A stretch of 64,000 nucleotides of DNA, taken from positions 10,683-74,682 of the forward strand of contig JANOAS010000367.1 in NCBI GenBank assembly GCA_031411255.1, in the 5' to 3' direction. Position 1 is the first letter of the stretch. Every line of letters starts with the position of its first letter. The stretch comes from a bacterium (GTDB lineage: Bacteria > Verrucomicrobiota > Verrucomicrobiia > Verrucomicrobiales > V1-33). Shown piece after piece: positions 1 through 64,000 of the stretch. The notes under the pieces are model-generated. The model was not told the origin of the DNA and did not search any database. It saw nothing but the letters and a program-made list of their open reading frames with translations. The position numbers and the translations under genes were made by a program.

Positions 1-1556
1 ACCGGAAGGCGAGGTTCGTCATCATTTCCCTGCTGGTGAGCGTGGTGCCGGTGCTGCTGGTCGTGGGTGCGATGGCGGCCTTCGGGGTGAAGATGACGGT
101 GATCACGTCGAACCTGCCGCTGCTCCTCTTCGTCCTGGTGCTGCCCTACACGGTGTACGCCACGGAGCGCTACCTGGAGCGCCGGGCGACGACTCCGGAG
201 GAATCCCAGGCGACCAGCCTGGTAGAGGGGATGAGTTCGCTTTTTGTGCCGTGCCTGTTTTCCACGCTGACGACGATGGCGGGCTTCGGCGCCTTTGCGA
301 CGAGCGGGATCATTCCGGTGCGGATGTTTGGCCTGATGATGACCATCGGCTCCGCCGTGGGGCTGGTGGTGGTGTTCATCCTCTGGCCGGCGGCGATGCG
401 TCCGCTGCGGGCGCTGGAGACGGGGCCGGCGGGGCGGAACGGGGGAAAAATGGGGTTGGCGGGCAGGCTGGGCGAGCTGGCTCTCGGCTGGCCGCGGGCG
501 GTGGTGGCGGGCAGTGCGGTGCTGCTGGCACTGGCGGTGGCGGGGGCGCTGCGGATCACGGCGGAAAACAAGCTGACGGACTACTTTTGGCCAAAGAGCG
601 AGGTGACGCGGGGGCTGGAGTTCATCGATGCGAAACTGGGCGGGACAAGCCCGCTGGAGGTGATGCTGACCTCGGACCAGGACGGATTTTTCCGCACGGC
701 GGACGGGCTGGCGGCAGTGGCTGCGGCGGAGAAATATTTCACCACCGTGCCGGAAACCGGCAGCGTGCGCAGCCTGACGACGGTGGTGAAAGAGCTGAAA
801 AAGTCGTTCGGCGATGCCTTTGCCGGGCCGCAGCTGATCTCCCTGGTGGGTGGCGCCGCACCCGAGCTGGTGGCCGAAGTGGTGAGCACGGACGGGCGTG
901 AGGCGCGCATCCTCACGCGGATGAAGGAGACCGCTCCCACGCTGAACCGGAAAAAAATCGTGGAGGGACTGGAGACGCACCTGGCTGCGCAGCCGGAGCT
1001 GAAGGGCCTGCACATCGCCACGACGGGCCTGTTTGTGCTCTACAAAAACATGCTGCAAAGCCTGATCGAAAGCCAGAAGGAGACGCTCTGGTTTGTGGTG
1101 GGGACCATCTTTCTCATGCTGCTGGTGCTTTTCCGCTCCCTGCGGGTTGCTCTGCTCGTGCTGCTGCCGCAGACGCTGCCGGCTGCGGTCATGCTGGGGG
1201 TGATGGGCTGGGCCCGCATCCCGCTGGACCTGGTGACGGTGATGATCGCCGCCATCGCGCTCGGCGTGGGGGTGGACTCCGCCATCCAGTACACGATGCG
1301 CTTTCGCGAGGAATTCGCCATCGACGGCGACGTGGCCGCCGCCATCCGCCGGTCCCACGCCACCGTGGGCCGGGCCATCTGGATCGCGACCACCGTCATC
1401 GTGGCCGGTTTCGCCGTCCTGCTGGCCTCGGAATTTTTCCCGTCGGTCTGGTTCGGCCTCTTCACCGGCCTGGCGATGCTGATGAGCCAGTTCAGCGCCC
1501 TCATCACCCTGCCGGCGCTCTTTGTGGTGTGGGGGAAATTCGGAGCCCCCAAGTGA
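1..1556 (+). CDS. MMPL/RND-superfamily membrane transporter, 5' end outside window
   Basis: The frame is open from nt 3 (RKARFVIISLLVS...), so the listed GTG at 36 is internal. Two clusters of hydrophobic helices (LPLLLFVLVLPYTVYA, GLMMTIGSAVGLVVVFILWPAA; later LWFVVGTIFLMLLVLF, AAVMLGVMGWARIPLDLVTVMIAAIALGVGVD) flank a ~200-aa soluble loop. This is an MMPL/HpnN-like topology. Family recalled from topology, not searched. Confidence 0.75.
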   Translation, partial: RKARFVIISLLVSVVPVLLVVGAMAAFGVKMTVITSNLPLLLFVLVLPYTVYATERYLERRATTPEESQATSLVEGMSSLFVPCLFSTLTTMAGFGAFATSGIIPVRMFGLMMTIGSAVGLVVVFILWPAAMRPLRALETGPAGRNGGKMGLAGRLGELALGWPRAVVAGSAVLLALAVAGALRITAENKLTDYFWPKSEVTRGLEFIDAKLGGTSPLEVMLTSDQDGFFRTADGLAAVAAAEKYFTTVPETGSVRSLTTVVKELKKSFGDAFAGPQLISLVGGAAPELVAEVVSTDGREARILTRMKETAPTLNRKKIVEGLETHLAAQPELKGLHIATTGLFVLYKNMLQSLIESQKETLWFVVGTIFLMLLVLFRSLRVALLVLLPQTLPAAVMLGVMGWARIPLDLVTVMIAAIALGVGVDSAIQYTMRFREEFAIDGDVAAAIRRSHATVGRAIWIATTVIVAGFAVLLASEFFPSVWFGLFTGLAMLMSQFSALITLPALFVVWGKFGAPK

Positions 1557-1606
1557 GGGTGTGTGGGGGCTTGTCAACCGGCTGGAGCCACTCCAGAGTG
1601 GCGGCC

Positions 1607-2299
1607 ATGAAACGCCCCATGCTCGCAGCGGCTCTGGCTGCCCACTTCCTCCTGGCCTGCGGCCAGGCTGAACCCACTGCTGACAAAAAGCCAGCCGCCG
1701 GTGAAAAACCGGCTGCCGCCGCCCCCGCCGCGCCATTTCTGGCCGGATCCGACCTGAAGGGCTGGAAGGTGCTGGAGCAGATGAAGGACCACGGGGCGGT
1801 GACGATGAAGGACGGGGTGCTGAGCCTGGGGGCCGGCAAGCCGATGACCGCCGTGGTCTACGAAGGCGCTCGCGAGCTGCCGGTGAAGGACTATGAAATT
1901 TCCCTCGAAGCCCGCCGCGTGAAGGGCGAGGACGCTTTTGCCTTCATCACCCTGCCGGTGCGGGACAAGAAAACGTGCGTCACCCTGGTGATCGGCGGCT
2001 GGCACGGGAAGGCGGTCGGCATTTCCAACATCGAGGGCATGGACGCCTCGGAAAACGGCTCGTCGAGCTGGGTCGAGTTTGAAAACGACAAGTGGTACAA
2101 GATCCGGCTCCAGGTGCGGGAGAACGGATTTGTCTGCCACATCGATGGGAAGCAGGTCTTTGAGGTGGACACCGAGGGGAAGAAACTGGGGATGCGGTTT
2201 GGCGACATCGAATTTTGCCAGCCCTTTGGCCTGGCCACCTATGACACGACGGGCGAAATCAAAAATCTGGATATCCGCCCGCTGCCGCAAAAACCCTGA
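1607..2299 (+). CDS. DUF1080-type (3-keto-disaccharide-hydrolase-like beta-sandwich) lipoprotein
   Basis: ATG 1607 gives MKRPMLAAALAAHFLLAC-GQ, a lipobox. The body has a DUF1080-like pattern (LKGWKVLEQ..., MKDGVLSLG, WYKIRLQVRENGFVCHIDGKQVFE). The first 26 codons of the listed ORF overlap the previous gene. Confidence 0.75.
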   Translation: MKRPMLAAALAAHFLLACGQAEPTADKKPAAGEKPAAAAPAAPFLAGSDLKGWKVLEQMKDHGAVTMKDGVLSLGAGKPMTAVVYEGARELPVKDYEISLEARRVKGEDAFAFITLPVRDKKTCVTLVIGGWHGKAVGISNIEGMDASENGSSSWVEFENDKWYKIRLQVRENGFVCHIDGKQVFEVDTEGKKLGMRFGDIEFCQPFGLATYDTTGEIKNLDIRPLPQKP

Positions 2300-2354
2300 A
2301 ACATCACCCGAACCTTTCGCGTAAAACAAACCCAACCCCATCCTGAATTCGTGC

Positions 2355-3704
2355 ATGAAACGCCTGCTTTTTTCCCTCCTCCTCGCTGCTCCCTTCACCC
2401 CGTCGCAAGCCGGCAACTGGCCGCAGTGGCGCGGGCCGGATTTTGACGGATCCTCCGCCGAGGTGGATCTGCCCGTCGAGTTTTCCCAGACGAGCCACGT
2501 CGCCTGGAGTGCCCCCATGCCAGGACCTGCGGCCTCGACACCGGTGGTCTGGGGTGGGGATGTGTTCCTCAGCTCGACAAATGAGAAGGAGCAAAAGCTG
2601 CTCGCCCTTTGCCTGGATGCGAAGACCGGCGCGGTGAAGTGGCAGAAGGCGGTGGGCGATGGATTCAAGATCGACGACAAGAGTACGCTGGCCTCGCCCT
2701 CGCCTGTGACGGACGGCAAGCTGGTCTATTTCTACTACGGCACCGGGGACCTGGCGGCCTTTGATTTCACCGGAAAGGAAGTCTGGAAAAAAAACATCCA
2801 GAAGGAATACGGGACGTTCGCCACGCAGTGGACTTACTCGACCAGCCCGATGCTTTCAGAAGGCCGGCTGTACATTCAGGTGCTTCAGCGGAACCATTCT
2901 TTCAAGTTCGGATCATCCACGAAGGGGCGTGATGACGGCCCGAATGATTCCTATCTGCTGGCCATGGATCCGGCCACAGGGAAGGAACTGTGGAGGCAGG
3001 TGCGCCCGGCGCAGGCGGTGGAGGAGTCCCTGGAGGCCTTCACGACGCCGGTTCCCTTTAAACACGACAACCGCAAGGAAATCCTGGTGGCCGGAGGTGA
3101 CTGCCTGACCGGGCATGATCCGGCGACGGGCAAGGAACTGTGGCGCTGGGGCACGTGGAATCCGACGAAGATCGGCCACTGGCGGCTGGTGGTTTCTCCG
3201 GTCGGCGGCGGCGGAGTCGTGCTGGCGTGTGCACCGAAGCAGTCTCCTGTATACGCCGTGAAGGCCGGGGCTACCGGGACGCTGAAGGACGACCAGATCG
3301 CCTGGCGGACCAAACTGCCTGACGAGGAAACGGCCTCGCCCAAGGAAAAGGGCGTGAGTTCCGATGTGGCGACGCCTCTGTTTTACAACGGCCACTTTTA
3401 CATCCTGAACGGCGACAAGAAGACGCTGGCCTGTGTGAAGCCGGACGGCACGGTGCTGTGGAATGAGGAAATCGGCGGCAAGGCGAAGATCGAAGCCTCG
3501 CCGACGGCAGGGGACGGCAAAATCTACTTCATCGACCACGCGGGGGACGTTTTCATCGTGAAGGCGAACCCGCAAAAATTCGAACTGCTGGGCAAGGCGG
3601 AAATGGCCTCCCGCGGGACGAAGGACATCCGCTCCTGCGTGGCTCTGGCCAATGGCAATCTCTACATCCGCACGCACGAAAAACTCTTCTGCATCAAGAA
3701 GTAA
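2355..3704 (+). CDS. secreted PQQ-like (BamB-type) beta-propeller repeat protein
   Basis: Signal peptide MKRLLFSLLLAAPFTPSQA is followed by NWPQWRGPDFDGSS, a typical N-terminus for this family in PVC bacteria. Blades of the form DG.LY......L.A.D..TGKE.W recur. Confidence 0.8.
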   Translation: MKRLLFSLLLAAPFTPSQAGNWPQWRGPDFDGSSAEVDLPVEFSQTSHVAWSAPMPGPAASTPVVWGGDVFLSSTNEKEQKLLALCLDAKTGAVKWQKAVGDGFKIDDKSTLASPSPVTDGKLVYFYYGTGDLAAFDFTGKEVWKKNIQKEYGTFATQWTYSTSPMLSEGRLYIQVLQRNHSFKFGSSTKGRDDGPNDSYLLAMDPATGKELWRQVRPAQAVEESLEAFTTPVPFKHDNRKEILVAGGDCLTGHDPATGKELWRWGTWNPTKIGHWRLVVSPVGGGGVVLACAPKQSPVYAVKAGATGTLKDDQIAWRTKLPDEETASPKEKGVSSDVATPLFYNGHFYILNGDKKTLACVKPDGTVLWNEEIGGKAKIEASPTAGDGKIYFIDHAGDVFIVKANPQKFELLGKAEMASRGTKDIRSCVALANGNLYIRTHEKLFCIKK

Positions 3705-3721
3705 ACTGATCATTCTCTTCC

Positions 3722-4843
3722 ATGAAACCGCTCGCCTTTTTCCTCCTCGCCTCCGCCCCGCTCACCCTGCTGCCGCTCCATGCGGCGGCCCCCGCTGAGG
3801 CAGCCACGCCTGCGGCGGAGGAGAAGGCGGACGCGAAAAAGGAGGGAGTGAAAACGGGCGCTGTGCCCACTCCCGAGGACCTGGCGGCGAAGCTGGACGA
3901 GATCGACGAACTGGAAGTGCCGGACGCGGACGCTTGGACGAAGGCGGTGAAGAAAAAGCTGGCCGAATTTGAAACCGGCCTGGCCGCGGCAGAGGCGGCG
4001 GCTGGCGACGGACCCGTGAAGCACGCGCTGAAGCTGCTGTCCGTGCAGGCTGATCTGATGCGGGAGGCCACCGGGGGCAAGGCCACCGCCGGGGATCCGG
4101 AGACCGTCCTGTCGGGCATTGTGGCGGCGAAGGAGGCTGACGCCGGTGTGCGCCGCCATGCCAGCCGGATGCTGGTGGAAATGGGGTCCCAGGGTGTGGA
4201 CGACGCGGCGAAACTGGCCGTCTGGCAGAAACGGCTGGCGGACCACCTGGCGGCTTTTCCAGACGATCCCGAGGGGCCTGATGTGCAAAGCCTGGAGATC
4301 GACCTCGTCGAGGCTCATGCCCCCGACCAGTTGAAGGGCGTGGTGGAGAGGCTGGCCGCTTCAAAAAATGAACAGCTGGCGGAGTTCGCGAAATCTAAGC
4401 TGGCCGAGATCAAGGTGATGGACGAGCTGAAGGCGAAGCCGCTCGAGTTGAAGTTCACCGCTGTGGACGGCCGGGAGGTGGATGTGGAAAAGCTCCGGGG
4501 CAAGGTGGTGCTCATTGATTTCTGGGCCACGTGGTGCGGTCCCTGCATGCAGGAGGTGCCCAACGTGGTGAAGACGTTCGAGAAGCTGCACGAGAAGGGA
4601 TTTGAGATCATCGGCGTCTCCCTGGACGAGGACAAGGCCGCGCTGGAAAAGACGGTGAAGAAAATGAAGATGACGTGGCCGCAATCGTTCGAGGGGAAGG
4701 GCTGGGAAGGGGCGACGGCGAAGCGCTTCGGCATCACCGGCATTCCGACGATGTGGCTGCTGGACAAGCAGGGGAAGGTCTCTGATTTCGACGCGCGGGA
4801 GGGCCTGGAGGAGAAGGTGACCAAACTGCTCGGCGCGGAGTAA
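3722..4843 (+). CDS. TlpA/ResA-like thiol:disulfide oxidoreductase with long N-terminal A/E/K-rich region
   Basis: Signal peptide present. The C-terminal ~150 aa has a thioredoxin fold with FWATWCGPCMQEVP (CxxC), GFEIIGVSLDED and GIPTMWLLD. Confidence 0.85.
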   Translation: MKPLAFFLLASAPLTLLPLHAAAPAEAATPAAEEKADAKKEGVKTGAVPTPEDLAAKLDEIDELEVPDADAWTKAVKKKLAEFETGLAAAEAAAGDGPVKHALKLLSVQADLMREATGGKATAGDPETVLSGIVAAKEADAGVRRHASRMLVEMGSQGVDDAAKLAVWQKRLADHLAAFPDDPEGPDVQSLEIDLVEAHAPDQLKGVVERLAASKNEQLAEFAKSKLAEIKVMDELKAKPLELKFTAVDGREVDVEKLRGKVVLIDFWATWCGPCMQEVPNVVKTFEKLHEKGFEIIGVSLDEDKAALEKTVKKMKMTWPQSFEGKGWEGATAKRFGITGIPTMWLLDKQGKVSDFDAREGLEEKVTKLLGAE

Positions 4844-4938
4844 GCGGCCAGGGATTCCGGCATGGTGTTCGGGCATTCCGGCAGGGATGACGGGATTGCG
4901 ATTCTGACGGCCGTGGTCCAGGCTGCGGTCACCCACTC

Positions 4939-7776
4939 ATGATCTCCCATTTCCCTGCCATCCTTCGATCTCCAGCCCTGCGGGTGCTGGCTTTGTTTTT
5001 CCTGACCAGCTCGGCGCACTGGGCGGCTGCGGCGGAGGCTCAGATTTTCGAAGGAGAGGCGCTGAAAATATCAGCGCACGCTGGCAGCGCGCGTCCGCAG
5101 GATCTGAGGCCGTATGGCCAGGGGGCGTGGAGCGGGAATGCCCACCTCTGGTGGACGGACGCGAAGCCTGGCGACGTGCTGGAGCTGGCGCTGCCGGTGG
5201 CTGCGGACGGGGTCTGGCAAATCGGCGCGGGCTTCACCAAGGCCATCGACTACGGCATCTTCGACTTCACCCTGGACGGACAGAAGCTCGCGGGGCCGCT
5301 GGATTTCTACAACAACGGCGTGGTCCACACGGGCACGGTGGCGCTGGGTGGTGCGGTGAAGCTGACTGCCGGCGGGCACCGGCTGGAGGTGTGCGTGGCG
5401 GGGGCGAATGCGGCGGCGCTCAAGGGATACATGCTGGGGCTGGACTACGTCGTGCTGGTGCCGGAGGGCTCACCACTGGTCGGGCCAAAACTGCTCCCGT
5501 CGAAGCCGCCAAAGCCTGCCGCTGCTGCGGCAAAGGACGGGCTGAAAACGGGCAATGCCGAGGCGGCGGTGGCGAAGACGGCTGCGGAGCAGTTGAAGAC
5601 CTTCACTGTTCCCGAGGGCTTCACCATCGAGCTGGTGGCAAGCGAGGAAACCGGGCTGCCGAAACCGGCGATGGTCTCCTTTGACGATGCGGGCCGCCTG
5701 TGGTCCGTGACGGCCACCGAGTACCCGCGTGACAAGGAGCCCGGCATCTGGCAGCAGCAGGGGAGGGACCGCGTGGTGGTCATCGACGCGCCGCTCGGGC
5801 CCGGTCCGCACAAGGCGCGCACCTTTTCGGAGGGGATGGTCATGCCGCTGTCCGTGCTCCCGTTTGGAAAAGGGGCGTTCGTGGCCCAGGGGCCGGAGAT
5901 TCTTTTCCTGGAGGACAAGGACGGGGATGGAAAAGCTGACGAGCGCCGCGTGCTGGTGAAGGGATTTGGCGTGCAGGACACGCACACCCTGCCGCACCAG
6001 CTCACGCAGATGCCCGGCGGGCGCATCGTCTACTCCCAAGGCGTGCTGAACAGCGGAAAGATCACAGACGCCTCCGGCCGGGCCTTTGATTTCAACAAGA
6101 CGCTCGTCGCCTCCATGAAGCGGGACGGCACGGACACCCGCATCATCGGCGCGGGGCTGAACAACATCTGGGCCTGGGCGCACAGCCGCACCGGGCGCGT
6201 CTTTTTCCACGAAGCGAATGACTTCGGCTACAGCGTCATCCCCTTTGAGGAGGACACGTCGTATCCCAGCTTCATCGCGACGAAACTCCACCCCGGCTCC
6301 CCGCTCCACCCGCCCACGGCGGAGGGGCTGAACCTCGGCGGCACAGGCTTCTCGGGCATGGCCATCTGCGACGACCGGGCTGGATCCTACCCGGCGCCCT
6401 GGCAGGGGCTCATCTACGTGGCGAACCCCATCCTGGGAAAAATTCACGCCGTGAAGGCCGCACCCGGTGCGGAAGGCACGTGGGCTTTTTCAAAAGCGGG
6501 CGACCTCGTCTCGTGCGCGGATCCCATGTTTCGCCCGGTGGCCCTCACCTTTGGCCCGGATGGCTGCCTTTACATCACGGACTGGTACAACCGCATCATC
6601 TCCCACAACGAGGTGGCCCGCGACCACCCCGCCCGGGACAAGGAGCGCGGCCGGCTCTGGCGCGTGCGGCACACGGCCCAGCCTGGCCCGCATCCGCTCG
6701 ACATGACGAAGGCCGCCACCAGCGAGCTGCCCGCGCACCTGGCTGCGGACAGCACCTGGGAGGCGCGAGCTGCGTGGCACCAGATCGGCCAGCGCCAGGA
6801 CCGCGCCGTTGTGCCTGCGCTCACGGCGCTGCTCACGGGGAAATCTGCGGACCTCAGCACGCAGATCCACGCCCTCTGGGCGCTGGAGGACCTCGGTCAT
6901 TTCGACGCCGCCCTGTGGGCTGCGCTGCTGGCCAACCCGTCGGCTGACATGCGCCGCGAGGCCGTGCGGGCGCTTTCGTCGCTGCGCGTGCCTGAGGATG
7001 CCGCCTTTGCTTTGCTCCAGCCGCTGGCGGAGGAAAGGGAGTGGACCGTGCGCTACGAGGTGCTGCGCTTTTTCCGCCGCGCGGCGGGGCCGGTGAATCC
7101 AGCCCACACCGCGTGGCTGCGCCGCTGGTCCGCCAGCCCGGCTCCGCAGACCAAGGTGGACGGCTGGGGCGGTCCCTTCCTCGCGCTGGATGGTTCCTAC
7201 CAGCGGGCGTTTCAAGATTTCCTGATCGCGCGGGCGGAGACGAAATCCAGCGCCTCCCTTCTTGCCGAATCCCCGTGGGACAAGCCGCTCGCCACCGAGC
7301 CCGCGCCCACTGCGGAGAAGGCCGCGCAATCCACCGCCCGCCTCGCAGCTGTGAAGGCCGCCCTGGCCACTGCCCGGCCCGATGACGGAAAACCGCTGGT
7401 CGAGTCCATCTGCCTGACGTGCCACTCCATCGCCGGAAAAGGCGTCGGCTTTGCCCCGCCGCTCGATGGCTCCGCCAGCCGCGACCTGGACGGTCTGCTC
7501 ACCGCCATCGTCGCGCCCAACGCCGCCATGGAGGAGGTCTTCCGCCTCTACCGGGTGGAAAAGAAGGACGGCACTCTCGTCGAGGGTTTCAAGCGGAACG
7601 AGGATGCAAAAGAGCTGACCCTCCTCCTCATGGGCGGCGGAGCGGTGAAAGTCCCCATCCCCGAAATCGCCAAAGCAGGCTACATCCAGGGCCGATCCGT
7701 CATGCCCGACCTGACCGCCGCCATGACTGCCGAGCAGGTGGCGTCCATCGCCGCCTGGCTGCGGCTGGTTAAGTGA
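4939..7776 (+). CDS. PVC-type membrane-bound-dehydrogenase-domain / HEAT-repeat / c-type cytochrome protein
   Basis: GPDGCLYITDWYNRIISHNEV is a propeller signature. HEAT-like repeats are present (ALWALEDLGHFD, MRREAVRALSSL). The C-terminal heme site is CLTCHS (CxxCH). The architecture matches the Pirellula/Verrucomicrobium-type heme-binding proteins as I recall them. Confidence 0.8.
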   Translation: MISHFPAILRSPALRVLALFFLTSSAHWAAAAEAQIFEGEALKISAHAGSARPQDLRPYGQGAWSGNAHLWWTDAKPGDVLELALPVAADGVWQIGAGFTKAIDYGIFDFTLDGQKLAGPLDFYNNGVVHTGTVALGGAVKLTAGGHRLEVCVAGANAAALKGYMLGLDYVVLVPEGSPLVGPKLLPSKPPKPAAAAAKDGLKTGNAEAAVAKTAAEQLKTFTVPEGFTIELVASEETGLPKPAMVSFDDAGRLWSVTATEYPRDKEPGIWQQQGRDRVVVIDAPLGPGPHKARTFSEGMVMPLSVLPFGKGAFVAQGPEILFLEDKDGDGKADERRVLVKGFGVQDTHTLPHQLTQMPGGRIVYSQGVLNSGKITDASGRAFDFNKTLVASMKRDGTDTRIIGAGLNNIWAWAHSRTGRVFFHEANDFGYSVIPFEEDTSYPSFIATKLHPGSPLHPPTAEGLNLGGTGFSGMAICDDRAGSYPAPWQGLIYVANPILGKIHAVKAAPGAEGTWAFSKAGDLVSCADPMFRPVALTFGPDGCLYITDWYNRIISHNEVARDHPARDKERGRLWRVRHTAQPGPHPLDMTKAATSELPAHLAADSTWEARAAWHQIGQRQDRAVVPALTALLTGKSADLSTQIHALWALEDLGHFDAALWAALLANPSADMRREAVRALSSLRVPEDAAFALLQPLAEEREWTVRYEVLRFFRRAAGPVNPAHTAWLRRWSASPAPQTKVDGWGGPFLALDGSYQRAFQDFLIARAETKSSASLLAESPWDKPLATEPAPTAEKAAQSTARLAAVKAALATARPDDGKPLVESICLTCHSIAGKGVGFAPPLDGSASRDLDGLLTAIVAPNAAMEEVFRLYRVEKKDGTLVEGFKRNEDAKELTLLLMGGGAVKVPIPEIAKAGYIQGRSVMPDLTAAMTAEQVASIAAWLRLVK

Positions 7777-7784
7777 CGGGGCGG

Positions 7785-9878
7785 CTAGGGTGTCGCCTCC
7801 ACCGCGCCCATGTCGGGGATGCCGCTGACGGGCTGTCCCCGCTGGTCTATCGTGGCCATGGATCCGGTGGCGGCATTGACCGCCGGGCTGCCAGGCAGGG
7901 GCGGCAGGGTGGTGGTTGGACCGCCGTAGTTGCCCGGGGGGGAGAGCTTCGCGTCCAGCGGAGTGGCGGCGGAGCCTGCCAGGTTGCCGTCCACCGCATC
8001 CATGATGGTGGTTCCATCCGCCACGCCGATCAGGCTGCGCACAGCCGTCACCTTCCCCGCCTGCTGCCAGATGTCCGGGCCGTTCGCACTGGTGGTCGTG
8101 TTTTGGGCGACGACGCAGGCGTCGAGCGCCAGCGTGCCACCGGCTTCCAGGAACGAGAAGGCGCCGCCCCCGCTGGACCCGGCTGCGGTCCCGCTGGCCT
8201 TGTTTGCGGAGAAGGTGCAGTGGGTGGCCTTCACCGAGGCGTAGATGGCGGCAGCTCCGCCAGTCCGGCGTGCCTCGTTTCCGTAAAAGGTGCACCGCGT
8301 AAACTCCGCAGTGCCGCCTCCGATGATGACGGCGCCTCCGTGGTTGCCGATGTTTCCGGAAAAGGTGGTGTCCGTGGCGGTGAAGGTGCCCAGGCTGTTG
8401 ATCGCGCCTCCATTGGCCTTTGCCGAGTTGTTGGACACGGTGCACCGCACCAGACGCAGCGTGCCGTTGTTGCCTAGGGCGCCTCCGTTCACGGTCGCGT
8501 GGTTTTCGGCGATGAGGCAGTCGGTCAGGGTGAGGTCGGCGGAGTTCAGGATGATGCCTCCGTAGGAGTTTGTTCCGCCATTGAGCGTCAGGCCTTTCAG
8601 GCTCAGTGTGTATCCCGGCTGAAAATGGAGGCAGCAAGACTCCGTCCGGATGGTGAGGCCGCCGGGAAGTGGCGAGGCGTCCAGGGTGATGTGCGGGGCT
8701 TCCGCACCGGCTGCCGGCGCTGGTCGTTCAGGCAGCACGATCGAAGCCCCTCGCAAAGTAAGCGTCTGGCCGCTGAGAGCCGGCGAAAAGGTGATGGCTT
8801 GGGAGCCGGGAAGTGTGCTCACAGCGAGCAGCACCTGACGCAACGAGCCGGGGCCGTCATTCGCCGTGGTGGACACCAGAGTGGACGGAGGTCCGGAGGC
8901 GGCAGGTGCGGGGGCGGCTGCGGCTTCATCCCGCGGCCACCAGTGCCACGCGGCCGGCAGGACGGCAGAGCACGCCGCCGCTGTGAGGAGTGCCGTGCGG
9001 ACCCTCGTGCGACCAGGGGTGCGGGCTCGAGAGAGGGCGCGGCTCATTTCCGCAGTGCTCTGGTAGCGGGCGCCGGGGTCGGCCTGCATGGCTTTCCGAA
9101 TGACGGCATCGAACCGTGCATCCGTGCCGGCCGCTTCGCCCGGCAGAGCCCAGCGTCCGCGGGGCAGCTCACCCGTGAGCATCTGGTAAAGCACCACGCC
9201 CAGGGCGTAGACGTCTGCGCGGGCGTCCACGCTGGCACCGGGCTGGAGGACTTCCGGTGCTACAAATTCCGCCGTGCCGAGCGAGACATTTGACTGCGTG
9301 AGCCCGCGCGCGCTGGCGTCGTATTGTTTTGCCAGACCGAAGTCCGCCACCTTGGCGGCACCCGCGCTGGTGAGCAGAATGTTTGCGGGCTTGATGTCGC
9401 GGTGGACGATGCCCGCCCCGTGTGCGCAGGCGAGCGCGTCGCACACCTCGTTCAGGATCGCCGCCGCCCGGTCAGGCGGGAGCCGCCCGCCTTCGCGCAG
9501 GAGCCGCGCGAGGTCCGTGCCGTCGATGTATTCCATCACCATGTAGAGCAGCCCGCCATCCGTCCGGCCAAAACCAAAAACGCTGACGATGCCTGGATGG
9601 CTCAGTCCGGCCATGAGGCGGGCCTCTCTTTCAAAGCGCTCGACGCAGCCCGCGTCCTCGCGTTCCATGAGGGCGGCAGGCAGCACCTTCACAGCCACGG
9701 TGCGGCCCAGCGAGGTCTGCACGGCCTTGAAGACGGCGCCCATCCCGCCCCTTCCGGCGAGTTCCGTGAAAACGAAACCAGGCAGCGAGGCGTTCAGTTC
9801 GTCCAGCTCTGGCGCTTGCCAGGTTGCAGCGGTGGGGGGCATCTCGCGCAGCAAATGGCAGGGATTGGGGGAAGTCAA
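7785..9878 (-). CDS. transmembrane Ser/Thr protein kinase with Pmp-like beta-helix ectodomain (paralog 2)
   Basis: Kinase motifs: GRGGMGAVFKA, VAVKVL, HRDIKPANILL, DFGLA, APE. One TM helix (LLTAAACSAVLPAAWHWW). The ectodomain has GPGSLRQVL..ITF, then alternating GGA[IVA] and F[SY]xN tetrapeptides (NGGAINSLG, FSGN, HGGAVIIG, FYGN, TGGAAAIY, FSAN), ending IDQRGQP..DMGAVE. The listed start is a TTG overlapping the upstream stop (TTGA at 9875-9878). ATG at 9842 is an alternative start. Confidence 0.85.
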   Translation of the reverse strand: MTSPNPCHLLREMPPTAATWQAPELDELNASLPGFVFTELAGRGGMGAVFKAVQTSLGRTVAVKVLPAALMEREDAGCVERFEREARLMAGLSHPGIVSVFGFGRTDGGLLYMVMEYIDGTDLARLLREGGRLPPDRAAAILNEVCDALACAHGAGIVHRDIKPANILLTSAGAAKVADFGLAKQYDASARGLTQSNVSLGTAEFVAPEVLQPGASVDARADVYALGVVLYQMLTGELPRGRWALPGEAAGTDARFDAVIRKAMQADPGARYQSTAEMSRALSRARTPGRTRVRTALLTAAACSAVLPAAWHWWPRDEAAAAPAPAASGPPSTLVSTTANDGPGSLRQVLLAVSTLPGSQAITFSPALSGQTLTLRGASIVLPERPAPAAGAEAPHITLDASPLPGGLTIRTESCCLHFQPGYTLSLKGLTLNGGTNSYGGIILNSADLTLTDCLIAENHATVNGGALGNNGTLRLVRCTVSNNSAKANGGAINSLGTFTATDTTFSGNIGNHGGAVIIGGGTAEFTRCTFYGNEARRTGGAAAIYASVKATHCTFSANKASGTAAGSSGGGAFSFLEAGGTLALDACVVAQNTTTSANGPDIWQQAGKVTAVRSLIGVADGTTIMDAVDGNLAGSAATPLDAKLSPPGNYGGPTTTLPPLPGSPAVNAATGSMATIDQRGQPVSGIPDMGAVEATP

Positions 9879-11854
9879 TCCGCACCCGCATCAGCAGGAG
9901 CCTGCTTTGCGGGCAGGGGGGCTGCCGGAGTGCCGGTGGTGTTTTCCGGATCGCCCGCCTTCAGGGAGGAGTCCTTGTTGTTGCCAATGAAGCATCGGGA
10001 CGCCAGCAGCGTTCCTCCCCGGTTCCACAGGTCCGGCCCCAGCCCGGTGGCTGCGGTATTTTCCGCCACCAGGCACGCCTCCAGTGTCACCTGGGTGGTC
10101 TCGTCCAGGGCCAGGCCACCGGCGCCGTGGACGGGTGCCGCCAGGCCGGTGGTGGCGTTGTGAAGAATGGTGCAGCGGCGTGCGGTGAGCCGGCCCTGGA
10201 CCACGTCGACCGCCCCGCCCCTTGCAGCGGCTTCATTGTCTGAAAACGTGCAGCCGGTCATGGTCAGGCTGCCGTCCTCCTGGGCGATGGCGCCTCCGCT
10301 GCCTGCGGCCTTGTTCCCGCTGAAATGGCAGCGAGTGAGGGACATGCTGCCGAGGTTCTGGATGGCGCCGCCGTTGGCCCGGCACGCGTTCCCGGTGAAG
10401 CGGCAGTTCACGGCTTCCACCACGCCCGTGCCGAGGTTGTAGAGCGCCCCGCCGCCCCTGCTGGAGGTGTTGCCGGTGAGGGTGCAGTCCGTCAGACTGA
10501 GGTGGCCAAAATTATTGATGGCGATGCGGTCCTCCGTCCGGCAGCCGGTAATCGTGATGCCCTTGAGGGAGGCGGTGTCTCCTGGTGAAAAGAACAGCCC
10601 CTCAATGAGCTCGACCGTCACGCCGCCGGGGAGGCCGCTCGCGTCGATGTGGATCGGTCCTCCGGGATGCGGCTTGGTGTGGTCGGTCAGGGCGTTGATC
10701 CCCGCCAGTCTGAGCGCCGGGCTGGTGACCGTGATGGTTTTTCCGGCCAGCTCCGGGGCAAAGGTGATGGTGTCCGGCCCCGGGTTGGCATCGCAGTTAT
10801 CCATCGCCTCCCGCAGGGAGCCTGGCCCGGCATTCAGCGTGTTCGTCACCACGGTGGGCCGCCGCCCCGGCCTGGCCGGGGCCGCCGGGTTGAGGAGGTG
10901 GGCTCCCCATGCCAGCGCCGCCGCCGCCGCAGTCACCGCCACTGCAGTCATCAGGACTTTCCTCCTGCCCCCCGGCGCAGCGGCGGCCGGCTCCGGCGCA
11001 GGGCTGGACTGAATGGCGGCCAGGTCCGCGATGATCTCCTGGGCGGTGGCATAGCGTGCCGCACGGTCCGGCTGCATGGCCTTGTCCACCACGGCATCAA
11101 ACCGGGGATCCGTTCCCGCCACTTCGCTGGCCGGACTCCAGAGCCCGCGCGGCACCTGGCCGGTGAGCATCTGGTAAAAAACCACTCCCACGGCGAAGAG
11201 GTCCGCCCGCCCGTCCAGCACCGTGCCCGGCACCCAGGCCTCGGGTGCCAGGTAGTCCGGTGTGCCCACGGTCACATTGGACTTGGTCAGCCCCGGCCCG
11301 GCGGCGTCCTGGTGCCGGGCCAGCCCGAAGTCGGCTATCTTCACCCGGCCCTCCCGCGTCAGGAGAATGTTGGCCGGCTTGATGTCCCTGTGGGTGATGC
11401 CCGCGCGGTGCGCCGCCGCCAGCGCATCGCAGATCTGCATGACCAGGTCGACCGCCCGCTCCGGAGCCAGCCGCCCCGCTTCATGCAGCAGGCGCGAGAG
11501 GTCCGTCCCATCCACGTACTCCATGACGAAATAAAGCAGCCCGCCGGCGGTGCGACCGGAGTCATACACCCGCACGATCCCCGGGTGGTCCAGCCGCGCC
11601 ATCGTCCGCGATTCCAGCTCGAACCTTTCGGCAAAGAGCGCCTCCGGCTCCTCCATCAGTTCCGCCGGCAGCACCTTGACCGCCACCGCCCGCCCCAGCG
11701 AGAGATCCACCGCCTGGTAGACCGCTCCCATCCCGCCCCGCCCCAGCAGCCTTTCCAGGCGAAATCCCGGCAGCTCCTGCTGCAGCGTTTCCAGCGGCGG
11801 CGGCTGCGTCCATCTGCCCGGCGCGGTGGTGGGTATGGGCCGGGATTCGTTCAT
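9875..11854 (-). CDS. transmembrane Ser/Thr protein kinase with Pmp-like beta-helix ectodomain (paralog 1)
   Basis: Kinase motifs: GRGGMGAVYQA, VAVKVL, HRDIKPANILL, DFGLA, APE. One TM helix (VLMTAVAVTAAAAALAWGAHLL). The ectodomain has GPGSLREAM..ITF, then GGGALYNLG, FTGN, NGGAIQNLG, FSGN, SGGAIAQ, FSDN, RGGAVDV repeats. ATG start at 11852-11854. Confidence 0.9.
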   Translation of the reverse strand: MNESRPIPTTAPGRWTQPPPLETLQQELPGFRLERLLGRGGMGAVYQAVDLSLGRAVAVKVLPAELMEEPEALFAERFELESRTMARLDHPGIVRVYDSGRTAGGLLYFVMEYVDGTDLSRLLHEAGRLAPERAVDLVMQICDALAAAHRAGITHRDIKPANILLTREGRVKIADFGLARHQDAAGPGLTKSNVTVGTPDYLAPEAWVPGTVLDGRADLFAVGVVFYQMLTGQVPRGLWSPASEVAGTDPRFDAVVDKAMQPDRAARYATAQEIIADLAAIQSSPAPEPAAAAPGGRRKVLMTAVAVTAAAAALAWGAHLLNPAAPARPGRRPTVVTNTLNAGPGSLREAMDNCDANPGPDTITFAPELAGKTITVTSPALRLAGINALTDHTKPHPGGPIHIDASGLPGGVTVELIEGLFFSPGDTASLKGITITGCRTEDRIAINNFGHLSLTDCTLTGNTSSRGGGALYNLGTGVVEAVNCRFTGNACRANGGAIQNLGSMSLTRCHFSGNKAAGSGGAIAQEDGSLTMTGCTFSDNEAAARGGAVDVVQGRLTARRCTILHNATTGLAAPVHGAGGLALDETTQVTLEACLVAENTAATGLGPDLWNRGGTLLASRCFIGNNKDSSLKAGDPENTTGTPAAPLPAKQAPADAGAD

Positions 11855-11867
11855 CGCATTCCAGATT

Positions 11868-12629
11868 TTATGCCGCCAGCACGCTCTGGAGCCACGTCAT
11901 TTCACTTTCGATCTCCTCGGGCGTCTCCACCGTGCGTGAGATTTCCCTGCGCAGCTGGTCGCGGAATTTCGTGCGCAGCCGGAAGACCAGCAGCCGCACC
12001 GCAGTCTCGCTGGCGTTGAGTTTCGCCGCCACGTCACGGTAGGACGGCGGCTCCTCATCCCAGAGGAGAAAGGGCAGAAGCGTCTCGAAGACATCCCCCC
12101 GGCCGGACACTTCAAATTCACCGCGCAGCCGCAGCCGCACCCCGGCGATCAATTCCCCGGCCCAGGCCCGGGTGAAGAGGGCTTCCGGCGAGCGGTTGTC
12201 CACCGGCTCGCGGGCGTAGCGCTCCTCCGCAGACATCGCATCGAATGACAGCGGGCGCCGGCTGCCGCCGCGCTTCTCCGCCGCCTCGTACCGGCGTTCG
12301 TCGAAAAGGTGGTGCTTCAGCACCTGCAGGAGGAAGGTCCGCAGCTTGCCCTTCCCCCGCTCCGCCGCCTCGATGGATTCATCCGCCAGCATCTTCACGA
12401 AAAACCCCTGCGTCAGGTCCTCCGCGTCCTCGTGGTGGTGTCCCTGTCGGCGGAGAAAGGCGTAGATGGGATACCAGTAGAGCGCGCACAGTTCCTCCTG
12501 CGCCAGCCTGGCCTCGGGACCGCCCTGCCGCACCTTTGCTACCAGGGACCACCGCGTCGCCGGGAATGCCTGCGCCTGCCGGACCTCTGCGGAGGCGGCG
12601 TCATCTGGAGCGGCATGATTTGCGGGCAT
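11868..12629 (-). CDS. ECF-like sigma-70 family RNA polymerase sigma factor (kinase-associated type)
   Basis: Region 2 is DLTQGFFVKML. The region 4 HTH is SYRDVAAKLNASETAVRLLVFRLRTKFRDQL. An N-terminal TRWSLV motif is present. The stop lies 13 nt upstream of the kinase start. No anti-sigma-like ORF is adjacent. Confidence 0.85.
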   Translation of the reverse strand: MPANHAAPDDAASAEVRQAQAFPATRWSLVAKVRQGGPEARLAQEELCALYWYPIYAFLRRQGHHHEDAEDLTQGFFVKMLADESIEAAERGKGKLRTFLLQVLKHHLFDERRYEAAEKRGGSRRPLSFDAMSAEERYAREPVDNRSPEALFTRAWAGELIAGVRLRLRGEFEVSGRGDVFETLLPFLLWDEEPPSYRDVAAKLNASETAVRLLVFRLRTKFRDQLRREISRTVETPEEIESEMTWLQSVLAA

Positions 12630-12770
12630 GAGCGCAGAAAACCCGGCTTGCCGCCCATGGAAAGAAAAAAAAACGGAAAATCGTCTGAAACGCCGCGCCC
12701 GGAATTTCGAAATGGAAGGCCTGACGGGCTCTCACGGCCCGCACCAGTCCAACCAAACCACTGTCATTCC

Positions 12771-14882
12771 ATGAAAAAAATCCACATTCTCAGGGCCGCT
12801 GCCCTCCTCGCCCTGCTGGCCGGCGCACCGGCGGCCGGCGCCCAGACCCTGCCTCTCATCCCTTATCAGGGCCGCGTTCAGACCGGCGCGCCGCCGGCTG
12901 ACTTCACCGGCACCGGCCAGTTCAAGTTCGCCCTTGTGGCCGGCACGGCCAATGTCTCCGTCCCAGCCACTGCCAATGCCGTCCGCACGGGAAACGTGCT
13001 CACCAGAATCGACATTACCAATCAGGGCGATGGCTACATTTCCGCTCCCGCAGTGACCATCACCGGAGGCGGGGGCACCGGCGCTCAGGCCACTGCTGTC
13101 GTGACGGGGGGCAAGGTGACCTCCATTGGCGTCACCCAGGGGGGCGGGGGCTACACGTCGGACCCTCAGATCTCCATCGCCGCGCCTCCCGCCCGGCAGG
13201 AGTACCTCTGGGTGAATAATGGCGCCGTCACCGCAGACCCGGTGAATGCCGTCAGCGTCCCGGTGGCCGGCGGCCTTTATTCCGTCATGCTGGGGGACAC
13301 CACGACGGCTGGAGGAAACATGGCTGCCATCCCGGCTGCGGCATTCGCCCGTCCTGACGTGCGGTTGCGTGTCTGGTTTAACGGCACCCAGCTCGGGCAG
13401 GACCAGCGCCTCGCGCCTAATGGCTACACCACCGGCTCGGTGACAGGAACCCTCCCGGCCAACAATATCGGCACCTACCCTCCAGGCGTCCACATGGGCA
13501 GCCGTTTTCCGGGTTTTCCCAATGATGCCTCCGTCGCCGTCGTGGGCGCGGATACAGCTTCCATCACTTTTGCAGGCGGAGTTTCCAACGTCTGGAAGGA
13601 AATCCGCTACACCCGGGCCTCCGACTCGCTGAGCGTTCCCGCTGGCAATTTTGGCATCGGCACCACTGAGCCGGCAGCCAAACTTGATGTGAACGGAAAC
13701 ATCAACGCCAGTGGCGACCTTGGCTTTCCGGCAAACGGCCAGCACTTCATCTCCGTGGCCAGGCAGTCCGTACCCGATGTCGAGGGACGCTGGCTGACCG
13801 TTGAGGCGGGCAGCGCCCAGGGAGCATCCGGCACTGCCCGGGCCGGCGGCGGTCTCTACCTCAGGGCCGGCAACGGCTACAATGCGTCTGTGAACGGTGC
13901 CGGTGGCGGCGACGTCATCATTAGCTCCGGAGCAAACTGGATTAATGCAGGTGCCAGCGGCGACAACGGAGGCGACATCGTGTTCAATACCGGGGGAGCG
14001 AACAACACTTTCATGGAGCGCATGCGCATCGGTGAAAATGGCAACGTCGGTATCGGTACCACCGGCAACAACCCCGCCGGAGCGAAGCTGATCGTGAACG
14101 GTGGGGTGGATGGTTCCCCCGGCTTCGGTCCTTATATGAATACCACCGGAGGATCGTTCACTCCGATTGCTCACGGCTCCCACTCCATTTCCATCAAAGC
14201 CACCGGCACCATTCTCTCAGGCTCGGCCTTCGTCGCCGCCTCGGATGCCCGCATCAAAACCATCGCGGGACGCTCCGACAGCGGGACTGATCTCACCACT
14301 CTGCGCCGCATCGAAGTGACGGATTACGGCTACAAAGACACGGTCGCCCATGGTGGTGCGAAGCAAAAGAAAGTGATCGCCCAGCAGGTGGAGAAAGTCT
14401 TCCCCACCGCCGTGACGAAGATTACCAGCGTGGTGCCCGACATTTTCCAGAAGGCCACGATCAAGGATGGCTGGATCGAACTGACCACCGACCTCAAGAA
14501 GGGCGAGCGCGTCCGCCTCCTCAGCGAGAAGGAAGAAGCCATCCATGAAGTGCTGGAGGTGCGTGCTGGAGGATTCCGCACAGCGTACAAGCCTGCGGAC
14601 GGCAAGATCTTCGTCTATGGCCGCGAGGTGAATGACTTCTGCACCGTGGACTACGAGGCCATTGCCATGCTCAACGTCTCCGCCACCCAGGAACTCGCCC
14701 GGAAGCTGGAGGCGAAGGACTCCGAAGTCCTCGCGCTGAAAACAGAGAACGCCGCCCTGAAAGCTGAACTCGCGGCCAACGCCGCCGGGGACAAGGCGCG
14801 GGATGCGAAGCTGGCCGAACTCGCCGCCTTGATCGCGAAGCAGCCCACCACCACCGTCGCCACAGTGGTGGCTCCACGTTAA
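12771..14882 (+). CDS. Sec-exported tail-fibre-like protein with C-terminal S74-type intramolecular chaperone domain and coiled coil
   Basis: ATG 12771 gives the signal peptide MKKIHILRAAALLALLAGAPAAGAQ. GDGYISAPAVTITGGGGTGAQATA / GGGGYTSDPQISI fibre-type repeats are present, as are NFGIGTTEPAAKLDVNGN and GNVGIGTTGNNP motifs. SDARIKTIAGRS (from nt 14241) followed by ...VIAQQVEKVFP matches the endosialidase/tail-fibre chaperone domain. The terminal coiled coil is ELARKLEAKDSEVLALKTENAALKAEL. The listed ORF start at 12309 is antisense to the sigma gene. Confidence 0.8.
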   Translation: MKKIHILRAAALLALLAGAPAAGAQTLPLIPYQGRVQTGAPPADFTGTGQFKFALVAGTANVSVPATANAVRTGNVLTRIDITNQGDGYISAPAVTITGGGGTGAQATAVVTGGKVTSIGVTQGGGGYTSDPQISIAAPPARQEYLWVNNGAVTADPVNAVSVPVAGGLYSVMLGDTTTAGGNMAAIPAAAFARPDVRLRVWFNGTQLGQDQRLAPNGYTTGSVTGTLPANNIGTYPPGVHMGSRFPGFPNDASVAVVGADTASITFAGGVSNVWKEIRYTRASDSLSVPAGNFGIGTTEPAAKLDVNGNINASGDLGFPANGQHFISVARQSVPDVEGRWLTVEAGSAQGASGTARAGGGLYLRAGNGYNASVNGAGGGDVIISSGANWINAGASGDNGGDIVFNTGGANNTFMERMRIGENGNVGIGTTGNNPAGAKLIVNGGVDGSPGFGPYMNTTGGSFTPIAHGSHSISIKATGTILSGSAFVAASDARIKTIAGRSDSGTDLTTLRRIEVTDYGYKDTVAHGGAKQKKVIAQQVEKVFPTAVTKITSVVPDIFQKATIKDGWIELTTDLKKGERVRLLSEKEEAIHEVLEVRAGGFRTAYKPADGKIFVYGREVNDFCTVDYEAIAMLNVSATQELARKLEAKDSEVLALKTENAALKAELAANAAGDKARDAKLAELAALIAKQPTTTVATVVAPR

Positions 14883-14912
14883 TCCCCGCCTGACGATCAC
14901 TCATTCACTCCC

Positions 14913-15548
14913 ATGAAGACAAAACTGATCTTGTACACGGCTGTGGGGGCCCTCCTCTGGCAGTCGGCTGCGGAGGCCGGCAGCCGCTCCGGCGGCACGG
15001 GCACCGGGGCCGTCACCATCCCGGCGGACACCCTCAGCAGCGGTGGCGGCACAGCCACCGGCGGCAGCGGCGCCACGGCGGTGGTCGTATTTTCCAGCCT
15101 CGGCGGTGTCGTCGGCACCGTGAAGGCGGCGTCTGGATCCCCTGTCGTGAAGCAGGGGTTCGTCCCGCAGATCCTGCCGGCCACCCTCAGCGGGTTCGAC
15201 CTCTGGGCCAGCCAGAACATCCCCGCCGGGAAGGACGCGGCCTTCGCCGGCGACGGAAACGGTGATGGCATCCCGAACGGCGTGGCCTACGTCTTCGGCA
15301 CCACGCGCGTCAGCCCTACAGGGAAAGGGAAAATCCCCATCCCTCCGGCCATCCCGGCGGATGTGGACGTCTACCTGGACCGCAGCATCGACCTGACGAC
15401 TTGGCTTCTCGCCCGGGTCAGCTGGGTGAACGGAGCCGCGCCCACCTTCGTCAATGGCAACTTCTCCATCGTCGCAGGTGAAGTGGTGGACACAGCCAAC
15501 CCCCCGGGTGGCGACTTGTTCTACCGGTATCGGGTCGTTCGGCGCTGA
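14913..15548 (+). CDS. small secreted protein carrying the shared C-terminal module (GDGNGDGIPNGVAYVFG ... LFYRYRVVRR)
   Basis: Signal peptide MKTKLILYTAVGALLWQSAAEA. It has a Gly/Thr-rich N-terminal half, a DxDxDGIPN calcium-site-like motif and a terminal F-Y-R-Y-R-V motif. It starts 30 nt after the fibre gene and is followed by a strong terminator. Confidence 0.7.
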   Translation: MKTKLILYTAVGALLWQSAAEAGSRSGGTGTGAVTIPADTLSSGGGTATGGSGATAVVVFSSLGGVVGTVKAASGSPVVKQGFVPQILPATLSGFDLWASQNIPAGKDAAFAGDGNGDGIPNGVAYVFGTTRVSPTGKGKIPIPPAIPADVDVYLDRSIDLTTWLLARVSWVNGAAPTFVNGNFSIVAGEVVDTANPPGGDLFYRYRVVRR

Positions 15549-15569
15549 GGAGCGCCGCCCCGCAGCCAG

Positions 15570-15600
15570 GGACGGCCGGTGACCCACCGGCCGTCCTTTT
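15570..15600 (+). terminator. Rho-independent terminator of the fibre operon
   Basis: A perfect 12-bp stem GGACGGCCGGTG / CACCGGCCGTCC with loop ACC, followed by TTTT. It starts 22 nt after the stop at 15548. Confidence 0.8.
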
Positions 15601-15709
15601 GCGGGAGCAGCAGTTGTAGCGCAGCAGAGGCTTTTCCTCCGTCCCCCCGCCGCCCACCACCACACAAGGTGGGGCGAGGCTCCTGCCGAGCCGCATCGCC
15701 CCAAGCCCC

Positions 15710-15993
15710 GCGCCCCGAACTTCGTGCCCCGTCGACCCTCCAGCCGCGTGCACCAAGCCTCCGTTCCCCTTCGTGCAGACAAGGTGCGGCGAATCGGCTG
15801 AAGCCTGCACTATTGACATTCTGAGCATTCCGGATGCCTGCTGCCCCTGCGCAAAACGAAGGGGCGGCACGTCAAGAGTCCAGCCTTCAGGCGACCCGTG
15901 CGCGAGGTGCCCGTGCCTGGTGCACGCCGGCCGCAGCGAGCTGCGAGCCAAACAGCGGCGGCGAGCTTCCGCACTCCACGACGGCTCCGCCGC
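15710..15993. repeat. dispersed intergenic repeat elements X (15710-15742) and Y (15933-15993), copies also at 25176-25209 (X), 24856-24872 (partial X) and 25108-25168 (Y, inverted)
   Basis: Hand alignment. Y at 15933-15993 versus the reverse complement of 25108-25168 gives 46/61 identical, ungapped. X is gcgccccgaacttcgtgccccgtcgaccctcca versus gcgccccaagcttcgtgccctgtcgagccctcaa (about 29/33 with one indel, same orientation). Confidence 0.7.
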
Positions 15994-16256
15994 TTCGCTT
16001 CTCCTCGTCACCCAGTCTTCCAGTCTCCCGGCCTCCCGGCCTCCCGGCCAGAGCCCGGTCTCGTCTTTTGACTAAATGGTCCCCCTCAATTCCCCTAGGA
16101 TTCTTGTGGGGCATCTGCCGATGTTTGAGTATTTCGGTGACGGTTCCTGGAAAAATACGTAGAACGGAGGGAGCGAATCAAACCCGCCCAACCCGAAAGA
16201 GTCGCCCCTGCGGCCCTCCTGTTTCAGCTTTCAAGCCCAAGATCAGCCCCAGTAAC

Positions 16257-19200
16257 ATGAAAAACAGTCCATCCTCCTGCGTTCCCGCATCTTTGACATC
16301 CGCTTCGTCCCTGCTTCTGCAGCTGTGGTTGCTGACGGTGTCTCTGGTCCTGCTGCCTGCAGGCTCCGCACTGCGGGCGCAGACGCCGATCCATGCCTAC
16401 GAGTTCAACGGCACCATGGCCGACACCTACGGCGGGCCGGCGATGTCGGGCGGGACTTTCCCGGGGCAGACGACGTACACGTTCGGCATCGGCCAGGGGC
16501 CGGGGGTGCAGGGGGCCATCCCGGCGAATGCGGATTACTCGCTGGAGATGCTGTTCTACTTCAGCTCCATGCCAGGGACCTATGCCTCGCTGGTCAACTT
16601 CAGCAACCTGACCTCGGATGGGGGCCTCTACCTGTGGAACAGGGCGCCCTACTTCGCCCCGAATGGCGGCTCGCCGACGTCGCCGGTCGTACCACTGGTC
16701 ACCTACTCCCGGATGGTCATCACGCGGAGCTTTTCCACCCAGGTCACCAAAATCTACCTGGATGGAAACCTGGCGGCGACGCGCACGGACACGGCCAACA
16801 CCTACCTCTCGCCCTCGGGCTGGCTCCACTTCTTCCGGGATGACGGCTCGGAAAACGCCCCTGGCGTGGTGGATGCCATCCGCATGTACGACACGGTGCT
16901 GTCGGACTCGCAGATCGCCGCCATGGGTGTAGGTGCGACGGCGTTGCCGGAGATCAGCCTCTTCCGCGGCACGACATCGGGCACGGAGCTGTTCTCCTCG
17001 TCGAGCACATCGGACCTCGGCAGCATCACGCTGGGGAACTCCAGCGCGGCGCAGACCTTCACCATCTGGAACACGGGCAAAAAGGACCTGATCCTGGGGA
17101 CGCTGAGCAAGGTGACAAACAATGCAAGCTACCCGAACTACGCGGACTTCACGCTCGGCACGCCGGCCAAGTCGGTGCTGGCTCCGGGGGAATCGACGAC
17201 GTTCACCGTGACCTTCACGCCCTCTGCCACGGGCGCGCGGCTGGCGCAGGTGAACATCCCGAACAATGACCAAGATGAGTCAACTTTCGTTACCAACCTG
17301 AGCGGCACGGGCACGGCGCCGGTGCCGCTTTCGCCCTCGCGGTTCTGGACGTTCAACGGGACCTTCAATGATTCGCTCGGCGGCACGCCGATGGGGCCGT
17401 ACAATGCCAACGGCACGAACAACCAAAGCCCGAACCTCTCGGCGACCTACTACAGCTGGGATCCCGGCCAGAACCTCGACACCAGCAGTGTGCTGAGCAA
17501 CTACAACGAATGGACGATGGAGCTGGTCTTCAAGCTGGCCAAAGTGACGGGCTACAACGCGCTGGTGAACTTCGACAGTCTGGCCGGGGACAACGCGGTT
17601 TTTGTGCAGGACGGGAAACTGAGCTTCTACGGCATCAGCAGCGGCGCGGTTTCGGCCAGTGGGCTTTTCTCGGCCGACACGTGGTACCGGCTGATCGTCA
17701 CGCGACGGGCCTCCGACGGGCAGATGAAGGGCTATGTGGACGGCACCGAGGTGCTGAGCGCCACTGCGGGCAGCGGGCAGCTGGCCGGGCAGGCGCCGCA
17801 AGGCAGGCTCAAGTTCTTCGGCGATGCCTCCGGGGAGGTCTCAGGCGGCTCGGTGGACCTGATCCGCATCTACTACGGCGTTATGCCCTCCACTCAGGCC
17901 ACGGCACTGGGTTCGGGCCGGGTGCCGGACATCAGGGTGACGCTCGGCACCTCCTCCGGACCTGAGATCGTGAACGGCTCGCTGCTGGACTACGGCTACG
18001 TGCAGGTGGGTGCCGGAAATCAAAAGCTGATCACCATTGCCAATCTCGGTACGGGAAATCTGACCGTTCAGTACCCCGGTTTATCCGGTGCGAATTCATT
18101 CCAGTTTGCCATCGCCGGCAATCCAGCCGGCACGATCCCGCCGCTATCCACTGCCTCGTTCAATCTCAATTTTTTCCCAACCTCCGTGGGCACGAAGAAC
18201 GCCTACATGCAGCTCGGCAACAGTGACGCGAATGACAATCCCTACGCTATCAATCTGACTGGAGTGGCTGTGTGGCTGCCTACGGTCACGGCGGTCTCCC
18301 CAGCGAGTGGACTGGTGGCTGGGGGCACCCCGGTGACGATCACGGGCACAGACTTCATGCCGGGAGTGACGAGCGTGACGATCGGCGGTGTGGCCGCGAC
18401 GGCTGTCTCCGTGCAGACCTCGACACTCCTTACCTGCACGACGCCGGCGGGCACGAGCGGAGCGAAAAGTGTGGTGGTGACGACGCCTGGCGGCGTGAGC
18501 AATACAGGGATTAATTTCACCTACAACGGAGTGCCGACCGTGGTCTCAGCCTCGCCATCAGCGGGGGCGCTGGCAGGAGGCAACACAGTGACCCTGACGG
18601 GCACGGACTTCCTCGCGGGAGCCACGGTGACGATCGGTGGGAATGCCGCCTCGAATGTGAATGTGGTGAACGCCACGACTCTGACGTGCACGGCTCCGGC
18701 CGGCACGGCGGGGGCGAAGAGTGTGATCGTAACGACAGCCGGCGGATCAAGTGCGGCGAACTCACTCTATACGTACGCCGGCGCGCCGACGTTGACGAAC
18801 GTGTCTCCCGGCAGCGGACCGCTCGGCGGTGGAAACACAGTGACGCTCACGGGCACTGGATTCCTGCCCGGAACGGCGGTTGCGATTGGCGGGGGCCAGG
18901 CCTCGGCGGTCACTGTGACGAGCCTCACGAGCCTGACGTGCACCGCCCCGGCGGGAGCCGCAGGGGTGGCGAATGTGAGTGTAACCACTGCGGCTGGAAG
19001 CAGTGCCGGCGGCATCACCTACACGTACGTTGCGGCACCCACGGTGACGAATGTCACGCCGAACTCCGGCCCGGTGGCTGGCGGCACGAGCCTGACCCTC
19101 GCGGGCACCGCCTTCATCCCGGGAGCCACCACGGTGACCATCGGCGGCAGTGCAGCAACGGCGGTAAATGTGGCAAGTGCCACAAGTCTCACGTGTATCG

Positions 19201-22200
19201 CCCCAGCGGGCACTGCGGGGGCGAAGAGTGTGATCGTGACGACGGCTGGTGGCTCAAATCCGGCGAATACGCTTTTTACCTACTACGTTCCGGCGCCTGA
19301 AATCGCTGTGACGGGCCTCGGCGTGGACATCACGGATGGCGATGCAACCCCAGCCGCCACAGACGGCACGAGTTTCGCCTCCACGGGCGTGGTCGGACCT
19401 GCGACGCGGAATACTTTCACCATCACCAACAGTGCAACGGCCACGAGCTCGCTCACGCTGGGCACGGCGACGGTCACAGGCGATTTCATGATCACGCAGC
19501 CCCTCGCCACGACGCTGGCACCCGGGGCGAGTACGACGTTCACGGTGGACTTCGATCCCACCACGACCGGGACACGAACGGGCACGGTGAGCATCCCGAA
19601 CAACGACTCGAACGAGAATCCTTTCGATTTCAGCGTCAGTGGCGTCGGCACGGCGCCGGAGATCTCCGTCACGGGTGCCGGGGTGGACCTCGCCGATGGC
19701 GACACAACGCCGGCGGTGACTGATGGGACGGACTTTGGCTCCGTCATGGCCAACAGCGCCTCGAAGGTCACACGTTTCACCATCACCAACAGTGCGGCGG
19801 CGACGACGAGCCTGACTCTCGGCCCGGTGACGGTGACGGGGGCTGGCTTCACCACCACGCAACCCGTACCGGCCGGGGCGGTGCCCATTGGCGGCTCTGT
19901 CACCTTCGATGTCTCCTTCACTCCCACGACCACCGGCCCGCGCACGGCCACGGTCAGCTTCAGCACGAATGACATCGACGAGAATCCCTTCAACTATTCC
20001 ATCCAGGGCACAGGCATGGTGCTGCCGACAATCACGACGCCGACGAGTGCCTCCATCACGACCGTGGGAGCGGTGCTGGGTGGCAACGTCACGTCGGACG
20101 GCGGTTCGCCCCTCCTGTCCCGCGGGGTTCTTTATTCTGCGACAGCGACCAATGCGGATCCGACCACTGGAGGAACGGGAGTGACGACGGTCACGCTGGG
20201 CTCCACCACAGGCGTCTTTACCATACCGGTCAGCGGTCTGACACCCGGCACAGCCTACAGCTTCAAAGCGTATGTAGACACCGCCGCAGGCGTGGTCTAT
20301 ACCAGCGTGGCTACCTTTACTACGGGCACCACGCCGCCCGCTCTCACCATCCAGGCCTCGACAAATGTGCAGGCCAGCAGCGCCACAGTCAACGGCACCG
20401 TGACGAGCGAAGGCACTGCCGCAGTCACCGAGCGTGGTTTCGTCTATGCCCCCACGAGCGTCACCACGACGCCTGCCATTGGCGGCCCGGGCGTGGTCAA
20501 GCTCATCAAGGTCGGCTCTTTGGGCTCCTTTACTGCGGCTCTTACGGGCCTGAGCGTTTCCACAGCCTACAACGTCCGCGCCTACGCCACCAGCAGTGCG
20601 GGCACGAGCTACAGCCCGGTGGGCGGCCTCACCACCGTGACACCAATTCCCCTGACCGTCGTGGCCAACAATGCCACCCGCACGTTTGGGGCGGCCAATC
20701 CTGCATTCACCGGCACGGTCACCGGCTTGGTCGCGGGGGACGGCATCACCGTCACCTACGGCACGCCGGCGGGAGCCACGAGCAGTCCCGGCACCTACGC
20801 CATCGCCCCGGTCCTCGCCGATCCGCTCGGCCGCCTCGGGAAGTACGCGCTCGCCCGGACGGACGGTGTGCTGACCATCACTGCGGCCCAAACGACGACC
20901 GTGGCGGCTGCGGCGACGGTGCAGGTCAGCGCCTCGGCGCAACCTGTCGCGTTGAGCGCCGCCGTGACCTCCGGAGGTGCGGCGGTTGCGGCCGGGAGCG
21001 TTTCCTTCCAGGTGAAAAACGGCGCCGCAAACGTCGGCAGCGCCGTCGTCGCGTCCGTGGATGCCGCAGGTCTGGCCTCCGCCAGCTACACGCTGCCCGC
21101 CGGGCTGGCGGGCGGCAGCTACAGCATCATTGCCACCTTCGCGGCCACGACGAATTACCGGGCCAGCACCTCCGCCGCCGCCGTGCTCACCGTGGTGCCG
21201 CCGCCTCCGGTCAGTTCGTTTGTGGTCGAGGGCGTGGTCAGCCCAGTCACGGCGGGAGTTCCGTCCACGACGCTGACGGTTGAGGCCCGGAACGCTGCGG
21301 GCGGCGTTTACACGGGGTATCGCGGCACGATCCGCTTCACCAGCACCGATGCCTCCGCCGTGCTGCCTGCGGCGTACACATTCACCGCAGCGGATGCCGG
21401 TCTCCACACCTTCAGCGTCACGCTGCGCACCGCTGGCGAGCAGGGCATCACAGCGACGGATGCGGCCGCGGTCGTCAGCGGATCGCAGACGGGCATTTTC
21501 GTGGACCCGACGACGGGCGACAAGCGCCTCCTCGGCTGGGGCGCCAATGCCAGCGGCCAGCTCGGCGATGGCACGACGAATGACGCTCTCACCCCCGCCG
21601 CGCTCCCGCCCTTCGTGCCCGGGCCTGCTGGAGCCTTCGGCACTGGTCCCTCGGTGGCGGCCGGAGCCACGCACAGCGTGGGCTTGCTGGCCAATGGCCG
21701 CGTCTATGCCTGGGGCAGCAACACGAAAGGGGAACTCGGCAACATGACGACCACGGCCAGCCCCCTCGCTGTGCCTGTCCGGTGGTTCACCGGGGATATC
21801 TTGAGCAGTGCCGTGGCGGTGGCGGCAGGGGAGAAATTCAGCCTCGCGCTCCTGCCGGACAACAGCGTGTGGGCTTGGGGCGATGTGCCCGGCCTCGGCT
21901 TGACCGCGCCGTGGACCTACGCCCGCCCGGTGCCCGGGCTCAGCAGCGTGGCCGCCATTTCTGCCGGAGGCCGCTTCGCCATGGTGCTGAAACACGACGG
22001 CACCGTCTGGACCTGGGGCGAGAACGCCAGCGGCGTGATCGGCAACGGTACGCTGGCCGCCACGGTGGCGCCGGTTCAGGTGGCCGGGCTCACGGGGATC
22101 TCCAGCATCTCGGCAGGAGCTGCCTTTGCTGTGGCAGTGGAAAGGACCACGGGCAGCGTCTGGACGTGGGGTGCCAATGACCGCGGCCAGCTCGGACGGA

Positions 22201-24704
22201 CCACAACGGCCGCATACGCCACCACGCCGGGGCAAGTCGTGGGCGCCGCCGGCGCGGGCACGCTCAGCGGCATCGCCTCCACCGCCGCCGGCGGCAGTCA
22301 CGTGCTGGCCCTGCGCAGCGATGGATCCCTGCTAGCCTGGGGCGGCGGTGCCACCGGGGCGCTCGGCCTGGGTACTTTCGCTGATGCTCCGGTGCCCGCG
22401 CCCGTGCTCACGCCCGCAGGCACGGCACCGCTCGGCAGCATCCGGTACATTTCCGCCGGCGCCTGGCACAGCCTGGCCCGCACGACCGATGGCGTCGTGC
22501 TCGCCTGGGGCCAGGGCGGCCAGGGCCAGCTCGGCCTCGGCACGCCGACGGACCGCTTCCTGCCCACGGCCGTGCCCGGCTTCACCCCCGCAGGCTTCGT
22601 CACCTCCGGGCCCCTGGCCACGCACAGCCTGGCGCTCGACGGCCCCAGCAGCCCGGTGCGTTACGCCTTCACGCTGCCCCCGGTCATCAATGCGCTCACC
22701 AGTTTCACCGTAGGAGTGCGTGCGGTCGATGCCCTGGGCAACTCGCTCGTCTACACCGGCCGGGCGTTGTTCAGCCTCGATGTGCCGAATGGCTATGCTT
22801 CCCCCTACCGCGTGAACTTCCCCGAGTCGCTCAACTTCATCTCGGGCGTGCCCTACGGCCTGACGATCTATCCGCCCTCCGGCGGTGTGCACACGCTCAC
22901 CGCGTATGACAAGGCCACCGGGGCCAGCAGCTCCATCTCCTTCACCGCAGCGCCCAAGCCCTCGAAGATCCTCCTGTCCGCCGTCTCGGGCACCAATTTC
23001 GTCAAGGCCTACGTGATCGGAGCGGACAATCAGGGCTTGGAGTCCAACGGCTGGGTCACCTTCCGCTTCATCAAGAACGGTACGACGCTGCTCATCACCG
23101 CGCCGGAATACACCAACAACAGAGCCGGTGCATTCGCCTACACCGAGGTGACGAAGAGCACTGCCGCGGCCTGGGGAGCGGGCGTGAGCGTCGAGGCCAG
23201 CTTCAGCGGCACGGCCCTCTTCTCCCCCAGCACGGCCACGATCGCCGCCACGTTCACAAGCTTTTCCGCACCAGCGGCCCCCGGCCGTCTCGGTGCACGG
23301 TCTTCGAGCAGCAGCACGGAGCAGGTCGGCACTTTCTCGCCCTCCACCACCACGCTGCCGTCCGTTGGCTTCAGCTTGGTGGACCGCTTCGTCACCCTGA
23401 GCACCGATGGCCTGCTGCCGGCCGGTGCGGCGGACCAGGGGACGGTCATTTTCTCCATCGCCACCGCTGCGGGCGAGCGCGTGGGCCAGGCCTGCGCGGG
23501 AGACGTCGCCGGCGGCATCGCCAGTGCCAGCGCCCTGCTGCCCGCAGGTCTGCCGGTGGGGGACTACGTCGTCACCACCTTCTACACGGGCGGCCCGACT
23601 GCCCCCGCCAGCGAAGGCGAACTCAGCCTCAGCGTCCTGCCCGCCGCGAGCACCGTGGTGGCAGATCCCGTGCTTCTCGGCGCCAGTGCGGCAGCTCAGA
23701 GCGTGCTGCTCACCGCCCAGGCCACCAGCCCCGCCGGGCCGCTGACCAGCGGCAGCATCACCTTCCAGGTCAAAGGTGCTGGCGGTGCCAACGCCGGCAC
23801 AGCCGTCACCGTCCCTGTCGCGCCTCCCTCGGGTGGAGCAACCGCCGGAGCCGTGCGCGCTGCCTACACGCTGCCCGCAGGCCTCGCCGGCGGCAGCTAC
23901 ACCATAGCCGCCAGCTACACCAGCGCCACGGCAGGCATCGCCAGCAGCAGCGATGAGGCCCACCTGCTCACCATCGAGCGCATCCCGCTCGCCGTCCGTC
24001 TCGCTGTGGCCGATCAGGCCGTTCTTCCCAGCGCTGGCGCGCAAGCCATCACACTCACCGCCCAGCTTGCCTCCAGCGAGGGCGCGACCGTTCCCGTAGC
24101 AGGCGGCACCGTGGCCTTCCGCCTCTTCGCCACGAGCCCCGCTGGCGGCCCCGGCGCCCTCATCGGCACCGCAGCCACCAGCAGCATCGTGGTCGCAGGC
24201 ACCACCACCGCCAGCTACACCGTGCCCTTCGGCACCCCCGCCGGCGCCTACATCATCGAGGCCGCCTACACCGGCTCCACACCCGTGACCGGCGCGCTCT
24301 TCACCACCGCCGCCACCACCGCCCGGCTCACCTACGCGAGTGCTCATCAGGCATGGCGGCTCGCTTACTTCGGCACCCCTGAACCCACAGGCCTCGCCGC
24401 TCCCGGCGCTGACTCCGACAACGACGGCATTCCCAATTTGCTCGAATACGCCTTCGGCCAGCACCCCGCTGGCGGCCCCAGCCCCGCACTGCCTGCCGCC
24501 CAGATCGCAGGGGGAGCCTTCTTCGTCAGTTTCACCCAGCCAGCCGGTGTCAGCGGCATCACCTACGGAGCCGAGTGGAGTCCCAGCCTGGCCCCTGGCA
24601 GCTGGATGCCGATCCCCGATACCGGATCCGGGAGCGTGCACACCTTCAGCGTGTCCGCCGCCGACCAGAGGAAATTCCTGCGGTTGACCATCAGCGAGCC
24701 CTGA
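16257..24704 (+). CDS. giant (2815 aa) secreted multidomain surface protein: LamG x2, HYDIN/choice-of-anchor-D-like, IPT/TIG x4, Fn3-like, MBG, Ig-like, RCC1 propeller, shared C-terminal module
   Basis: ATG 16257 gives MKNSPSS...SLLLQLWLLTVSLVLLPAGSALRA, a signal-like N-terminus. LamG-like blocks: YEFNGTMADTYGG, WTFNGTFNDSLGG. Choice-of-anchor-D-like blocks: TFTVTFTPSATGARLAQVNIPNNDQDE, TFTVDFDPTTTGTRTGTVSIPNNDSNENPF. MBG-like: PLTVVANNATRTFGAANPAFTGTVTGLVAGD. RCC1 blades: GWGANASGQLGDGT, WGSNTKGELG, WGANDRGQLG, WGQGGQGQLGLGT. The C-terminus is DSDNDGIPNLLEYAFG ... KFLRLTISEP. The listed start at 15834 lies in repeat-rich non-coding sequence. Confidence 0.9.
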   Translation: MKNSPSSCVPASLTSASSLLLQLWLLTVSLVLLPAGSALRAQTPIHAYEFNGTMADTYGGPAMSGGTFPGQTTYTFGIGQGPGVQGAIPANADYSLEMLFYFSSMPGTYASLVNFSNLTSDGGLYLWNRAPYFAPNGGSPTSPVVPLVTYSRMVITRSFSTQVTKIYLDGNLAATRTDTANTYLSPSGWLHFFRDDGSENAPGVVDAIRMYDTVLSDSQIAAMGVGATALPEISLFRGTTSGTELFSSSSTSDLGSITLGNSSAAQTFTIWNTGKKDLILGTLSKVTNNASYPNYADFTLGTPAKSVLAPGESTTFTVTFTPSATGARLAQVNIPNNDQDESTFVTNLSGTGTAPVPLSPSRFWTFNGTFNDSLGGTPMGPYNANGTNNQSPNLSATYYSWDPGQNLDTSSVLSNYNEWTMELVFKLAKVTGYNALVNFDSLAGDNAVFVQDGKLSFYGISSGAVSASGLFSADTWYRLIVTRRASDGQMKGYVDGTEVLSATAGSGQLAGQAPQGRLKFFGDASGEVSGGSVDLIRIYYGVMPSTQATALGSGRVPDIRVTLGTSSGPEIVNGSLLDYGYVQVGAGNQKLITIANLGTGNLTVQYPGLSGANSFQFAIAGNPAGTIPPLSTASFNLNFFPTSVGTKNAYMQLGNSDANDNPYAINLTGVAVWLPTVTAVSPASGLVAGGTPVTITGTDFMPGVTSVTIGGVAATAVSVQTSTLLTCTTPAGTSGAKSVVVTTPGGVSNTGINFTYNGVPTVVSASPSAGALAGGNTVTLTGTDFLAGATVTIGGNAASNVNVVNATTLTCTAPAGTAGAKSVIVTTAGGSSAANSLYTYAGAPTLTNVSPGSGPLGGGNTVTLTGTGFLPGTAVAIGGGQASAVTVTSLTSLTCTAPAGAAGVANVSVTTAAGSSAGGITYTYVAAPTVTNVTPNSGPVAGGTSLTLAGTAFIPGATTVTIGGSAATAVNVASATSLTCIAPAGTAGAKSVIVTTAGGSNPANTLFTYYVPAPEIAVTGLGVDITDGDATPAATDGTSFASTGVVGPATRNTFTITNSATATSSLTLGTATVTGDFMITQPLATTLAPGASTTFTVDFDPTTTGTRTGTVSIPNNDSNENPFDFSVSGVGTAPEISVTGAGVDLADGDTTPAVTDGTDFGSVMANSASKVTRFTITNSAAATTSLTLGPVTVTGAGFTTTQPVPAGAVPIGGSVTFDVSFTPTTTGPRTATVSFSTNDIDENPFNYSIQGTGMVLPTITTPTSASITTVGAVLGGNVTSDGGSPLLSRGVLYSATATNADPTTGGTGVTTVTLGSTTGVFTIPVSGLTPGTAYSFKAYVDTAAGVVYTSVATFTTGTTPPALTIQASTNVQASSATVNGTVTSEGTAAVTERGFVYAPTSVTTTPAIGGPGVVKLIKVGSLGSFTAALTGLSVSTAYNVRAYATSSAGTSYSPVGGLTTVTPIPLTVVANNATRTFGAANPAFTGTVTGLVAGDGITVTYGTPAGATSSPGTYAIAPVLADPLGRLGKYALARTDGVLTITAAQTTTVAAAATVQVSASAQPVALSAAVTSGGAAVAAGSVSFQVKNGAANVGSAVVASVDAAGLASASYTLPAGLAGGSYSIIATFAATTNYRASTSAAAVLTVVPPPPVSSFVVEGVVSPVTAGVPSTTLTVEARNAAGGVYTGYRGTIRFTSTDASAVLPAAYTFTAADAGLHTFSVTLRTAGEQGITATDAAAVVSGSQTGIFVDPTTGDKRLLGWGANASGQLGDGTTNDALTPAALPPFVPGPAGAFGTGPSVAAGATHSVGLLANGRVYAWGSNTKGELGNMTTTASPLAVPVRWFTGDILSSAVAVAAGEKFSLALLPDNSVWAWGDVPGLGLTAPWTYARPVPGLSSVAAISAGGRFAMVLKHDGTVWTWGENASGVIGNGTLAATVAPVQVAGLTGISSISAGAAFAVAVERTTGSVWTWGANDRGQLGRTTTAAYATTPGQVVGAAGAGTLSGIASTAAGGSHVLALRSDGSLLAWGGGATGALGLGTFADAPVPAPVLTPAGTAPLGSIRYISAGAWHSLARTTDGVVLAWGQGGQGQLGLGTPTDRFLPTAVPGFTPAGFVTSGPLATHSLALDGPSSPVRYAFTLPPVINALTSFTVGVRAVDALGNSLVYTGRALFSLDVPNGYASPYRVNFPESLNFISGVPYGLTIYPPSGGVHTLTAYDKATGASSSISFTAAPKPSKILLSAVSGTNFVKAYVIGADNQGLESNGWVTFRFIKNGTTLLITAPEYTNNRAGAFAYTEVTKSTAAAWGAGVSVEASFSGTALFSPSTATIAATFTSFSAPAAPGRLGARSSSSSTEQVGTFSPSTTTLPSVGFSLVDRFVTLSTDGLLPAGAADQGTVIFSIATAAGERVGQACAGDVAGGIASASALLPAGLPVGDYVVTTFYTGGPTAPASEGELSLSVLPAASTVVADPVLLGASAAAQSVLLTAQATSPAGPLTSGSITFQVKGAGGANAGTAVTVPVAPPSGGATAGAVRAAYTLPAGLAGGSYTIAASYTSATAGIASSSDEAHLLTIERIPLAVRLAVADQAVLPSAGAQAITLTAQLASSEGATVPVAGGTVAFRLFATSPAGGPGALIGTAATSSIVVAGTTTASYTVPFGTPAGAYIIEAAYTGSTPVTGALFTTAATTARLTYASAHQAWRLAYFGTPEPTGLAAPGADSDNDGIPNLLEYAFGQHPAGGPSPALPAAQIAGGAFFVSFTQPAGVSGITYGAEWSPSLAPGSWMPIPDTGSGSVHTFSVSAADQRKFLRLTISEP
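18279..19285 (+). repeat. four tandem IPT/TIG-like domains (~83 aa each) inside the giant gene
   Basis: Each unit begins with a PT(V/L)T..SP.SG...GG..VT(I/L)TG(T)(D/G/A)F motif and ends ..LTCT(T/A)PAG..G...V.VTT.GG.S. GAKSV(V/I)VTT recurs in three of the four units (GAKSVVVTT, then GAKSVIVTTAGGS twice); the third unit has GVANVSVTT. Confidence 0.8.
21528..22640 (+). repeat. RCC1-like beta-propeller blade array inside the giant gene
   Basis: About seven blades of ~50 aa carry the pattern V(W/Y)(A/T)WG.N..G(Q/E)LG.G. Confidence 0.8.
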
Positions 24705-24882
24705 GAGGCGGGCTCGCAGGCATCCACTCCATGCCGTGTGTGCAGCACGCGGCACGGAGAAGGCCAGCCGCGAAGCGAAGGGCCGAGGATTAAATCGGAT
24801 AGAGGATGGGAAAATCGGGCACCGGCCCAAGGAACGAGACTTTGCAATTCTCGCCGCGCCCCAAGCTCGTAACACGGGGCAC

Positions 24883-24980
24883 GGGCGCACGGGGGAACGG
24901 GCGCCCGGGGGAACGGGCGCACGGGGGACCGGGCGCACGGGGGGAACGGGCGCACGGGGGAACGGGCGCACGGGGCACGG
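24883..24980. repeat. imperfect 16-nt tandem repeat (GGGCGCACGGGGGAAC) x6, G-rich on + strand
   Basis: Units at 24883, 24899, 24915, 24931 (17 nt), 24948 and 24964. It lies in the convergent intergenic region about 180 nt after the giant-gene stop. Confidence 0.9.
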
Positions 24981-25316
24981 AAAAGGCCAACCGCGAATGG
25001 ACGCGAATCAAGGAGGGGAAATTGGAGGGGGAAATCAGGCTCACGCCGGGCACTGCAACGACGCAGCGCGGCTTTCCAGAGCCGGCTAGCAGGCGCAATT
25101 CCGGCTCGCGGCGCAGCCGCCGTGGACTGCGGCAACTTGTTGCCGCTTTCGGCGAGGCAGCTCGCTGCCAGCCGCGCGCCCCAAGCTTCGTGCCCTGTCG
25201 AGCCCTCAAGCAGGCAGGCTGGGGCGTCTGGCAGCCGATGCCGACGCAATCCGTGACGAGTCCCGGTTTTCTCCGTCTCCTCCTGAACCAAGCCATTCCG
25301 GGCAGGACTTTCGGAC

Positions 25317-25354
25317 AGAAAAAAGGGCCGCGTCCCTGGAGAGGAACGCGGCCC
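25317..25354 (-). terminator. Rho-independent terminator of the LamG gene
   Basis: The minus strand reads GGGCCGCGTTCC-TCTCCA-GGGACGCGGCCC (one bulge) followed by TTTTTTCTG. It starts about 25 nt after the TAG at 25379-25381. Confidence 0.8.
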
Positions 25355-25378
25355 TGAGAAAAACCGGAGTCTGAAGGA

Positions 25379-28300
25379 CTACGGAGCGATGGTGCCGGCG
25401 CCTGGCGAGAGGTCGCGCGCCCGGAAGAAGGTGCGGACGCCCACGGGGACGGCGGCGGCGGCGGTGGCCGAGCTGCCGCTGGCGGTGAAGATGATGGAGT
25501 CACCGGTCTCGGCATCCGCTGCGGCGGTCCAGGTCATGAGGTCCGTGGATTTCTCCAGGATGTAGGCGCGGCCGGAGGTGGTGTTCCAGGTGAGGGAGGC
25601 CGAGCTGGGGGTGCCGGGGGAACCGTAGGACCAGCTGGAGGTGCTCAGGTTGATCTCCGACGTGGCCAGCGGGGTGAAGGGGAGGGAATCGACCGGGGTG
25701 TTGGCGATTTCCTCGACCTGGCCGGCGCTGAGGGGTGTGCTCCACATGCGGAACTCGTCGTAGCAGCCATCCGTGCTGGCATCACCGGTCCAGTTGGAAC
25801 GGCCGAGCCAGTTGTTCACGTCCTGGATGTCGCTGAGCTTGGTGGCCAAGTTCATGGAACCCATGGGCTGACCGTCGCGGTAGTAGCGCATTTGGGGCGA
25901 GCCGTTGTTCCCGACGGAATCATAAACGACCGCGAAGTGATACTTCTGGCCATTGATGACGGGGTTGTTCGAATCGAAGGCTGCACCGGGATTCACCTCC
26001 ATGCGGGTGAAGTTTTGGTCGCCGCCGACCTGCGTGGAGAGGAGGAAGTAGTTGGTGCCCTGGGCATCGCCACCAGGAGCGAAAATCTCGCCCGCCTGGC
26101 CATTGCCGAAGTCGTAAACGCGGGACCATGCCTGGCTGCTGTTGACGGTGATCCAGCCTTCCAGCGTCACATCCGTGAGGGATGAGAGGATGCCATTGGG
26201 GAGGTCGATGTAGGCTGCGGTGTGGGAGTCGCCGCCGCCGAGGCACACTTCACGGCCATTGCGGGCCCAGAGGCCGTTGCCGGCTGCCGGGGTGCCAGCC
26301 GTGCCGCGAATGACGCCGTGGGCGGTGCCGACGGAGTCCTTCACTGCGGTGCCGGTGCCTTCATTGAAGCTCCAGCGATGGGCCAGTGTCATCGGGCTGA
26401 TGGTGATCGCCTTGGTCACCGAGCCCGCGCCGTTGGTGGCGGTGATGGTGTAGGTGGTGGCCACGGTCGGAGAGACCACGACAGAGCCGCCTGCGGCAGG
26501 GGTGACGGCACCGACGCCGTGGTCGATGGTGGTGGAGGTCACATTCCCGGAAATCACCCAGGTGAGGGTGGCGGATTCACCAGGTGCGAGAGTGCGGCTG
26601 TCCGCGCTGTAGCTGGTGATGATGGGCGGGGAGGTGGGGGGAAGCGTGGCGGCATCCGGACCGGCAGTAAAGCTGGCCGCGATGTCCTCCTGACGGAGCG
26701 CACCACCCCAGATGCGGAGTTCATTGTAGCAGCCGTTGGTGTTGTTGTCTCCGGACCAGTTCGAACGACCGAGCCAGTTGTTGACACTGCCGATGGCGCT
26801 GAGGGGCCGGGAGCTGGTGCCTGCTGTCATGAGCACGCCGTTCTTGTAGTAGCGCACGCGGTTGACGCCGGGTGCCAAGTCATCGCCCACGGTGTCGTAA
26901 ACGACGGCAAAGTGGAACTGCTGGCCAGCGCTGATGGGGTCGACCACGTCAACGGTGACACCGTTGTTGATTTCAAGACGCTTGACGTTTTGATCACCGC
27001 CGACCTGCGCGGTCAGGGTGAGGTAGTCAACTCCGTTGAAACCGCCGCCCGGGGCATTGATCTCGCCGGCCGAGCTGGTGCCGAAGTCGAAGACGCGGCT
27101 CCAGTTCTGGTTGCCGTTCACGGTCACCCAGCCTTCGATGGTGGTGGTGGACAGGCCGGAAAGGATGCCATTGGGCAGATCGATGTAGGCCGAGCCACCC
27201 GAGCCACCCCCGCCGAGACAGACCTGGCCGGTCGCGCGGTTCCAAGTGCCGTCGCCAGAGGCGGCGCCCCCGGCAGGGCCGACGATGACGCCGTTTCCGG
27301 GAGTGCCGGCGGCGGAGTCGAGGACGGTGGAGCCGGCGGACTCATTGAAGCTCCAGCGGTGGGTGACCGGCTGGCGGACGTAGGGGGCGACGGAGAAGGA
27401 CTGGGTCACCGTTCCGTTCGCGTTTCCTGCGGTCAGGGTGTAGGTGGTGGCTACGGTGGGGTTGACCACAATCGAACCGCTGGTCGTGTTGACGGCACCG
27501 ATTCCGTTGTCGATGGAGGCGGTGGTGGCATTCGTGAGGTTCCAGGTGAGCGTGACGCTCTCACCGGGAAGGAATTTCTGGTGGTTGCCGGTGAAGGAGT
27601 TGATGCTGGCCACGATGGTGGCGTCGAGGGCGGCCTTTTCCGAGGTGTAGTTGCTCGCGATTTCCGCAGGGGTCATGACGGTGTCCTTCACGCGGAGGCG
27701 GAGGAGATTGATGCCGTCATTAAACTGGGCGACTGAGCCGTTGTCGTTGTTCTGAGCGCCGAGGCGAATCGGCAGCCCGGCACCGGTGGTACTCGTGGCC
27801 CAGATGTTGAGGCTCTTGTTTTCGAAATGCATGGCCACGCCGTCGGAATAGACGCGCTCGGTGACCCCGTCGTACGTCCAAGTGAGGTAGTGCCAGGCAT
27901 TGGCGGCAGGTGCACCCACTGTGACGTCCTGGTCGATCCAGCCGATGTCCTCACCACCCCAGTGGCCTACGGCCCCCCAGCGGGAGTCGTTGCCGTAGTT
28001 GAAGGAGTTATTGGTGCCGACGCCCCCGCCGCGGCGGCCCCAGGCGATGACGGTCTCTTCTCCAGGAATATTCGGGTTGTAAACCCAGGCCTCGACGGTG
28101 ACGGGCTTGTTCACACCGGTGATGGCGGTCGGGGCGACCGGGCCGGTGAAATAAGTGGCGCCGCCAGGCAGGTTGATGCGCTTGTAGCCGCTGGTGAAGC
28201 CGACGGTGGGAGTGCCTGAAGCGGCGAAGGTGCCGCCGAGGGTGCCGCTGTTGGTCCAGCTGGAGACCGCGCCGACGGGCAGGGAGGTGGCGTCGAGGTC

Positions 28301-28393
28301 AACGATGGTGGCAGCCTGGGTGCTGGCGGGGACTGTGATCAGGCTGATGAACAGCCAGCTCAGCGTGGAGTAGGAGAGAGGGGTTTTTTTCAT
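25379..28393 (-). CDS. secreted 1004-aa protein with three LamG/ConA-like lectin domains and Ig-like spacers
   Basis: ATG at 28393 gives MKKTPLSYSTLSWLFISLITVPASTQA. The LamG_3-type pattern recurs: HRWSFNE..G..V.DS.G...G...G, AYIDLPNGILS, GWVTVN..Q.WSRV(F/Y)DFG, NWLGRSNW.GD, YDEFRMW/YNELRIW. The C-terminal domain ends TFFRARDL. A large internal duplication is present. Confidence 0.85.
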   Translation of the reverse strand: MKKTPLSYSTLSWLFISLITVPASTQAATIVDLDATSLPVGAVSSWTNSGTLGGTFAASGTPTVGFTSGYKRINLPGGATYFTGPVAPTAITGVNKPVTVEAWVYNPNIPGEETVIAWGRRGGGVGTNNSFNYGNDSRWGAVGHWGGEDIGWIDQDVTVGAPAANAWHYLTWTYDGVTERVYSDGVAMHFENKSLNIWATSTTGAGLPIRLGAQNNDNGSVAQFNDGINLLRLRVKDTVMTPAEIASNYTSEKAALDATIVASINSFTGNHQKFLPGESVTLTWNLTNATTASIDNGIGAVNTTSGSIVVNPTVATTYTLTAGNANGTVTQSFSVAPYVRQPVTHRWSFNESAGSTVLDSAAGTPGNGVIVGPAGGAASGDGTWNRATGQVCLGGGGSGGSAYIDLPNGILSGLSTTTIEGWVTVNGNQNWSRVFDFGTSSAGEINAPGGGFNGVDYLTLTAQVGGDQNVKRLEINNGVTVDVVDPISAGQQFHFAVVYDTVGDDLAPGVNRVRYYKNGVLMTAGTSSRPLSAIGSVNNWLGRSNWSGDNNTNGCYNELRIWGGALRQEDIAASFTAGPDAATLPPTSPPIITSYSADSRTLAPGESATLTWVISGNVTSTTIDHGVGAVTPAAGGSVVVSPTVATTYTITATNGAGSVTKAITISPMTLAHRWSFNEGTGTAVKDSVGTAHGVIRGTAGTPAAGNGLWARNGREVCLGGGDSHTAAYIDLPNGILSSLTDVTLEGWITVNSSQAWSRVYDFGNGQAGEIFAPGGDAQGTNYFLLSTQVGGDQNFTRMEVNPGAAFDSNNPVINGQKYHFAVVYDSVGNNGSPQMRYYRDGQPMGSMNLATKLSDIQDVNNWLGRSNWTGDASTDGCYDEFRMWSTPLSAGQVEEIANTPVDSLPFTPLATSEINLSTSSWSYGSPGTPSSASLTWNTTSGRAYILEKSTDLMTWTAAADAETGDSIIFTASGSSATAAAAVPVGVRTFFRARDLSPGAGTIAP

Positions 28394-28638
28394 GGAATGG
28401 GCAGGGTTTTGCGGTGGGGTGGCCGTCCTTTCAAACAGAGGAGGATGCCGAAAGCAGGGACGCACTGCAGCCCCCAGGCACCCGCCTCCGAATAAATCGG
28501 GCGCGGTTCAATTTGTGATTGTGAGGGAAATCGGACAATTGTCGAGAAAATTTCGCAATTACGAGTGCTAATTCTCGGACTTTTCCTGCCCGGGTGCCCC
28601 TGCAAAAATCCACCTGACCGGGTGAAAGGTGCTGCGAT

Positions 28639-29295
28639 TTACTGATCCAAATACCCTCTAAGGGATTCCCTGAGCGTGGTTCGTGCGCGGAAGAGGAGGC
28701 TTTTCACCGACGACACGGAGGTGTCGAGAATGCGGGCAATCTGCTCGTAGTCCATGTCCTCATGCCGGCGGAGGATGACGGCGAGGCGCTGGTTTTCGGG
28801 CAATTTCTGAACGGCGGCGTCCACGGCGCGCTCCAGCTCGGCCTGGTGGGCGTCGACGTCCGGGGGGCGGGCGGAGGGGTCGGCGAATTCGCGGGGGCGG
28901 TCGTCCGAGTCGTCAGACCGGGGTTCGTCCATGGACCAGGCTGGTTTGCGGGACCGCCGGCGGGATTCATTAAAGACGAGGTTCCGGGTGATGGTGAAGA
29001 GCCAGGTGGTGAACTTGGCGGTGGGTTCCCAGCGGGCGGCGGATTTCCAGACCCGGAGAAAGACGACCTGGGCGATGTCGTGGGCCTCATCCGGGTCGCC
29101 CAGCATGCGGGTGATGGTGCCGATGACCGGGCCCTGGTGGAGGCGGACCAGCTCTTCGAAGGCGGCTTCGTCCCCGGCCTGGACACGGCGCATGAGCCGG
29201 ACGCTGAGGGCGTCTGGGTCATCCTCAATCGGGAGTTGCGGATCATCCGGAAGGCTGGCCATGCGGGAAGGGGGCGGAAGCGCACTACCTCGCAT
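28639..29295 (-). CDS. ECF (RpoE-type) sigma-70 family sigma factor
   Basis: Region 2: DIAQVVFLRVWKSAARW and FTTWLFTITRNLVFNESRRRSR. Region 4: LPENQRLAVILRRHEDMDYEQIARILDTSVSSVKSLLFRARTTL. An alternative start (MASLPDD) is at 29262. Confidence 0.9.
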   Translation of the reverse strand: MRGSALPPPSRMASLPDDPQLPIEDDPDALSVRLMRRVQAGDEAAFEELVRLHQGPVIGTITRMLGDPDEAHDIAQVVFLRVWKSAARWEPTAKFTTWLFTITRNLVFNESRRRSRKPAWSMDEPRSDDSDDRPREFADPSARPPDVDAHQAELERAVDAAVQKLPENQRLAVILRRHEDMDYEQIARILDTSVSSVKSLLFRARTTLRESLRGYLDQ

Positions 29296-29355
29296 CCTTG
29301 AACACCGGTCAAGCGGGGAAGTTCCTCCGCATCGTTCGGACCGGGGAGGGGGGAA

Positions 29356-29787
29356 TCAGGATTGGCGTCCCTCGTCCACGTCGATGTAATGGGCAATGGT
29401 GGCGATGTCGTCCCGGCCGGAGAGCCCGCCGTCGGCCTTGCGGCGGATGAGCGCGGGGGTGACGGTGTCGTTCCAGCCGAGCTTGGAGACGTAGTGGCGC
29501 CAGACGAGGAGGTCGGCGTCGTTGAGTGCACGCCCGTGCTCCTGGCACCAGGCGTGGATTTCCTCATCCGTGCCGCCCGCGAGCACCCGTGCGGCCAGGG
29601 CGTCATAGGAAATATGGAGGAATCCGCAGCAGGTGCCGTCGAGCCCTTTGCCGAGGTTCTCCTGCAGATCAGCCCACAGGCACCCTGCGGCATGGAGGCG
29701 GATCTTGGCCAGCATACGGGGGAAATAGAGGAGGCCGCAAACTTCGTCGAGGGGACTGCAGGGGAGGGAGGCGGGGTCGGTGGGCAT
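29356..29787 (-). CDS. DUF5069-like protein
   Basis: 143 aa with CGLLYFPRMLAKIRLHAAG...LGKGLDG.CCGFL...GGTDEEIHAWC. This matches my recollection of the DUF5069 pattern (G..lpR.ldK.R....G). Its stop is 60 nt upstream of the sigma gene on the same strand. Confidence 0.55.
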   Translation of the reverse strand: MPTDPASLPCSPLDEVCGLLYFPRMLAKIRLHAAGCLWADLQENLGKGLDGTCCGFLHISYDALAARVLAGGTDEEIHAWCQEHGRALNDADLLVWRHYVSKLGWNDTVTPALIRRKADGGLSGRDDIATIAHYIDVDEGRQS

Positions 29788-29789
29788 GG

Positions 29790-29869
29790 ATGGAGGGATG
29801 GAGGGATGGAGGGCTAGAGGTTTAGAGGTTTAGAGGTTTAGAGGTTTAGAGGTTTAGAGGTTTAGGCTT
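29790..29869. repeat. phased octanucleotide tandem array: (ATGGAGGG)x3 then (YTAGAGGT)x6 plus one degenerate unit
   Basis: Read directly from the sequence. There are 10 contiguous 8-nt units starting 3 nt upstream of the DUF5069 start codon (cat at 29785-29787). On the coding (minus) strand it reads (ACCTCTAA)6(CCCTCCAT)3CC-ATG. Confidence 0.95.
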
Positions 29870-29910
29870 GCGGGGCGCTTTCATCGCCCTTAATTGGCAA
29901 CTGGTGTGGT

Positions 29911-30225
29911 TCAGGGGGTCAGGTAGTCCTGTAGTGATCTGCCGGAACAACTGGATGGGTGAAAGGTGGTGCAGAACACCCAATCAGCGACCTCCTGATC
30001 GTCTATCATGATTCGGGGTTTCGGTAAGAAGGCGACAAAGCAGTCCTCGATGCCCAGCTCCTGAGCCGTGGAACGACAATAGTCAGCTCCTCCGGCACTC
30101 CAAAGGTAGAGCTGTGCTCCATCAGCCTTTAGGCGCCGGACGTGGTCGATAACGGGCGTCATCGGAATCCGGGTGGTCCCCACGCTACGAACAAGGGTGT
30201 CGTCAACGTCCACATAGATAATCAT
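29911..30225 (-). CDS. small HAD-superfamily-like hydrolase domain protein
   Basis: 104 aa. The N-terminus MIIYVDVDDTLV carries HAD motif I (DxDxT). LWSAGG resembles motif II (S/T), and KPRIMIDDQ resembles motifs III/IV (K ... DD). Confidence 0.6.
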   Translation of the reverse strand: MIIYVDVDDTLVRSVGTTRIPMTPVIDHVRRLKADGAQLYLWSAGGADYCRSTAQELGIEDCFVAFLPKPRIMIDDQEVADWVFCTTFHPSSCSGRSLQDYLTP

Positions 30226-30443
30226 ATCGATTCAAGAAATCGTTGAAGTCTGCCGCCAGCTTGATCTTTGCCATAAAAGGGTTCGCGGAGGGTTTCGAGG
30301 GCATTCAGCCGTTCAGCCGGGGTGGCGGCACGCCAGTAGGCACGAGTCTCGGCCTCCGCCTCGGCAAAGCTGTCTGCGACCACCACCGTCCAGTTCGCCC
30401 GACGGTGGGCCGTGCGTGCTGCAGCGCTGGTGGGGGCTTTCAT
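30222..30443 (-). CDS. hypothetical small protein (73 aa)
   Basis: It overlaps the downstream HAD-like gene by 4 nt. The pattern SFAEAEAETRAYWRAATPAERLNALETLREPFYG resembles a recurrent small-protein family in PVC genomes. No function is known to me. Confidence 0.5.
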   Translation of the reverse strand: MKAPTSAAARTAHRRANWTVVVADSFAEAEAETRAYWRAATPAERLNALETLREPFYGKDQAGGRLQRFLESI

Positions 30444-30487
30444 GGGGCCGACTTACGCTCTTTCGTCGCTGGCCTCAAGAGGATTGT

Positions 30488-32314
30488 TCAACCTTGCTTT
30501 GCGGTGCGGAGGTCCAGATCAGGGTCCGAGTTTTTCACCCCGCGGGCCCACCACCAGCTGGCGAGGAGGGCGGCCAGAAGGATGAGGACCCAGACGCGCC
30601 AGTTGGCATCGGCCTCGGAGTGGGTTTCGACCAGTTTTGCCTCCAGGCCAGCCAGGTCGTCCTGGCTTGCGGCGGTGCTGAGGTCGCTCTCGCGTGCGTC
30701 GGCAAAATGGGCGGCCGCAGTGAGAAGGCGGCTTTCGCCCTGCCAGATTTCAAAAAACCCCGGAGCCACGGGCGCGTGCAGGACCGCTGCCTGGGCGAGG
30801 GGAATGTCCTGCTTCGCCGGTTTGCCCGCCTCGTCGGTGAAGCGCAGCTGGAGCGGCGGGGCCTTCTCGCCGGTGACGTGCGCCACGGCCATTTTCTGGC
30901 CGGTTTCAAAGTTGGCCGTCTCGGGTGCCGGCTTGGCGGCGCGCAGCTGCTCCAGGTGCCTGTGCAGCAGGACGACGAAGGCGGGAAGCTTCCGGGCATT
31001 GGACGACTGAAGGTCGAAATTAAAGAGGAGCTGAGGCTGGCTGGCTGCGGTCAGCCGCAGGCTGACGAGGGGGACCTCGCCCTGCCAGATGAGCACGCGG
31101 TCGCTTTTTTGCCGGGGGATGCCGAGCGTCTCCCGCACGAGGAGGGACTGCCAGTTCAGCCCCGACACGAGCGGGTCCTCCTCGACGAGGATGGTGCCGC
31201 CGAGGTAGTTCGCGCCGGGCTGGGGATCATCGGCAAAGATGCAGGCTGCGCCGTCCGGCAGCTTGGGCGCCAGCGGGCTGTAGACGTCCACCATGAGGTC
31301 CGCCCCGGAGGGTGTGTCCGCCCGCACGACGTGGTCAAAGCTGGCAAAGAGCTGCTCCAGTGTTTTTCCCTGCGGTCCGCCCACCACGGGCAGCAAATAC
31401 CTGAGCGTCTTCGGCTCCGGTTTCACCACGGGCAGGCGGTCATCCACCGGCAGGGCGTCCCCGGTCATGACGAGGGCCGCCTGGGTGAGTCCGGTGGGGA
31501 AGGCCCCCTGGAGCGTGCGGCTCTGGCCGGGCTCCAGCACGAGGTGCTCGGATTTTGTTTTTGTCGTGCCGGCCTCCAGCCACCAGTCGCGCGCCTGGGG
31601 TGTCTTTCCGTAGTTGCGCACCAGCACCTTCCACAGGGTCTGCCCGGCCTCCTCGACAAATGTGAGCCCGGCAAAGCCCGCATTCTCCTTTGGCAGGCCA
31701 AAGGCGAGAAGCTTCGCGCCAAAGGCGGGCTCGGACTGGGTCGGGCGGTCCGTGAGCAGGAGCACGGTGCCCTGGTCACCCACCAGGCTGCGACCGGTGC
31801 GCAGGGCCGGGGTGAAATCATGCCCGCCCATGAGCGGATGCCAGTCCTTGAGTGAGGACACCATTTCATCCACCACCGTGCCGTGGTAGAAGGCCGGAGC
31901 CCCTGGGGTGGTGCTGAGGAGGGAAAACTCCGTCGTTCGCGCCCCGCGCGCCAGCCGCTGCGCCACCGCCCGCACCTCTGTCTCCGCTTTTTCACGAAAG
32001 GCCTCCATGCTGGCGGACCCGTCCAGCACCACGGCCACCCGCTGCACGCTGTTCTCCCGCCGCCAGCGTGGCTCCACCAGCAGCCAAGCCAGCAGCAGCA
32101 CCATCAGCAGCTGCAGCCAGAGCGGAATGGACGAGCGCAGCTTCTCAAATTTCCGTCCCACGGCACTCTCACGCCTCATGTTTTCCAGCAGGAAAAGTGT
32201 GGTGATGACCACCACCTGCGAGCGCCGCTGCAGAAAATGAATCAGCAGCACCACTGGTATGCCCAGCAGTGCCCAAAGCCCGCCCGGATGGGCGAAGGAT
32301 AAATCAGTCGGCAT
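30488..32314 (-). CDS. BatA-type N-terminal double-TM / VWA-like domain membrane protein
   Basis: ATG 32314 gives MPTDLSFAHPGGLWALLGIPVVLLIHFLQRR ... LWLQLLMVLLLAWLLVEPRW, the aerotolerance-regulator N-terminal double-TM motif. It is followed by VAVVLDGSASM (MIDAS-like DxSxS) and a C-terminal TM helix WRVWVLILLAALLASWWW. Confidence 0.75.
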   Translation of the reverse strand: MPTDLSFAHPGGLWALLGIPVVLLIHFLQRRSQVVVITTLFLLENMRRESAVGRKFEKLRSSIPLWLQLLMVLLLAWLLVEPRWRRENSVQRVAVVLDGSASMEAFREKAETEVRAVAQRLARGARTTEFSLLSTTPGAPAFYHGTVVDEMVSSLKDWHPLMGGHDFTPALRTGRSLVGDQGTVLLLTDRPTQSEPAFGAKLLAFGLPKENAGFAGLTFVEEAGQTLWKVLVRNYGKTPQARDWWLEAGTTKTKSEHLVLEPGQSRTLQGAFPTGLTQAALVMTGDALPVDDRLPVVKPEPKTLRYLLPVVGGPQGKTLEQLFASFDHVVRADTPSGADLMVDVYSPLAPKLPDGAACIFADDPQPGANYLGGTILVEEDPLVSGLNWQSLLVRETLGIPRQKSDRVLIWQGEVPLVSLRLTAASQPQLLFNFDLQSSNARKLPAFVVLLHRHLEQLRAAKPAPETANFETGQKMAVAHVTGEKAPPLQLRFTDEAGKPAKQDIPLAQAAVLHAPVAPGFFEIWQGESRLLTAAAHFADARESDLSTAASQDDLAGLEAKLVETHSEADANWRVWVLILLAALLASWWWARGVKNSDPDLDLRTAKQG

Positions 32315-32382
32315 CACAGTGCCCCACTCTGGCAGCACTCTGCGAAATCCACAAGCATTCTCAGCCCGGGCTCAATCCCGGA

Positions 32383-32886
32383 CTACGCCAGGACCGCTCC
32401 GGCCAGCGGCGTTGCCACAAAGCACGCATTCTCAAATGCCAGGCCGTTGCCATTCGTGATGTCCCCGCCGGCGAGGGCGGAAAGATGGATGCCCGGATCG
32501 ATGAGGAGCGCCGGATGCACCAGCACCTCCTCGCCCACACGCAGCCGGGGGATGACCGTCCGGCCATACACGTAAATCTCAAAGCCCAGCGTCACCCGGG
32601 CGCCCGGCTCGAAGGGGAAGCTCTCCACGTAGCCAATCACGCCCGCGCCATTCACCAGATCCTCAACCGCTCCGGTCTCCGGATCGATGGAAACTCCGAG
32701 CCCGTGGCTTTCAGGCCCGAACGAGTGGTGGCCCTCCTCCAGCAGCCCGATGAAGAGCTTTTGCCCATACTCCACCGTCTGGCACTCCACCGTCAGAACC
32801 AGATGGCAGTGATCCGCCAGCGCAGGGTCCACCGGGAGGCGTTGCACCGAATAAAGATCGCGGTCGTGGGAGTAAAGCAGGCTCAT
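32383..32886 (-). CDS. hypothetical protein (167 aa)
   Basis: It has normal-looking composition and is the only plausible frame here. I recognise no motif. Confidence 0.5.
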   Translation of the reverse strand: MSLLYSHDRDLYSVQRLPVDPALADHCHLVLTVECQTVEYGQKLFIGLLEEGHHSFGPESHGLGVSIDPETGAVEDLVNGAGVIGYVESFPFEPGARVTLGFEIYVYGRTVIPRLRVGEEVLVHPALLIDPGIHLSALAGGDITNGNGLAFENACFVATPLAGAVLA

Positions 32887-33000
32887 GGGATTGGATGGTC
32901 AGGGTGTTAAATCGGAAATCAGCGAGGTTTTCAAGAAAAATGAGAGCCGAACCGGAATTTTCGCCGTTTTCAACGGCTCCATCCTGCCTCAACTCTCCTC

Positions 33001-33115
33001 TCCTTGCAAATAGAAAGGATAATTAATACAATTACCATAATAACTGATATTTTAGATAATCAAACAAAATTTTATAAAAATTTTAGAATCCCATCCTGCC
33101 GTAGGTGAAATCCTC
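33001..33115. promoter_or_regulatory. extreme AT-rich island in a divergent intergenic region
   Basis: About 115 nt are overwhelmingly A/T in a GC-rich genome. It contains the direct repeat ATTTTAGA(TA)ATC twice and the near-palindrome AAAATTTTATAAAAATTTT. Function not established. Confidence 0.5.
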
Positions 33116-33164
33116 GTTATTTCCCGCTTTTGCATTGACGGGTTGGCCGGGTTCGCCAAGAATC

Positions 33165-33429
33165 GCAGCAGTCCGAAAGAAAATCGGACGCCTTCTTTGA
33201 CAACTTTTCCTGCGGTGTTCGAGACTCCCTGGCATTCGGGCCCGAACCGTTATATATCAACGGAGGCCGCACCTGGGCGGAAAATGCCATGCCTCTCCTA
33301 CAGGAAGGCAGGCCCCGCTCAGGAGCCTCCACCTTGCCACAAACAAGGGAACGCGGCCCTAACCATCGACGGCACCAGCGGGAAATCCTTTGCGGCCCCG
33401 GCTTCAGCAGAAGCCGGGGCCGCTTTTTT
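33165..33429 (+). ncRNA. candidate small RNA (unclassified) ending at an orphan intrinsic terminator
   Basis: The 3' end is defined by the terminator at 33392-33429. A possible sigma-70-like promoter is TTGACG (33135-33140), N17, AAGAAT (33158-33163). Local helices are visible: GTCCGA/TCGGAC at 33170-33188; GGCATT...AATGCC (33231-33293) enclosing CCGTT-ATATATC-AACGG and CCGC-ACCTGG-GCGG. There is no plausible ORF. The 5' end is a guess. Confidence 0.3.
33392..33429 (+). terminator. strong Rho-independent terminator with no annotated upstream + strand gene
   Basis: A perfect 14-bp stem GCGGCCCCGGCTTC / GAAGCCGGGGCCGC with loop AGCA, followed by TTTTTT. Confidence 0.85.
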
Positions 33430-33594
33430 CTGCCGCGGCATCGCCCATGGCGAAAAACGCCCCGGCCCTCCGCCCGCCCTGTTCGCGTTCGATTTGGGGT
33501 GATTGGTGATTTGCCTCCCTCGCCCTGGCCTGGAAACCATTTCCGCGCCTTTGCGGTTGTCAAAGGGGTGATTCCCCGGTACGGATTGGACCTT

Positions 33595-33622
33595 CCCGTC
33601 CTCCGGATCGATCCGGAACGGG
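33595..33622. promoter_or_regulatory. 28-nt near-perfect palindrome 14 nt upstream of the oxidoreductase start codon
   Basis: CCCGT-cc-TCCGGATCGATCCGGA-ACGGG. The central 16 nt are a perfect palindrome. Confidence 0.5.
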
Positions 33623-33635
33623 ACCCACCTCACGC

Positions 33636-35051
33636 ATGGAAAGCCCATCTGCCCCAACGAGCCAGCCTGGCGTCGTCATCCTCGGCGGCGGTCCCACGGG
33701 ACTGTATGCCGCCCGCCGCCTTGTGGAAAAAGGGGTGCGCGTCACCCTGCTGGAGAAGGAGTCCATCCCGGGCGGCCTCGCCACCAGCCACCGGCGGGGG
33801 GAGAATTTCTACGACATGGGCGTGCACATGCTCCACGAGTTCGACGAGGAGATCTACCACGACATCCTGTCCATCATGGGGGAGGAGAGCATACCCGTCC
33901 CCCTCAGCGCCAAGATCCGCTGGGCGGGCTCCTTTTACCGCTACCCGCTCCAGTTTGCGGACATGATCCGGGGCATCCCGTTTTTCACTCTCGTGAAGTG
34001 CGTGACCGGCCTGCTCGCCTCGCAGACGTGGTTCAAGATATTCCCCCGCAAGCCCAAGGATGCCGAGGAGGCCCTTCAGCAGCTTTACGGAGATCCGCTC
34101 TACCGGTTCTTTTTCAAGGATTTCACCCAGCGCTACTGGGGCTTCCCCACGGACCAGCTGAGCGCCACCTTCATCACGTCGAAAATGCCGCGCCTCACCG
34201 CCGTGGACGTGATCAAGAAAGTCCTCGCCAAAGTGGGCATCAAGGACAAGAACGTGCACGCCGTGGACAGCGCCCTGCTGGAGGAAACCCTCCACTACAG
34301 CCGCACCGGAGCCGAGGCCATGCCGCGGCACCTGGCGCGCTACATAGAGGAAAAAGGCGGCCGCGTGGAGTACAACGCCGACGTTTCCGCCCTGGAGGTG
34401 ACTGACGGCCGGGTTTCCGCCATCCGCTGGCGGGACACCGTCAATGGCGCTGACGAACGCATCGAGTGCTCCCACTGCATCAATACCATCCCTCTCCCCG
34501 TCCTGGTGCAGCGCCTGGAGGGGCCCATCCCCGACAGCGTTCGCGAGGCCGCCGCCGCCCTGCGCTACAAGCCGATCACGGTGCACGGGCTCCTCGTGAA
34601 AAAGGAGAAGTGCATCGACGCCCTCTATATTTACTACCGGGAGCGCATTTTCCACCGCGTGGGCGACCCGAAGAACGCCGGGCTCGTTGTCAAACCCGAT
34701 GGCCACAGCGTCCTCATCGTGGAAACGACCTGCGAGAAGGGCGACGACAAGTGGAACGCCACGCCGGAAATCCGCGAGCAGATCATCCTCGACCTCGAGG
34801 CTGAGAACATCTGCCTGCGGGGCGACATCGTGGAATGGAACGTACTTCATTGTGAAACCGGCTACCCAGTCTTCAGCCTCGGCTTTGAGGAACCGCACGA
34901 AAAGGTGAAAACCTTCCTCGCCACCCTGCCCAACCTCCAGTCCACAGGCCGCCAGGGCGGGTTCTGCTACCCAAACATGCACAGTGCCATGCGGATGGGG
35001 GCAAAGGCTGCCGACTCCATTTTGAACTTCGTCTCCAAACCCAAACCCTGA
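33636..35051 (+). CDS. NAD(P)/FAD-dependent oxidoreductase (amine-oxidase / UDP-galactopyranose-mutase-like fold)
   Basis: N-terminal Rossmann motif VVILGGGPTGLYAARRLVEKGVRVTLLEKESIPGGLA. Length 471 aa. Confidence 0.8.
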   Translation: MESPSAPTSQPGVVILGGGPTGLYAARRLVEKGVRVTLLEKESIPGGLATSHRRGENFYDMGVHMLHEFDEEIYHDILSIMGEESIPVPLSAKIRWAGSFYRYPLQFADMIRGIPFFTLVKCVTGLLASQTWFKIFPRKPKDAEEALQQLYGDPLYRFFFKDFTQRYWGFPTDQLSATFITSKMPRLTAVDVIKKVLAKVGIKDKNVHAVDSALLEETLHYSRTGAEAMPRHLARYIEEKGGRVEYNADVSALEVTDGRVSAIRWRDTVNGADERIECSHCINTIPLPVLVQRLEGPIPDSVREAAAALRYKPITVHGLLVKKEKCIDALYIYYRERIFHRVGDPKNAGLVVKPDGHSVLIVETTCEKGDDKWNATPEIREQIILDLEAENICLRGDIVEWNVLHCETGYPVFSLGFEEPHEKVKTFLATLPNLQSTGRQGGFCYPNMHSAMRMGAKAADSILNFVSKPKP

Positions 35052-35533
35052 TGAAAACTCTGCTCACCCGCCTCCTGCTCAGCGTTCTCGCCACCCTTCT
35101 GGTCTCCTGCGCTGCCAATCCGCAGGCCCTGATCGACCGCAACCAGCGCATCCTGCAGGAACAGCCCGGCAACTACTACGTGGGCCGGCGCGTGGCTGTC
35201 GAGCGCACCCGGTTCTGGGGCTACGTGCGGGAACCCCGCCAGATGTGGGACTCCGCCAAGCTCGTCATGATGAACGAACGTCAGAAGTTGACTCCGGACC
35301 GCCTGCCCGAGGCCCCACGTGACGGTCAGAAGGGATTTCAGTACGACAACAACTTCGAATACATCCTGCGCGGCCGGTACACCGGCAACAAGATCTACGA
35401 CCCCAACAGCAACAAAATCCTGCCCGAGTTTCTCCTCCAGGACTACAAGCTCTCCAACGACACTGCCGGTTTCCTTTTCCACCCGCGTGAAAAGCGCGAC
35501 TACCTCGGCTGCCCTGTTCCTCCGCGCCGGTAA
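35051..35533 (+). CDS. hypothetical lipoprotein
   Basis: MKTLLTRLLLSVLATLLVSC-AAN is a lipobox. The start overlaps the previous stop (TGATG). Confidence 0.65.
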   Translation: MKTLLTRLLLSVLATLLVSCAANPQALIDRNQRILQEQPGNYYVGRRVAVERTRFWGYVREPRQMWDSAKLVMMNERQKLTPDRLPEAPRDGQKGFQYDNNFEYILRGRYTGNKIYDPNSNKILPEFLLQDYKLSNDTAGFLFHPREKRDYLGCPVPPRR

Positions 35534-35580
35534 AAAAGCGCCCGCTCTTCTGCCACTCAACCGTTCACACCATTCCTGCC

Positions 35581-36696
35581 ATGACGAACAAACTCGACCA
35601 GATCCGCGAAACCCTCCTCATGGGCCCGGGGCCTTCCTGCGTTTTTCCAGAAGTCTACACCGCGCTCGCCCGGCCCACCCTCGGCCACCTGGATCCGCAC
35701 TTCATCGCGATCATGGACGACATCAAGTCGCTCCAGCAGGAACTCCTCCAGACGAAAAACGCGCTCACCTTTCCCGTGAGCGGTACGGGCTCCGCCGGCA
35801 TGGAGACGGCCTTCGTGAACCTCATCGAGCACGGGGACGACGTTCTCATTCTGGCCAATGGCGTCTTCGGCAACCGCATGATCGACGTTGCCCAGCGCCT
35901 GGGGGCAAATGTGGACAAGCTTGAATTCACCTGGGGCACGCCCGTCATCGTCGAGGACGTGCGCCGGCAGCTGGCCGCGAAAAAATACAGGATCGTCGCT
36001 GTTGTCCACGCGGAGACGTCCACCGGGGTGCGGAATCCGGTCGAGGAAATCAGCCCGCTCGTGAAAGAAAACGGCGCGCTCTACCTCGTGGATGCGGTGA
36101 CCAGCCTGGGTGGCATCCCTGTGAAGGTGGACGAGTGGGGCATCGACGCCCTCTACAGCGGAACTCAGAAATGTTTGTCCTGCCCGCCCGGCTTGTCCCC
36201 GCTCACCTTCAGCGACGCGGCAGTGGCGAAGCTGAAAGCCCGCAAGACCAAGGTGCCGAACTGGTACCTCGACCTGGGCATGATCGTCAGCTACTGGGAG
36301 GGGGCGAAGCGCGCCTACCACCACACCGCGCCCATCAACATGCTTTACGGCCTCTACCAGGCGCTCCAGTGCGTTGTTTCCGAAGGGCGTGACGCCACCT
36401 TTGCCCGGCACGCCGCCTGCCACGCCCAGCTTGTGGCGGGCCTGGAGGCCATGGGCTTGGAAATGCTCGTGGACGCCTCCTGCCGCCTCCCCATGCTGAA
36501 CAGCGTGAAGGTTCCCGCCGGTGTGGACGAGGCCGCGGTGCGCAAAGACCTGCTCGAAAAACACCAGATCGAAATCGGCGCGGGCCTGGGACCACTGGCC
36601 GGCCAGATCTGGCGCATCGGTCTCATGGGCCACACCGCCCGGCCGGAGAACGTCACCCGCGTCCTCGCCGCCCTCGGCTCGGTCCTTGGGCGCTGA
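35581..36696 (+). CDS. class V PLP-dependent aminotransferase (serine-pyruvate / alanine-glyoxylate type)
   Basis: LLMGPGPS N-terminus, VSGTGSAGMETA, and ALYSGTQKCLSCPPGLSP with the PLP lysine in SGTQK. Confidence 0.85.
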   Translation: MTNKLDQIRETLLMGPGPSCVFPEVYTALARPTLGHLDPHFIAIMDDIKSLQQELLQTKNALTFPVSGTGSAGMETAFVNLIEHGDDVLILANGVFGNRMIDVAQRLGANVDKLEFTWGTPVIVEDVRRQLAAKKYRIVAVVHAETSTGVRNPVEEISPLVKENGALYLVDAVTSLGGIPVKVDEWGIDALYSGTQKCLSCPPGLSPLTFSDAAVAKLKARKTKVPNWYLDLGMIVSYWEGAKRAYHHTAPINMLYGLYQALQCVVSEGRDATFARHAACHAQLVAGLEAMGLEMLVDASCRLPMLNSVKVPAGVDEAAVRKDLLEKHQIEIGAGLGPLAGQIWRIGLMGHTARPENVTRVLAALGSVLGR

Positions 36697-36731
36697 GTTC
36701 CGGTCCGCTCACGCGGATTCCCGCGCGCTTC

Positions 36732-37658
36732 ATGGCTGCCCTGATCGGAAAAATCCTGCTCACCGTCATCGTGCCCGTCTTCGCCCTGATCGGCGCAGGC
36801 TGGGCGGTGCACAGGAAGTTTCGCGTGGATCTGGACACGCTGGTGAAGCTGAACAGCTACCTGTTTGTTCCGGCCTTCATTTTTGTAAAGCTCAGCGAGC
36901 AGGCCCCGGGGCAGGGCCTCGCCCCCCGGCTGGTGCTCTTCACCCTGGCCGTCATCACGGCGATGGGCATCCTGAGCCAGCTGGTTTCCTGGATGCGGAA
37001 GGACCCGGCGGAGACGGCCGGCTCGCTCAAGCTGGCGAGCATGTTTTACAACTGCGGGAACTTCGGGCTGCCCGCCACCAGTCTGGCCTTCGGACCGGAG
37101 AGCGTGCACATCCAGGTTTTTGTGCTGATGACGATGAACATCGCCACCTTCACCCTGGGCACGCTCATCGCCAGTGCCCACCACCCGGAGACCGGCTGGC
37201 GGCGTCTGCTGCCGGTGCTGCGCCAGCCCTCCCTGCACGCCGTGGCGGCGGCGTTGTTGCTGAAACAGGCCGGGCTGAATCCAGCGCAGTGGCCGTTTAT
37301 CTGGCAGCCGCTCCACCTCATCGCGGACGGGCTCGTCGGGCTGGCCCTCGTCACGCTGGGTGTCCAGCTTTCCACCACCAGGCCTCCGCCGCTCCGCGGA
37401 AACATCACTGCCGCCCTCGCCATCCGCCTGCTGGCCGGGCCGGCGCTGGCCTTCATTTTTGCCGCGTGGTTTGGCTTTGACCGGGAAACGACGCGAGTGC
37501 TCGTCCTCGGCGCCGCCGCACCCACGGCCGTGAATACGGCCATGCTCGCCCACGAGTTCGACGCGGATGTCCGCCTCGCTTCCGGCGCGGTTTTTTACAC
37601 GACGCTGTGCAGCATAGCCACCATCACCGTGGTGCTGGCGCTTCTTGCCCGGTGGTGA
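36732..37658 (+). CDS. AEC (auxin efflux carrier) family transporter
   Basis: About 10 TM helices. The N-terminus ILLTVIVPVFALIGAGWAVHRKF...LVKLNSYLFVPAFIF is typical of the AEC family. Confidence 0.8.
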   Translation: MAALIGKILLTVIVPVFALIGAGWAVHRKFRVDLDTLVKLNSYLFVPAFIFVKLSEQAPGQGLAPRLVLFTLAVITAMGILSQLVSWMRKDPAETAGSLKLASMFYNCGNFGLPATSLAFGPESVHIQVFVLMTMNIATFTLGTLIASAHHPETGWRRLLPVLRQPSLHAVAAALLLKQAGLNPAQWPFIWQPLHLIADGLVGLALVTLGVQLSTTRPPPLRGNITAALAIRLLAGPALAFIFAAWFGFDRETTRVLVLGAAAPTAVNTAMLAHEFDADVRLASGAVFYTTLCSIATITVVLALLARW

Positions 37659-37661
37659 TGC

Positions 37662-38819
37662 TCACTCCGCCAGCCCGGCCAGTCGATTGCCGAGAGCGGC
37701 GTAGTCGGCCTCGCCGGTGAAGTCCGTGTCCGGGCGCTGCGCCGCTTCCTGTCGGCGGGCGGACCAGACCTCCGGCGACAGCGTCAGGAAAAACTGGTAT
37801 AGCGCCTCCTCCAGTTCCTCCCCCGCAGGGAAGGACCAGCCGAGGCCTTTTTCCTCCAGCCATGCCGCCGTCTCCGTGCCCGCAGCTGCAAGGCCCGGGA
37901 CGTGGTGCAGCCCGCCTTCGTAGATGCGATTCGGCAGGAGCCAGCGGGAGTTCGCCGTGGCGTCGTGAAAATCAAAACACCAGTTCAGATGCGTCCGGCC
38001 ATAGAGGGCAGGGAGGTCGCCGGGATAGGTGTACGGGCCGCCGAATTCGACGTTCGTGTGCTCTGCGGCCTCCCTCGAGAACTCTGTCGCGTCCAGCACT
38101 GTGGCGTAGCCGCGCAGGTAAAAAACGACGCGGACGTCGAGGCGGCGGGAGAGGCGCTTGATCAATTCCCACGACCGGTGGCAGCGGAAGCCGCCGAAGT
38201 AGCCGACGATCCACGGCTGCCCCGCAGCAGGCGGCGGCGGGGCAGGGGGGCGGGCTGCAGACAGGGCCGCAGACGGGTAGACTTTGTTCTCCAGGAGAAA
38301 AACCGGGCCCGTGTAGTGCTGGAGCGGGGTGAAGTAGTGCTTCAGAAATCCGGGGGACGTGGTGACGAGCAGCTGCGAGGCGGCCAGCACCCGGCGTTCC
38401 ACCCAGCGGAGAAGCCGCGAGGCCGCACCCGTGCCGACCATCGGTGGCTGGATGTCGGCGATTTCCACCACAACGGGGATGCGCCCCGGAGCCAGCCAGC
38501 GGGCAAAGAGGGCGAGCAGCGCGTTGTCGAAATTGATCGCGTACAGGCAGCGCACCCCGGCCAGCCGGTGGCGTTCTTTCACCAGCCGCAGCAGCCCGCA
38601 GCCGATGGCCCACAGGCGGTGCACATACCGGCGGTCGTAGGTGGTGCCGAGGTGGATGTTTTCCCAAAAAACGGGCCTGTCCTTCCCCTCCCGCTCCCGG
38701 TGAAAGGTGAACCCGATCACGTGCCAGCCCTGGTCCTGGATGGCCTGGAGCCGCTTCAGCACACGGGCGTCATTGCGCTCGTGGGCGAAGAAACAGAGGG
38801 CGGGCGGCGGGGCGGACAT
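37662..38819 (-). CDS. glycosyltransferase (GT-B-like)
   Basis: ATG at 38819 (MSAPPPALCFFAHERND...). The two-lobed layout has a C-terminal NRIYEGGLHHVPGL...ETAAWLEE resembling the GT4 E..E region. The listed ORF start at 39167 overlaps the upstream gene. Confidence 0.6.
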   Translation of the reverse strand: MSAPPPALCFFAHERNDARVLKRLQAIQDQGWHVIGFTFHREREGKDRPVFWENIHLGTTYDRRYVHRLWAIGCGLLRLVKERHRLAGVRCLYAINFDNALLALFARWLAPGRIPVVVEIADIQPPMVGTGAASRLLRWVERRVLAASQLLVTTSPGFLKHYFTPLQHYTGPVFLLENKVYPSAALSAARPPAPPPPAAGQPWIVGYFGGFRCHRSWELIKRLSRRLDVRVVFYLRGYATVLDATEFSREAAEHTNVEFGGPYTYPGDLPALYGRTHLNWCFDFHDATANSRWLLPNRIYEGGLHHVPGLAAAGTETAAWLEEKGLGWSFPAGEELEEALYQFFLTLSPEVWSARRQEAAQRPDTDFTGEADYAALGNRLAGLAE

Positions 38820-38833
38820 CGCGGCGGAAAAAA

Positions 38834-39715
38834 TCAGGCCGCCCCGACCAGGCTCTTCACGCGGTCCAGCGCCTTCAGCGCGACCTCGCGCGCCGTCATC
38901 GGATCTGTTATGGAGTACAGGGCCTTGCGCAGTTTCATCGCCCGCGTGCGGTGGTGGAAGATGCGCACCTGGTCCCAGCGGCCCTCTTTTTTCAGCGGCT
39001 CCTCCATCATGCCCCGCGCGTTGTATTCGCAGTTCGGCAGCGGTCCAAATTTCAACCCGGCGGCATCCATTGCCCCTGCGGCCTTCACCCGGTGGAAATA
39101 CTCCTGATCGCAGTTGTAGCCGGCCCACATGTCCTTCGGGTCGTGCGGCATGATCGCCTCCTCCCACGCCTTCAAAAACGCCAGAGTGGCCGCCCTTTTC
39201 CGGTAGAGCAGCACCCCGGTGTTGAACCCCTCGGGATCCACCAGCGCCTTGAACGACGGAGGAGTCGTCGCCCAGTCCGCGGCAAACATGTTGGCCACCG
39301 CAAAGTCGAGATTCGCCAAGTAGTCAAAGACCTGCTGAACCGGTCTCAGAATGAAGGTGTCCGTGTCCAGGAAAAGTGTTTCCTCGTAGGGTGATTCCTT
39401 CAAAATCATCACCTTTTGTTTAAGTGGATGCTCTTCGGACTGGTAGTCAAAGTGGTCGCACCGGGCCGAGGCTGGCGGCTTGTACGGGGAGAAGAGCGTG
39501 ACTGGCAGGTCCGGCTCCTGACGGCGCAGACTTTCAAGTGAGGTGAGCAGCTCGCCCATGTAGCTGCGCCCTCCGGCCACGAGGTAAATGACTCCGCGCC
39601 GTGCCCTGGGGGGACGGCTGGCGGCTGGCTGGGCGGCAGTGGGCTGGGTCACGAGAGGCGATGAAGGGGAGAGTGGTTCAGCTTTCTTAACGAGTCTAAC
39701 ATTCGTATGTTTCAT
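38834..39715 (-). CDS. nucleotide-diphospho-sugar transferase (GT-A/GT8-like)
   Basis: VIYLVAGGRSY..., the DxD-type motif LFLDTDTF, and NTGVLLY. Confidence 0.55.
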   Translation of the reverse strand: MKHTNVRLVKKAEPLSPSSPLVTQPTAAQPAASRPPRARRGVIYLVAGGRSYMGELLTSLESLRRQEPDLPVTLFSPYKPPASARCDHFDYQSEEHPLKQKVMILKESPYEETLFLDTDTFILRPVQQVFDYLANLDFAVANMFAADWATTPPSFKALVDPEGFNTGVLLYRKRAATLAFLKAWEEAIMPHDPKDMWAGYNCDQEYFHRVKAAGAMDAAGLKFGPLPNCEYNARGMMEEPLKKEGRWDQVRIFHHRTRAMKLRKALYSITDPMTAREVALKALDRVKSLVGAA

Positions 39716-39792
39716 AAAAAAGGCAAGGATTTGGTTGAAATTTACGAAAAATTTAATACTTTCCAGATGTGTTAGCTTCTGAAACCGTTTCC

Positions 39793-41139
39793 ATGACCGA
39801 CGAGGACCATCGCGAACGCAGGGCGCGACGGATGAATCTTGCCGTCATGGTTTCCCTTTTTTCGAAAGGAGGAAACTCCCTCATTCAGCTTGTCGCGCTC
39901 CCGCTGGCCATGCGGGCGCTCGGCGACAGTTTTGCCGTGTATGGGTTGATGCTCTCGGTCATGTGGGTCGTCTACATGGCCGACATGGGCATCGGCGGGG
40001 GTGTCAACCGCAGGATCGCCTCCGCCTCCGCCCGTGATGACAAGGAGGCGATGCGCCGCACGACTTCGGTCGGCTTTTTCGCGACCTGCTTTTTCTGCCT
40101 GGTGACGGCAGTCGCCTGCTCGCTTGTCCTCACCTTCGTACCGGTGACCACGCTGTTCGGGGAGGGGTTTGCGCCTTACGCCGGGGAGCTGAGGCTGTGC
40201 CTGTGGATTGGCCTGGCCATTTTTCTGGGCATGGTCAGTCTGTCCACGTTCAGCTGCGTTCGGGACGGCATGCAGGAGGTGCATGTCATCAACAGTTTTG
40301 GGGCCGCCAGCAACTTTGTCCAGGCTGCAGCCTTGCTCGTGGGGCTGCATTACTTTCCCGACGTGTGGTTCCTGATCGTCGCGATGTTTGGCACGCAGTT
40401 TCTCGCCTTTCTGGCCAATGCCATTCATCTGCTCTGGAAGCGCCCGTGGCTGGTGCCGCGCTGGTCGGATGTGAGCGTGCCCGTGATCCGCACGATGCTG
40501 GGCGAGGGATTTATCATGTTTCTGGCCTTCATGCTCGCCCCGGCGCTCCAGCGGGAGGGGATGAAGTGGCTCATCGGGTGGAAAATCGGCCCCAAGGCGG
40601 TGGAGCACTACACTATTTTGACCCAGCTGGGATTCTTCGCCGCCGGGTTCGTCGTCATGTTCATGCGTCCGCTCTGGCCTGCCGTGACGGAGGCGGTGAG
40701 CCGCGGGGATTTCCCGTGGGTGCGGCAGATGAAAAACAAGGTCTGGCTCGTGTGGTCTGTCTGCAGCCTCCTTGGCATCATGTGCATGGGCTGGTGCGGG
40801 CCCTGGCTGCTGGAGCACGTTTACATCCGCAAACCAGTCTCCCTGGACGGGAGGGACATGGCCCTCTACGGCGCTGTCCTCTCGCTCACCATCTGGTCTG
40901 CGGTGAACTACTACCTGCTCGCCGGGTGTGGTGACCTGCGGCGGCCGGCCTTCCTGCTGGCCGTGGAGTCGGTCTTTGCCCTGCTCATCGGCACCGCCGG
41001 AGTTCACTATTTTGGCCTGGATGGCGGGCTGGCCGCCCTGTCTCTGGCCATGCTTCTTTTTTCCGCCTGGGTGCTGCCAGTGCGCCTGCAGCGCCTGCTC
41101 CGGAGCCAAGCGAGCCCCGCCAACCCGTCCGTCGCGTGA
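39793..41139 (+). CDS. polysaccharide flippase (Wzx/MOP superfamily)
   Basis: About 12 predicted TM helices. The N-terminus FSKGGNSLIQLVALPLAMRALG is typical of MOP flippases. It lies in a glycosyltransferase context. Confidence 0.6.
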   Translation: MTDEDHRERRARRMNLAVMVSLFSKGGNSLIQLVALPLAMRALGDSFAVYGLMLSVMWVVYMADMGIGGGVNRRIASASARDDKEAMRRTTSVGFFATCFFCLVTAVACSLVLTFVPVTTLFGEGFAPYAGELRLCLWIGLAIFLGMVSLSTFSCVRDGMQEVHVINSFGAASNFVQAAALLVGLHYFPDVWFLIVAMFGTQFLAFLANAIHLLWKRPWLVPRWSDVSVPVIRTMLGEGFIMFLAFMLAPALQREGMKWLIGWKIGPKAVEHYTILTQLGFFAAGFVVMFMRPLWPAVTEAVSRGDFPWVRQMKNKVWLVWSVCSLLGIMCMGWCGPWLLEHVYIRKPVSLDGRDMALYGAVLSLTIWSAVNYYLLAGCGDLRRPAFLLAVESVFALLIGTAGVHYFGLDGGLAALSLAMLLFSAWVLPVRLQRLLRSQASPANPSVA

Positions 41140-42515
41140 ACTCCGCTTCGCAAAAACTGCTGCGTTTTTTCACCTGGGTCTACTGCCTCTCGTGGGCGTT
41201 TGACTACCGGGCCAGTGAGCAGGGCGGTTCCGCCGTGCAGTTCGCCATGTTCGGCCTCAGCCTGGCCAGCGCCGGGTTCGTCATGGCTCTCGGCTGGCGC
41301 CGGCTTTTCATTCTGCCTGTCGGCTGGATCATGCTCCTCTGGGGCGGCTACCTGCTCTCCACCGTGCCCGTCGCCTGGGTGAATGGAGTGCAGAGTGGCG
41401 ACTACCTGCGCAACGTCAGTCCGGCGGTCCTCCTTTTCACCAGCATGAGCGTCTGCCAGGCCGCCGCCGGCAGCGGGCTGACGTGGCGGGACATCGTCAT
41501 CCCCGCCACCATCGCCAGCGTCGTGAACATCATCTGGAAGGGGATTTACTCCATCGTCATCTCCGGCATCCCCATCAACATGATCCGCGTGGAGATGCTG
41601 AGCCAGTGCCTGCCCTACGTGCTCGCCTACATGATGTGCGCCCTGGTCATTCAGAAAAAATGGCCCGTCTGGCCCCTCCTCGCCGGCTTGGCCGGGGTGG
41701 GCTCGCTCATCATCAGCGTCACCCGTTCGGGTATTTTCATCATGGTCGCGGCCGCCTTCGGCGCGGTTTACGGCTTCTGGCAATGCAGGAAGCTGGGCGT
41801 GCTTCCAGCCGGGTTCGTTGCGGCCAAGACCCGCCATTTCCTGTCCGCTGCGGGGGCGTCGGTCCTCGGCCTCATCATCCTTGTGGCCGCCCTGCCTTTC
41901 GTGTTTGAGCGCTGGTTCGAGCGTCTCTTTCACTCCCGCGGCAGTGAATACGCCTCCCTCGACCCGTCCGCCCTCACCCGCCTGGCCGAGACGAAGGCTT
42001 TCATCGACATCCTGAACAAAGAGCCCCTCGCCTGGGCCTACGGAAAGGGGATGGGCTTTCCCTACTACTGGGATGAAACTTTCATCCCCGAGCTGATGTA
42101 CACCTATGGCAATCCGGATCTGTTCCGCGCCTGGAGCTGCGATGTCCGTTTCCCCGGCCACTCCATCTGGACGTACGCCGCCTTCTCCGGAGGCATTGCC
42201 GGACTCATCATCTACGTGGGGCTATTCGCCATCGCTTGCACCATGGCCGTGCGGAGCTGCCGCGCCCTGACTCGCTGCCGGGACTTCCCGCTGGAAATCG
42301 CCATCCTTCCTTTCTCCGGGCTCATGGCCTTCCTCAGTGAAAGCATCACCTCAAACCCCTTCATCGAGCGCGCCGGCGGCCTCGTCATTGGCCTGACCAT
42401 CGGCATCATCCAGTTTGTCCACGTCGCCGCGCTGAAGTCCACGCGCGCCGGTGCGGTGGATCCAGCAGCCATCCGCTACTTCGCCCGCATGCGGGAGGTG
42501 GCAGCCGTCCAGTAG
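41136..42515 (+). CDS. O-antigen polymerase/ligase-like (Wzy-type) membrane protein
   Basis: Polytopic membrane protein with a large loop (ERWFERLFHSRGSEYASLDPSALTRLAETKAF...). The GTG start overlaps the flippase stop (GTGA). Confidence 0.55.
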   Translation: MNSASQKLLRFFTWVYCLSWAFDYRASEQGGSAVQFAMFGLSLASAGFVMALGWRRLFILPVGWIMLLWGGYLLSTVPVAWVNGVQSGDYLRNVSPAVLLFTSMSVCQAAAGSGLTWRDIVIPATIASVVNIIWKGIYSIVISGIPINMIRVEMLSQCLPYVLAYMMCALVIQKKWPVWPLLAGLAGVGSLIISVTRSGIFIMVAAAFGAVYGFWQCRKLGVLPAGFVAAKTRHFLSAAGASVLGLIILVAALPFVFERWFERLFHSRGSEYASLDPSALTRLAETKAFIDILNKEPLAWAYGKGMGFPYYWDETFIPELMYTYGNPDLFRAWSCDVRFPGHSIWTYAAFSGGIAGLIIYVGLFAIACTMAVRSCRALTRCRDFPLEIAILPFSGLMAFLSESITSNPFIERAGGLVIGLTIGIIQFVHVAALKSTRAGAVDPAAIRYFARMREVAAVQ

Positions 42516-42527
42516 TCCGGCGGGCGA

Positions 42528-43205
42528 CTACTTTGCCTTTTTCGTCAGGGCCGCGACGACCTTCCGGCGGTCCAGCTTGATCAGCGCCTTCACGCCGAGC
42601 ACCAGTCCGGGAAAGACCACGCTTTCGATGCGTCCGGCCCGCTCCTTCAGCTCCACATACTCCCCGTCCAGCAGCTGAAACCACCGCACCCGCTTCTCCA
42701 GCGTCAGCCACACGAGGTACTCCTGCACTCCATTCCTCCTGTAGGCGCGGAACTTCTCATGCAGGTCCACCGAGGCGCTGCTGGCCGCCACCTCGCAGGC
42801 GAGTTCCGGCGCGCCGCGCAGGTAGCCGCTTTCATTCAACCAGACACGCCCTCCAGGGCGGGGGGCGGTGCACAGGATCGCATCCGGCTGGACGGCGTTG
42901 TCTGCATCAAGGACGAGGGTGGCGTTGGTGTAGCATTCCAGCTCAGGATTTTCGAGAGCGTGGCTGCCCAGCCAAAGCTGGAGCACGTTGTCAGGTGCTG
43001 CGTGCGTGTCGGCGCGGACTGGGGAGGGCATATGAACGATTCCTTCGATGAGCTGGGCTTTCCGCAAACCTGGCATGCCCTCACACCGGCGGAGAAATTC
43101 AGGCACGCTGAGGTGGTCGCCGCTCTGCAAATCTGGCAGCAACCGCGCGACCGCGACGGAGCGGGCCGTGCGGCGGGAAGGGAGGGGGAGTGCTGCGGTG
43201 ACCAT
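42528..43205 (-). CDS. Uma2 (DUF820) family putative endonuclease
   Basis: KAQLIEGIVHMPSPVRADTHA, VQPDAILC, APELACEVAASSASVDL..KFRAYRRNGVQEYLVW. This is the PD-(D/E)xK pattern of the Uma2 family. Confidence 0.8.
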   Translation of the reverse strand: MVTAALPLPSRRTARSVAVARLLPDLQSGDHLSVPEFLRRCEGMPGLRKAQLIEGIVHMPSPVRADTHAAPDNVLQLWLGSHALENPELECYTNATLVLDADNAVQPDAILCTAPRPGGRVWLNESGYLRGAPELACEVAASSASVDLHEKFRAYRRNGVQEYLVWLTLEKRVRWFQLLDGEYVELKERAGRIESVVFPGLVLGVKALIKLDRRKVVAALTKKAK

Positions 43206-43285
43206 GGTGCTAGGCTACTCCCTGGCGCGGCAGGACGCAACCCTCAAGGACCCGGCCGGAGTCCCGCCTGCGAAGCGGCGGCGGC

Positions 43286-44095
43286 TCACGCCTCTGGCAG
43301 GCGCAGGATCACATTGCGCAGCGGGCCAAAGGAGACGGACTCCACTTCAGCGTACCCGGCGGATGTCAGCAGGGCGATGGCGTCCCCGCCCGCCGCTTCG
43401 TGGTACTCGGGATTGTCCTCGATGATGATGAAAACCGGCCAAATCGAGCGCGGAGCTGTGGCCAGAAACGCCTTCAGCACGCGGAATTCGAAGCCCTCGA
43501 TGTCGAATTTCGCCCCGTCCACGCGGGTGATGCCGTGTTCGTTGAGCAGGTCGAGCAGGGGCAGGCACTCCACCTCCACGGTCGGGCCTTCCGTGGCGAG
43601 GAAGGAATTCGCGCCCGCATTTCCGTCGTGTCCCACGCCAAGCTTGAGCGTGCACGGCGCATCGGCCACGCCTGCGTTCACGGCCTTGATGTTCTGGCAG
43701 TCGCTGAGGTGGATGTTTTCCTTCAAGCGCTTGAACGTCACCGGATTTGCCTCGAAGGCCACCACTTTTCCCCGGGGACCCACGGTGCGGGCCGCGCTCA
43801 GGGAGTAAAAGCCGATGTGCGAACCCACGTCGATGAAGCACCCGTCCTTCGGCAGATTGCTGCGCAGGTAGGCCAGCTCCTTCCGGTCATAGAGCTGCGG
43901 GATGAAAAGCAGGTGGCGGTCGACCTCCTCCGCCGGCTCCAGAGCCATCCGGAAATCAAGCACCGGCACCTCGACCCGCGGACGGGCTTTGCGCAGATAG
44001 ACGTCCTCGACGAGATGGCCGATGCGCCCCGCGCCCTTGATCGACGGGAGGCTGCGGGAGATTCCAGTTAGCAGTTTCAGTTCCAGGTTCATCAT
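43286..44095 (-). CDS. FkbM family methyltransferase
   Basis: CFIDVGSHIGFYSLSAA...KVVAFEANPVTFKRLKENI and CLPLLDLLNEHGITRVDGAKFDIEGFEFRVL. Confidence 0.85.
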   Translation of the reverse strand: MMNLELKLLTGISRSLPSIKGAGRIGHLVEDVYLRKARPRVEVPVLDFRMALEPAEEVDRHLLFIPQLYDRKELAYLRSNLPKDGCFIDVGSHIGFYSLSAARTVGPRGKVVAFEANPVTFKRLKENIHLSDCQNIKAVNAGVADAPCTLKLGVGHDGNAGANSFLATEGPTVEVECLPLLDLLNEHGITRVDGAKFDIEGFEFRVLKAFLATAPRSIWPVFIIIEDNPEYHEAAGGDAIALLTSAGYAEVESVSFGPLRNVILRLPEA

Positions 44096-44122
44096 TGTAG
44101 TGCAGGTGTGTGGTGTGGCTGG

Positions 44123-45340
44123 TTAAAGTGAGGCGGTGGCGTGGGCGGGTTCCGAGGCGACGGGCGGTCGCGCCCCGCAGCGGCTTGCGATGAATTCGGC
44201 AACCCCTTGCTCAAAATCCCGGTAGAAATTTTCCGTGCTGAAGCGCACCCGGTGGGCAGCCTGTGCTGCCAGCAGTTCCGCCTCCAGTTGCGGCCGGGCC
44301 ACCACGGCGGCGAATTTTTCCAGCAGGTCCTCCAGGCTCGTATACTGCTGGGCGGTGGAGGGCGCGATTTCGATCATTCCACCCGACTGGTGCACAAACG
44401 GCAGGCACCCGGCATAGGCTGCTTCCAGTATGACTATGCCGAAGTGCTCCAGAGGCTTCGGATGCAGGTAAAAGCGGCTCGTTTCCAGCAGATCCTTCAG
44501 TTTTTCCCGCGGACAGTCGGGTAGGATTTCCACCGGCACACCCAGCGCTGCCGCCTTTTCCTGAACGAGCCGTAAGTACTCCGGCTCACTGATGCGACCG
44601 GCCAGCGTGAACTTCAGCGTGGGATGCGCCTGGTGAAGCGCCGCCCACTGGTCCATCAGCTCCAGCAGGTACTTGTCCGAGGCAAAACGCCCGATCGATA
44701 CCATCCTGAATTCCCGCTCCCTGTGGTAGTTCCACTCGGACTCCGGCGGGACGAACGCGCTGTAGCACACTTTCCCTTGGATGCCGTAGGCCTCATTGAC
44801 GATGCCGCTCATGAATTCAGAGTTCACCCACGAGTAGTTGGCCCTCAGGTGTTTCGTCCTGTAGTTGGAGATGAAACCCTGTAAAAAACGGTACGCCCAG
44901 TAGAACGCGCGGTGGCGGAAGTAAATGTTGTCCGGTGCCAGGATCTGGTATCGCGCCAGCAGGGCGGGATTCGCATGTGCTGGAAAATGAATGTACTGCA
45001 TTCCGGGAATCCCAAAGTCCATCTCGTTGAACCCGCAGATGCACACGTCATGCTCCCTCGCGATCCGCCGCGCCGCCCGCTGGAGAAATGCCATCCGCCA
45101 CATGCCAAATCGTCCGGGCTCGGACATGAACGCCGGCAGTTGCGCTGGGATGAATCGAATCCTGTCCGACTGCAGCGCCAGACCCGTGGCCCTCTCGATT
45201 TCCTCATAGTCGGGAGCCTTCAACGACAGCAGGCTCACCTCGTGGTCTCCATGCTCCAGCAGCCGGTGCATGGCATGCACCGAAAACAATTCCCCCCCCG
45301 CTATGCGGGAGAGGTCTGGATGGATGATGAGATACTTCAT
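44123..45340 (-). CDS. GT4-family glycosyltransferase
   Basis: ATG at 45340 (MKYLIIHPDLSRIAGGE). The C-terminus has FYLHPKPLEHFGIVILEAAYAGCLPFVHQSGG, a GT4 E(x7)E-type region. The upstream 50 codons of the listed ORF are AT-rich promoter sequence. Confidence 0.75.
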   Translation of the reverse strand: MKYLIIHPDLSRIAGGELFSVHAMHRLLEHGDHEVSLLSLKAPDYEEIERATGLALQSDRIRFIPAQLPAFMSEPGRFGMWRMAFLQRAARRIAREHDVCICGFNEMDFGIPGMQYIHFPAHANPALLARYQILAPDNIYFRHRAFYWAYRFLQGFISNYRTKHLRANYSWVNSEFMSGIVNEAYGIQGKVCYSAFVPPESEWNYHREREFRMVSIGRFASDKYLLELMDQWAALHQAHPTLKFTLAGRISEPEYLRLVQEKAAALGVPVEILPDCPREKLKDLLETSRFYLHPKPLEHFGIVILEAAYAGCLPFVHQSGGMIEIAPSTAQQYTSLEDLLEKFAAVVARPQLEAELLAAQAAHRVRFSTENFYRDFEQGVAEFIASRCGARPPVASEPAHATASL

Positions 45341-45631
45341 TCGGGAGGGATGGGGAGCGGGAGATGCCTGACCCAGCTTGATTGTTTGGAAATACAAAAA
45401 GTATGCCGAGATTTGTAGATGCTGGAAACGGCGCCTTAGTATAGTGGTTATATTTAGAATTACTAGAGAAAACTTCACTTTGAGTCGCAATTGTCATTTT
45501 TGCGCATCGGGGCTGTCCGTCGCCGCTGGGGCGGGCAAAGCCGGAACCGCAGCCTGCGGGGTGTCGCCCTGGCGAAAAGATAGGGGTGAACCAGGGCGGG
45601 TTTCTCTGGACAAGCTGTCATCTTCATTACA

Positions 45632-47395
45632 ATGGGCAGCATGTCCGCCCCCGCCTCACCACCGCTCCAGACCATCAAGCTGCCCGCGCCCGTCCCCATG
45701 ACGACCACGCGGTTTCGGACTCCCAAGAAGAACATCCCCCAGACTAAAAAGGAACGGGATGCGCTGCTGCAGTATATTCGCAACTACATCGCGCTGGAGA
45801 AGCCCGTGCCGCCCATGCCGCTGGAGGAGTTGCGCGTCCATGCGGAGAAAATCATCGGCACCACCGGCTATGACCCCATTTATACGCACTACACCGCCGT
45901 CCTGCTGAACAACGAGATGTGGCGCGAGGCGCTGGCGGCCATCCCATACGAGCGGAGGCTCCTGCTCATGCCCAAGTGCCTGCGTGTGGAGAGCAAATGC
46001 CCCGCGCCGTTTGATGAATTCGGCCTCCTCTGCAAGCAGTGCGGGCTCTGCACGATTCAGGATTTCCAAAACGAGGCCGAGGCGCTCGGCTATGCCGTCC
46101 TCGTTGCCGAAGGCTCCGCCGTCGTCATGTCCCTCATTCAGACGGGCCAGATCGAGGCCATTGTCGGCATTTCCTGCCTGCCGGTGCTGGAGCGCACCTT
46201 CCCTTACGTCGAGGCCGCAGCCATCCCGTCCATCGCCGTACCCCTTCTGCAGGACGACTGCATCGACACCACGGTGGACATCGACTGGGTCTGGGAATAC
46301 CTCCACCTCACCAGTGACGACACCACCCGCCGGCTCGACCTGAATGCCCTCCAGCGCGAGGTGCAGACGTGGTTCAGCGTGGAAAACCTGGCCGCCATCA
46401 TGGGCCCCGCCTCCGGCCCTGCCGAGGAGCTGTCCCGAGAGTGGATGGCCCGTGCCGGCAAGCGCTGGCGTCCCTACCTCACCGTCGCCGCCTGGCGTGC
46501 TCTGGAGGAGAACCCAACCGGAGAAATACCGGACAGCCTGAAAAAATTGGCCGTGGCCGTCGAGTGTTTCCACAAGGCATCGCTCATCCACGACGACATC
46601 GAGGACGAGGACGACACCCGCTACGGCGAGGCCACCCTGCATTCCTCCCACGGCACCGCCATCGCGCTGAATGTGGGCGACCTGCTCATTGGCGAGGGCT
46701 ACCGCCTCATCGCCGCCGCAGACATTCCTGCGGAGCAAAAGGCCGCCATGCTCCTCGTGGCCGCCGAGGGCCAGCGCGAACTCTGCCGCGGTCAGGGCGC
46801 CGAACTCGCCTGGGCCCGCCAACCCGCCGGACTCGGCCCAAAGCAGGTGCTCGAAATTTTCCGCCAAAAAACCGCCCCCGCCTTCGAGGTTGCCCTCAAG
46901 CTCGGCGCCTGCCTGGCCGGCCGGCTGGAGGAAACCGGTGACGCCCTCGCCGCCTTCTCCACCGCCCTCGGCATCGCCTACCAGATCCGGGACGACATGG
47001 ACGACCTCTCCGACGACGCCGGGGCCAGCCTCCTTGAAACCATCCGGCCCAGCATCCTCCTCGCCGAGGCCCGGGAAAAGGCGAAAGGCGACACCCGAGC
47101 CCTCTTCGACGCCCTCTGGGAGCGCCGCACTCCGGCCGGCACCACCGTCCCCCAGGTCCGCCAGGCCGTCCACGACACCGGGGCGGACGACCGCTGCCTC
47201 ACTCTCCTCGAATCCTACAAACAGGAGGCCATCCGCTCCCTCCAGCAGGTGGAAAATGCCAGCCTCAAGGGCCTCCTCCGCCGCGTGATTGGCAAGATTT
47301 TCAACGATCTTGAGATTAAAGGCTGGTGCTCCGAGTTCGAGGCGAAAAACGGAGTCCTTCCCGCCTCCGAACCGGAAATCGCCGCTGCCGGCTAG
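45632..47395 (+). CDS. fusion protein: N-terminal DUF116-like Cys-rich domain + C-terminal trans-polyprenyl diphosphate synthase
   Basis: N-terminal half: RRLLLMPKCLRVESKCPAPFDEFGLLCKQCGLCTIQDF...IEAIVGISCLPVL, the DUF116 pattern. C-terminal half: FHKASLIHDDIEDEDDTRYG (first DDxxD) and GIAYQIRDDMDDL (second DDxxD). Confidence 0.8.
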   Translation: MGSMSAPASPPLQTIKLPAPVPMTTTRFRTPKKNIPQTKKERDALLQYIRNYIALEKPVPPMPLEELRVHAEKIIGTTGYDPIYTHYTAVLLNNEMWREALAAIPYERRLLLMPKCLRVESKCPAPFDEFGLLCKQCGLCTIQDFQNEAEALGYAVLVAEGSAVVMSLIQTGQIEAIVGISCLPVLERTFPYVEAAAIPSIAVPLLQDDCIDTTVDIDWVWEYLHLTSDDTTRRLDLNALQREVQTWFSVENLAAIMGPASGPAEELSREWMARAGKRWRPYLTVAAWRALEENPTGEIPDSLKKLAVAVECFHKASLIHDDIEDEDDTRYGEATLHSSHGTAIALNVGDLLIGEGYRLIAAADIPAEQKAAMLLVAAEGQRELCRGQGAELAWARQPAGLGPKQVLEIFRQKTAPAFEVALKLGACLAGRLEETGDALAAFSTALGIAYQIRDDMDDLSDDAGASLLETIRPSILLAEAREKAKGDTRALFDALWERRTPAGTTVPQVRQAVHDTGADDRCLTLLESYKQEAIRSLQQVENASLKGLLRRVIGKIFNDLEIKGWCSEFEAKNGVLPASEPEIAAAG

Positions 47396-47414
47396 ACGCA
47401 GGCTCCTCCCTATC

Positions 47415-48110
47415 ATGAAACCCCGCCTCCTTTTCCTGCTGGCCGCCACCGTCTCCCTGGGCGTGGCGGATGAACCCGCGAAACCCGCCGCCGCCGGGGC
47501 CAAAGTCAGCTTCAAGGAGGACTTTGAAAAAGGCTCCGACCGCTGGCAGCCCACGGACCCGGCGGTCTGGGCCGTGACCGACGACCACGGGGGCAAGGTG
47601 CTGGAACTCACGAAGAAGGTCGGCAGCTTCAAGCCGCCCCACCGCAGCCCCTTCACCTTCGCCCTGCTCAAGGACGTGAGCGTGGGCAGCTTCACCTTCA
47701 CGGCGAAGGTCCGCAGCACCACCAACGACTACCCGCACCGCGACGCCTGCATCATCTTCAACTACCAGAACCCGGCCCAGTTCTACTACGTCCACCTCGG
47801 CCTGAAGACCGACGATCACGCGAACCAGATCTTCATCGTCAACAAGGCCGACCGGACCAAAATCTCCTCGAAGACCAGCCCCGGCACCCCGTGGAAAAAT
47901 GACACCTGGCACGACGTGAAGATCGAGCGCGACGCCGATGCGGGAACGATCAAGATCTACTTCGACGACATGAAGACGCCCTGCATGGAGGCGACGGACA
48001 AAAACTTCACCTCCGGCCAGATCGGCATCGGGTCCTTCGACGACACGGTGAAATACGACGACGTCAGCATCGAAGGCGCCGCCGCCCCTGTCCCGGCCCC
48101 GGCGAAGTAA
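47415..48110 (+). CDS. secreted DUF1080-type beta-sandwich protein (second copy in window)
   Basis: ATG 47415 gives MKPRLLFLLAATVSLGVA. FKEDFEKGSDRWQPTDPAVWAV, FYYVHLG, WHDVKIERDADAGTIKIYFDD and GQIGIGSFDD are present. Confidence 0.7.
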   Translation: MKPRLLFLLAATVSLGVADEPAKPAAAGAKVSFKEDFEKGSDRWQPTDPAVWAVTDDHGGKVLELTKKVGSFKPPHRSPFTFALLKDVSVGSFTFTAKVRSTTNDYPHRDACIIFNYQNPAQFYYVHLGLKTDDHANQIFIVNKADRTKISSKTSPGTPWKNDTWHDVKIERDADAGTIKIYFDDMKTPCMEATDKNFTSGQIGIGSFDDTVKYDDVSIEGAAAPVPAPAK

Positions 48111-48127
48111 CCAATCGGGTTTTTCCC

Positions 48128-49096
48128 ATGCCGCTGCCTCCCACATTCCTCGCCGGACTGGTGGCGGTCGCCGTGGCGGCAGTGGCAGCATGGGTGATGC
48201 TCGCCACCCGGAGCCAGCCAGCTGAACCCGTAGCTCCGGCGGTCACCACTTTCCCCGGAGAGCGCCTCCCGCTCTGGCCCGGGGGCGCGCCGGGGGGCGA
48301 CGGGGCGCAGGGCAACCCGGAGGAGGCATTCATCACCGTCCGCCTCCCAAAACCGGGCCGGGCGAGCGGCACGGCCTTTGTCATTTGCCCAGGTGGTGGC
48401 TATGGCAGGCTCTCTCTCGTGAGCGACGGCCACAACATCGCCGCGTGGCTGGAGGAACAAGGGATCGCGGGCGTCGTGCTGGAGTATCGCATGCCTGCCG
48501 GCCGGGCGGGTGTGCCGGGCTTGGATGCCGCCCGCGCCATGCGGACGGTGCGGGCCAGGGCCGCAGAATGGGGCATTGATCCGAAGCGGCTCGGCATCAT
48601 CGGGCTTTCCGCCGGCGGGCACCTCGCCGCCACCATCCTGACCCATTCGGATGGGGGAAACCCCGCCGCCGCAGACCCGGTTGAGCGCTTCAGTTCGCGA
48701 CCGGACTTTGGCATCCTCGTCTACCCGGTCATCAGCATGGGGCCGCTTGCGCATGCAGGTTCGCGCTCAAATCTTCTCGGGCCAAATCCCTCCCGGGAGC
48801 AGCTGGATTTTTTCTCCTGCGAGAAGCAAGTGACGGAGCAGACCCCGCCGGTCTACCTGGCCCACGCGCTGGACGATGCCACAGTTTCCGCAGCGAACAG
48901 CGCGGCGTTTCGCGACGCCATGCTGGCGAACCAACGCCCCGTCGAGTACCTGGAGCTGCACTCCGGCGGCCACGGGCTCAACCATTTTTCCGGGCCGATG
49001 TGGGAAGCCTGGCAAAAAGGCTCGCTTGCGTGGCTGGCCTCCCTCAAACTCATTCCCGCTCCCTTGCCAAAAACGCCCAGCCAAAAGTCACCATGA
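48128..49096 (+). CDS. alpha/beta hydrolase (acetyl-esterase/lipase-like), paralog A
   Basis: FVICPGGGYG is an oxyanion-type motif. The nucleophile elbow is IGIIGLSAGGHLAA (GxSxG). Confidence 0.8.
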   Translation: MPLPPTFLAGLVAVAVAAVAAWVMLATRSQPAEPVAPAVTTFPGERLPLWPGGAPGGDGAQGNPEEAFITVRLPKPGRASGTAFVICPGGGYGRLSLVSDGHNIAAWLEEQGIAGVVLEYRMPAGRAGVPGLDAARAMRTVRARAAEWGIDPKRLGIIGLSAGGHLAATILTHSDGGNPAAADPVERFSSRPDFGILVYPVISMGPLAHAGSRSNLLGPNPSREQLDFFSCEKQVTEQTPPVYLAHALDDATVSAANSAAFRDAMLANQRPVEYLELHSGGHGLNHFSGPMWEAWQKGSLAWLASLKLIPAPLPKTPSQKSP

Positions 49097-50001
49097 ACTC
49101 CATCTCAAAAACCACCCTCCGCCTTCTGTCCGCCGCCGTGCTTGTGCTGACGTCCGGTGTTTCCCACGCGGAAACACCCGCCCCGCAGCGCCTCTCCCTC
49201 TGGCCGTATGGGGCGCCGAATGGTGACGGGACCATCGACAAGGCCGGCGTGCCTGTCATTACCGTGCATCTGCCTTCGGCGGGCAAGGCGAACGGCTCCG
49301 CCTTCATCATCTGCCCTGGCGGCGGCTACGGCGGGCTCGTCACGGGGGGCGAGGGGCACGGCATCGCCGAGTGGCTGGGGAAAAACGGGATCGCCGGCAT
49401 TGTCCTCGAATACCGCCTGCCGAAGGGCCGGGCTGACGTGCCGCGCCTGGATGCCGCCCAGGCCATCCGCACCGCGCGCTCTCATGCGACGGAGTGGCAT
49501 TTGGACCCGAAGCGCATCGGCATCATCGGTTTTTCCGCTGGCGGTCACCTGGCCTCCACGGCGGTCACTCATTTCGACGGGGGAAACCCCGAGTCCGCAG
49601 ACCCCGTAGAGCGCGCCAGCTCCCGGCCGGACTTCGCCATCCTCGTCTACCCCGTCATCAGCATGGGCTCCCAGGCCCATGGCGGCTCCCGCACGAACCT
49701 CCTCGGCCCCAGCCCCACCCAGGCCCAGCTGGACTTTTTCTCCGCGGAGAAAAACGTCACCGACAAGACCCCGCCCGTCTACCTGGCCCATGCGCTGGAC
49801 GACACCGTGGTCACGCCGAAAAACAGCGCCGACTTCCGCGATGCCATGAAGGCAAAAGGCCGCCCCGTCGAGTACATCGAACTCGCCTCCGGCGGCCATG
49901 GGCTGAACGGCTACCGCGGCCCCATGTGGGACGCGTGGCAAAAGGGATCGCTTGAGTGGCTGGTCGCGCAAAAGCTCATCCCGGCCCCGGCGGCAAAGTA
50001 A
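49093..50001 (+). CDS. alpha/beta hydrolase (acetyl-esterase/lipase-like), paralog B
   Basis: ATG 49093 overlaps the upstream stop (ATGA). Signal peptide MNSISKTTLRLLSAAVLVLTSGVSHA. FIICPGGGYG and IGIIGFSAGGHLAS are present. It is colinear with paralog A along its whole length. Confidence 0.8.
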   Translation: MNSISKTTLRLLSAAVLVLTSGVSHAETPAPQRLSLWPYGAPNGDGTIDKAGVPVITVHLPSAGKANGSAFIICPGGGYGGLVTGGEGHGIAEWLGKNGIAGIVLEYRLPKGRADVPRLDAAQAIRTARSHATEWHLDPKRIGIIGFSAGGHLASTAVTHFDGGNPESADPVERASSRPDFAILVYPVISMGSQAHGGSRTNLLGPSPTQAQLDFFSAEKNVTDKTPPVYLAHALDDTVVTPKNSADFRDAMKAKGRPVEYIELASGGHGLNGYRGPMWDAWQKGSLEWLVAQKLIPAPAAK

Positions 50002-50065
50002 GCAGCATTTCCCGCCGTCCCACATTCCAACTTGAGGCCCCCCGGCTTCTCGCCAGGCTCCTGTC

Positions 50066-51106
50066 ATGAATCGAAAACGACTGGGACGCAGCGGACTTGT
50101 GGTGACGGACATTGGCCTGGGCACGATGACCTTTGGCCTGCAGGCGGACGAGGCCACCTCGTTCGCCATCATGGATCGTGCGGCGGAGGCCGGCGTGGAC
50201 TTCTTCGACGCGGCGGAGCTTTACCCCGTGCCGCCCTCGGCCGAGCTGGCCGGAGACACGGAGAAAATAGTCGGCCGCTGGCTGAAGACGCGCCCGCGCG
50301 ACCAGTTCCTCATCGCCACGAAGGTCACCGGCCCCGGCCACGGCTGGTTCCGCGCCCCGGTGCGCGGCGGGTTCAATTTCCTCGACCGGCACCAGATCAT
50401 CCGCTCCTGCGAGGAAAGCCTGCGCCGGCTCCAGACTGACTACATCGACCTCTACCAGACCCACTGGCCCGACCACGGCATGAGGCACGAGGACACCCTC
50501 TCCGCCCTCACCGAGCTGGTGAAGCAGGGAAAGGTCCGCGCCATCGGCTGCAGCAATGAAACGTGCTGGGGCGTCATGAAGAGCCTCTGGACTTCCGAAA
50601 AGCACCACCTCGCCCGGCTCGACACGGTGCAGAATAATTTTTCCCTCATCAACCGCCGCTGCGAGAGCGAACTCGCCCAGGTCTGCCGGCAGGAGGGGCT
50701 CAGCCTGCTGCCGTATTCACCGCTCGGCGGCGGCGTGCTCACCGGGAAATACAATGGCGGCGCCCTGCCCGAGGGAGCGCGCTTCAGCGACTACCTCAGC
50801 AATGGCGGCGAGCGCCAGCAGCGCATGGCCCGGCGTTTCGTGAACGACCGCACCCTGGAAACCACCGCCCGGCTCCAGGTCATCGCGCGCGATCTTGGCC
50901 TCAGCGTCACCACCCTCGCAGTTGCCTGGAGCAAGCAGCATGACTTCGTCGCCTCCACGCTCGTCGGCGCCACCACGGTCGCCCAGCTGGACGAGAGCCT
51001 GAAGGCCGCAGACCTTGTCCTGGATGAGGAAACCCTCCGCCGCATCGACCAGATCGACGCCGACATCCCCTGCGCCATGACCGAGGACGGCCTGCGCAGG
51101 CTTTGA
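50066..51106 (+). CDS. aldo/keto reductase
   Basis: MNRKRLGRSGLVVTDIGLGTMTFG, FFDAAELY, IDLYQTHWPD and the length fit a Tas/YghZ-like AKR. Confidence 0.9.
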   Translation: MNRKRLGRSGLVVTDIGLGTMTFGLQADEATSFAIMDRAAEAGVDFFDAAELYPVPPSAELAGDTEKIVGRWLKTRPRDQFLIATKVTGPGHGWFRAPVRGGFNFLDRHQIIRSCEESLRRLQTDYIDLYQTHWPDHGMRHEDTLSALTELVKQGKVRAIGCSNETCWGVMKSLWTSEKHHLARLDTVQNNFSLINRRCESELAQVCRQEGLSLLPYSPLGGGVLTGKYNGGALPEGARFSDYLSNGGERQQRMARRFVNDRTLETTARLQVIARDLGLSVTTLAVAWSKQHDFVASTLVGATTVAQLDESLKAADLVLDEETLRRIDQIDADIPCAMTEDGLRRL

Positions 51107-51126
51107 GAAATCTGGAACCGCCCCGC

Positions 51127-51564
51127 ATGACCCACCGCGCCTTCATCAAGTCCCTCGACGAGGAACGCCTGCTCGCCGCCATCCGCGAGGCCGAGGCGCG
51201 CACCAGCGGGGAGGTCCGCGTCTTCATTTCCAGCCACGCCACGGACGACCCCTTCGGCACCGCGCGGGCTCATTTCCACCGCCTGCGCATGGACCGCACC
51301 CGCCACCGGAATGCCGTCCTCCTTTTCCTCGCCCCGCATTCGCGGAACTTCGCCGTCATCGGCGACACCGCCATCCACGCGCACTGCGGAGACGCCTTCT
51401 GGCAGGGCATCGCCGCCGCCATGACCACGCACCTGCGCGCCGGGGACCACACCGCCGCTCTGCTCCACGCCCTGGATGCCGCAGCGGAAAAACTCGCCCT
51501 CCATTTTCCCCCGGACCCGGAGGGGAACACCGACGAACTGCCCAACACCATCGAGTCCGACTAA
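51127..51564 (+). CDS. TPM domain-containing protein
   Basis: IREAEARTSGEVRVFISS...NAVLLFLAPHSRNFAVIGD...FWQ is the TPM (TLP18.3/Psb32/MOLO-1) pattern. The listed TTG start at 51103 overlaps the AKR stop and is an alternative. Confidence 0.75.
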   Translation: MTHRAFIKSLDEERLLAAIREAEARTSGEVRVFISSHATDDPFGTARAHFHRLRMDRTRHRNAVLLFLAPHSRNFAVIGDTAIHAHCGDAFWQGIAAAMTTHLRAGDHTAALLHALDAAAEKLALHFPPDPEGNTDELPNTIESD

Positions 51565-51581
51565 CCCCGCCTTCTCCGCCC

Positions 51582-52640
51582 ATGTCCCACCTCTCCCTCA
51601 AGCAGCTCAAGCAGACCGCCGGCCCGGAGTTTCCCACCACTGCCGCCGTCCACGTCCAGATCGAGTCCATCCAGATGAAGCCCGCCAAAAACGGGAACGA
51701 ATTCCTCGAACTCAAGCTCGCCGACGCCGAGGAGGGCACCACCCTTCGCCTCTGGTCGGACAGCCCCGCCTTCGCCGCCGGACGCCGGCTCGCCGCGCGC
51801 CAGTTCATCGAGGCCAGCGGGGACTGGACCCAGGGCCCATTCGGGCTCGACGCTCGGAAGCTCGAACTGCGCCCCCTCACCGCCGAGGAGACCGCCACCC
51901 TCATTGAGGGACCCGCCCCCCTCCGGGAAAAACAGGCCCGCGACTACGCCGACATCACCGCCCTGTGCGATTCCCTGGCCGACCCGCGCCTGCACGCCCT
52001 CTGCGCCCGCTTCCTCACGGTGCATGGCGAGCGCTTCCGCCGCACCGGTGCCGCGCGCGAGTACCACCACGCCCGCCGCGGCGGACTCGTCGAGCACGTC
52101 GCCCAGATGATGCGCGCCGCCGCCGCCCTCTGCACCGTCTACACCTACCTGAATCGTGATCTCCTCCTCACCGGCGTCCTCTTTCACGACTGCGGGAAAC
52201 TCTGGGAAAACGTCTACGCCGAGACCGGCTTCACCATGCCCTACCAGGAGCACGGCGAAATGCTCGGCCACATCACCCTCGGCATCGAACTCATCAACTC
52301 CCTCTGGCGCCAGATCCTCGACGACGCCTCCCTCTCCGGCCCCTGGGCCACCCTCCAGCCCGCCTCCGACGAGGTCCGCCTCCATCTTCTCCACCTCATC
52401 GCCTCCCACCATGGCGAACTCCAGTTCGGCTCCCCCGTCTGGCCGAAAACCCCGGAGGCCATCGCCCTCCACCACGTCGACAACATCGACGCCAAGCTCG
52501 AAATGATGGCCGACACCTACGCCACCTCCCAGCTCCTAGCGAAAAACATCTTCGAGCGCCGCCGCCCCCTCCCCGCGAACCTCGTCCGGCCCCTCCCCCA
52601 CTTTGATGCCCGGCCCCCGGAAGCTCCAGCCGAGCCGTGA
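51582..52640 (+). CDS. OB-fold + HD-domain phosphohydrolase (YhaM-like 3'-5' exoribonuclease family)
   Basis: The N-terminal OB-like region is VHVQIESIQMKPAKNGNEFLELKLAD. The HD region is HHARRGGLVEHVAQMM...GVLFHDCGKLWE...ASHHG. Confidence 0.8.
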   Translation: MSHLSLKQLKQTAGPEFPTTAAVHVQIESIQMKPAKNGNEFLELKLADAEEGTTLRLWSDSPAFAAGRRLAARQFIEASGDWTQGPFGLDARKLELRPLTAEETATLIEGPAPLREKQARDYADITALCDSLADPRLHALCARFLTVHGERFRRTGAAREYHHARRGGLVEHVAQMMRAAAALCTVYTYLNRDLLLTGVLFHDCGKLWENVYAETGFTMPYQEHGEMLGHITLGIELINSLWRQILDDASLSGPWATLQPASDEVRLHLLHLIASHHGELQFGSPVWPKTPEAIALHHVDNIDAKLEMMADTYATSQLLAKNIFERRRPLPANLVRPLPHFDARPPEAPAEP

Positions 52641-52818
52641 GCGCCGGGAAGGTGGGCGCACTGTTCTCTGTGCGGTGCACCCTCCCCGCAATGCGGAAGC
52701 ATCGCCTGCGAGTGCGTTTTGCGGTTGGGGGAGGATCTATTGCAAGCCTCTTGAACCCGAAAACCGCGATTAAAAAATCGCGTTCTGCGCGCAGGGAGAT
52801 GTGGAATGATGAGTTACG

Positions 52819-53108
52819 ATGCAGACCAAACCACTCTCCAGCGCACAGAACGGTATCCTCAATTTCGCAGCCCTCCTCGGGGGGGCGCAAGTCCAATTCC
52901 AGTCGACCACGAAGGCCGTCACCCCGTTTGCCGGGCTGGCCAGCTTCTTCGCCTGGCTGCGTCAAATTGGCCTGCCTGCGCAGCTTGCCCTGGTCATGCC
53001 TTTCACCTATTCCTCGCCCAATGCCATCCCGCCGGTTCACACCTTTCTGGCTTTCCTGGCCTCGGTCATTGTCGGTGCGAGTCGCTTCGCCCACAGCGGC
53101 TGGCTGCG
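52819..53108 (+). pseudogene. N-terminal fragment of an IS1380/IS4-like DDE transposase
   Basis: ...VTPFAGLASFFAWLRQIGLPAQLA...SPNAIPPVHTFLAFLASVIVGASRFAHSGWLR resembles the conserved N-terminal part of IS1380-type transposases. Similarity stops near 53108, and no DDE core follows. Confidence 0.45.
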
Positions 53109-54072
53109 CTCGGGCACGGCAGTCCAGGGACCGTTCAGCCCGTCCGCCCACAGGTAGCGGAGCTGGACGACAGTATCAGCCGCGCAGAGCGGACTGGCGA
53201 AACTCAGAGCCCAGGCAGCAAGCCAGGCGCGGGAGCGGTTGGAGAATGACGTGAAGGCAACAGGTGTATTCATGGCACCTCTTTCCTCGGCATCCGCGAC
53301 GCGATGTGGCAGAATATTTCACTTTTGTGCCGGGAAAGGCCAGTCGACGCCCCTCACACTCCCGTTCTGGCCAGCAGCGGCAGGCCCGTTTTGGCAGTTC
53401 ATTCGTGCGAGGGTGCGCGAGTGCACAGTGGCTGGGCCACTGGAGCCGCAAGGCGCAAAGGGACAGACCACATAGCGCAACAACATAGGCAACACGGAGC
53501 AACACGGCGCACCCCATTACCAGAGCCACCATTCGACATTGAAAGACGCCGAGGGGTCGGAGGCGTTTTAGACGCAGGCGAAGCGGGAGCCCGCAGGGTG
53601 AGCCTGCCAGGCGGGGCGGGCGAATCAATCCTTCGTAGCCATCCACCCACCGTGGCAGGCCATCGGAGGTTGGATTCCCGACGACGACGACGAAGCCCCC
53701 GCTGCTGATACGCTCGAACTCTGGGACAAAAGCGCCGACCAAGCCTGGAAGGCGCTGGAGGTCGATCTCGGAGACGGCTGCATCCTCGTCTTGGAAGCCA
53801 CCGAGTAGGTAGGGGACACCGAAGAAGTTCGGAAAACTCCGCTGCCAAGAAAAAATCTTGGCACAGCGGACAGGTGGCGCTACGCTCACGACAATAATTA
53901 TCCGACGTGAACCACCCCGACAACCAATGCCGAACGCCAAAATCAGCCTAGCGCGGCAGTGTCACGCATTGTTTTTCGTTTATAATTCATCCTTCAGCCA
54001 CCCTCACTCTCCGAGTCCGATCCCCGGTCCAACGCCTTTCTGAAAAGGCAAATTTCTATCAGACAAGAAGTT

Positions 54073-57000
54073 ATGAAAAAAACACTCTGGATCGCTTTGG
54101 CCGGCCTTTGCTTAGGATTTTGGACGCTTCATCATGATGCCCCCAACCCGAAACACTTCCCTGTAGGGACCCCTGCCAATCCCCCGCGGCAAGCCCCTGC
54201 GGAAACGGGGGCATCAGCGGGCCATGCCATCGCCGGGTCCCAATCCTCGGAGTCCAAAGGCAGTGCTGGCCTGTTGCCTTCCGGGGCAATGTCCCGTGAA
54301 CTGCAAGAGGAGGAGCGTGCCTCTTTCTACGAAGTGGTTCAGGCGGCACGCCATGCGGTCACTTCGCTTCTGCCGGAGGAGGCCCGACTGCCGCAGAATC
54401 TCGGGGTGCATTATTTTGCCGCCAATCCGGGTCAGAATCTGACAGCTAGATTTCTGGAAACCGGGGTGCGCCTTGAGTCCGGCAGACCTGATCGCCAATG
54501 GCGGGCGCAGTTCGGGATCCACTCCCCCACCAGGGTGCGTCCGTCGCAGTCGGCTTCCTCGCGGGTGGAATATGCCTCCCCTGAGGGAGTTGTTGAGTGG
54601 TATCAAAACCGTCCCGAAGGAATCGAGCACGGCTTTGTCCTTCCAAGCCGCCCACGCCCCCCGGCACCGGAAAACACCGCTGATCGGGAATGCGGATTGG
54701 AAATTCCGATAACGGGCGACTTGCGACCCGTGGCCGATCCGGATTCGGTCGGCGATATCCTTTTGGTGGATAAAAACAGTGTCCCGGTGCTGGGCTACCG
54801 TCAGCTCAAGGTGTGGGATGCCACCGGCAGGCCATTGCCTTCCCGGATGCGTCCCAGTGCGGCTGGCGTGCTGCTGGCCATCAACGATGCCCAGGCTGTG
54901 TATCCGGTGACGATTGATCCACTGATTGTGAATTTGGAGCAGAAGCTCAAACCGCAGATTGGCACGGCCGATTCCCATCTCCTCACGGGAGCGAAGTTGG
55001 GCACTTCCATCAGCATTTCCGGTGAGACGGCCGTGGTCGGGGGAGTGGGGGAAAGGTCCGTCTATGTTTTTGTCCGCTCGGGCGGGGTCTGGACTTTTGA
55101 AGCGCGCCTCAAACCTGGCACAAACACGGATGATCAATTCGGCCAGAGCGTTTCGATCTCCGGTGAAACCGTGTTGGTTGGCGCTTATCTGGACGATTTA
55201 TCCACGGGCAGCAACGCAGGGAGTGCTTACGTCTTCATGCGGAATGCGGGAGTGTGGAATCAGCAGGCGAAATTGGTGCCCGGCGACTCCGCGGCAAGTG
55301 ACACGTTTGGCGTTTCCGTCAGTTTGGAAGGAGACACCGCGTTGATTGGCTCCCGCCTGGATGATGACCGGGGCAGCAATTCCGGCAGCGCTTACATTTT
55401 CAAGCGCACTGGCACTGTGTGGAGCCAGGCGGCCAAATTGACCGCCACCGATGGACAAAGTGGAGACGAGTTTGGGGTGCGGGTATGCCTCTCCGGTGCC
55501 TCCGCATTGATTGGGGCCACCTATGATGACGACCGCGGCAGTGACGCCGGGAGTGCTTACGTCTTCACCGGCAGCGGGGCCAGTTGGACGTTTCAGCAAA
55601 AACTGACGGCGGCGGACGGCGTGGCGGGAGACAACTTCGCCAGCGCCCTCTGCCTGTCCGGCGATGCCGCAGTCATCGGTGCCAGCGGCGATGATGACCG
55701 GGGCAGCAATTCCGGCAGTGCCTACCTCTTCACCCGCAGCGCCGGCACCTGGAGCCAGCAGCAAAAAGTCACCGCCTCCAACGGTTCCGCAGGAAGCTAC
55801 TTTGGCGGCGCGGTGGGGCTGGACGGTGACCACGCCGTCATCGGAGCCCATCTGGCGAACACCGTCTATGTATTCCAGCGCTCAGGGGCCAACTGGACCG
55901 AACAGACCCGGCTGACCGCCGGAGCGGGGGACGGTTATTTCGGCGTCAGTGTGGCCATCGCCGGCTCCACCATCGTGGGTGGGGCCTTCGATGAAGACGG
56001 ACCTAACAATGCATCCGGTGCCGCGTATGCCTTCGTCCGGAATGCGGGCACGTGGGGTTTCCAAGCCCAGATGCCGGTGGATGATGCCGCTCAGGAAGAC
56101 CGGTTCGGGCAGGCTCTGGCCATTGATGGAGATACCATTCTGGTGGGCGCGGCATCGGACAATACCCCGGCCGGGGCCGGGGCCGGAAGTGCCTACCTCT
56201 TCGTGCGCAGCGGGACCACCTGGACGCAGCAAGCCCGATTGCGCCCGGCCGATGCCGCGAAAGAGGATTTTTTCGGTTCGTCCGTCAGCCTCTCCGGCCA
56301 GTCCGTCCTCGTTTCCGCCAGAGGGGACGATGATCGCGGAGATGGTTCCGGCAGTGCCTATGTCTTTGTCCGTTCCGGTAGCACCTGGAGTCAGCAGGCC
56401 AAACTGACCGCCGCTGACGGGGCCAGTAATGACGACTTTGGCTATTCGGTCAGCCTGGATGGCGACACGGCGCTGGTGGGAGCACTTTACGCCGATGGCG
56501 TCTATGTTTTTGTCCGCACTGGTGCCGTCTGGACCCAGCAAACCAAACTGACCGCCGCCGATGGTTCCAACGGGCAGTTCTTCGGGGAAGCTGTCAGCTT
56601 GCAGGCGGACACCGCCGTGATCGGGGCGTCGCGCGACAATGAAAAAGGGAGCAGTGCCGGGGCCGCCTATGTCTTTACCCGCAGTGGCACTGCCTGGAGC
56701 CAACAGGCCAAACTGGCCGCTGCCGATGCTTCGCAGGGAGTTCAGTTTGGCAATGCCGTCAGTCTCCGCAGCGATACGTTGGTCGTTGGAGCCTTCGGCG
56801 CACAGAATGCGGCAGGTAGTTCCACCGGAGCCGCGTATGTTTTTGTCCGCCAAGGTACTCTGTGGACCCAGCAGGCCAAGCTTTTAGCGACGGATGGCCA
56901 CGCGGGTGCTTGGTTTGGTCACTCCGTGAGCCTATCCGGCGAGCGGGTGGTGGTGGGGGCCCGATACGACAATGAGCGGGGTTTTGAAGCCGGCGCTGCC

Positions 57001-58375
57001 TACGTCTTTGTCCGAACCGGCACTTTCTGGACTCCCCAGCCCAAAATCACACCCGCTGATGCCGGTTCCGGCGATTTCTTTGGAGTCGCGGTTGGTCTGA
57101 GCGGCCAGACGCTGGTCATTGGAGCTTCCGGTGATGACACGCCCCTGCCTGATGGCCGTCCAGTCAAGGATCAGGGCAGCGCCTATGTCTATTTGCTCAC
57201 CCCGGTGCCGGGTCCGGAAATCGTGCTGCAGCAGTCCAGCGGACCGCAACTTTTTGATGACCAGTCCACCGTCGTTTTCAGTGCTGCCGTGGGTAGCTCC
57301 CAATCCCTTTCCTTCCTGCTGCACAATGTCGGGGACGCCTCCCTCAGCGGAATATCCGCCAGCCTGTCCGGACCTGGAGCTTCCGCTTTCTCGCTGGTCA
57401 CCCCTCCCCCTGCGGCCGCCGCCGCCGGCACCTCCACGCCTTTCGGCATCCGATTTCAACCCACCGCCGCCGGCATCCTCAACGCCACGCTTACCCTCGT
57501 CAGCAACGATGCCGACGAAAACCCTTTCACCATTCAACTTCGGGGCGGGTTTTTCGTCGATCTTCCCTTGGCTCTCGATGCTGAAGGCTTCGTCTTCACC
57601 ACCAAAACCGGGACCGGCTGGTATGGTCAGACGGATGTCGCCACCATCGGCGGGGACGCTGCGCGCAGCGGCCCAATCGACCAATACGAGTCCAGTGACC
57701 TCAGCACTACCGTCACCGGGGCCGGCACCCTGTCCTTCTGGTGGAAGGTCAGCTCCGTGCAGTTCTTCGATGAACTTCGCCTTTTTGTGGATGGCAGTTT
57801 ACGGACGTTAATTTCCGGAAATGTGGACTGGCAGCAGCGCACCCTTCAAATCACCGAACCTGGCAGTCATGAAGTCCTCTGGCGTTATAAGCGGCAATCC
57901 AGCACCCCCGCCGGCAGCGATTGCGGTTGGGTGGATGGCTTTACCTGGACTGGTCAATCATCCCCAATGACGGACTGGGCCACCGCCGCCGGCCTGACCG
58001 GCAACGAGGCGCTGCCCCTCGCCACCCCCCAAAGGCGATGGCGTGCCCAACCTCCTGAAATTCGCCTTCAACCTGAATGGGGCGGCGGCGGACAGCCGCA
58101 TCCTGACATCCGGGACCGGCACCGCCGGGCTGCCGGTGATTGCCGTGCAGGGCCCGACGGGGGGACGTGTGCTGCGGGTGGAATTCCTGCGCCGCATCGG
58201 CAGCGGACTGACCTACACGCCGAAGAAAAGTCCCGGTTTGAATGCGGGTTCGTGGCTGCCGCTCGCGGCTACGCCCACCGTCACCCCAATAGACGCCGCC
58301 TGGGAGCGGGTGGTTTACCTGGACCCGGTCACCGGCGGCAAGTGGTTTGCCCGGGTGGAAGTCGCGCTGCCGTAG
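54073..58375 (+). CDS. giant secreted FG-GAP-repeat protein, interrupted by a +1 frameshift at a C6 run (58025-58030); intact length would be 1433 aa
   Basis: Signal/TM-like N-terminus MKKTLWIALAGLCLGFWTL. At least 17 repeats of the form FG.SVS(I/L)SG(E/D)T.(L/V)VGA..DD.....GSAY(V/L)F. A choice-of-anchor-D-like domain (FGIRFQPTAAGILNATLTLVSNDADENPF) and an SFWWKVSS...LRLFVDG lectin-like domain follow. After EALPLATP the 0 frame becomes Arg/Gly/Pro-rich nonsense. The +1 frame reads KGDGVPNLLKFAFNLNG...KWFARVEVALP, the same C-terminal module as the 2815-aa protein. Confidence 0.85.
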
Positions 58376-58391
58376 GTCCCGGTTTTCCGAC

Positions 58392-58418
58392 AGGAGGCGG
58401 GAGCCTCCTTCCTTTTAT
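58392..58418 (+). terminator. Rho-independent terminator after the FG-GAP gene (in the corrected frame)
   Basis: AGGAGGC-GGGA-GCCTCCT followed by TCCTTTTATT, 17 nt after the TAG at 58373-58375. Its position supports 58375 as the true gene end rather than 58701. Confidence 0.65.
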
Positions 58419-58474
58419 TAACATAGACGTTCCCATTCTGCAACCTGCCAAATTTTTAACCGCAATTTCTTTTT

Positions 58475-61400
58475 ATGACGCGATTTATTTGCTTCCATGT
58501 GCTTATTTTAGGATGCTGGCTGTTTGGCTGGGTGCCTTGCCGCGGGGAGTCCGCTGCAAGTTTGCTGGATTTGCTGAAAGATCCCGGGGAGAAGACCCTC
58601 ACCGGGACCCAGCAGGGCCAGAGTGTGGCGTGGGCGAATGGTTTGGCGGTGGTCGGAGCCCCGGTCGATTTTTCCGGCGGGATCAGTGCCGGTGCCGTTA
58701 AAATCTATGATGCGGCGACAGGCAGTTTGCAGCGAACTCTGTTCAATCCTTCGCCTGCAGCGTTGGACAATTTCGGCATGGCGGTGGCTGCGGCGGGATC
58801 GTGCGTGGCAGTGGGGGTTCCAAATGATGACACTGGGGCCACAAATGCCGGGCTGGTCTATGTCTATGACCTCGAAGGTTCCAACCCTGGGGTTCCGGTG
58901 GCTGTGTTGGCAAATCCGAGTCCGGCGGTGGATGATTTTTTTGGGAGTGTAGTAGCGATGGAAGGCACTCTTTTGATCACAGCGGCGTATAACGATGATA
59001 CCGGGGCCACGAATGCAGGAGCCGTGTACGTGTATGATCTGGCCGGCGTCTCCCCGGAGGTGCCGGTCCGGGTGCTGGCCAATCCAAGTCCGGCGACGTC
59101 TGATTTCTTCGGGCGCGCCTTGGACATCTCCGGAAATTTGGTGGCGGTGGGGGTGCTCAATGATGACACCGGAGCCAGCAATGCCGGGCTGGTCTATGTG
59201 TTTGATTTGGCGGCGGCCGATCCTGCCGTGCCGACGGTGACGGTGCCGCACCCGGCCCCCGCGGGTAATGATAGCTTCGGCAGCGCCGTGGCCATCAGTG
59301 GAAACCGGCTTGCTGCAGGTGTCCCGGCTCATGATACCGGGGCCAGCAATGCCGGACGGGTTTATTTATTCGACCTTTTGGGGAGCACGGCATCCGTGCG
59401 GACGGTGTTGGATAATCCCGCGCCGGAGAGTTCCGACCAATTTGGATCCGTGCTGGCGATGGACGGACCCCTGGTGGTGGTGGGGGTGCCGCAGGATGAT
59501 AGCGGAGCCTCGAATGCCGGCAGCATTTATGTGTTCGATGCCAACCGGGCGATGCCAGCGCTCCCTGCGGCGGTGATTCCGCATCCCGAAGCAGGCAGCT
59601 CCCACCAGTTTGGCTTTTCCGCGGCCCTCTCCGGCGTCCGGGTGCTGGTGGGGGCACCCATTCCTGGGAGTGCTTTTGTTTATGAGGTGAGCGGTGCGGT
59701 GCCGGTGCGGGGGCCGGATTTGCGGCATGCTTCGCTGGCCGGAGACAATCGTTACGGGACGGCGGTGGCGGTTTCTGGGAGCAGGGTGGCCATCGGTGCG
59801 CCCAATGACGACACCGCCGGAACGGATGCCGGGCAGGTTTACGTCTATGACCGGAACAGTGCGACGCCCGGCGTACCGCTGCTCCGTCTGACCAGGCCGG
59901 GTGCCCTGAACACTGACCGGTTCGGCTCCGCCCTGGCGCTGGAAGGGGATATCCTGGTCGTGGGAGCTTACATTCAGGAGTTTGGCACTAGCAGTGTCGG
60001 ACGGGCCTTCGTCTATGATCTGGCGGCGGCTAACCCCTCGGAACCGGTGCGGGTGCTTTATAATCCCGAGCCGGGCGCCCAGGATAACTTCGCGCGTTCA
60101 CTCGCCATCTCGGGGAGCCGGGTGCTGGTGGGCGCTCCCTACAGGGGCCCCGGCGACACGGGCACAATCTACGTTTTCGATCTGAACAGCACCCAGCCGG
60201 GGCGTCCGGTGGAAACGATTCACAATCCGGCACCGGCGACGAATGATTATTTCGGCTGGGTGGTGGCGATGGGGGGGCGCTACGCGGCAGCGGGGGAAGG
60301 CAGCGCGGGTTCAGTCTATGTTTTTGATTTGGATGGGGCCATTCCCAGCCGTCCGCTGGTAGTTTTGCAAAATCCGGTTTCCGGCCCGGCGAATAGTTTT
60401 GGAGCCAGCCTGGCCGTGGCCGGCAGTCTGCTGGTGGTGGGAGCCTCAGGAGATGATACCGGCGCCACCAATGCCGGCCGGGTTCATGTCTATGATCTGG
60501 CAGCGGCGGTGCCTGGCGTGCCGTTTATGACCCTGCCCCCGCCGATACCGGTGGCGAATGACGCATTTGGCTCTGCGGTGGCGGTCTCCGGCAGCCGGGT
60601 GGCGGTGGCGGCCCAGCGCAATGACACGGGCGCGACTGATGCTGGACGGGTTTTTATCTATGATCTCGCGACTCCGGCGCCAACCGCACCGTTGTGGACA
60701 TTGGACAATCCAGCCCCTGGCACCAGCGACGAAATGGGAACCGCGCTGGCTCTGGATGGAACGCGATTAGTGGCGGGGATGCCGAGAGATGACGCCGAGG
60801 CTCCGGACTGGGGCGCGGCCGCCCTGTTCGATCTGCCCCGGGGGCGTCCATCGGTCAGCACGGGGACCGTCAGCGGAGTTACTTCAGTCCAGGCAGTGCT
60901 CTCCGGCACGGTTCATCCGCACGGATTAGGCACGACGGCGGTTTTTGAATATGGACTGACGACGGCCTATGGCAGCAGCACCGCGGTCTCGCTCACTCCA
61001 CCGGACGGCAACGCTGCGCAGCCAGTCTCCGCTACTCTTAATGGGCTGACTCCGGGAGCCGTCTATCATTACCGGCTGATGGCGCAAAATGCGGCTGGCT
61101 CCTCGCTTGGACTGGACCGCATTTTCACCCCGGCCTCAGTCTATCCCGCCCACTGGGCTTCAGCGGCGGGCGTGCCCGTTTCCGCATCGGGCTTCACCGC
61201 CACGGGGCGGCGGTTGTCAGCCCTGACTTTTGGTTTCTTTCCGGCTCCGGGCACGGCGTTGACGCTGGTGAATAACACTGCTGGCACGCCGGTGGCGGGC
61301 ACCTTTGTGGACCTGCCCGAAGGAGGGACCGCCACTGCGGTTCATTCCGGTGAGACTCTCCACTTCCTGACAACCTACCAGGGAGGGGACGGGAATGACA

Positions 61401-64000
61401 TCGTCCTGACGCGCATCGCCGCACTAGGGCAAGTGCCGGATGCCTATGCGTGGTCGGTTTTTTCCGGCCTGCCGGGGGGCTCAGGAAACATCGACGGCAC
61501 CGGCGGGGCGGCTCGGTTTGGTGCGCCTCAGGGCGTAGCGGTGGACAGTGCGGGCAATGCCTACGTGGCGGACTATTTCGGATACACCATCCGCAAGATA
61601 ACTTCGGCGGGCGTTGTGACGACCCTGGCGGGATCGCCAGGGCAGCAGGGAACCACCAACGGCACGGGCAGCGCTGCGCGGTTTCACCATCCACAGGACA
61701 TCGCGGTGGATAGCGCAGGGAATCTTTATGTGGTGGATGTGAACCACGCCATCCGCAAAGTGACGCCTGCGGGCGTGGTGACAACGCTCGCTGGATTGGG
61801 CGGCACCTCCGGCAGTGCGGACGGGACAGGGAGCGCAGCCAGATTTTACGCCATTCGTGGGATTGGTATCGATACCGCCGGGAATCTCTACGTGGCTGAC
61901 ACCGGCAACTGCACGATCCGCAAAGTAACTCCTGCCGGAGTGGTTACCACAGTCGCGGGTCTTGCTGGCAGCAGCGGCAGCACCGAGGGCACCGGCAGCG
62001 CGGCCCGTTTTTACAATCCCGAAGACGTTACGGCGGACGCCAGCGGCAATCTCTATGTGGCTGACGCCGGAAACGACAAGATCAGGAAAATTACCGCCGG
62101 GGGCGTCGTGACGACTTTGGCGGGAGGCCGGGGATCGGCCGATGGGACGGGCACCGCAGGCAAGTTCTACAGCCCCTCCCGCATCGCAGCAGACAGCAGC
62201 GGAAATCTGTATGTGGCGGACACCTATAACTATACGATCAGGAAGGTAACTGCCGCCGGCGTCGTGACGACGCTGGCCGGCACGGCGGGCCTTCGGGGCA
62301 GCGTGGATGCCACTGGCAGCGCCGCGCGGTTCAGCGGGGTTTACGGGGTAGCGGTCTCGGGCAGCACTGTTTATGTGAGCGATACAAACAACCACGCGGT
62401 GCGCCGGATCACAACGGCCGGTGTGGTGACCACTCTGGCCGGCGTGACCGGCAGCTATGGCACGGCCGATGGGGCGGTCGCGGCCGGCCGGTTCAGCAGT
62501 CCGTCCGACCTTGCGCGCACGCCCTCGGGCGATTTCCTAACGGTGGACTACGACAGCCATACCCTGCGCCGCATCAGCCCCGGCGGCGCGGTGACGACGG
62601 TGGCAGGATTGGCCGGCACGCCAGGCAACGCCAACGGCACCGGCAGTGTCGCCCGGTTTAATATACCATTGGGCGTAGCAGTGGACGTGAACGGCGATTA
62701 CATCGTCGCGGACACCGGAAATCACACCATCCGCAGAGTCACCCCTTCGGGGGTAGTGACGCTTTTGGCCGGCGTTTCCGGTTCCGGCGGGCATGTCGAT
62801 GGCCCAGCGGCCACGGCGAAGTTTTCCAACCCTGAAGGGGTCGCGGTGGATTCCGCCGGGATCATTTACGTCACCAGCGGCAACCGCATCCGTCGCATTG
62901 CCCTCGATGGTACCGTCAGCACCTTTGCCGGTCAGGAATCAGCGGGATCCACCAACGCCACGGGAACCGGTGCCAGTTTCAACAGTCCCAATGATATTGC
63001 TGTCGAAGCCAATGGAAATCTCCTCGTGGCTGATACCAACAATAGGGCGATCCGGCGCATCACGCCCGCCGGGGTGGTGACCACGCTCAGCATCAGTAAC
63101 CCCCCAGCAAACATTATTGACCCTGATGGCGTCGCTTCGGGAACGGAGGGGACGGTTTTCATTGCGGACGGCCGGACGGTGCAACGGATCCTGGCGGATG
63201 GCACACTCACGATCATGGGCGGCGATGAGGCATTCTCCGGCAGCCTGCCCGGCACGGGAGCGGCAGCACGGTTCAGCGTGGCGGATGGCATCCACATGAC
63301 CTCAGCCGGCCTGCTGTATGTAACGGACCGGGGCGCGAACTGCGTCATGAAAGGGGTGCCTGCGGGGTTTCCACCAATTGTCACCACCAGCCCTCCCTTC
63401 TCCGGTGCGTCTTCGGCCACTTTGAGAGGCACGGTGGATGCGAATGGATTTTCCTCCACTGCTTGGTTTGAATACGGCCCCACGGAGGCTCTTGGTTTCA
63501 CCGCCAGCGTGCCCGTGGCTCCCGCCAACCGCTTGTCGCCCGCCGGGGTAAGCTACCAGATCACTGGCCTGACGCCCGGCAGCACCTGGCACTACCGGCT
63601 CAGTGCCTCCAACCGCGACGGCACCGTCAACTCAGCCACCGCCAGCTTCACCGTGGCCGGTCCGCTGGATGCTCATTTCAGCGCCCCTGGCACGGTGCTG
63701 TTCACATTGGGCGGATTTACCGCTACGGGTTCTTCGCTCAACAGTCTGTCCCTCGGCTTCACTCCCTCCGCCGGAACCGTCCTGACCCTTGTGAACAACA
63801 CGGGCCCCGGTGCCATCACCGGCACTTTCATCAATCATCCCGAAGGCAGTGGCATCACATCGCAATATGCTGGCAATACGTTCACCTTTCGCGTCAGTTA
63901 CATGGGCGGGGACGGGAATGATCTCACGCTCACCCGCGTCAATTCCGGTTCGCAAATCCCGGCACTGCAGTGGAGCACGCTGGCCGGTCAGCCCGGCGCA
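58475..64000 (+). CDS. giant secreted FG-GAP-like / Fn3-like / NHL-like repeat protein, 3' end outside window (>1842 aa); absent from the supplied ORF track
   Basis: I translated the frame by hand from ATG 58475 (TAA at 58457-58459 upstream) to nt 64000 and found no stop codon. The N-terminus MTRFICFHVLILGCWLFGWVPCRGES is signal-like. About 13 units of NP.P...D.FG.(S/A)(V/L)A(V/I)SG..(L/V)(A/V)VG...DDTGA.NAG.VYV(Y/F)DL follow. Next come an Fn3-like domain (VFEYGLTTAYGS...LTPGAVYHYRL) and TLVNNTAGTPVAGTF...YQGGDGNDIVLTRI. About 11 units of GTGSAARF..P.G(V/I)AVDSAGNLYVAD..N..IRK(V/I)T.AGVVTTLAG then follow. Confidence 0.9.
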   Translation, partial: MTRFICFHVLILGCWLFGWVPCRGESAASLLDLLKDPGEKTLTGTQQGQSVAWANGLAVVGAPVDFSGGISAGAVKIYDAATGSLQRTLFNPSPAALDNFGMAVAAAGSCVAVGVPNDDTGATNAGLVYVYDLEGSNPGVPVAVLANPSPAVDDFFGSVVAMEGTLLITAAYNDDTGATNAGAVYVYDLAGVSPEVPVRVLANPSPATSDFFGRALDISGNLVAVGVLNDDTGASNAGLVYVFDLAAADPAVPTVTVPHPAPAGNDSFGSAVAISGNRLAAGVPAHDTGASNAGRVYLFDLLGSTASVRTVLDNPAPESSDQFGSVLAMDGPLVVVGVPQDDSGASNAGSIYVFDANRAMPALPAAVIPHPEAGSSHQFGFSAALSGVRVLVGAPIPGSAFVYEVSGAVPVRGPDLRHASLAGDNRYGTAVAVSGSRVAIGAPNDDTAGTDAGQVYVYDRNSATPGVPLLRLTRPGALNTDRFGSALALEGDILVVGAYIQEFGTSSVGRAFVYDLAAANPSEPVRVLYNPEPGAQDNFARSLAISGSRVLVGAPYRGPGDTGTIYVFDLNSTQPGRPVETIHNPAPATNDYFGWVVAMGGRYAAAGEGSAGSVYVFDLDGAIPSRPLVVLQNPVSGPANSFGASLAVAGSLLVVGASGDDTGATNAGRVHVYDLAAAVPGVPFMTLPPPIPVANDAFGSAVAVSGSRVAVAAQRNDTGATDAGRVFIYDLATPAPTAPLWTLDNPAPGTSDEMGTALALDGTRLVAGMPRDDAEAPDWGAAALFDLPRGRPSVSTGTVSGVTSVQAVLSGTVHPHGLGTTAVFEYGLTTAYGSSTAVSLTPPDGNAAQPVSATLNGLTPGAVYHYRLMAQNAAGSSLGLDRIFTPASVYPAHWASAAGVPVSASGFTATGRRLSALTFGFFPAPGTALTLVNNTAGTPVAGTFVDLPEGGTATAVHSGETLHFLTTYQGGDGNDIVLTRIAALGQVPDAYAWSVFSGLPGGSGNIDGTGGAARFGAPQGVAVDSAGNAYVADYFGYTIRKITSAGVVTTLAGSPGQQGTTNGTGSAARFHHPQDIAVDSAGNLYVVDVNHAIRKVTPAGVVTTLAGLGGTSGSADGTGSAARFYAIRGIGIDTAGNLYVADTGNCTIRKVTPAGVVTTVAGLAGSSGSTEGTGSAARFYNPEDVTADASGNLYVADAGNDKIRKITAGGVVTTLAGGRGSADGTGTAGKFYSPSRIAADSSGNLYVADTYNYTIRKVTAAGVVTTLAGTAGLRGSVDATGSAARFSGVYGVAVSGSTVYVSDTNNHAVRRITTAGVVTTLAGVTGSYGTADGAVAAGRFSSPSDLARTPSGDFLTVDYDSHTLRRISPGGAVTTVAGLAGTPGNANGTGSVARFNIPLGVAVDVNGDYIVADTGNHTIRRVTPSGVVTLLAGVSGSGGHVDGPAATAKFSNPEGVAVDSAGIIYVTSGNRIRRIALDGTVSTFAGQESAGSTNATGTGASFNSPNDIAVEANGNLLVADTNNRAIRRITPAGVVTTLSISNPPANIIDPDGVASGTEGTVFIADGRTVQRILADGTLTIMGGDEAFSGSLPGTGAAARFSVADGIHMTSAGLLYVTDRGANCVMKGVPAGFPPIVTTSPPFSGASSATLRGTVDANGFSSTAWFEYGPTEALGFTASVPVAPANRLSPAGVSYQITGLTPGSTWHYRLSASNRDGTVNSATASFTVAGPLDAHFSAPGTVLFTLGGFTATGSSLNSLSLGFTPSAGTVLTLVNNTGPGAITGTFINHPEGSGITSQYAGNTFTFRVSYMGGDGNDLTLTRVNSGSQIPALQWSTLAGQPGA
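61440..63350 (+). repeat. array of ~11 NHL-like repeats (~55 aa) inside the 58475+ gene
   Basis: A period of about 165 nt is visible in the hand translation. The consensus is G.(A/T)DGTGSAARF..P.G(V/I)AVD..GN(L)YVAD..N..IR(K/R)(V/I)T..GVVTT(L/V)AG. Confidence 0.8.

Follow-up and report, generated by a model that had tools for sequence, protein, structure and literature searches.

Two neighbouring genes of a Verrucomicrobiales bacterium, here called A and B, appear to form an operon for an extracellular appendage that is encoded by the cell, resembles a phage fibre and is of the mosaic adhesive trimer (MAT) type, a reading of the sequence to which we give a probability of roughly 0.6. An initial annotation of the window, that is, of the whole 64-kb stretch of DNA that was analysed, had proposed a host-encoded, exported trimeric fibre or adhesin, and this view is supported by an experimental precedent in the MAT fibres of Bdellovibrio: cellular, signal-peptide-bearing trimeric adhesins, exposed on the surface, of which 13 out of 21 end in an S74 domain (Caulton 2024, PMC10769870). 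The novelty that it implied for a cellular S74 fibre was overstated, these fibres having been described already. What is new here relative to known MAT fibres is the N-terminal module, of a type found in the PVC bacteria, the partner B and the regulatory neighbourhood. Soil, water and the gut are rich in Verrucomicrobia, the surface biology of which is, to our knowledge, almost unexplored; a literature search found no work on verrucomicrobial S74 proteins. The locus would bring a phage-derived S74 fibre design, a proven adhesin in Bdellovibrio, to non-predatory PVC bacteria, and it offers three handles: a predicted cleavage site between A490 and S491, a strictly co-inherited B and a candidate kinase–sigma–promoter circuit.

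The open reading frame of gene A gives the 703-aa product first reported for it, with the following parts:

12771-14882, plus strand, stop codon included: gene A, 703-aa exported fibre precursor (open reading frame, Pfam, AlphaFold2)
12771-12842, plus strand: Sec signal peptide, aa 1-24, predicted cleavage between AGA and QT (sequence features, conservation in homologues)
12843-13418, plus strand: N-terminal beta-rich domain, the 'PYQGRV ... DVRLRVWF' module, aa 25-216 (pLDDT >90, conservation)
12954-13196, plus strand: inserted double 'G.GY.S.P.V.I.GGGG' repeat of phage-structural-protein type, aa 62-142 (PHROG, BFVD, viral contig)
13419-14240, plus strand: Gly/Asn-rich fibre region, presumed trimeric beta-helix, aa 217-490 (family profile against MAT crystal sequences)
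from 13644 and from 14040, plus strand: capping-loop motifs GNFGIGTTEPAAKL and GNVGIGTTGNNPAGAKL, respectively, in the fibre region
14241-14879, plus strand: S74 or intramolecular chaperone auto-processing (ICA) domain, aa 491-703 (Pfam, Foldseek, profile)

The start at MKKIHIL is supported by homologues that begin at the same place; an in-frame GTG further upstream, at 12309, overlaps the sigma factor gene. The signal peptide consists of an n-region, MKKIHILR, an h-region, AAALLALLAGAPAA, and a cleavage site, AGA/Q, and the same n/h/AxA-Q layout recurs in nearly all Met-starting sequences among the 120 best homologues of A. Homologues keep the YQGR module as well, with [YH]QG falling within residues 16-60 in 89 of 112 Met-starting sequences. 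The Sec signal peptide claimed at the outset is a feature conserved across the family, and the fibre-type repeats claimed with it can all be located: GDGYISAPAVTI at aa 86-97, GGGYTSDPQISI at aa 125-136, GNFGIGTT at aa 292-299 and GNVGIGTT at aa 424-431. An NCBIfam search of A returned no family.

The C terminus of A is a genuine Peptidase_S74 (ICA) domain by sequence, profile and fold. First, PF13884 matches aa 491-548 above its cut-off, over model positions 1-57 of 58 (E = 1.4e-6; 28.9 bits, cut-off 22), and the SDARIKTIAG...VIAQQVEKVFP block that had been picked out from the sequence is present, with SDARIK at aa 491-496 (14241-14258) and VIAQQVEKVFP at aa 535-545. Its S-D-x-x-x-K spacing defines a putative S74 dyad of Ser491 (14241-14243) and Lys496 (14256-14258), which lines up with SDRRIK of 6f45 and with the corresponding position of MyRF; of the 116 sequences in the family alignment, 85 have the Ser and 70 the Lys. 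Second, the family profile of A finds a phage long tail fibre (6f45, 2e-10), MyRF (7dc3, 2e-8) and the GA-1 neck appendage (3gud); a search of the PDB with the single sequence gave a weak MyRF match only, and the MAT and phage entries came up only with the family profile. Third, the AlphaFold2 monomer has pLDDT >90 over aa 490-690, and Foldseek aligns its S74 model with the MyRF ICA domain (7dc3; E = 4e-6, probability 1.0, TM 0.69-0.73) and the endoNF chaperone (3gw6; E = 3e-4). In the model, a small beta-barrel is inserted in the domain at aa 548-626, and a single C-terminal helix, again with pLDDT >90, spans aa 628-690, in the part for which a heptad coiled coil had been claimed.

The closest solved fold, at a TM of about 0.7, is thus that of MyRF, a eukaryotic ER-membrane transcription factor in which cleavage by the ICA domain frees a DNA-binding fragment (7DC3; PMC8326128), and in both proteins a capping-loop motif shortly precedes the cleavage site, putative in A. 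This likeness could be taken to suggest a release switch, in which A would be tethered by its C terminus until autoproteolysis freed an N-terminal signal or effector. We find this scarcely credible for A, in which no hydrophobic span follows the S74 domain (the chain ends in AKQPTTTVATVVAPR), no DNA-binding or effector domain is present, and export is predicted.

A fibre of the MAT type agrees better with the region ahead of the S74 domain. Five MAT crystal sequences match the family profile of A: 8ond, which is Bd2133 (5e-8), 8oml (3e-6), 8ojn, which is Bd3182 (1e-3), 8ol4 and 8on4. A search with a 144-aa Bd2133 fragment rebuilt from the profile alignment gave one match, at 40% identity. The two GN(F/V)GIGTT...P..AKL loops of A correspond to the capping-loop consensus of the MAT stalk, V/F-G-I/N-G-x-x-x-P-x-x-x-L, and align with RVGINTDRPDEAL of MyRF, the motif being common to MyRF and the MATs. 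In the monomer model, aa 220-480 of this region have pLDDT <50. The resemblance to the S74 subgroup of Bdellovibrio bacteriovorus MATs, such as Bd3182, is one of location and domain layout: both are chromosomal and non-phage, and both have a signal peptide, a beta-rich domain after it, a beta-helical stalk with capping loops and a C-terminal S74 domain with SDxxxK. The beta-rich N-domains, which in MATs are conserved and about 130 aa long (PMC10769870), are analogous in position, and the domain of A, like that of the MATs, has no relative in the PDB. In Bd3182, the substitution S782A blocks cleavage (PMC10769870).

Several differences stand beside these likenesses. The host of A is a Verrucomicrobiales bacterium with no known predatory lifestyle, unlike Bdellovibrio. 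We regard A, at 703 aa, as much shorter: MATs as a whole range from 627 to 1959 aa, and the ones that carry S74 from 760 to 1660 aa. A also differs in the phage-type GGGG repeat inserted in its N-domain and in the extra beta-barrel of about 60-80 aa in its chaperone. Finally, it has a dedicated downstream partner and a sigma/kinase neighbourhood, neither of which appears in the accessible text of PMC10769870.

With the phage tailspike and tail-fibre chaperones (endosialidase K1F, 3GW6; T5 pb1, 4UW8; MEROPS S74), A shares the Pfam family, the Ser-Lys spacing and the fold, and as in those proteins a triple beta-helix is expected before the chaperone. PHROG tail-fibre families match aa 313-668 and virion-protein families aa 57-171, many viral S74 proteins are structural neighbours of A, and S74 can also occur on the fibres of eCIS (PMC8213781). 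Each of these observations could fit a leftover or domesticated tail fibre of a phage, tailocin or eCIS that would be fitted, in the cytoplasm, to a particle whose genes lie elsewhere in the genome. That origin is largely refuted, and we rate it as very improbable, on several lines of evidence. Unlike phage S74 fibres, A is not phage-encoded, it has a Sec signal peptide, conserved family-wide, and in the place of a virion-attachment domain it carries a cellular N-terminal module. This module has no match in Pfam, the PDB or PHROG, and among 2.9 million viral contigs a single one holds a relative that its profile can find. It is common to secreted proteins of Verrucomicrobia and Lentisphaerae that lack S74, where it heads FGE-sulfatase-like, BNR/sortilin, Kelch and RCC1 proteins. 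The phage-like part of the N-domain is the GGGG repeat, which matches PHROG families 701, 460 and 708, a protein of cyanophage P-TIM40 in BFVD (41% identity, rmsd 0.9) and one viral contig (L015); some orthologues of A lack it through an insertion or deletion.

The surroundings of A point the same way. The composition of the gene is host-like, and synteny with cellular regulators is kept in several genomes. As the initial annotation had stated, the 64 kb contain no phage or tail genes: a Pfam scan of about 38 likely genes found cellular families only, with no capsid, terminase, integrase or baseplate gene among them, and a tRNA scan found no tRNA gene. The 10-kb flanks of homologues in other genomes (L009, L012, L013) are likewise free of phage genes, and the 2.9 million viral contigs hold no close relative of A or B apart from the 80-aa repeat module. 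On the strength of these scans and of the synteny, we reject a prophage remnant.

Gene A is followed by a second gene and a terminator:

14913-15548, plus strand: gene B, 211-aa secreted partner (neighbourhood, alignment, model)
15570-15600, plus strand: intrinsic terminator with a 12-bp perfect G+C-rich stem, a 3-nt loop and TTTT (folding z-score)

B was correctly described as a secreted protein of 211 aa. It has its own signal peptide (aa 1-22), a Gly/Ser-rich segment and a C-terminal beta-sandwich (aa 88-211; 15174-15545), and it ends in FYRYRVVRR; the model is confident only for aa 125-211. The perfect 12-bp terminator is present too, as GGACGGCCGGTG-acc-CACCGGCCGTCC followed by TTTTG, with a fold z-score of -5.3 that none of 200 shuffled sequences equalled; a consensus terminator scanner missed it because its tail has four T only. 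Relatives keep the small neighbouring gene: B lies downstream of the S74 gene in 8 of 8 loci (the window, L001, L002, L003, L008, L009/10, L011 and L014), immediately so in all except L009/10, where one gene is intercalated, and with a 4-nt stop/start overlap in L011 and L014.

This linkage argues for a functional partnership, and so against the possibility that A is a released, soluble tailspike-like protein that binds or degrades glycans, in polysaccharide foraging or biofilm remodelling, with S74 serving trimer folding only and B co-expressed incidentally. S74 chaperones are classical in endosialidases and lyase tailspikes, and the proteins headed by the same N-terminal module as A resemble secreted enzymes and binders. 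The mature chain would also be short for a MAT, at about 466 aa against about 1000 aa (PMC10769870). On the other side, Pfam and NCBIfam recognise no catalytic domain in aa 217-490, and this region aligns with MAT beta-helix stalks and not with enzyme cores. A released tailspike thus seems to us unlikely, although it is the rival with most in its favour.

In an appendage of the MAT type, we propose that B would serve the fibre at the envelope, as its accessory or its anchor, which is the weakest step of the explanation. B has no family match in Pfam or NCBIfam, and a fold search against the PDB gave nothing significant. Its C-terminal domain also forms the extreme C terminus of larger proteins, at least 36 in number, one of them a secretin. 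In this it resembles sorting and anchoring domains of the type of the T9SS C-terminal domain of Bacteroidota: many unrelated large extracellular proteins carry this beta-sandwich of about 120 aa, always at their extreme C terminus. It differs from them in having no sequence or fold match to known sorting domains and in occurring on secretins and as a stand-alone protein. A sorting or anchoring role for this domain is our conjecture. If it is true, it would account for the attachment of a large class of verrucomicrobial surface proteins, the same domain being common to secretins and dozens of giant surface proteins. The C terminus of a neighbouring giant protein was also compared with B; the two have in common only a 20-residue DxDGDGIPN motif (hhalign probability 26%), and homology was not accepted.

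On the other side of A lies a divergent set of regulatory genes:

7785-9878, minus strand: Hanks-type Ser/Thr kinase 2, 697 aa, with C-terminal Chlam_PMP repeats (Pfam Pkinase, E = 2.9e-48; Chlam_PMP)
9875-11854, minus strand: Hanks-type Ser/Thr kinase 1, 659 aa (Pfam Pkinase, E = 8e-47; Beta_helix, 2e-12; Chlam_PMP)
11868-12629, minus strand: ECF-type sigma factor, divergent, 253 aa (Pfam Sigma70_r2, E = 6e-6; weak Sigma70_ECF)
12630-12770, no strand: divergent intergenic region, 141 bp (sequence; block conserved with L001)
12687-12712, plus strand: candidate ECF-type promoter, GAAACG, 15 nt and CGAAA, including the palindrome ATTTCGAAAT (motif conservation)

The two kinases are 46% identical and their genes overlap by 4 nt. 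In kinase 1, the kinase domain is followed by one hydrophobic span (VLMTAVAVTAAAAALAWGAHLL) and a right-handed beta-helix/PMP ectodomain. The sigma factor aligns with TIGR02937 over its full length at a score below the cut-off, and it is 80% and 51% identical to the sigma factors of L001 and L004, respectively, both of which adjoin an S74 operon. The promoter region described as shared is indeed the 141 bp between the divergent genes, and the link to the sigma/kinase operon turns out to be stronger than was claimed, through kinase adjacency in six loci and a shared promoter-like motif. A Hanks kinase stands beside the fibre operon in six independent loci (the window, L001, L002, L004/5, L009/10 and L014), usually with an ECF-type sigma factor and in three different gene orders; beside the homologues of L012 and L013, which are more distant, there is neither sigma factor nor kinase. 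The motif, GAAACG-N15-CG, is carried by three lineages. In L001, L004/5/6 and L014 it precedes the fibre operon, 50-112 nt ahead of the first gene, and it has no second match in L001, L004 or L014. In the window, the motif, picked post hoc, has two matches in 64 kb, with 0.55 expected. We infer that its occurrence at 12687-12712 is a candidate ECF-type promoter. A sigma-70 promoter scan gave no sites, and Rfam gave no matches over 11800-16400.

ECF sigma factors activated by Hanks kinases have a precedent in the ECF43 pairs EcfK/PknS and EcfP/PknT (PMC13147305). There, as in the window, the gene of an ECF-type sigma factor adjoins that of at least one transmembrane Hanks kinase whose ectodomain is large, and the likely target operon is adjacent. 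The window sigma factor is longer, at 253 aa, scores below the NCBIfam ECF cut-offs and retains an acidic DAEDLTQG motif in region 2.2 (HEDAEDLTQGFF), where ECF43 has an uncharged, Thr-containing motif (PMC13147305); the ECF43 phospho-switch signature, loss of DxxD and a phospho-acceptor Thr, is not seen. Because the acidic motif is kept, we do not file this sigma factor as ECF43.

Taken in sequence, the proposed mechanism would run as follows. Sec would export A and the 24-residue signal peptide would be removed, as its features and family-wide conservation suggest. In the periplasm, the S74/ICA domain would align three chains and template the Gly/Asn-rich region into a triple beta-helix, a step proposed because of homology to endosialidase, T5 pb1, MyRF and Bd3182. 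The Ser491-Lys496 dyad would then cut between A490 and S491, freeing a 213-residue chaperone and exposing the fibre tip. The N-terminal beta domain of the mature, approximately 466-residue chain would be cell-proximal, as proposed for MAT fibres, and the tip could act as an adhesin or glycan binder. B, presumably co-translated, is in essence a C-terminal domain that elsewhere caps secretins and large surface proteins, and here may hold the fibre at the envelope. Expression of both genes probably depends on the divergent ECF-type sigma factor and would be controlled by the neighbouring membrane Ser/Thr kinases, with their beta-helix/PMP ectodomains as sensors of some external cue; such control is proposed because the neighbourhood and the GAAACG-N15-CG motif are conserved.

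A bolder generalization, which we offer tentatively and think will more probably fail than hold, is that ECF sigma factor, ectodomain Ser/Thr kinases, S74 fibre and B make up a signal-inducible surface-fibre module of PVC bacteria. The C-terminal domain of B would then represent a hitherto overlooked domain by which Verrucomicrobia target or anchor proteins to the envelope, supplied in trans to proteins that lose their own C terminus by S74 self-cleavage. Proteins that have the N-domain of A and lack S74 also lack the C-terminal domain of B, so that supply in trans is not obviously required. A scan of genome contigs returned a single relative, which is frameshifted.

The 703-aa product of gene A and the 211-aa product of gene B are encoded in a two-gene unit, in DNA of ~65% G+C whose proteins match Verrucomicrobiales metagenome-assembled genomes:

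12771–14882, + strand: A, ORF, 703-aa fibre precursor
14913–15548, + strand: B, ORF, 211-aa partner with its own signal peptide
15570–15600, + strand: intrinsic terminator closing the A–B unit, a perfect 12-bp G+C stem followed by TTTT (fold z-score −5.3)

The features that the initial annotation had read here by eye are borne out. The N terminus of A has the n/h/c-type layout of a signal peptide, with an AGA|Q cleavage site. The fibre repeats are two copies of G.GY.S.P.(V/I).I (aa 86–97 and 125–136) and two of GN(F/V)GIGTT (from aa 292 and aa 424), and the S74 block comprises SDARIK (aa 491–496) and VIAQQVEKVFP (aa 535–545). The profile check suggested at that stage, once run, gave a Pfam Peptidase_S74 match over aa 491–548 at 28.9 bits, against a gathering score of 22 bits. 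The secreted protein said to follow A, B, starts 30 nt downstream, and the terminator lies where the operon was proposed to close. We conclude that A is real and cellular, and very probably an exported, trimeric fibre chaperoned by its S74 domain. The host-encoded reading draws support from this S74 match and from two further observations.

First, the export signal is conserved. A homology search with A returned 461 homologues, and among the best 120 nearly every full-length protein begins with a signal peptide, with (V/T)P.L..YQGR(V/I) coming next, so that this feature of A holds in its relatives. About 70 of these 120 carry SD.R.K with 130–237 residues after the Ser, either as a short chaperone of 130–145 aa (~6 homologues) or as a long one of 190–237 aa; Ser, Asp and Lys predominate in their columns of the family alignment. 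In several sources, proteins of this type already bear the name ‘tail fiber domain-containing protein’.

Second, the window has a cellular gene content. Likely genes were picked by third-position G+C, and a Pfam scan of ~38 of them across the 64 kb found no capsid, terminase, portal, integrase or baseplate gene; no tRNA gene was found in the window either, and the claimed lack of phage context thus stands. The families recovered were MMPL, PQQ-propeller, thioredoxin and cytochrome-c proteins, two Hanks kinases, two ECF-type sigma factors, giant proteins of Laminin_G, FG-GAP/NHL and IPT/RCC1 types, a glycosyltransferase/Wzy cluster and assorted enzymes. PHROGs match A at two places only, namely aa 57–171, which covers the 80-aa GGGG repeat and resembles repeats of virion proteins, and aa 313–668, which matches tail-fibre families. 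Among 2.9 million viral contigs, the only close relatives of A were of the GGGG repeat module, and B had none. A 6.9-kb IMG/VR contig (L016) has ORFs that look by eye like portal, protease and capsid genes, followed at 5246–6598 by a signal-peptide protein with the N-terminal YQGR module of A and an FGE-sulfatase-like C-terminal sequence; this gene marks either a prophage border or a module copy carried by a phage.

In the structure prediction, the two end parts of A are modelled with confidence. An AlphaFold2 monomer model, built from an alignment of 116 homologues, has pLDDT > 90 for aa 30–215 and 490–690, and aa 220–480 are poorly modelled, as expected where folding occurs only as an intertwined trimer. 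In a fold search the C-terminal part matched the intramolecular chaperone auto-processing (ICA) domain of MyRF (7dc3, E 4e-6, TM ~0.7) and, second, the endosialidase intramolecular chaperone 3gw6; this part ends in a 63-residue helix. Unlike MyRF, A has a small beta-barrel inserted in the chaperone (aa 548–626, window 14412–14648), and the fold of this barrel weakly resembles that of the N-terminal barrel in V/F-ATPase A/B subunits. In a viral structure library, the neighbours of A were S74 proteins from phages and algal giant viruses, and those of the GGGG repeat were cyanophage structural proteins.

Cellular, exported fibres with S74 are an already established kind, given the precedent of the Bdellovibrio mosaic adhesive trimer (MAT) fibres and the profile matches to them. 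The A-family profile matches the MAT crystal sequences of Bd2133 (8ond, 5e-8; 8oml, 3e-6) and Bd3182 (8ojn, 1e-3), as well as 8ol4 and 8on4, and also the phage long tail fibre 6f45, MyRF and the GA-1 neck appendage. In the MAT study (Caulton et al. 2024, PMC10769870), B. bacteriovorus is described as having 21 MAT proteins, all with a signal peptide and a conserved ~130-aa beta-rich N-terminal domain that has no PDB homologue; 13 of the 21 end in an S74 domain with SDxxxK. The same study reports that Bd3182 cleaves itself at S782, that S782A blocks this, that these trimeric fibres are adhesive and exposed at the surface, and that a capping-loop motif is common to MATs and MyRF. A PDB sequence search aligns GNFGIGTTEPAAKL of A with RVGINTDRPDEAL of MyRF. 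Judged on sequence, A fits the MAT architecture, the N-terminal domains being likened by layout. A therefore does not define a new category but is a variant, from the PVC phylum, of the MAT-type fibre. Compared with MATs as described there, what sets the A locus apart is the distinct N-terminal module, the phage-type repeat insertion, the enlarged chaperone, the dedicated partner B and the conserved sigma/kinase neighbourhood.

The highly conserved YQGR module spans ~110 aa, of which 22 positions are invariant among 21 sampled sequences, and also heads proteins without S74, of FGE-sulfatase-like, BNR/sortilin, Kelch and RCC1 types, in Verrucomicrobia and Lentisphaerae. The double GGGG repeat (A aa 62–142, window 12954–13196) is an insertion inside this module, present in some close orthologues and missing from others, and is a mobile module. 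It is 39–41% identical to repeats of a 181-kb viral contig (L015 8001–8363) and of structural proteins of cyanophage P-TIM40.

Partner B has 41 close homologues (127–347 aa, mostly ~200–216 aa) and matched no Pfam or NCBIfam family. Across homologous loci in other genomes (L001–L014), B follows an S74 gene wherever there is sequence upstream of B. It follows directly in the window, L001, L002, L003, L008, L011 and L014, with a 4-nt stop/start overlap in L011 and L014, and with an Exo_endo_phos (EEP) gene between in L009/L010. Among the S74 proteins upstream, that of L009 has the short chaperone and that of L011 is an RCC1-propeller/S74 protein.

Only aa 125–211 of B are confidently modelled, as a beta-sandwich with no significant PDB fold match. 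An exhaustive profile search with B gave 131 cluster representatives, and at least 36 proteins of more than 250 aa have the region equivalent to aa 88–211 placed ≤14 residues from the C terminus. This ~120-aa domain (window 15174–15545; signature W..NIP.G.D..F.GD.NGDG..NG..YVFG ... FYRYRV.R) is confined to the extreme C terminus of these larger, otherwise unrelated extracellular proteins (P0168–P0214), which carry Cadherin-like, PPC, PKD/Ig, beta-propeller, Laminin_G or He_PIG domains or, in P0195, are a secretin; P0198 and P0211 look similar to P0195. None of the best 120 of the 461 A homologues carries it. Its behaviour is that of a C-terminal sorting or anchoring domain of Verrucomicrobia not described before, and it offers the most interesting lead to pursue. 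Going by gene neighbourhood and domain position, we interpret B as an accessory protein for S74 proteins, associated with the envelope, and possibly as their anchor.

Divergent from A lies an ECF-type sigma gene (11868–12629), and then two paralogous Hanks kinases, each with a membrane span and a beta-helix/PMP-type ectodomain. These tandem Ser/Thr kinases (7785–11854) are 46% identical and their genes overlap by 4 nt; Chlamydia-PMP repeats follow the membrane span in both, and a Beta_helix match is found in kinase 1 only. Kinase homologues, usually with the sigma gene, flank the fibre operon in L001, L002, L004/L005, L009/L010 and L014. L001 keeps the gene order of the window, with a ParE toxin/antitoxin pair inserted between sigma and kinase; the Prosthecobacter loci L004/L005 are divergent; L009/L010 run sigma, kinase, S74, EEP and B on one strand; and in L002 and L014 the kinase is directly upstream of the operon. 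Sigma and kinase genes are absent beside the more distant A homologues in L012 and L013. In the window, L001, L004/L005/L006 and L014, a candidate promoter motif, GAAACG-N15-CG, found post hoc, stands on the coding strand, 50–112 nt before the operon's first gene:

Window, 12687–12713
L001, 5325
L004, 5213
L006, 732
L014, 1478

It is the sole match within each of L001, L004 and L014; the window has two matches to a longer form, GAAAC-N16-CGNAA, where 0.55 would be expected. The window copy overlaps a perfect palindrome, ATTTCGAAAT, with an A-rich run, GAAAGAAAAAAAAACGGAAAA, just upstream. ECF promoters typically have an ‘AAC’ −35 element. The sigma factor retains DAED in region 2.2 and so lacks the phospho-switch signature described for ECF43 (PMC13147305); for this reason a kinase–sigma–fibre circuit is proposed only as the likeliest interpretation of this conserved gene neighbourhood.

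Other S74 loci differ in their companions. RCC1-propeller proteins with a YQGR module and a short S74 domain (L011 53–2418; L012 20629–22457) are preceded by a conserved 191–200-aa protein whose stop overlaps their start, and in L011 a B homologue comes next. In Prosthecobacter-like genomes (L004 5265–10166; L012 7480–12457) a conserved set of genes without B encodes a 272–289-aa protein that has DxDxDG motifs and ends in FYRLTVR, then a 549–581-aa protein and, in third place, the S74 fibre.

Giant secreted proteins are unusually abundant in the window. Directly downstream of the terminator (16257–24704) is a 2815-aa secreted protein with four IPT/TIG domains, HYDIN-like Ig, MBG and RCC1 repeats, whose C-terminal DSDNDGIPNLLEYAFG resembles GDGNGDGIPNGVAYVFG of B over 20 residues only; Prosthecobacter-type loci have an unrelated ~2600-aa giant protein after the S74 gene. 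A Laminin_G_3 protein lies at 25379–28465, and two very large FG-GAP/NHL/SBBP repeat proteins occupy 54073–64000.

Follow-up and report, generated by a model that had tools for sequence, protein, structure and literature searches.

The window (the whole 64,000-nucleotide stretch of bacterial DNA that was analysed) contains on its plus strand a gene for a giant exported protein of 2815 amino acids (16257–24704; open reading frame with its N-terminus), which is identical to P0020. The protein has a signal peptide and, by Pfam and NCBIfam, choice-of-anchor D, choice-of-anchor Z, TIG, RCC1 and Ig-like domains (NF012200, 184 bits; NF058597, 67 bits). The NF012200 score lies above the curated cutoff of 45 bits and places the passenger part of the protein, not its C-terminal module, in the choice-of-anchor D family. 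Look-up of the protein returned a 9-kb Logan contig as the sole match. The protein ends in a 124-residue module, here called type A (24330–24701, plus strand), which closes with KFLRLTISEP directly before the stop codon and matched a 225-sequence profile with E 6e-50. Within it an EF-hand- or dockerin-like loop of 12 residues, DSDNDGIPNLLE, leads into the helix LLEYAF (24411–24446, plus strand), and is followed by an Ig-like β-sandwich half (24495–24701, plus strand), in which the blocks PAGVSGITYGAEWS..L.PGSW and F.RL.V..P are conserved.

A second copy terminates the FG-GAP protein. The body of this protein is encoded in frame 1 (54073–58030, plus strand) and comprises a signal peptide or anchor, 13 FG-GAP repeats and a weak choice-of-anchor D match (NF012200, 41.7 bits, just under the 45-bit cutoff). 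The reading frame of the module differs from that of the body, as the first-pass annotation had claimed. Translation of both frames located the cause in one surplus C in the C6 run at 58025–58030 (plus strand), and deleting one C of this run restores ...LATPKGDGVPNLLKFAFNL in the protein. The extra C is either a sequencing error or a real frameshift. The copy itself (58031–58375, plus strand) has 114 residues plus the stop codon and ends with KWFARVEVALP. It is most closely related to copies at internal sites in L013, P0012 and L023 (E 1e-16 to 1e-21). It is a distinct variant, type B; type B copies in other proteins are usually internal and lie directly ahead of a canonical (type A) copy.

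The third carrier is a small exported protein of 211 residues (14913–15548, plus strand), whose residues 92–211 (15186–15545) form a module copy ending with FYRYRVVRR. When the family of this protein was aligned with the 61-sequence module alignment, hhalign matched 105 columns from end to end with 83% probability (E 8.5e-6); its C-terminus thus aligns as a full but diverged and shortened copy. The family has 19 homologues. The gene preceding homologues of the small protein always encodes a Peptidase_S74 protein, within an ECF-sigma/kinase cassette, whereas the gene downstream varies. In the window the adjoining gene (12768–14882) also carries the C-terminal chaperone domain Peptidase_S74. The small protein belongs to this separate conserved cassette and not with the giant gene, and was rejected as a dedicated partner of the giant because its homologues sit in the cassette and the downstream gene is not constant. 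Exact look-up of the small protein matched no contig.

The first-pass annotation had added a fourth carrier, a LamG protein (gene 25379–28396, minus strand) said to end in the second half of the module. A C-terminal segment (25469–25579, minus strand) does weakly resemble the last strands, with marginal profile E-values of about 1e-3, but hhalign gave a probability of 19% (E 1.2e-3, last 47 columns) and BLASTP was not significant. A homologue search with the LamG tail found none.

For the other three proteins several lines of evidence agree. In the six-frame translation of the window the regular expression DG[IVL]PN..x[YF][AV]F[GN] has exactly three matches, at 15264, 24423 and 58037, and it had none across 200 codon-shuffled windows. 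The C-termini of the giant and FG-GAP proteins were similar in BLASTP (E 4e-10 over 80 aa). Among 836 window ORFs a profile built only from outside homologues found the giant protein with E 1e-41 and the FG-GAP protein with E 5e-10. Profiles of the two halves were also made without window sequences: that of the helix and loop matched the giant (5e-19), FG-GAP (5e-8) and small (4e-7) proteins, and that of the β-sandwich the giant (9e-25), FG-GAP (1e-7) and LamG (1.5e-3) proteins, the small protein being unmatched. Coding sequence that is G+C-rich and rich in Gly, Ala and Pro might produce such a resemblance by chance or through composition alone; in favour of this are the matches of the LamG tail and of the small protein's second half, both of which are weak when tested singly. 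The shuffling result, the E-values of the independent profiles, the thousands of homologues and the confidently predicted structure described below leave this explanation with next to no probability; the three proteins with a motif match refute it, and it is possible for the LamG tail only.

The common module reported in the first-pass annotation is therefore confirmed on three proteins, with the LamG tail marginal. All the C-terminal sequences quoted there were found in the window, and its span for the FG-GAP copy was in frame, but the starts of the giant and small-protein copies lay one base out of frame and are corrected in the spans given above. The length of about 100 residues was an underestimate: a conserved Trp helix precedes the loop, and the module comprises about 125 residues.

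AlphaFold2 modelled the type A module with high confidence (pLDDT 92.8, pTM 0.84). The predicted layout runs from the Trp helix through the EF-hand-like loop (helix at residues 36–41) to an Ig-like β-sandwich (strands 58–60, 63–69, 78–84, 103–109 and 116–122), which bears out the proposed shared domain with a terminal β-sandwich. In the 61 module sequences D32, G33, N36, L37 and E39 are nearly invariant; in type A modules, loop positions D5, G6, N9 and E12 hardly vary. The loop had been called calcium-site-like. This description suits the giant protein fully, where D1, D3, D5, G6, N9 and E12 make up a complete EF-hand ligand pattern, and the other two copies incompletely: the FG-GAP loop lacks acidic residues at positions 1 and 3 and carries K at 12, and the small-protein loop has A at position 12. 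The type A loop is probably a Ca2+ site, a putative assignment from the ligand pattern.

The claim that no described domain or sorting signal matches the module held in all collections searched. Pfam and NCBIfam scans of the four window C-termini gave no relevant match (E<=1). A PDB sequence search with the family profile returned only non-significant matches (E >= 0.6) to the FG-GAP Ca2+ loops of integrin αV, which we treat as superficial loop resemblance. Foldseek searches of the PDB with low- and high-confidence models found generic sandwiches only (FN3, Ig, CBM21, CBM48, CBM56), all non-significant (E >= 9e-3, TM <= 0.40), and a full-text literature search with module motif strings found no relevant paper. 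We therefore regard the module as a domain not described before, with no counterpart in Pfam, NCBIfam or the PDB.

An exhaustive search collected 12,617 cluster representatives of the module family at E<=1e-3. A genome scan with a type A-specific pattern recovered 50 loci with 6-kb flanks; all 50 were from Verrucomicrobiota, and single genomes carried at least 5–8 copies. So far the module has been found only in Verrucomicrobiota among the recovered genomes, a restriction that is not proven for the wider family because the scan pattern was specific to type A.

The module lies within 6 residues of the C-terminus in 148 of the 159 proteins analysed and extends to the stop codon in about 47 of the 50 genome loci. 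The terminal position is not exclusive: rare but genuine internal copies occur in P0108, P0144, P0152 and P0150 (five tandem copies). Among the proteins with a terminal module Pro is the last residue in 124/148 (84%), and F-x-R-L stands exactly 9 residues from the end in 119/148 (80%), which thus share one tail length. Of the copies in a tandem array, the last is usually by far the most strongly conserved (e.g. 2.9e-49 vs 1.6e-13 for an internal copy, and 1.6e-57 vs 6.3e-10). Modules from the same genome, taken from proteins with unrelated upstream 330 residues, shared 63.5% identity, compared with 50.5% between genomes. This difference fits co-evolution with a shared partner, and could also stem from recent shuffling; the compared pairs, moreover, are not independent. 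Likewise, the fixed C-terminal end could have arisen if domain and stop codon spread as one piece.

The carriers are otherwise unrelated, as had been claimed. Their passenger parts, unrelated to one another, contained 83 Pfam families in 58 proteins, and inspection showed an N-terminal signal peptide in each of the four window proteins and in most full-length family matches. The cargo includes proteases, oxidases and thiol-disulfide proteins as well as adhesin-like propellers and Ig repeats. The members named by PGAP here are named for their passenger domains only. Choice-of-anchor D was detected by NCBIfam in 29 of the 58 members (E<=1e-5), and in P0011 it lies immediately upstream of the modules. 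Elsewhere, 'choice-of-anchor' domains are surface-protein domains followed by LPXTG, PEP-CTERM or T9SS signals at the C-terminus (10.1101/2023.03.06.531300).

The module might be a structural element, a C-terminal cap or stabiliser of long β-rich proteins that acts like an intramolecular chaperone and has no external partner. It is predicted with confidence as a single compact domain, a Ca2+ site may stabilise it, it directly follows the choice-of-anchor D Ig-like domain in P0011, and half of the scanned members carry that domain. The gene next to the small protein has Peptidase_S74, and C-terminal chaperone devices are therefore in use at this locus. We nevertheless consider a cap quite improbable. 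The preceding domains span many folds, which makes a common folding role unlikely, the conservation of surface-type blocks such as PAGVSGITYGAEWS and the within-genome similarity suggest interaction, and the module resembles neither S74 nor any other chaperone domain.

The 64-kb window contains no sortase-, exosortase- or secretion-type gene, in line with the earlier remark that no candidate processing enzyme is visible, and none of the T9SS core genes PorK/L/M/N, Sov, PorV and PorU. When ORFs of the 50 loci were clustered, nothing recurred except the module genes themselves and their antisense ORFs, and a conserved neighbour gene was rejected as the partner.

The type A CTD of T9SS (TIGR04183 / PF18962) is a compact 3+4 Ig-like β-sandwich (β1–β7) of about 70–100 residues; it is cleaved, and T9SS genomes encode the core components listed above. 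The CTD is recognised as a folded unit (PMC4804311, PMC11285876). The module resembles it in being placed on diverse Sec-exported cargo, at the extreme C-terminus (148/159), after choice-of-anchor domains and on many cargoes per genome, and in ending, according to the model, in a small Ig-like β-sandwich. The CTD HMMs, however, matched none of the four C-termini at E<=1 and were absent from the families listed for 58 further members, and T9SS CTDs were not among the top 50 Foldseek matches. Unlike the CTD, the module has an additional N-terminal part of about 55 residues (helix and EF-hand-like loop), occurs in tandem and internal copies, and comes from Verrucomicrobiota, whereas T9SS is reported to be limited to the Bacteroidetes phylum (PMC11611037). 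The module is similar in logic to the T9SS CTD and is not a member of that family. We know of no PorU-like cleavage of it.

PEP-CTERM/Haft-type sorting signals, which consist of a short motif, a transmembrane helix and a basic tail, are common in Verrucomicrobia. Like PEP-CTERM/exosortase, LPXTG and VPDSG-CTERM signals, the module is a many-to-one C-terminal element of signal-peptide proteins and follows choice-of-anchor domains; unlike PEP-CTERM-type signals, it is a soluble folded domain of 125 residues with no hydrophobic helix. Its tails (...FLRLTISEP, ...FARVEVALP, ...FYRYRVVRR) are amphipathic β-strands in place of a motif, membrane helix and basic cluster, and no NCBIfam model matched. 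Dockerins (PF00404) are usually C-terminal and attach many enzymes non-covalently to one partner. The module shares with them and with EF-hands the 12-residue D-x-D-x-D-G-x-x-N-x-x-E loop followed by a helix. It differs in having one loop per module in place of two tandem F-hand segments of about 22 residues, in the fusion of that loop to a β-sandwich and in the loss of acidic ligands in the type B and small-protein copies; PF00404 was unmatched at E<=1, and we know of no cohesin-like partner. Export by T1SS was rejected because the carriers have N-terminal signal peptides, and an autotransporter-type domain because the module is a 125-residue soluble sandwich.

The second half of the module is of the same general fold class as FN3, Ig-like and CBM β-sandwiches, domains that are not confined to C-termini. 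The module might be an outward-facing binding or adhesion domain (CBM- or FN3-like) with no sorting role, carried on the far end of large proteins that are secreted or displayed on the surface; its ligand would be a substrate, a matrix component or another cell. Such sandwiches are its only structural neighbours, its tandem and internal copies have parallels among binding modules, the passengers include adhesin-like propellers and Ig repeats, and the loop resembles an extracellular Ca2+ site. The likeness is generic, however, with all Foldseek matches non-significant (best E about 1e-2), and binding modules are not normally fixed to the last residue, whereas here the same tail recurs in more than 80%. 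Because the cargo is so diverse, with proteases, oxidases and thiol-disulfide proteins, a single external ligand is improbable, and we regard this reading as unlikely.

We put at about even the chances that the module is a tag for surface sorting or retention, read by a shared partner whose gene lies elsewhere. The terminal position, the unrelated cargo, the signal peptides, the conservation of terminal copies in tandem arrays and the within-genome similarity all point to a tag; neither the window nor the neighbouring genes at 50 loci yielded a partner gene, and internal and tandem copies count against a tag because true secretion signals are normally not repeated. Such a tag may be either a translocation signal (T9SS-like) or a non-covalent retention module (dockerin- or SLH-like). 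The earlier interpretation as an anchoring or export domain is thus supported in part: the shared β-sandwich domain, its terminal position and the lack of a known match stood, the length was corrected, the FG-GAP copy is a distinct variant, and the LamG link is weak.

From these patterns we infer Ca2+ binding, partner recognition and surface localisation of the cargo. The N-terminal signal peptide would take the cargo through the inner membrane via Sec. The last ~125 residues would then fold compactly, the Trp helix and the EF-hand-like loop packing on the Ig-like β-sandwich; the type A loop, to judge by its pattern, would probably hold Ca2+, and the last strand would end in the fixed carboxy terminus F-x-R-L-K-V-T-x-P. 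A partner encoded elsewhere (candidates are a translocon of the outer membrane, a surface receptor and an enzyme for attachment) would recognise the folded module and move the cargo to the surface and/or retain it there.

A more specific proposal, which we find doubtful but possible, is that the module tags cargo for an as yet undiscovered system, peculiar to Verrucomicrobiota, which translocates proteins across the outer membrane or attaches them to the surface and is a functional counterpart of the Bacteroidota T9SS. A T9SS-like system may exist in Akkermansia, as proposed from a different C-terminal domain (PMC13524802). Family membership of the C-terminal domain of Amuc0953, discussed in that work, was not supported, since the family profile had no significant match to a PDB chain. 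If the proposal is true, the system would handle more than 10,000 protein clusters, including proteins of Akkermansia relatives.

Verrucomicrobia comprise many lineages of soil and fresh water as well as relatives of Akkermansia, a gut bacterium. A curated domain model is warranted for the family even if the sorting role is wrong. The module family provides a concrete handle on how these bacteria place their very large β-propeller and Ig-repeat proteins on the cell surface: its carriers are a set of candidate cargoes, their distribution can be used in phylogenetic profiling to look for the machinery, and the module is a testable surface-display tag.

Three window proteins had been proposed, from sequence alone, to share a C-terminal module with a possible role in surface sorting or retention, and a fourth to end with its second half; all of the C-terminal sequences quoted in that first-pass annotation were found on translating the regions concerned. 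The canonical (type A) copy belongs to the giant protein, a 2815-aa exported protein with a signal peptide (plus strand, ORF 15834-24704, protein start at 16257). N-terminal signal-type sequences are also present in the small protein (14913-15548, plus strand), the FG-GAP protein (54073 onward, plus strand) and the LamG protein (25379-28396, minus strand). In the six-frame translation of the window, the core motif DG[IVL]PN..x[YF][AV]F[GN] matches three times, exclusively at the giant, small and FG-GAP sites, and it has no match in 200 codon shuffles of the window. BLASTP comparison of the giant and FG-GAP C-termini gave an E-value of 4e-10. With a profile made from eight metagenomic homologues and free of window sequences, the giant protein scored 1e-41 and the FG-GAP protein 5e-10; the small protein reached only 0.12, and the LamG protein did not match this profile.

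A diverse alignment lacking the window sequences was cut in two. The first-half profile (helix plus loop) matched the giant protein (5e-19), the FG-GAP protein (5e-8) and the small protein (4e-7), and gave no match to LamG. The second-half profile (β-sandwich) matched the giant (9e-25), FG-GAP (1e-7) and LamG (1.5e-3) proteins, with no match to the small protein. The small protein is a member of a conserved family of ~210-aa proteins (19 sequences), and the hhalign alignment of this family with the module profile of 61 sequences runs from end to end (probability 83%, E 8.5e-6, 105 columns). For the LamG tail only the last 47 columns aligned (19%, E 1.2e-3). Taken together, the motif, BLASTP, profile and hhalign comparisons show that the module is common to three window proteins, the giant, FG-GAP and small proteins; for the LamG tail they are suggestive. 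Chance resemblance as the source of the similarity is excluded, save for this tail.

The gene of the small protein lies in a cassette (7785-15548) that is kept in the unrelated metagenome contigs L052, L053, L054 and L057. On one strand of the cassette an ECF sigma factor is encoded together with one or two Ser/Thr kinases that bear β-helix/PMP repeats; the other strand encodes a signal-peptide protein of 560-800 aa with Peptidase_S74, an intramolecular chaperone domain of tail fibres, followed directly by the ~212-aa protein.

As had been noted, the FG-GAP module is in a different frame (frame 2) from the body of the gene (frame 1). The two frames meet at a run of six cytosines (58025-58030); removal of one C restores the reading frame (...LATPKGDGVPNLLKFAFNL), so the last 114 codons are out of frame through a single extra C, which is either an assembly error or the mark of a genuine pseudogene or phase-variable site. 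Downstream, 58460-64000 (plus strand) encodes an exported protein of very large size (1846 aa or more) with FG-GAP and NHL repeats, whose C-terminus is beyond the window. Elsewhere in the window, a polysaccharide-synthesis cluster (37662-45490) contains two glycosyltransferases along with a membrane protein resembling Wzy/O-antigen ligases (Wzy_C, 28 bits, under the Pfam cutoff); its product could be a surface glycan. At 45632-47395 DUF116 and polyprenyl synthetase domains are joined in a single ORF.

AlphaFold2 modelled the 124-aa module (61 sequences) as a single compact domain (pLDDT 92.8, pTM 0.84) with helices at residues 5-14 (AHQAWRLAYF) and 36-41, and β-strands at 58-60, 63-69, 78-84, 103-109 and 116-122. 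The loop D28-E39 (DSDNDGIPNLLE) follows the 1-3-5-6-9-12 spacing found in the Ca2+ loops of EF-hands and dockerins, and D32, G33, N36, L37 and E39 are near-invariant in the alignment of 61 sequences. By its sequence the loop may bind Ca2+ in type A copies; several ligand residues are missing from the FG-GAP and small-protein copies. The first-pass annotation could name no described sorting system that matches the module. Its sequence had no match in Pfam, NCBIfam or the PDB, and the Foldseek matches were confined to FN3, Ig and CBM sandwiches of a generic kind (best E about 1e-2, TM ≤ 0.40). The domain family appears to be undescribed.

The finding is real and reaches wider than could be seen from the window. 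Word-indexed searches yielded 10 and then 98 relatives. When 1.84 billion representatives were searched exhaustively with HMMER, 12,617 proteins scored at E ≤ 1e-3 (2,529 at ≤ 1e-10, 521 at ≤ 1e-30). In 148 of 159 proteins the module ends within 6 residues of the C-terminus; among these 148, the final residue is Pro in 124, and F-x-R-L stands exactly 9 residues from the end in 119. Several of the other 11 resemble frameshifted tails, and the homologues P0108, P0144, P0150 and P0152 have real internal copies. In P0144 (residues 485-618 and onward) the module runs without a stop into a region resembling di-haem cytochrome c peroxidase with two CxxCH haem motifs; either this is a true fusion, and a rare one, or two genes have been merged. 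A genome scan with a single pattern specific to type A, to which its taxonomic range applies, found 50 loci, all in Verrucomicrobiota (Akkermansiaceae, Verrucomicrobiaceae, Chthoniobacterales and strain IMCC26134). By this pattern single genomes carry up to 5-8 loci, and in about 47 of the 50 the stop codon directly follows the module.

The window FG-GAP copy is a type B variant (..GR.LRLEFIRRK.., TWERV, FARV). In L013, L023 and P0012, type B is internal, just upstream of a canonical type A copy. Distinct subtypes occur among L013, L023, P0012, P0013, L028 and P0150, with type B usually internal; P0150 has five type C copies in tandem and, after them, a further region of 300 aa. At the LamG C-terminus (25379-25640, minus strand) there is a bare sandwich motif (Y.LE.S.DL..W ... 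FF/FY-R/K), without helix and loop, which also occurs downstream of the module in the P0152 tail. Its S.DL..W turn is similar to an Asp-box, one residue shorter, and the motif may mark a wider superfamily.

A Pfam scan of 58 members detected 83 different families, including Kelch, RCC1 and DUF5122 propellers, CARDB and FN3. NCBIfam choice-of-anchor D was found in 29 of the 58, in P0011 directly upstream of the modules; the giant protein scores 184 bits for choice-of-anchor D and 67 bits for choice-of-anchor Z. Choice-of-anchor domains occur on surface proteins with alternative terminal sorting signals, LPXTG, PEP-CTERM or T9SS (10.1101/2023.03.06.531300), and the module occupies the C-terminal place of such signals. 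Closest to it in logic is the T9SS CTD, a β-sandwich at the C-terminus of Sec-dependent cargo that serves as an export signal (PMC4804311, PMC11285876); the T9SS is reported to be confined to Bacteroidetes (PMC11611037). A comparable system was suggested for Akkermansia in 2026 from a different C-terminal domain (PMC13524802), which is apparently not a member of the module family, as the family profile had no significant PDB match.

Neither the 64-kb window nor the surroundings of the module genes in the 50 loci yielded a partner gene; for the window this agrees with the first-pass annotation, which saw no candidate processing enzyme there. This negative result, together with the tandem and internal copies, counts against a sorting or retention tag. 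That the module is instead an outward-facing binding domain is possible but rather doubtful, and a structural or folding cap is improbable. Strict placement at the terminus with a fixed tail, conservation regardless of cargo (modules of different genomes, on proteins unrelated in their upstream sequence, are about 50% identical), the higher similarity within a genome (63.5% versus 50.5% between genomes), the signal peptides on the cargo and the choice-of-anchor passengers together point to recognition of the domain by one shared partner, and there is about an even chance that the module serves as a sorting or retention tag.

Follow-up and report, generated by a model that had tools for sequence, protein, structure and literature searches.

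Introduction

6S RNA is a nearly universal bacterial RNA family (PMC8414754), the members of which are rods of ~180–200 nt with a large central bubble between a closing stem and an apical stem that contains internal loops, and which are recognisable chiefly via covariance models (PMC8876501). Such an RNA mimics an open promoter and binds the RNA polymerase holoenzyme containing the housekeeping sigma factor, and it dissociates when the enzyme makes a short product RNA on a template that runs from the bubble's 5' side into the neighbouring helix (PMC8876501, PMC9670815). The 6S RNAs of Bacillus subtilis are processed at their ends: a 5' leader is removed from the 6S-1 precursor, and the terminator hairpin is retained or trimmed (PMC10578484). 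The Actinobacteria contain Ms1 RNA, which is rod-like and structurally related to 6S RNA, and which binds the core of RNA polymerase and not the holoenzyme (PMC9130861).

Here, we report on an RNA gene within a 64-kb stretch of DNA, called the window in the following, from an uncultured Verrucomicrobiales bacterium. The gene, located at 33204–33388 on the plus strand, is almost certainly a bona fide 6S RNA gene (ssrS). Compared with Escherichia coli SsrS and B. subtilis 6S-1 and 6S-2, its RNA has the same rod, a length of ~185 nt and a match to the full covariance model, and we see no essential difference. It shares a small hairpin on the 3' side of the bubble with B. subtilis 6S-1 (PMC8876501) and a probable 5' leader as well as a terminator hairpin with the B. 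subtilis 6S RNAs (PMC10578484), the leader being predicted to comprise ~34 nt including a hairpin in the window in contrast to 11 nt in 6S-1. Ms1 is likewise a rod-like, 6S-related RNA; however, the RNA in the window matches the 6S model and its host belongs to the Verrucomicrobiales and not to the Actinobacteria. Compared with the 6S genes of its nearest relatives, which follow pheST, the gene in the window stands free in a divergent gap, and unlike those it is preceded by an extremely AT-rich block.

Identification of the 6S RNA gene

The gene lies in a gap of 749 bp that is flanked by an open reading frame (ORF) on the minus strand, with its start at 32886, and by one on the plus strand, with its start at 33636. 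The original prediction, made by inspection of the sequence, had described this divergent gap together with a very AT-rich block at 33001–33115, a promoter-like TTGACG-N17-AAGAAT match at 33135–33163 and a strong terminator, and it had proposed that an independent small RNA is encoded between them. The gap, the block and the promoter-like match were recovered at these positions, and a promoter-like site and a terminator of its own bracket the RNA, in agreement with an independent transcript. The features of the locus are as follows:

33001..33115 (no strand): AT-rich block, GC 0.22–0.24, with phased A4T4/A5T4 tracts at 33068–33086 and four promoter-like matches
33135..33163 (+): sigma-70-type promoter-like site from a consensus scan, -35 TTGACG at 33135–33140, N17, -10 AAGAAT at 33158–33163
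33171..33189 (+): leader hairpin of 6 bp, GUCCGA-AAGAAAA-UCGGAC, in the minimum free energy (MFE) fold of 33170–33432
33204..33388 (+): body of the 6S RNA (SsrS), 185 nt, from the RF00013 match, the fold, covariation in relatives and a clade-specific model
about 33206–33222 with 33363–33385 (+): closing stem, MFE fold
33235..33248 (+): candidate template of the product RNA (pRNA), a prediction made by transferring the E. coli start site via the Rfam consensus alignment
33245–33261 (+), or 33249–33261 in the consensus structure: 5' side of the central bubble, 17 nt, AACCGUUAUAUAUCAAC, single-stranded in the fold
33262–33330 (+): long, imperfect apical arm with its loop at 33299–33302, MFE fold
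~33332–33349 (+): 3' side of the central bubble with a small CCUUG/CAAGG hairpin, MFE fold
33392..33429 (+): intrinsic terminator at the 3' end of the gene, with a 14-bp stem, an AGCA loop and T6, from a scan for hairpins with T-runs

Scanning both strands of the window with 4227 Rfam models (cmscan) yielded 6S/SsrS (RF00013) as the sole match at gathering level in the whole 64 kb. It covers 33204–33388 (+) and model positions 1–187 of 187, i.e., the full length. E is 2.3e-8 when all 64 kb are searched and 2.8e-10 when only the gap is, and the score of 55.7 bits exceeds the gathering score (46.4) by only 9 bits; ~13 of the model's pairs are non-canonical in the window's sequence in the Rfam alignment. 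The match starts 41 nt past the -10-like hexamer and stops 3 nt short of the terminator stem. No other Rfam family reached its threshold in the window, no riboswitch family matched even at E <= 1, and neither a tRNA nor a tmRNA was found within the 64 kb. The other matches in the gap stayed far below their cutoffs (BjrC68, 15 bits; CsrB, 12.5 bits), the BjrC68 alignment being limited in its pairing to the terminator hairpin and one short helix. A second copy of 6S was not detected in the window with the clade-specific covariance model described below. Three features of the 6S family, a gathering-level score over the full model, the rod fold and compensatory changes in homologues, are found for this RNA.

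Fold of the 6S RNA

The 185-nt segment alone folds with an MFE of -80 kcal/mol (z = -4.3), and its MFE fold equals the centroid fold. The longer segment 33170–33432 reaches -122.4 kcal/mol (z = -6.1), a value that was attained by none of 200 dinucleotide shuffles. The rod layout of closing stem, bubble and apical arm, with imperfect helices in both arms, is also present in the RNAalifold consensus of the relatives, and in one short helix of the closing arm (columns 28–32 with 165–170) the copy in the window keeps three of five pairs. The original prediction had drawn a possible three-way junction instead, enclosed by GGCATT and AATGCC. The conserved, covariation-supported fold differs: it is the rod, in which GGCAU (33231–33235) belongs to the closing arm, where its partner is the 3' strand, and UGCC (33285–33288) to the apical arm, where it pairs with GGCA, and the junction was rejected in its favour.

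The terminator and the question of attenuation

The terminator stem (33392–33405 with 33410–33423) consists of 14 perfect pairs, 12 of them G-C, and is followed by T6 at 33424–33429. It had been predicted to be among the best terminators in the window and is in fact the strongest, ranking first in a window-wide scan of hairpins with T-runs at -32.8 kcal/mol compared to -26.4 kcal/mol for the runner-up. The latter is a terminator-like hairpin on the minus strand at 25317–25354 with a 13-bp stem followed by TTTTTTCT. A GC hairpin with a T-run lies directly 3' of 6S also in all 16 nearest relatives, the T-run in one of them (L078) being broken by one A. Membership of the hairpin in a dispersed, REP-like family, named in the original prediction as a finding that would speak against an RNA gene, was tried and rejected for the window, the DNA searched here: the hairpin belongs to no repeat family and, with up to 3 mismatches allowed, has no second match within the 64 kb.

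Since the element points in the direction of the downstream gene, the start of which lies 200 nt beyond its end, it could be read as a long leader or attenuator of the downstream flavoprotein and aminotransferase genes, in which 33308–33320 would alternatively pair with the 3' arm of the terminator. The original prediction had offered a cis-regulatory leader as its second option and had noted a likeness of 33308–33320 to the 5' arm of the terminator; indeed, this segment could form a duplex of -18.8 kcal/mol with the 3' arm. However, the terminator duplex itself amounts to -32.8 kcal/mol, each of its pairs has a probability of 0.99–1.0 in the ensemble, and when the 5' arm was forced open the 6S rod stayed intact and the 3' arm was not captured; no competing fold emerged. 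The likeness rests on the shared 7-mer GGCCCCG, which is no commoner than chance with 31 occurrences in the window compared to ~45 expected. Moreover, the element is present in none of 44 loci of the downstream gene's relatives, most of which include upstream sequence, as judged by Rfam, by blastn and nhmmer and by the clade-specific covariance model, and in other lineages the RNA follows pheST. We consider attenuation highly improbable on these grounds, and the RNA is treated as a free-standing 6S gene in the following.

Relatives and covariation

While blastn and nhmmer gave no 6S match in the flavoprotein-gene loci, relatives were found by scanning metagenomes with a pattern of the closing stem, which resulted in 107 loci. 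The nearest 16 are 68–72% identical to the window's RNA, and Rfam independently labels 6S in eight of 16 loci of relatives that were scanned, with 46.5–73.4 bits. The near-clade alignment comprises 14 sequences, i.e., the window and 13 near relatives, and its RNAalifold structure is a rod of 56 pairs. A clade covariance model, R1, was built from this alignment; it recovers 52 of 59 other non-redundant matches at full length, and it rejects the single pattern match that resembles coding sequence (L117).

Within the near clade 96.4% of cells are paired compared to 34–46% if the partners are slid by 1–3 columns, and in a broad set of 53 sequences (A2) 90.6% compared to 41–46%; both percentages are inflated because the sequences that were scored had also yielded the structure and the A2 alignment was fitted to the model, whereas the counts of compensatory pairs, set against the slid controls, are unaffected. 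Compensatory changes on both sides were observed at 17 of 56 pairs in the near clade, where none of 500 shuffles attained any of five measures, and at 42 of 56 pairs in the broad set, where the covariation score was 0.409 compared to 0.127 for shuffles. The covariation proposed as a check of the original prediction is thus present in both sets, beyond slid and shuffled controls. The 12 invariant pairs of the broad set coincide with the pairs that the search pattern prescribes, which form the core of the closing stem; all of the covariation signal therefore comes from helices that the pattern leaves unconstrained. The weakest helix is the one predicted inside the bubble, with 68.7% paired in the broad set, as expected for a true bubble.

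These data also bear on the label unclassified, which the original prediction had attached to the RNA. A new small RNA outside the known families was suggested by the free-standing structured unit with its own terminator and by the failure to match it by eye to SRP RNA, tmRNA, RNase P or the riboswitches, a comparison in which 6S had not been considered. The Rfam scan proposed at that time shows the RNA to be of an already known family, since the curated RF00013 threshold is passed over the full model; furthermore, the RF00013 scores of relatives that align with the RNA rise to as much as 73 bits and the 6S rod architecture is shared, with covariation, and novelty can practically be dismissed. 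Equally negligible is the possibility that a GC-rich structure arose by chance beside a dispersed REP-like hairpin and that the Rfam match is a false positive: in a genome of 64.5% GC stable hairpins are common and the score is close to its threshold, but the E value stands for 64 kb, both strands and 4227 models, the z-scores of the fold were computed against dinucleotide shuffles, the terminator hairpin is single-copy in the window, the compensatory changes of the orthologues well exceed the slid and shuffled controls, and the clade model turned down the sole coding-like pattern match.

The Rfam 6S model seems to under-call the clade of the window. Among the 12 closest 6S relatives, eight (L049, L066, L070, L076, L078, L093, L130, and L135) miss the RF00013 gathering score and the four that pass it reach 46.5–51.6 bits only. 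R1 assigns 179–205 bits to all seven closest-clade relatives scanned, five of which are sub-threshold in Rfam, all seven being R1 training sequences. Because the eight relatives fall just under the gathering score, 6S genes of this clade are probably under-annotated where annotation is automated; the genes missed at the Rfam threshold would be recovered with a model made for the clade, such as R1.

Promoter, leader and AT-rich block

The promoter-like site agrees with 9 of 12 sigma-70 consensus positions and is the only plus-strand promoter-like match between the AT-rich block and the 6S body. Given its position and the predicted fold, the 6S gene likely has a 34-nt 5' leader that contains the hairpin listed above. 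Hairpins of 6–7 bp located 6–7 nt before the 6S body were also observed in seven relatives (L076, L078, L103, L105, L107, L112, and L129), with stems that differ and yet are complementary (CCCCGAA/TTCGGGG, TCCCGAA/TTCGGGA, and GCTCGA/TCGAGC, compared to GTCCGA/TCGGAC in the window); in L130, L135, L049, and L093 such a hairpin is absent.

The AT-rich block is the most extreme low-GC segment of the 64 kb, with a GC of 0.24 over 33000–33099 compared to a window mean of 0.645 (sd 0.062), and it carries four of the region's five promoter-like matches, on both strands. Upstream of 6S in the 16 nearest relatives there is no such block, the GC being 0.42–0.61. Milder low-GC islands elsewhere in the window lie in intergenic gaps, of which two appear divergent (39651–39810 and 45371–45510). 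Probably, and with modest confidence, the block represents shared upstream and promoter DNA of the two divergent units.

Further small repeats were observed around the gene. A perfect 10-nt direct repeat, CCATCCTGCC, at 32979–32988 and 33091–33100 brackets a 102-nt AT core (GC 0.23), as a target-site duplication would; among composition-matched shuffles of the gap, 38% contain a direct repeat of this length at some position. The 6S body and the terminator are bracketed by a perfect 10-nt inverted repeat, CTTTGACAAC/GTTGTCAAAG, at 33195–33204 and 33556–33565, one arm of which ends at the 6S 5' end. An inverted repeat of this length somewhere in the gap is found in 55% of composition-matched shuffles and the placement of an arm at the 6S 5' end in 0.9%, the latter being judged post hoc. 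The motif TTGACAAC also resembles TCGACAAC/TTGACAAC located just upstream of the relatives' 6S. The segment ATTTCCCGCTTTTGC (33119–33133) shows 87% complementarity to the 3' strand of the 6S closing stem (33372–33386) and would be transcribed only if a distal promoter in the AT-rich block is used. Within the 206 nt that separate the terminator from the start codon of the flavoprotein gene, GGGGTGATT occurs twice, at 33496–33504 and 33565–33573 and thus 69 nt apart; these could be sites for a regulator or a product of chance.

Gene context

The downstream gene starting at 33636 (+) encodes a flavoprotein of the flavin amine-oxidase family, the best relatives of which stem from environmental metagenome-assembled genomes of the Verrucomicrobiales/Akkermansiaceae with 56–72% amino acid identity; it is this protein that assigns the window to the Verrucomicrobiales. 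In the 44 loci of its relatives no counterparts of the 167-aa upstream ORF, of BatA or of the aminotransferase were found, and a 160-aa ORF has counterparts in two of them. In five related Verrucomicrobiales genomes (L012, L013, L019, L021, and L040) the flavoprotein gene is preceded by a divergently oriented 16S rRNA gene, on the minus strand from position 1 to ~1523; at the corresponding place in the window are the 167-aa ORF, the AT-rich block and 6S. Exact-protein look-ups of both flanking genes for strain variants returned only one 13.9-kb Logan contig (run SRR20217193).

In the nearest relatives the 6S gene directly follows pheS-pheT in the same orientation (TIGR00472, 724 bits; TIGR00468, 311 bits), and the 64-kb window contains no pheT. 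In near relatives (e.g., L130:2516-6194) an imperfect hairpin of ~26 bp is located between the pheT stop codon and 6S, which suggests co-transcription with processing, a pheT terminator or another structured element. In E. coli, the 6S gene is situated upstream of ygfA. Since the gene order around 6S differs between lineages, synteny is of no help in finding orthologues; none of the relatives shows synteny between 6S and a neighbouring gene of the window, and gene order lends no support to the identification.

Conceivably, the lineage moved 6S from a pheST-linked site to a free-standing unit and thereby gained regulatory DNA, comprising the 102-nt phased AT insert between direct repeats as an upstream activating or curved-DNA element and the leader hairpin together with the gene-flanking 10-nt inverted repeat as processing or stability signals. 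We regard this scenario as unlikely; if true, it would be a lineage-specific twist on the expression of 6S and not a new kind of RNA.

Proposed mechanism

The sequence analysis itself shows the identity of the gene, the fold, the covariation, the terminator and the promoter-like match; that the RNA is transcribed, is processed at its ends, binds the polymerase and templates a pRNA is deduced from its membership in the 6S family. The gene would form a free-standing transcription unit with a predicted start near 33170 and its end at the terminator, giving a primary transcript of ~260 nt with the leader in front and the terminator at the 3' end, from which trimming probably yields a mature RNA of ~185–190 nt. 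If it acts like its E. coli and B. subtilis homologues, the rod would mimic an open promoter and may occupy the active site of the RNA polymerase holoenzyme containing the housekeeping sigma factor, damping transcription in nutrient scarcity. Upon nutrient upshift the polymerase would synthesise a short pRNA with the bubble's 5' side as template, and the 6S RNA would thereby be released.

In E. coli, pRNA synthesis starts at U44. Transferred to the window, pRNA synthesis is predicted to start near A33246 or C33247/C33248 and to read toward the 5' end, with a product of approximately 5'-G(G)UUCGGGCCCGAA-3'. A perfect 12-nt palindrome, UUCGGGCCCGAA at 33235–33246, lies inside this predicted template and was noticed as a self-match; it is absent in the 6S relatives and therefore probably due to chance.

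Implications for annotation and further observations

The RNA family is long known and standard annotation would label the gene as 6S, so the lineage-specific points, namely the free-standing gene, the leader hairpin and the AT-rich block, are minor and the finding has little significance beyond correct annotation. As a heuristic, an orphan strong terminator in an ORF-less divergent gap did locate a real non-coding RNA gene.

Elsewhere in the window, short tandem arrays were observed at 24875–24978 and 29785–29864 (a G-rich, GGGGGAACGGGCGCAC-like unit at 16-nt spacing; an 8-nt unit, GAGGGATG -> GAGGTTTA). Moreover, diverged coding repeats with a spacing of ~165–168 nt extend over 55059–57059 and 58827–60675 (repeat families D1, D5, D9, D10, and D12), those at 55059–57059 being located inside a 1542-aa ORF at 54073–58701.
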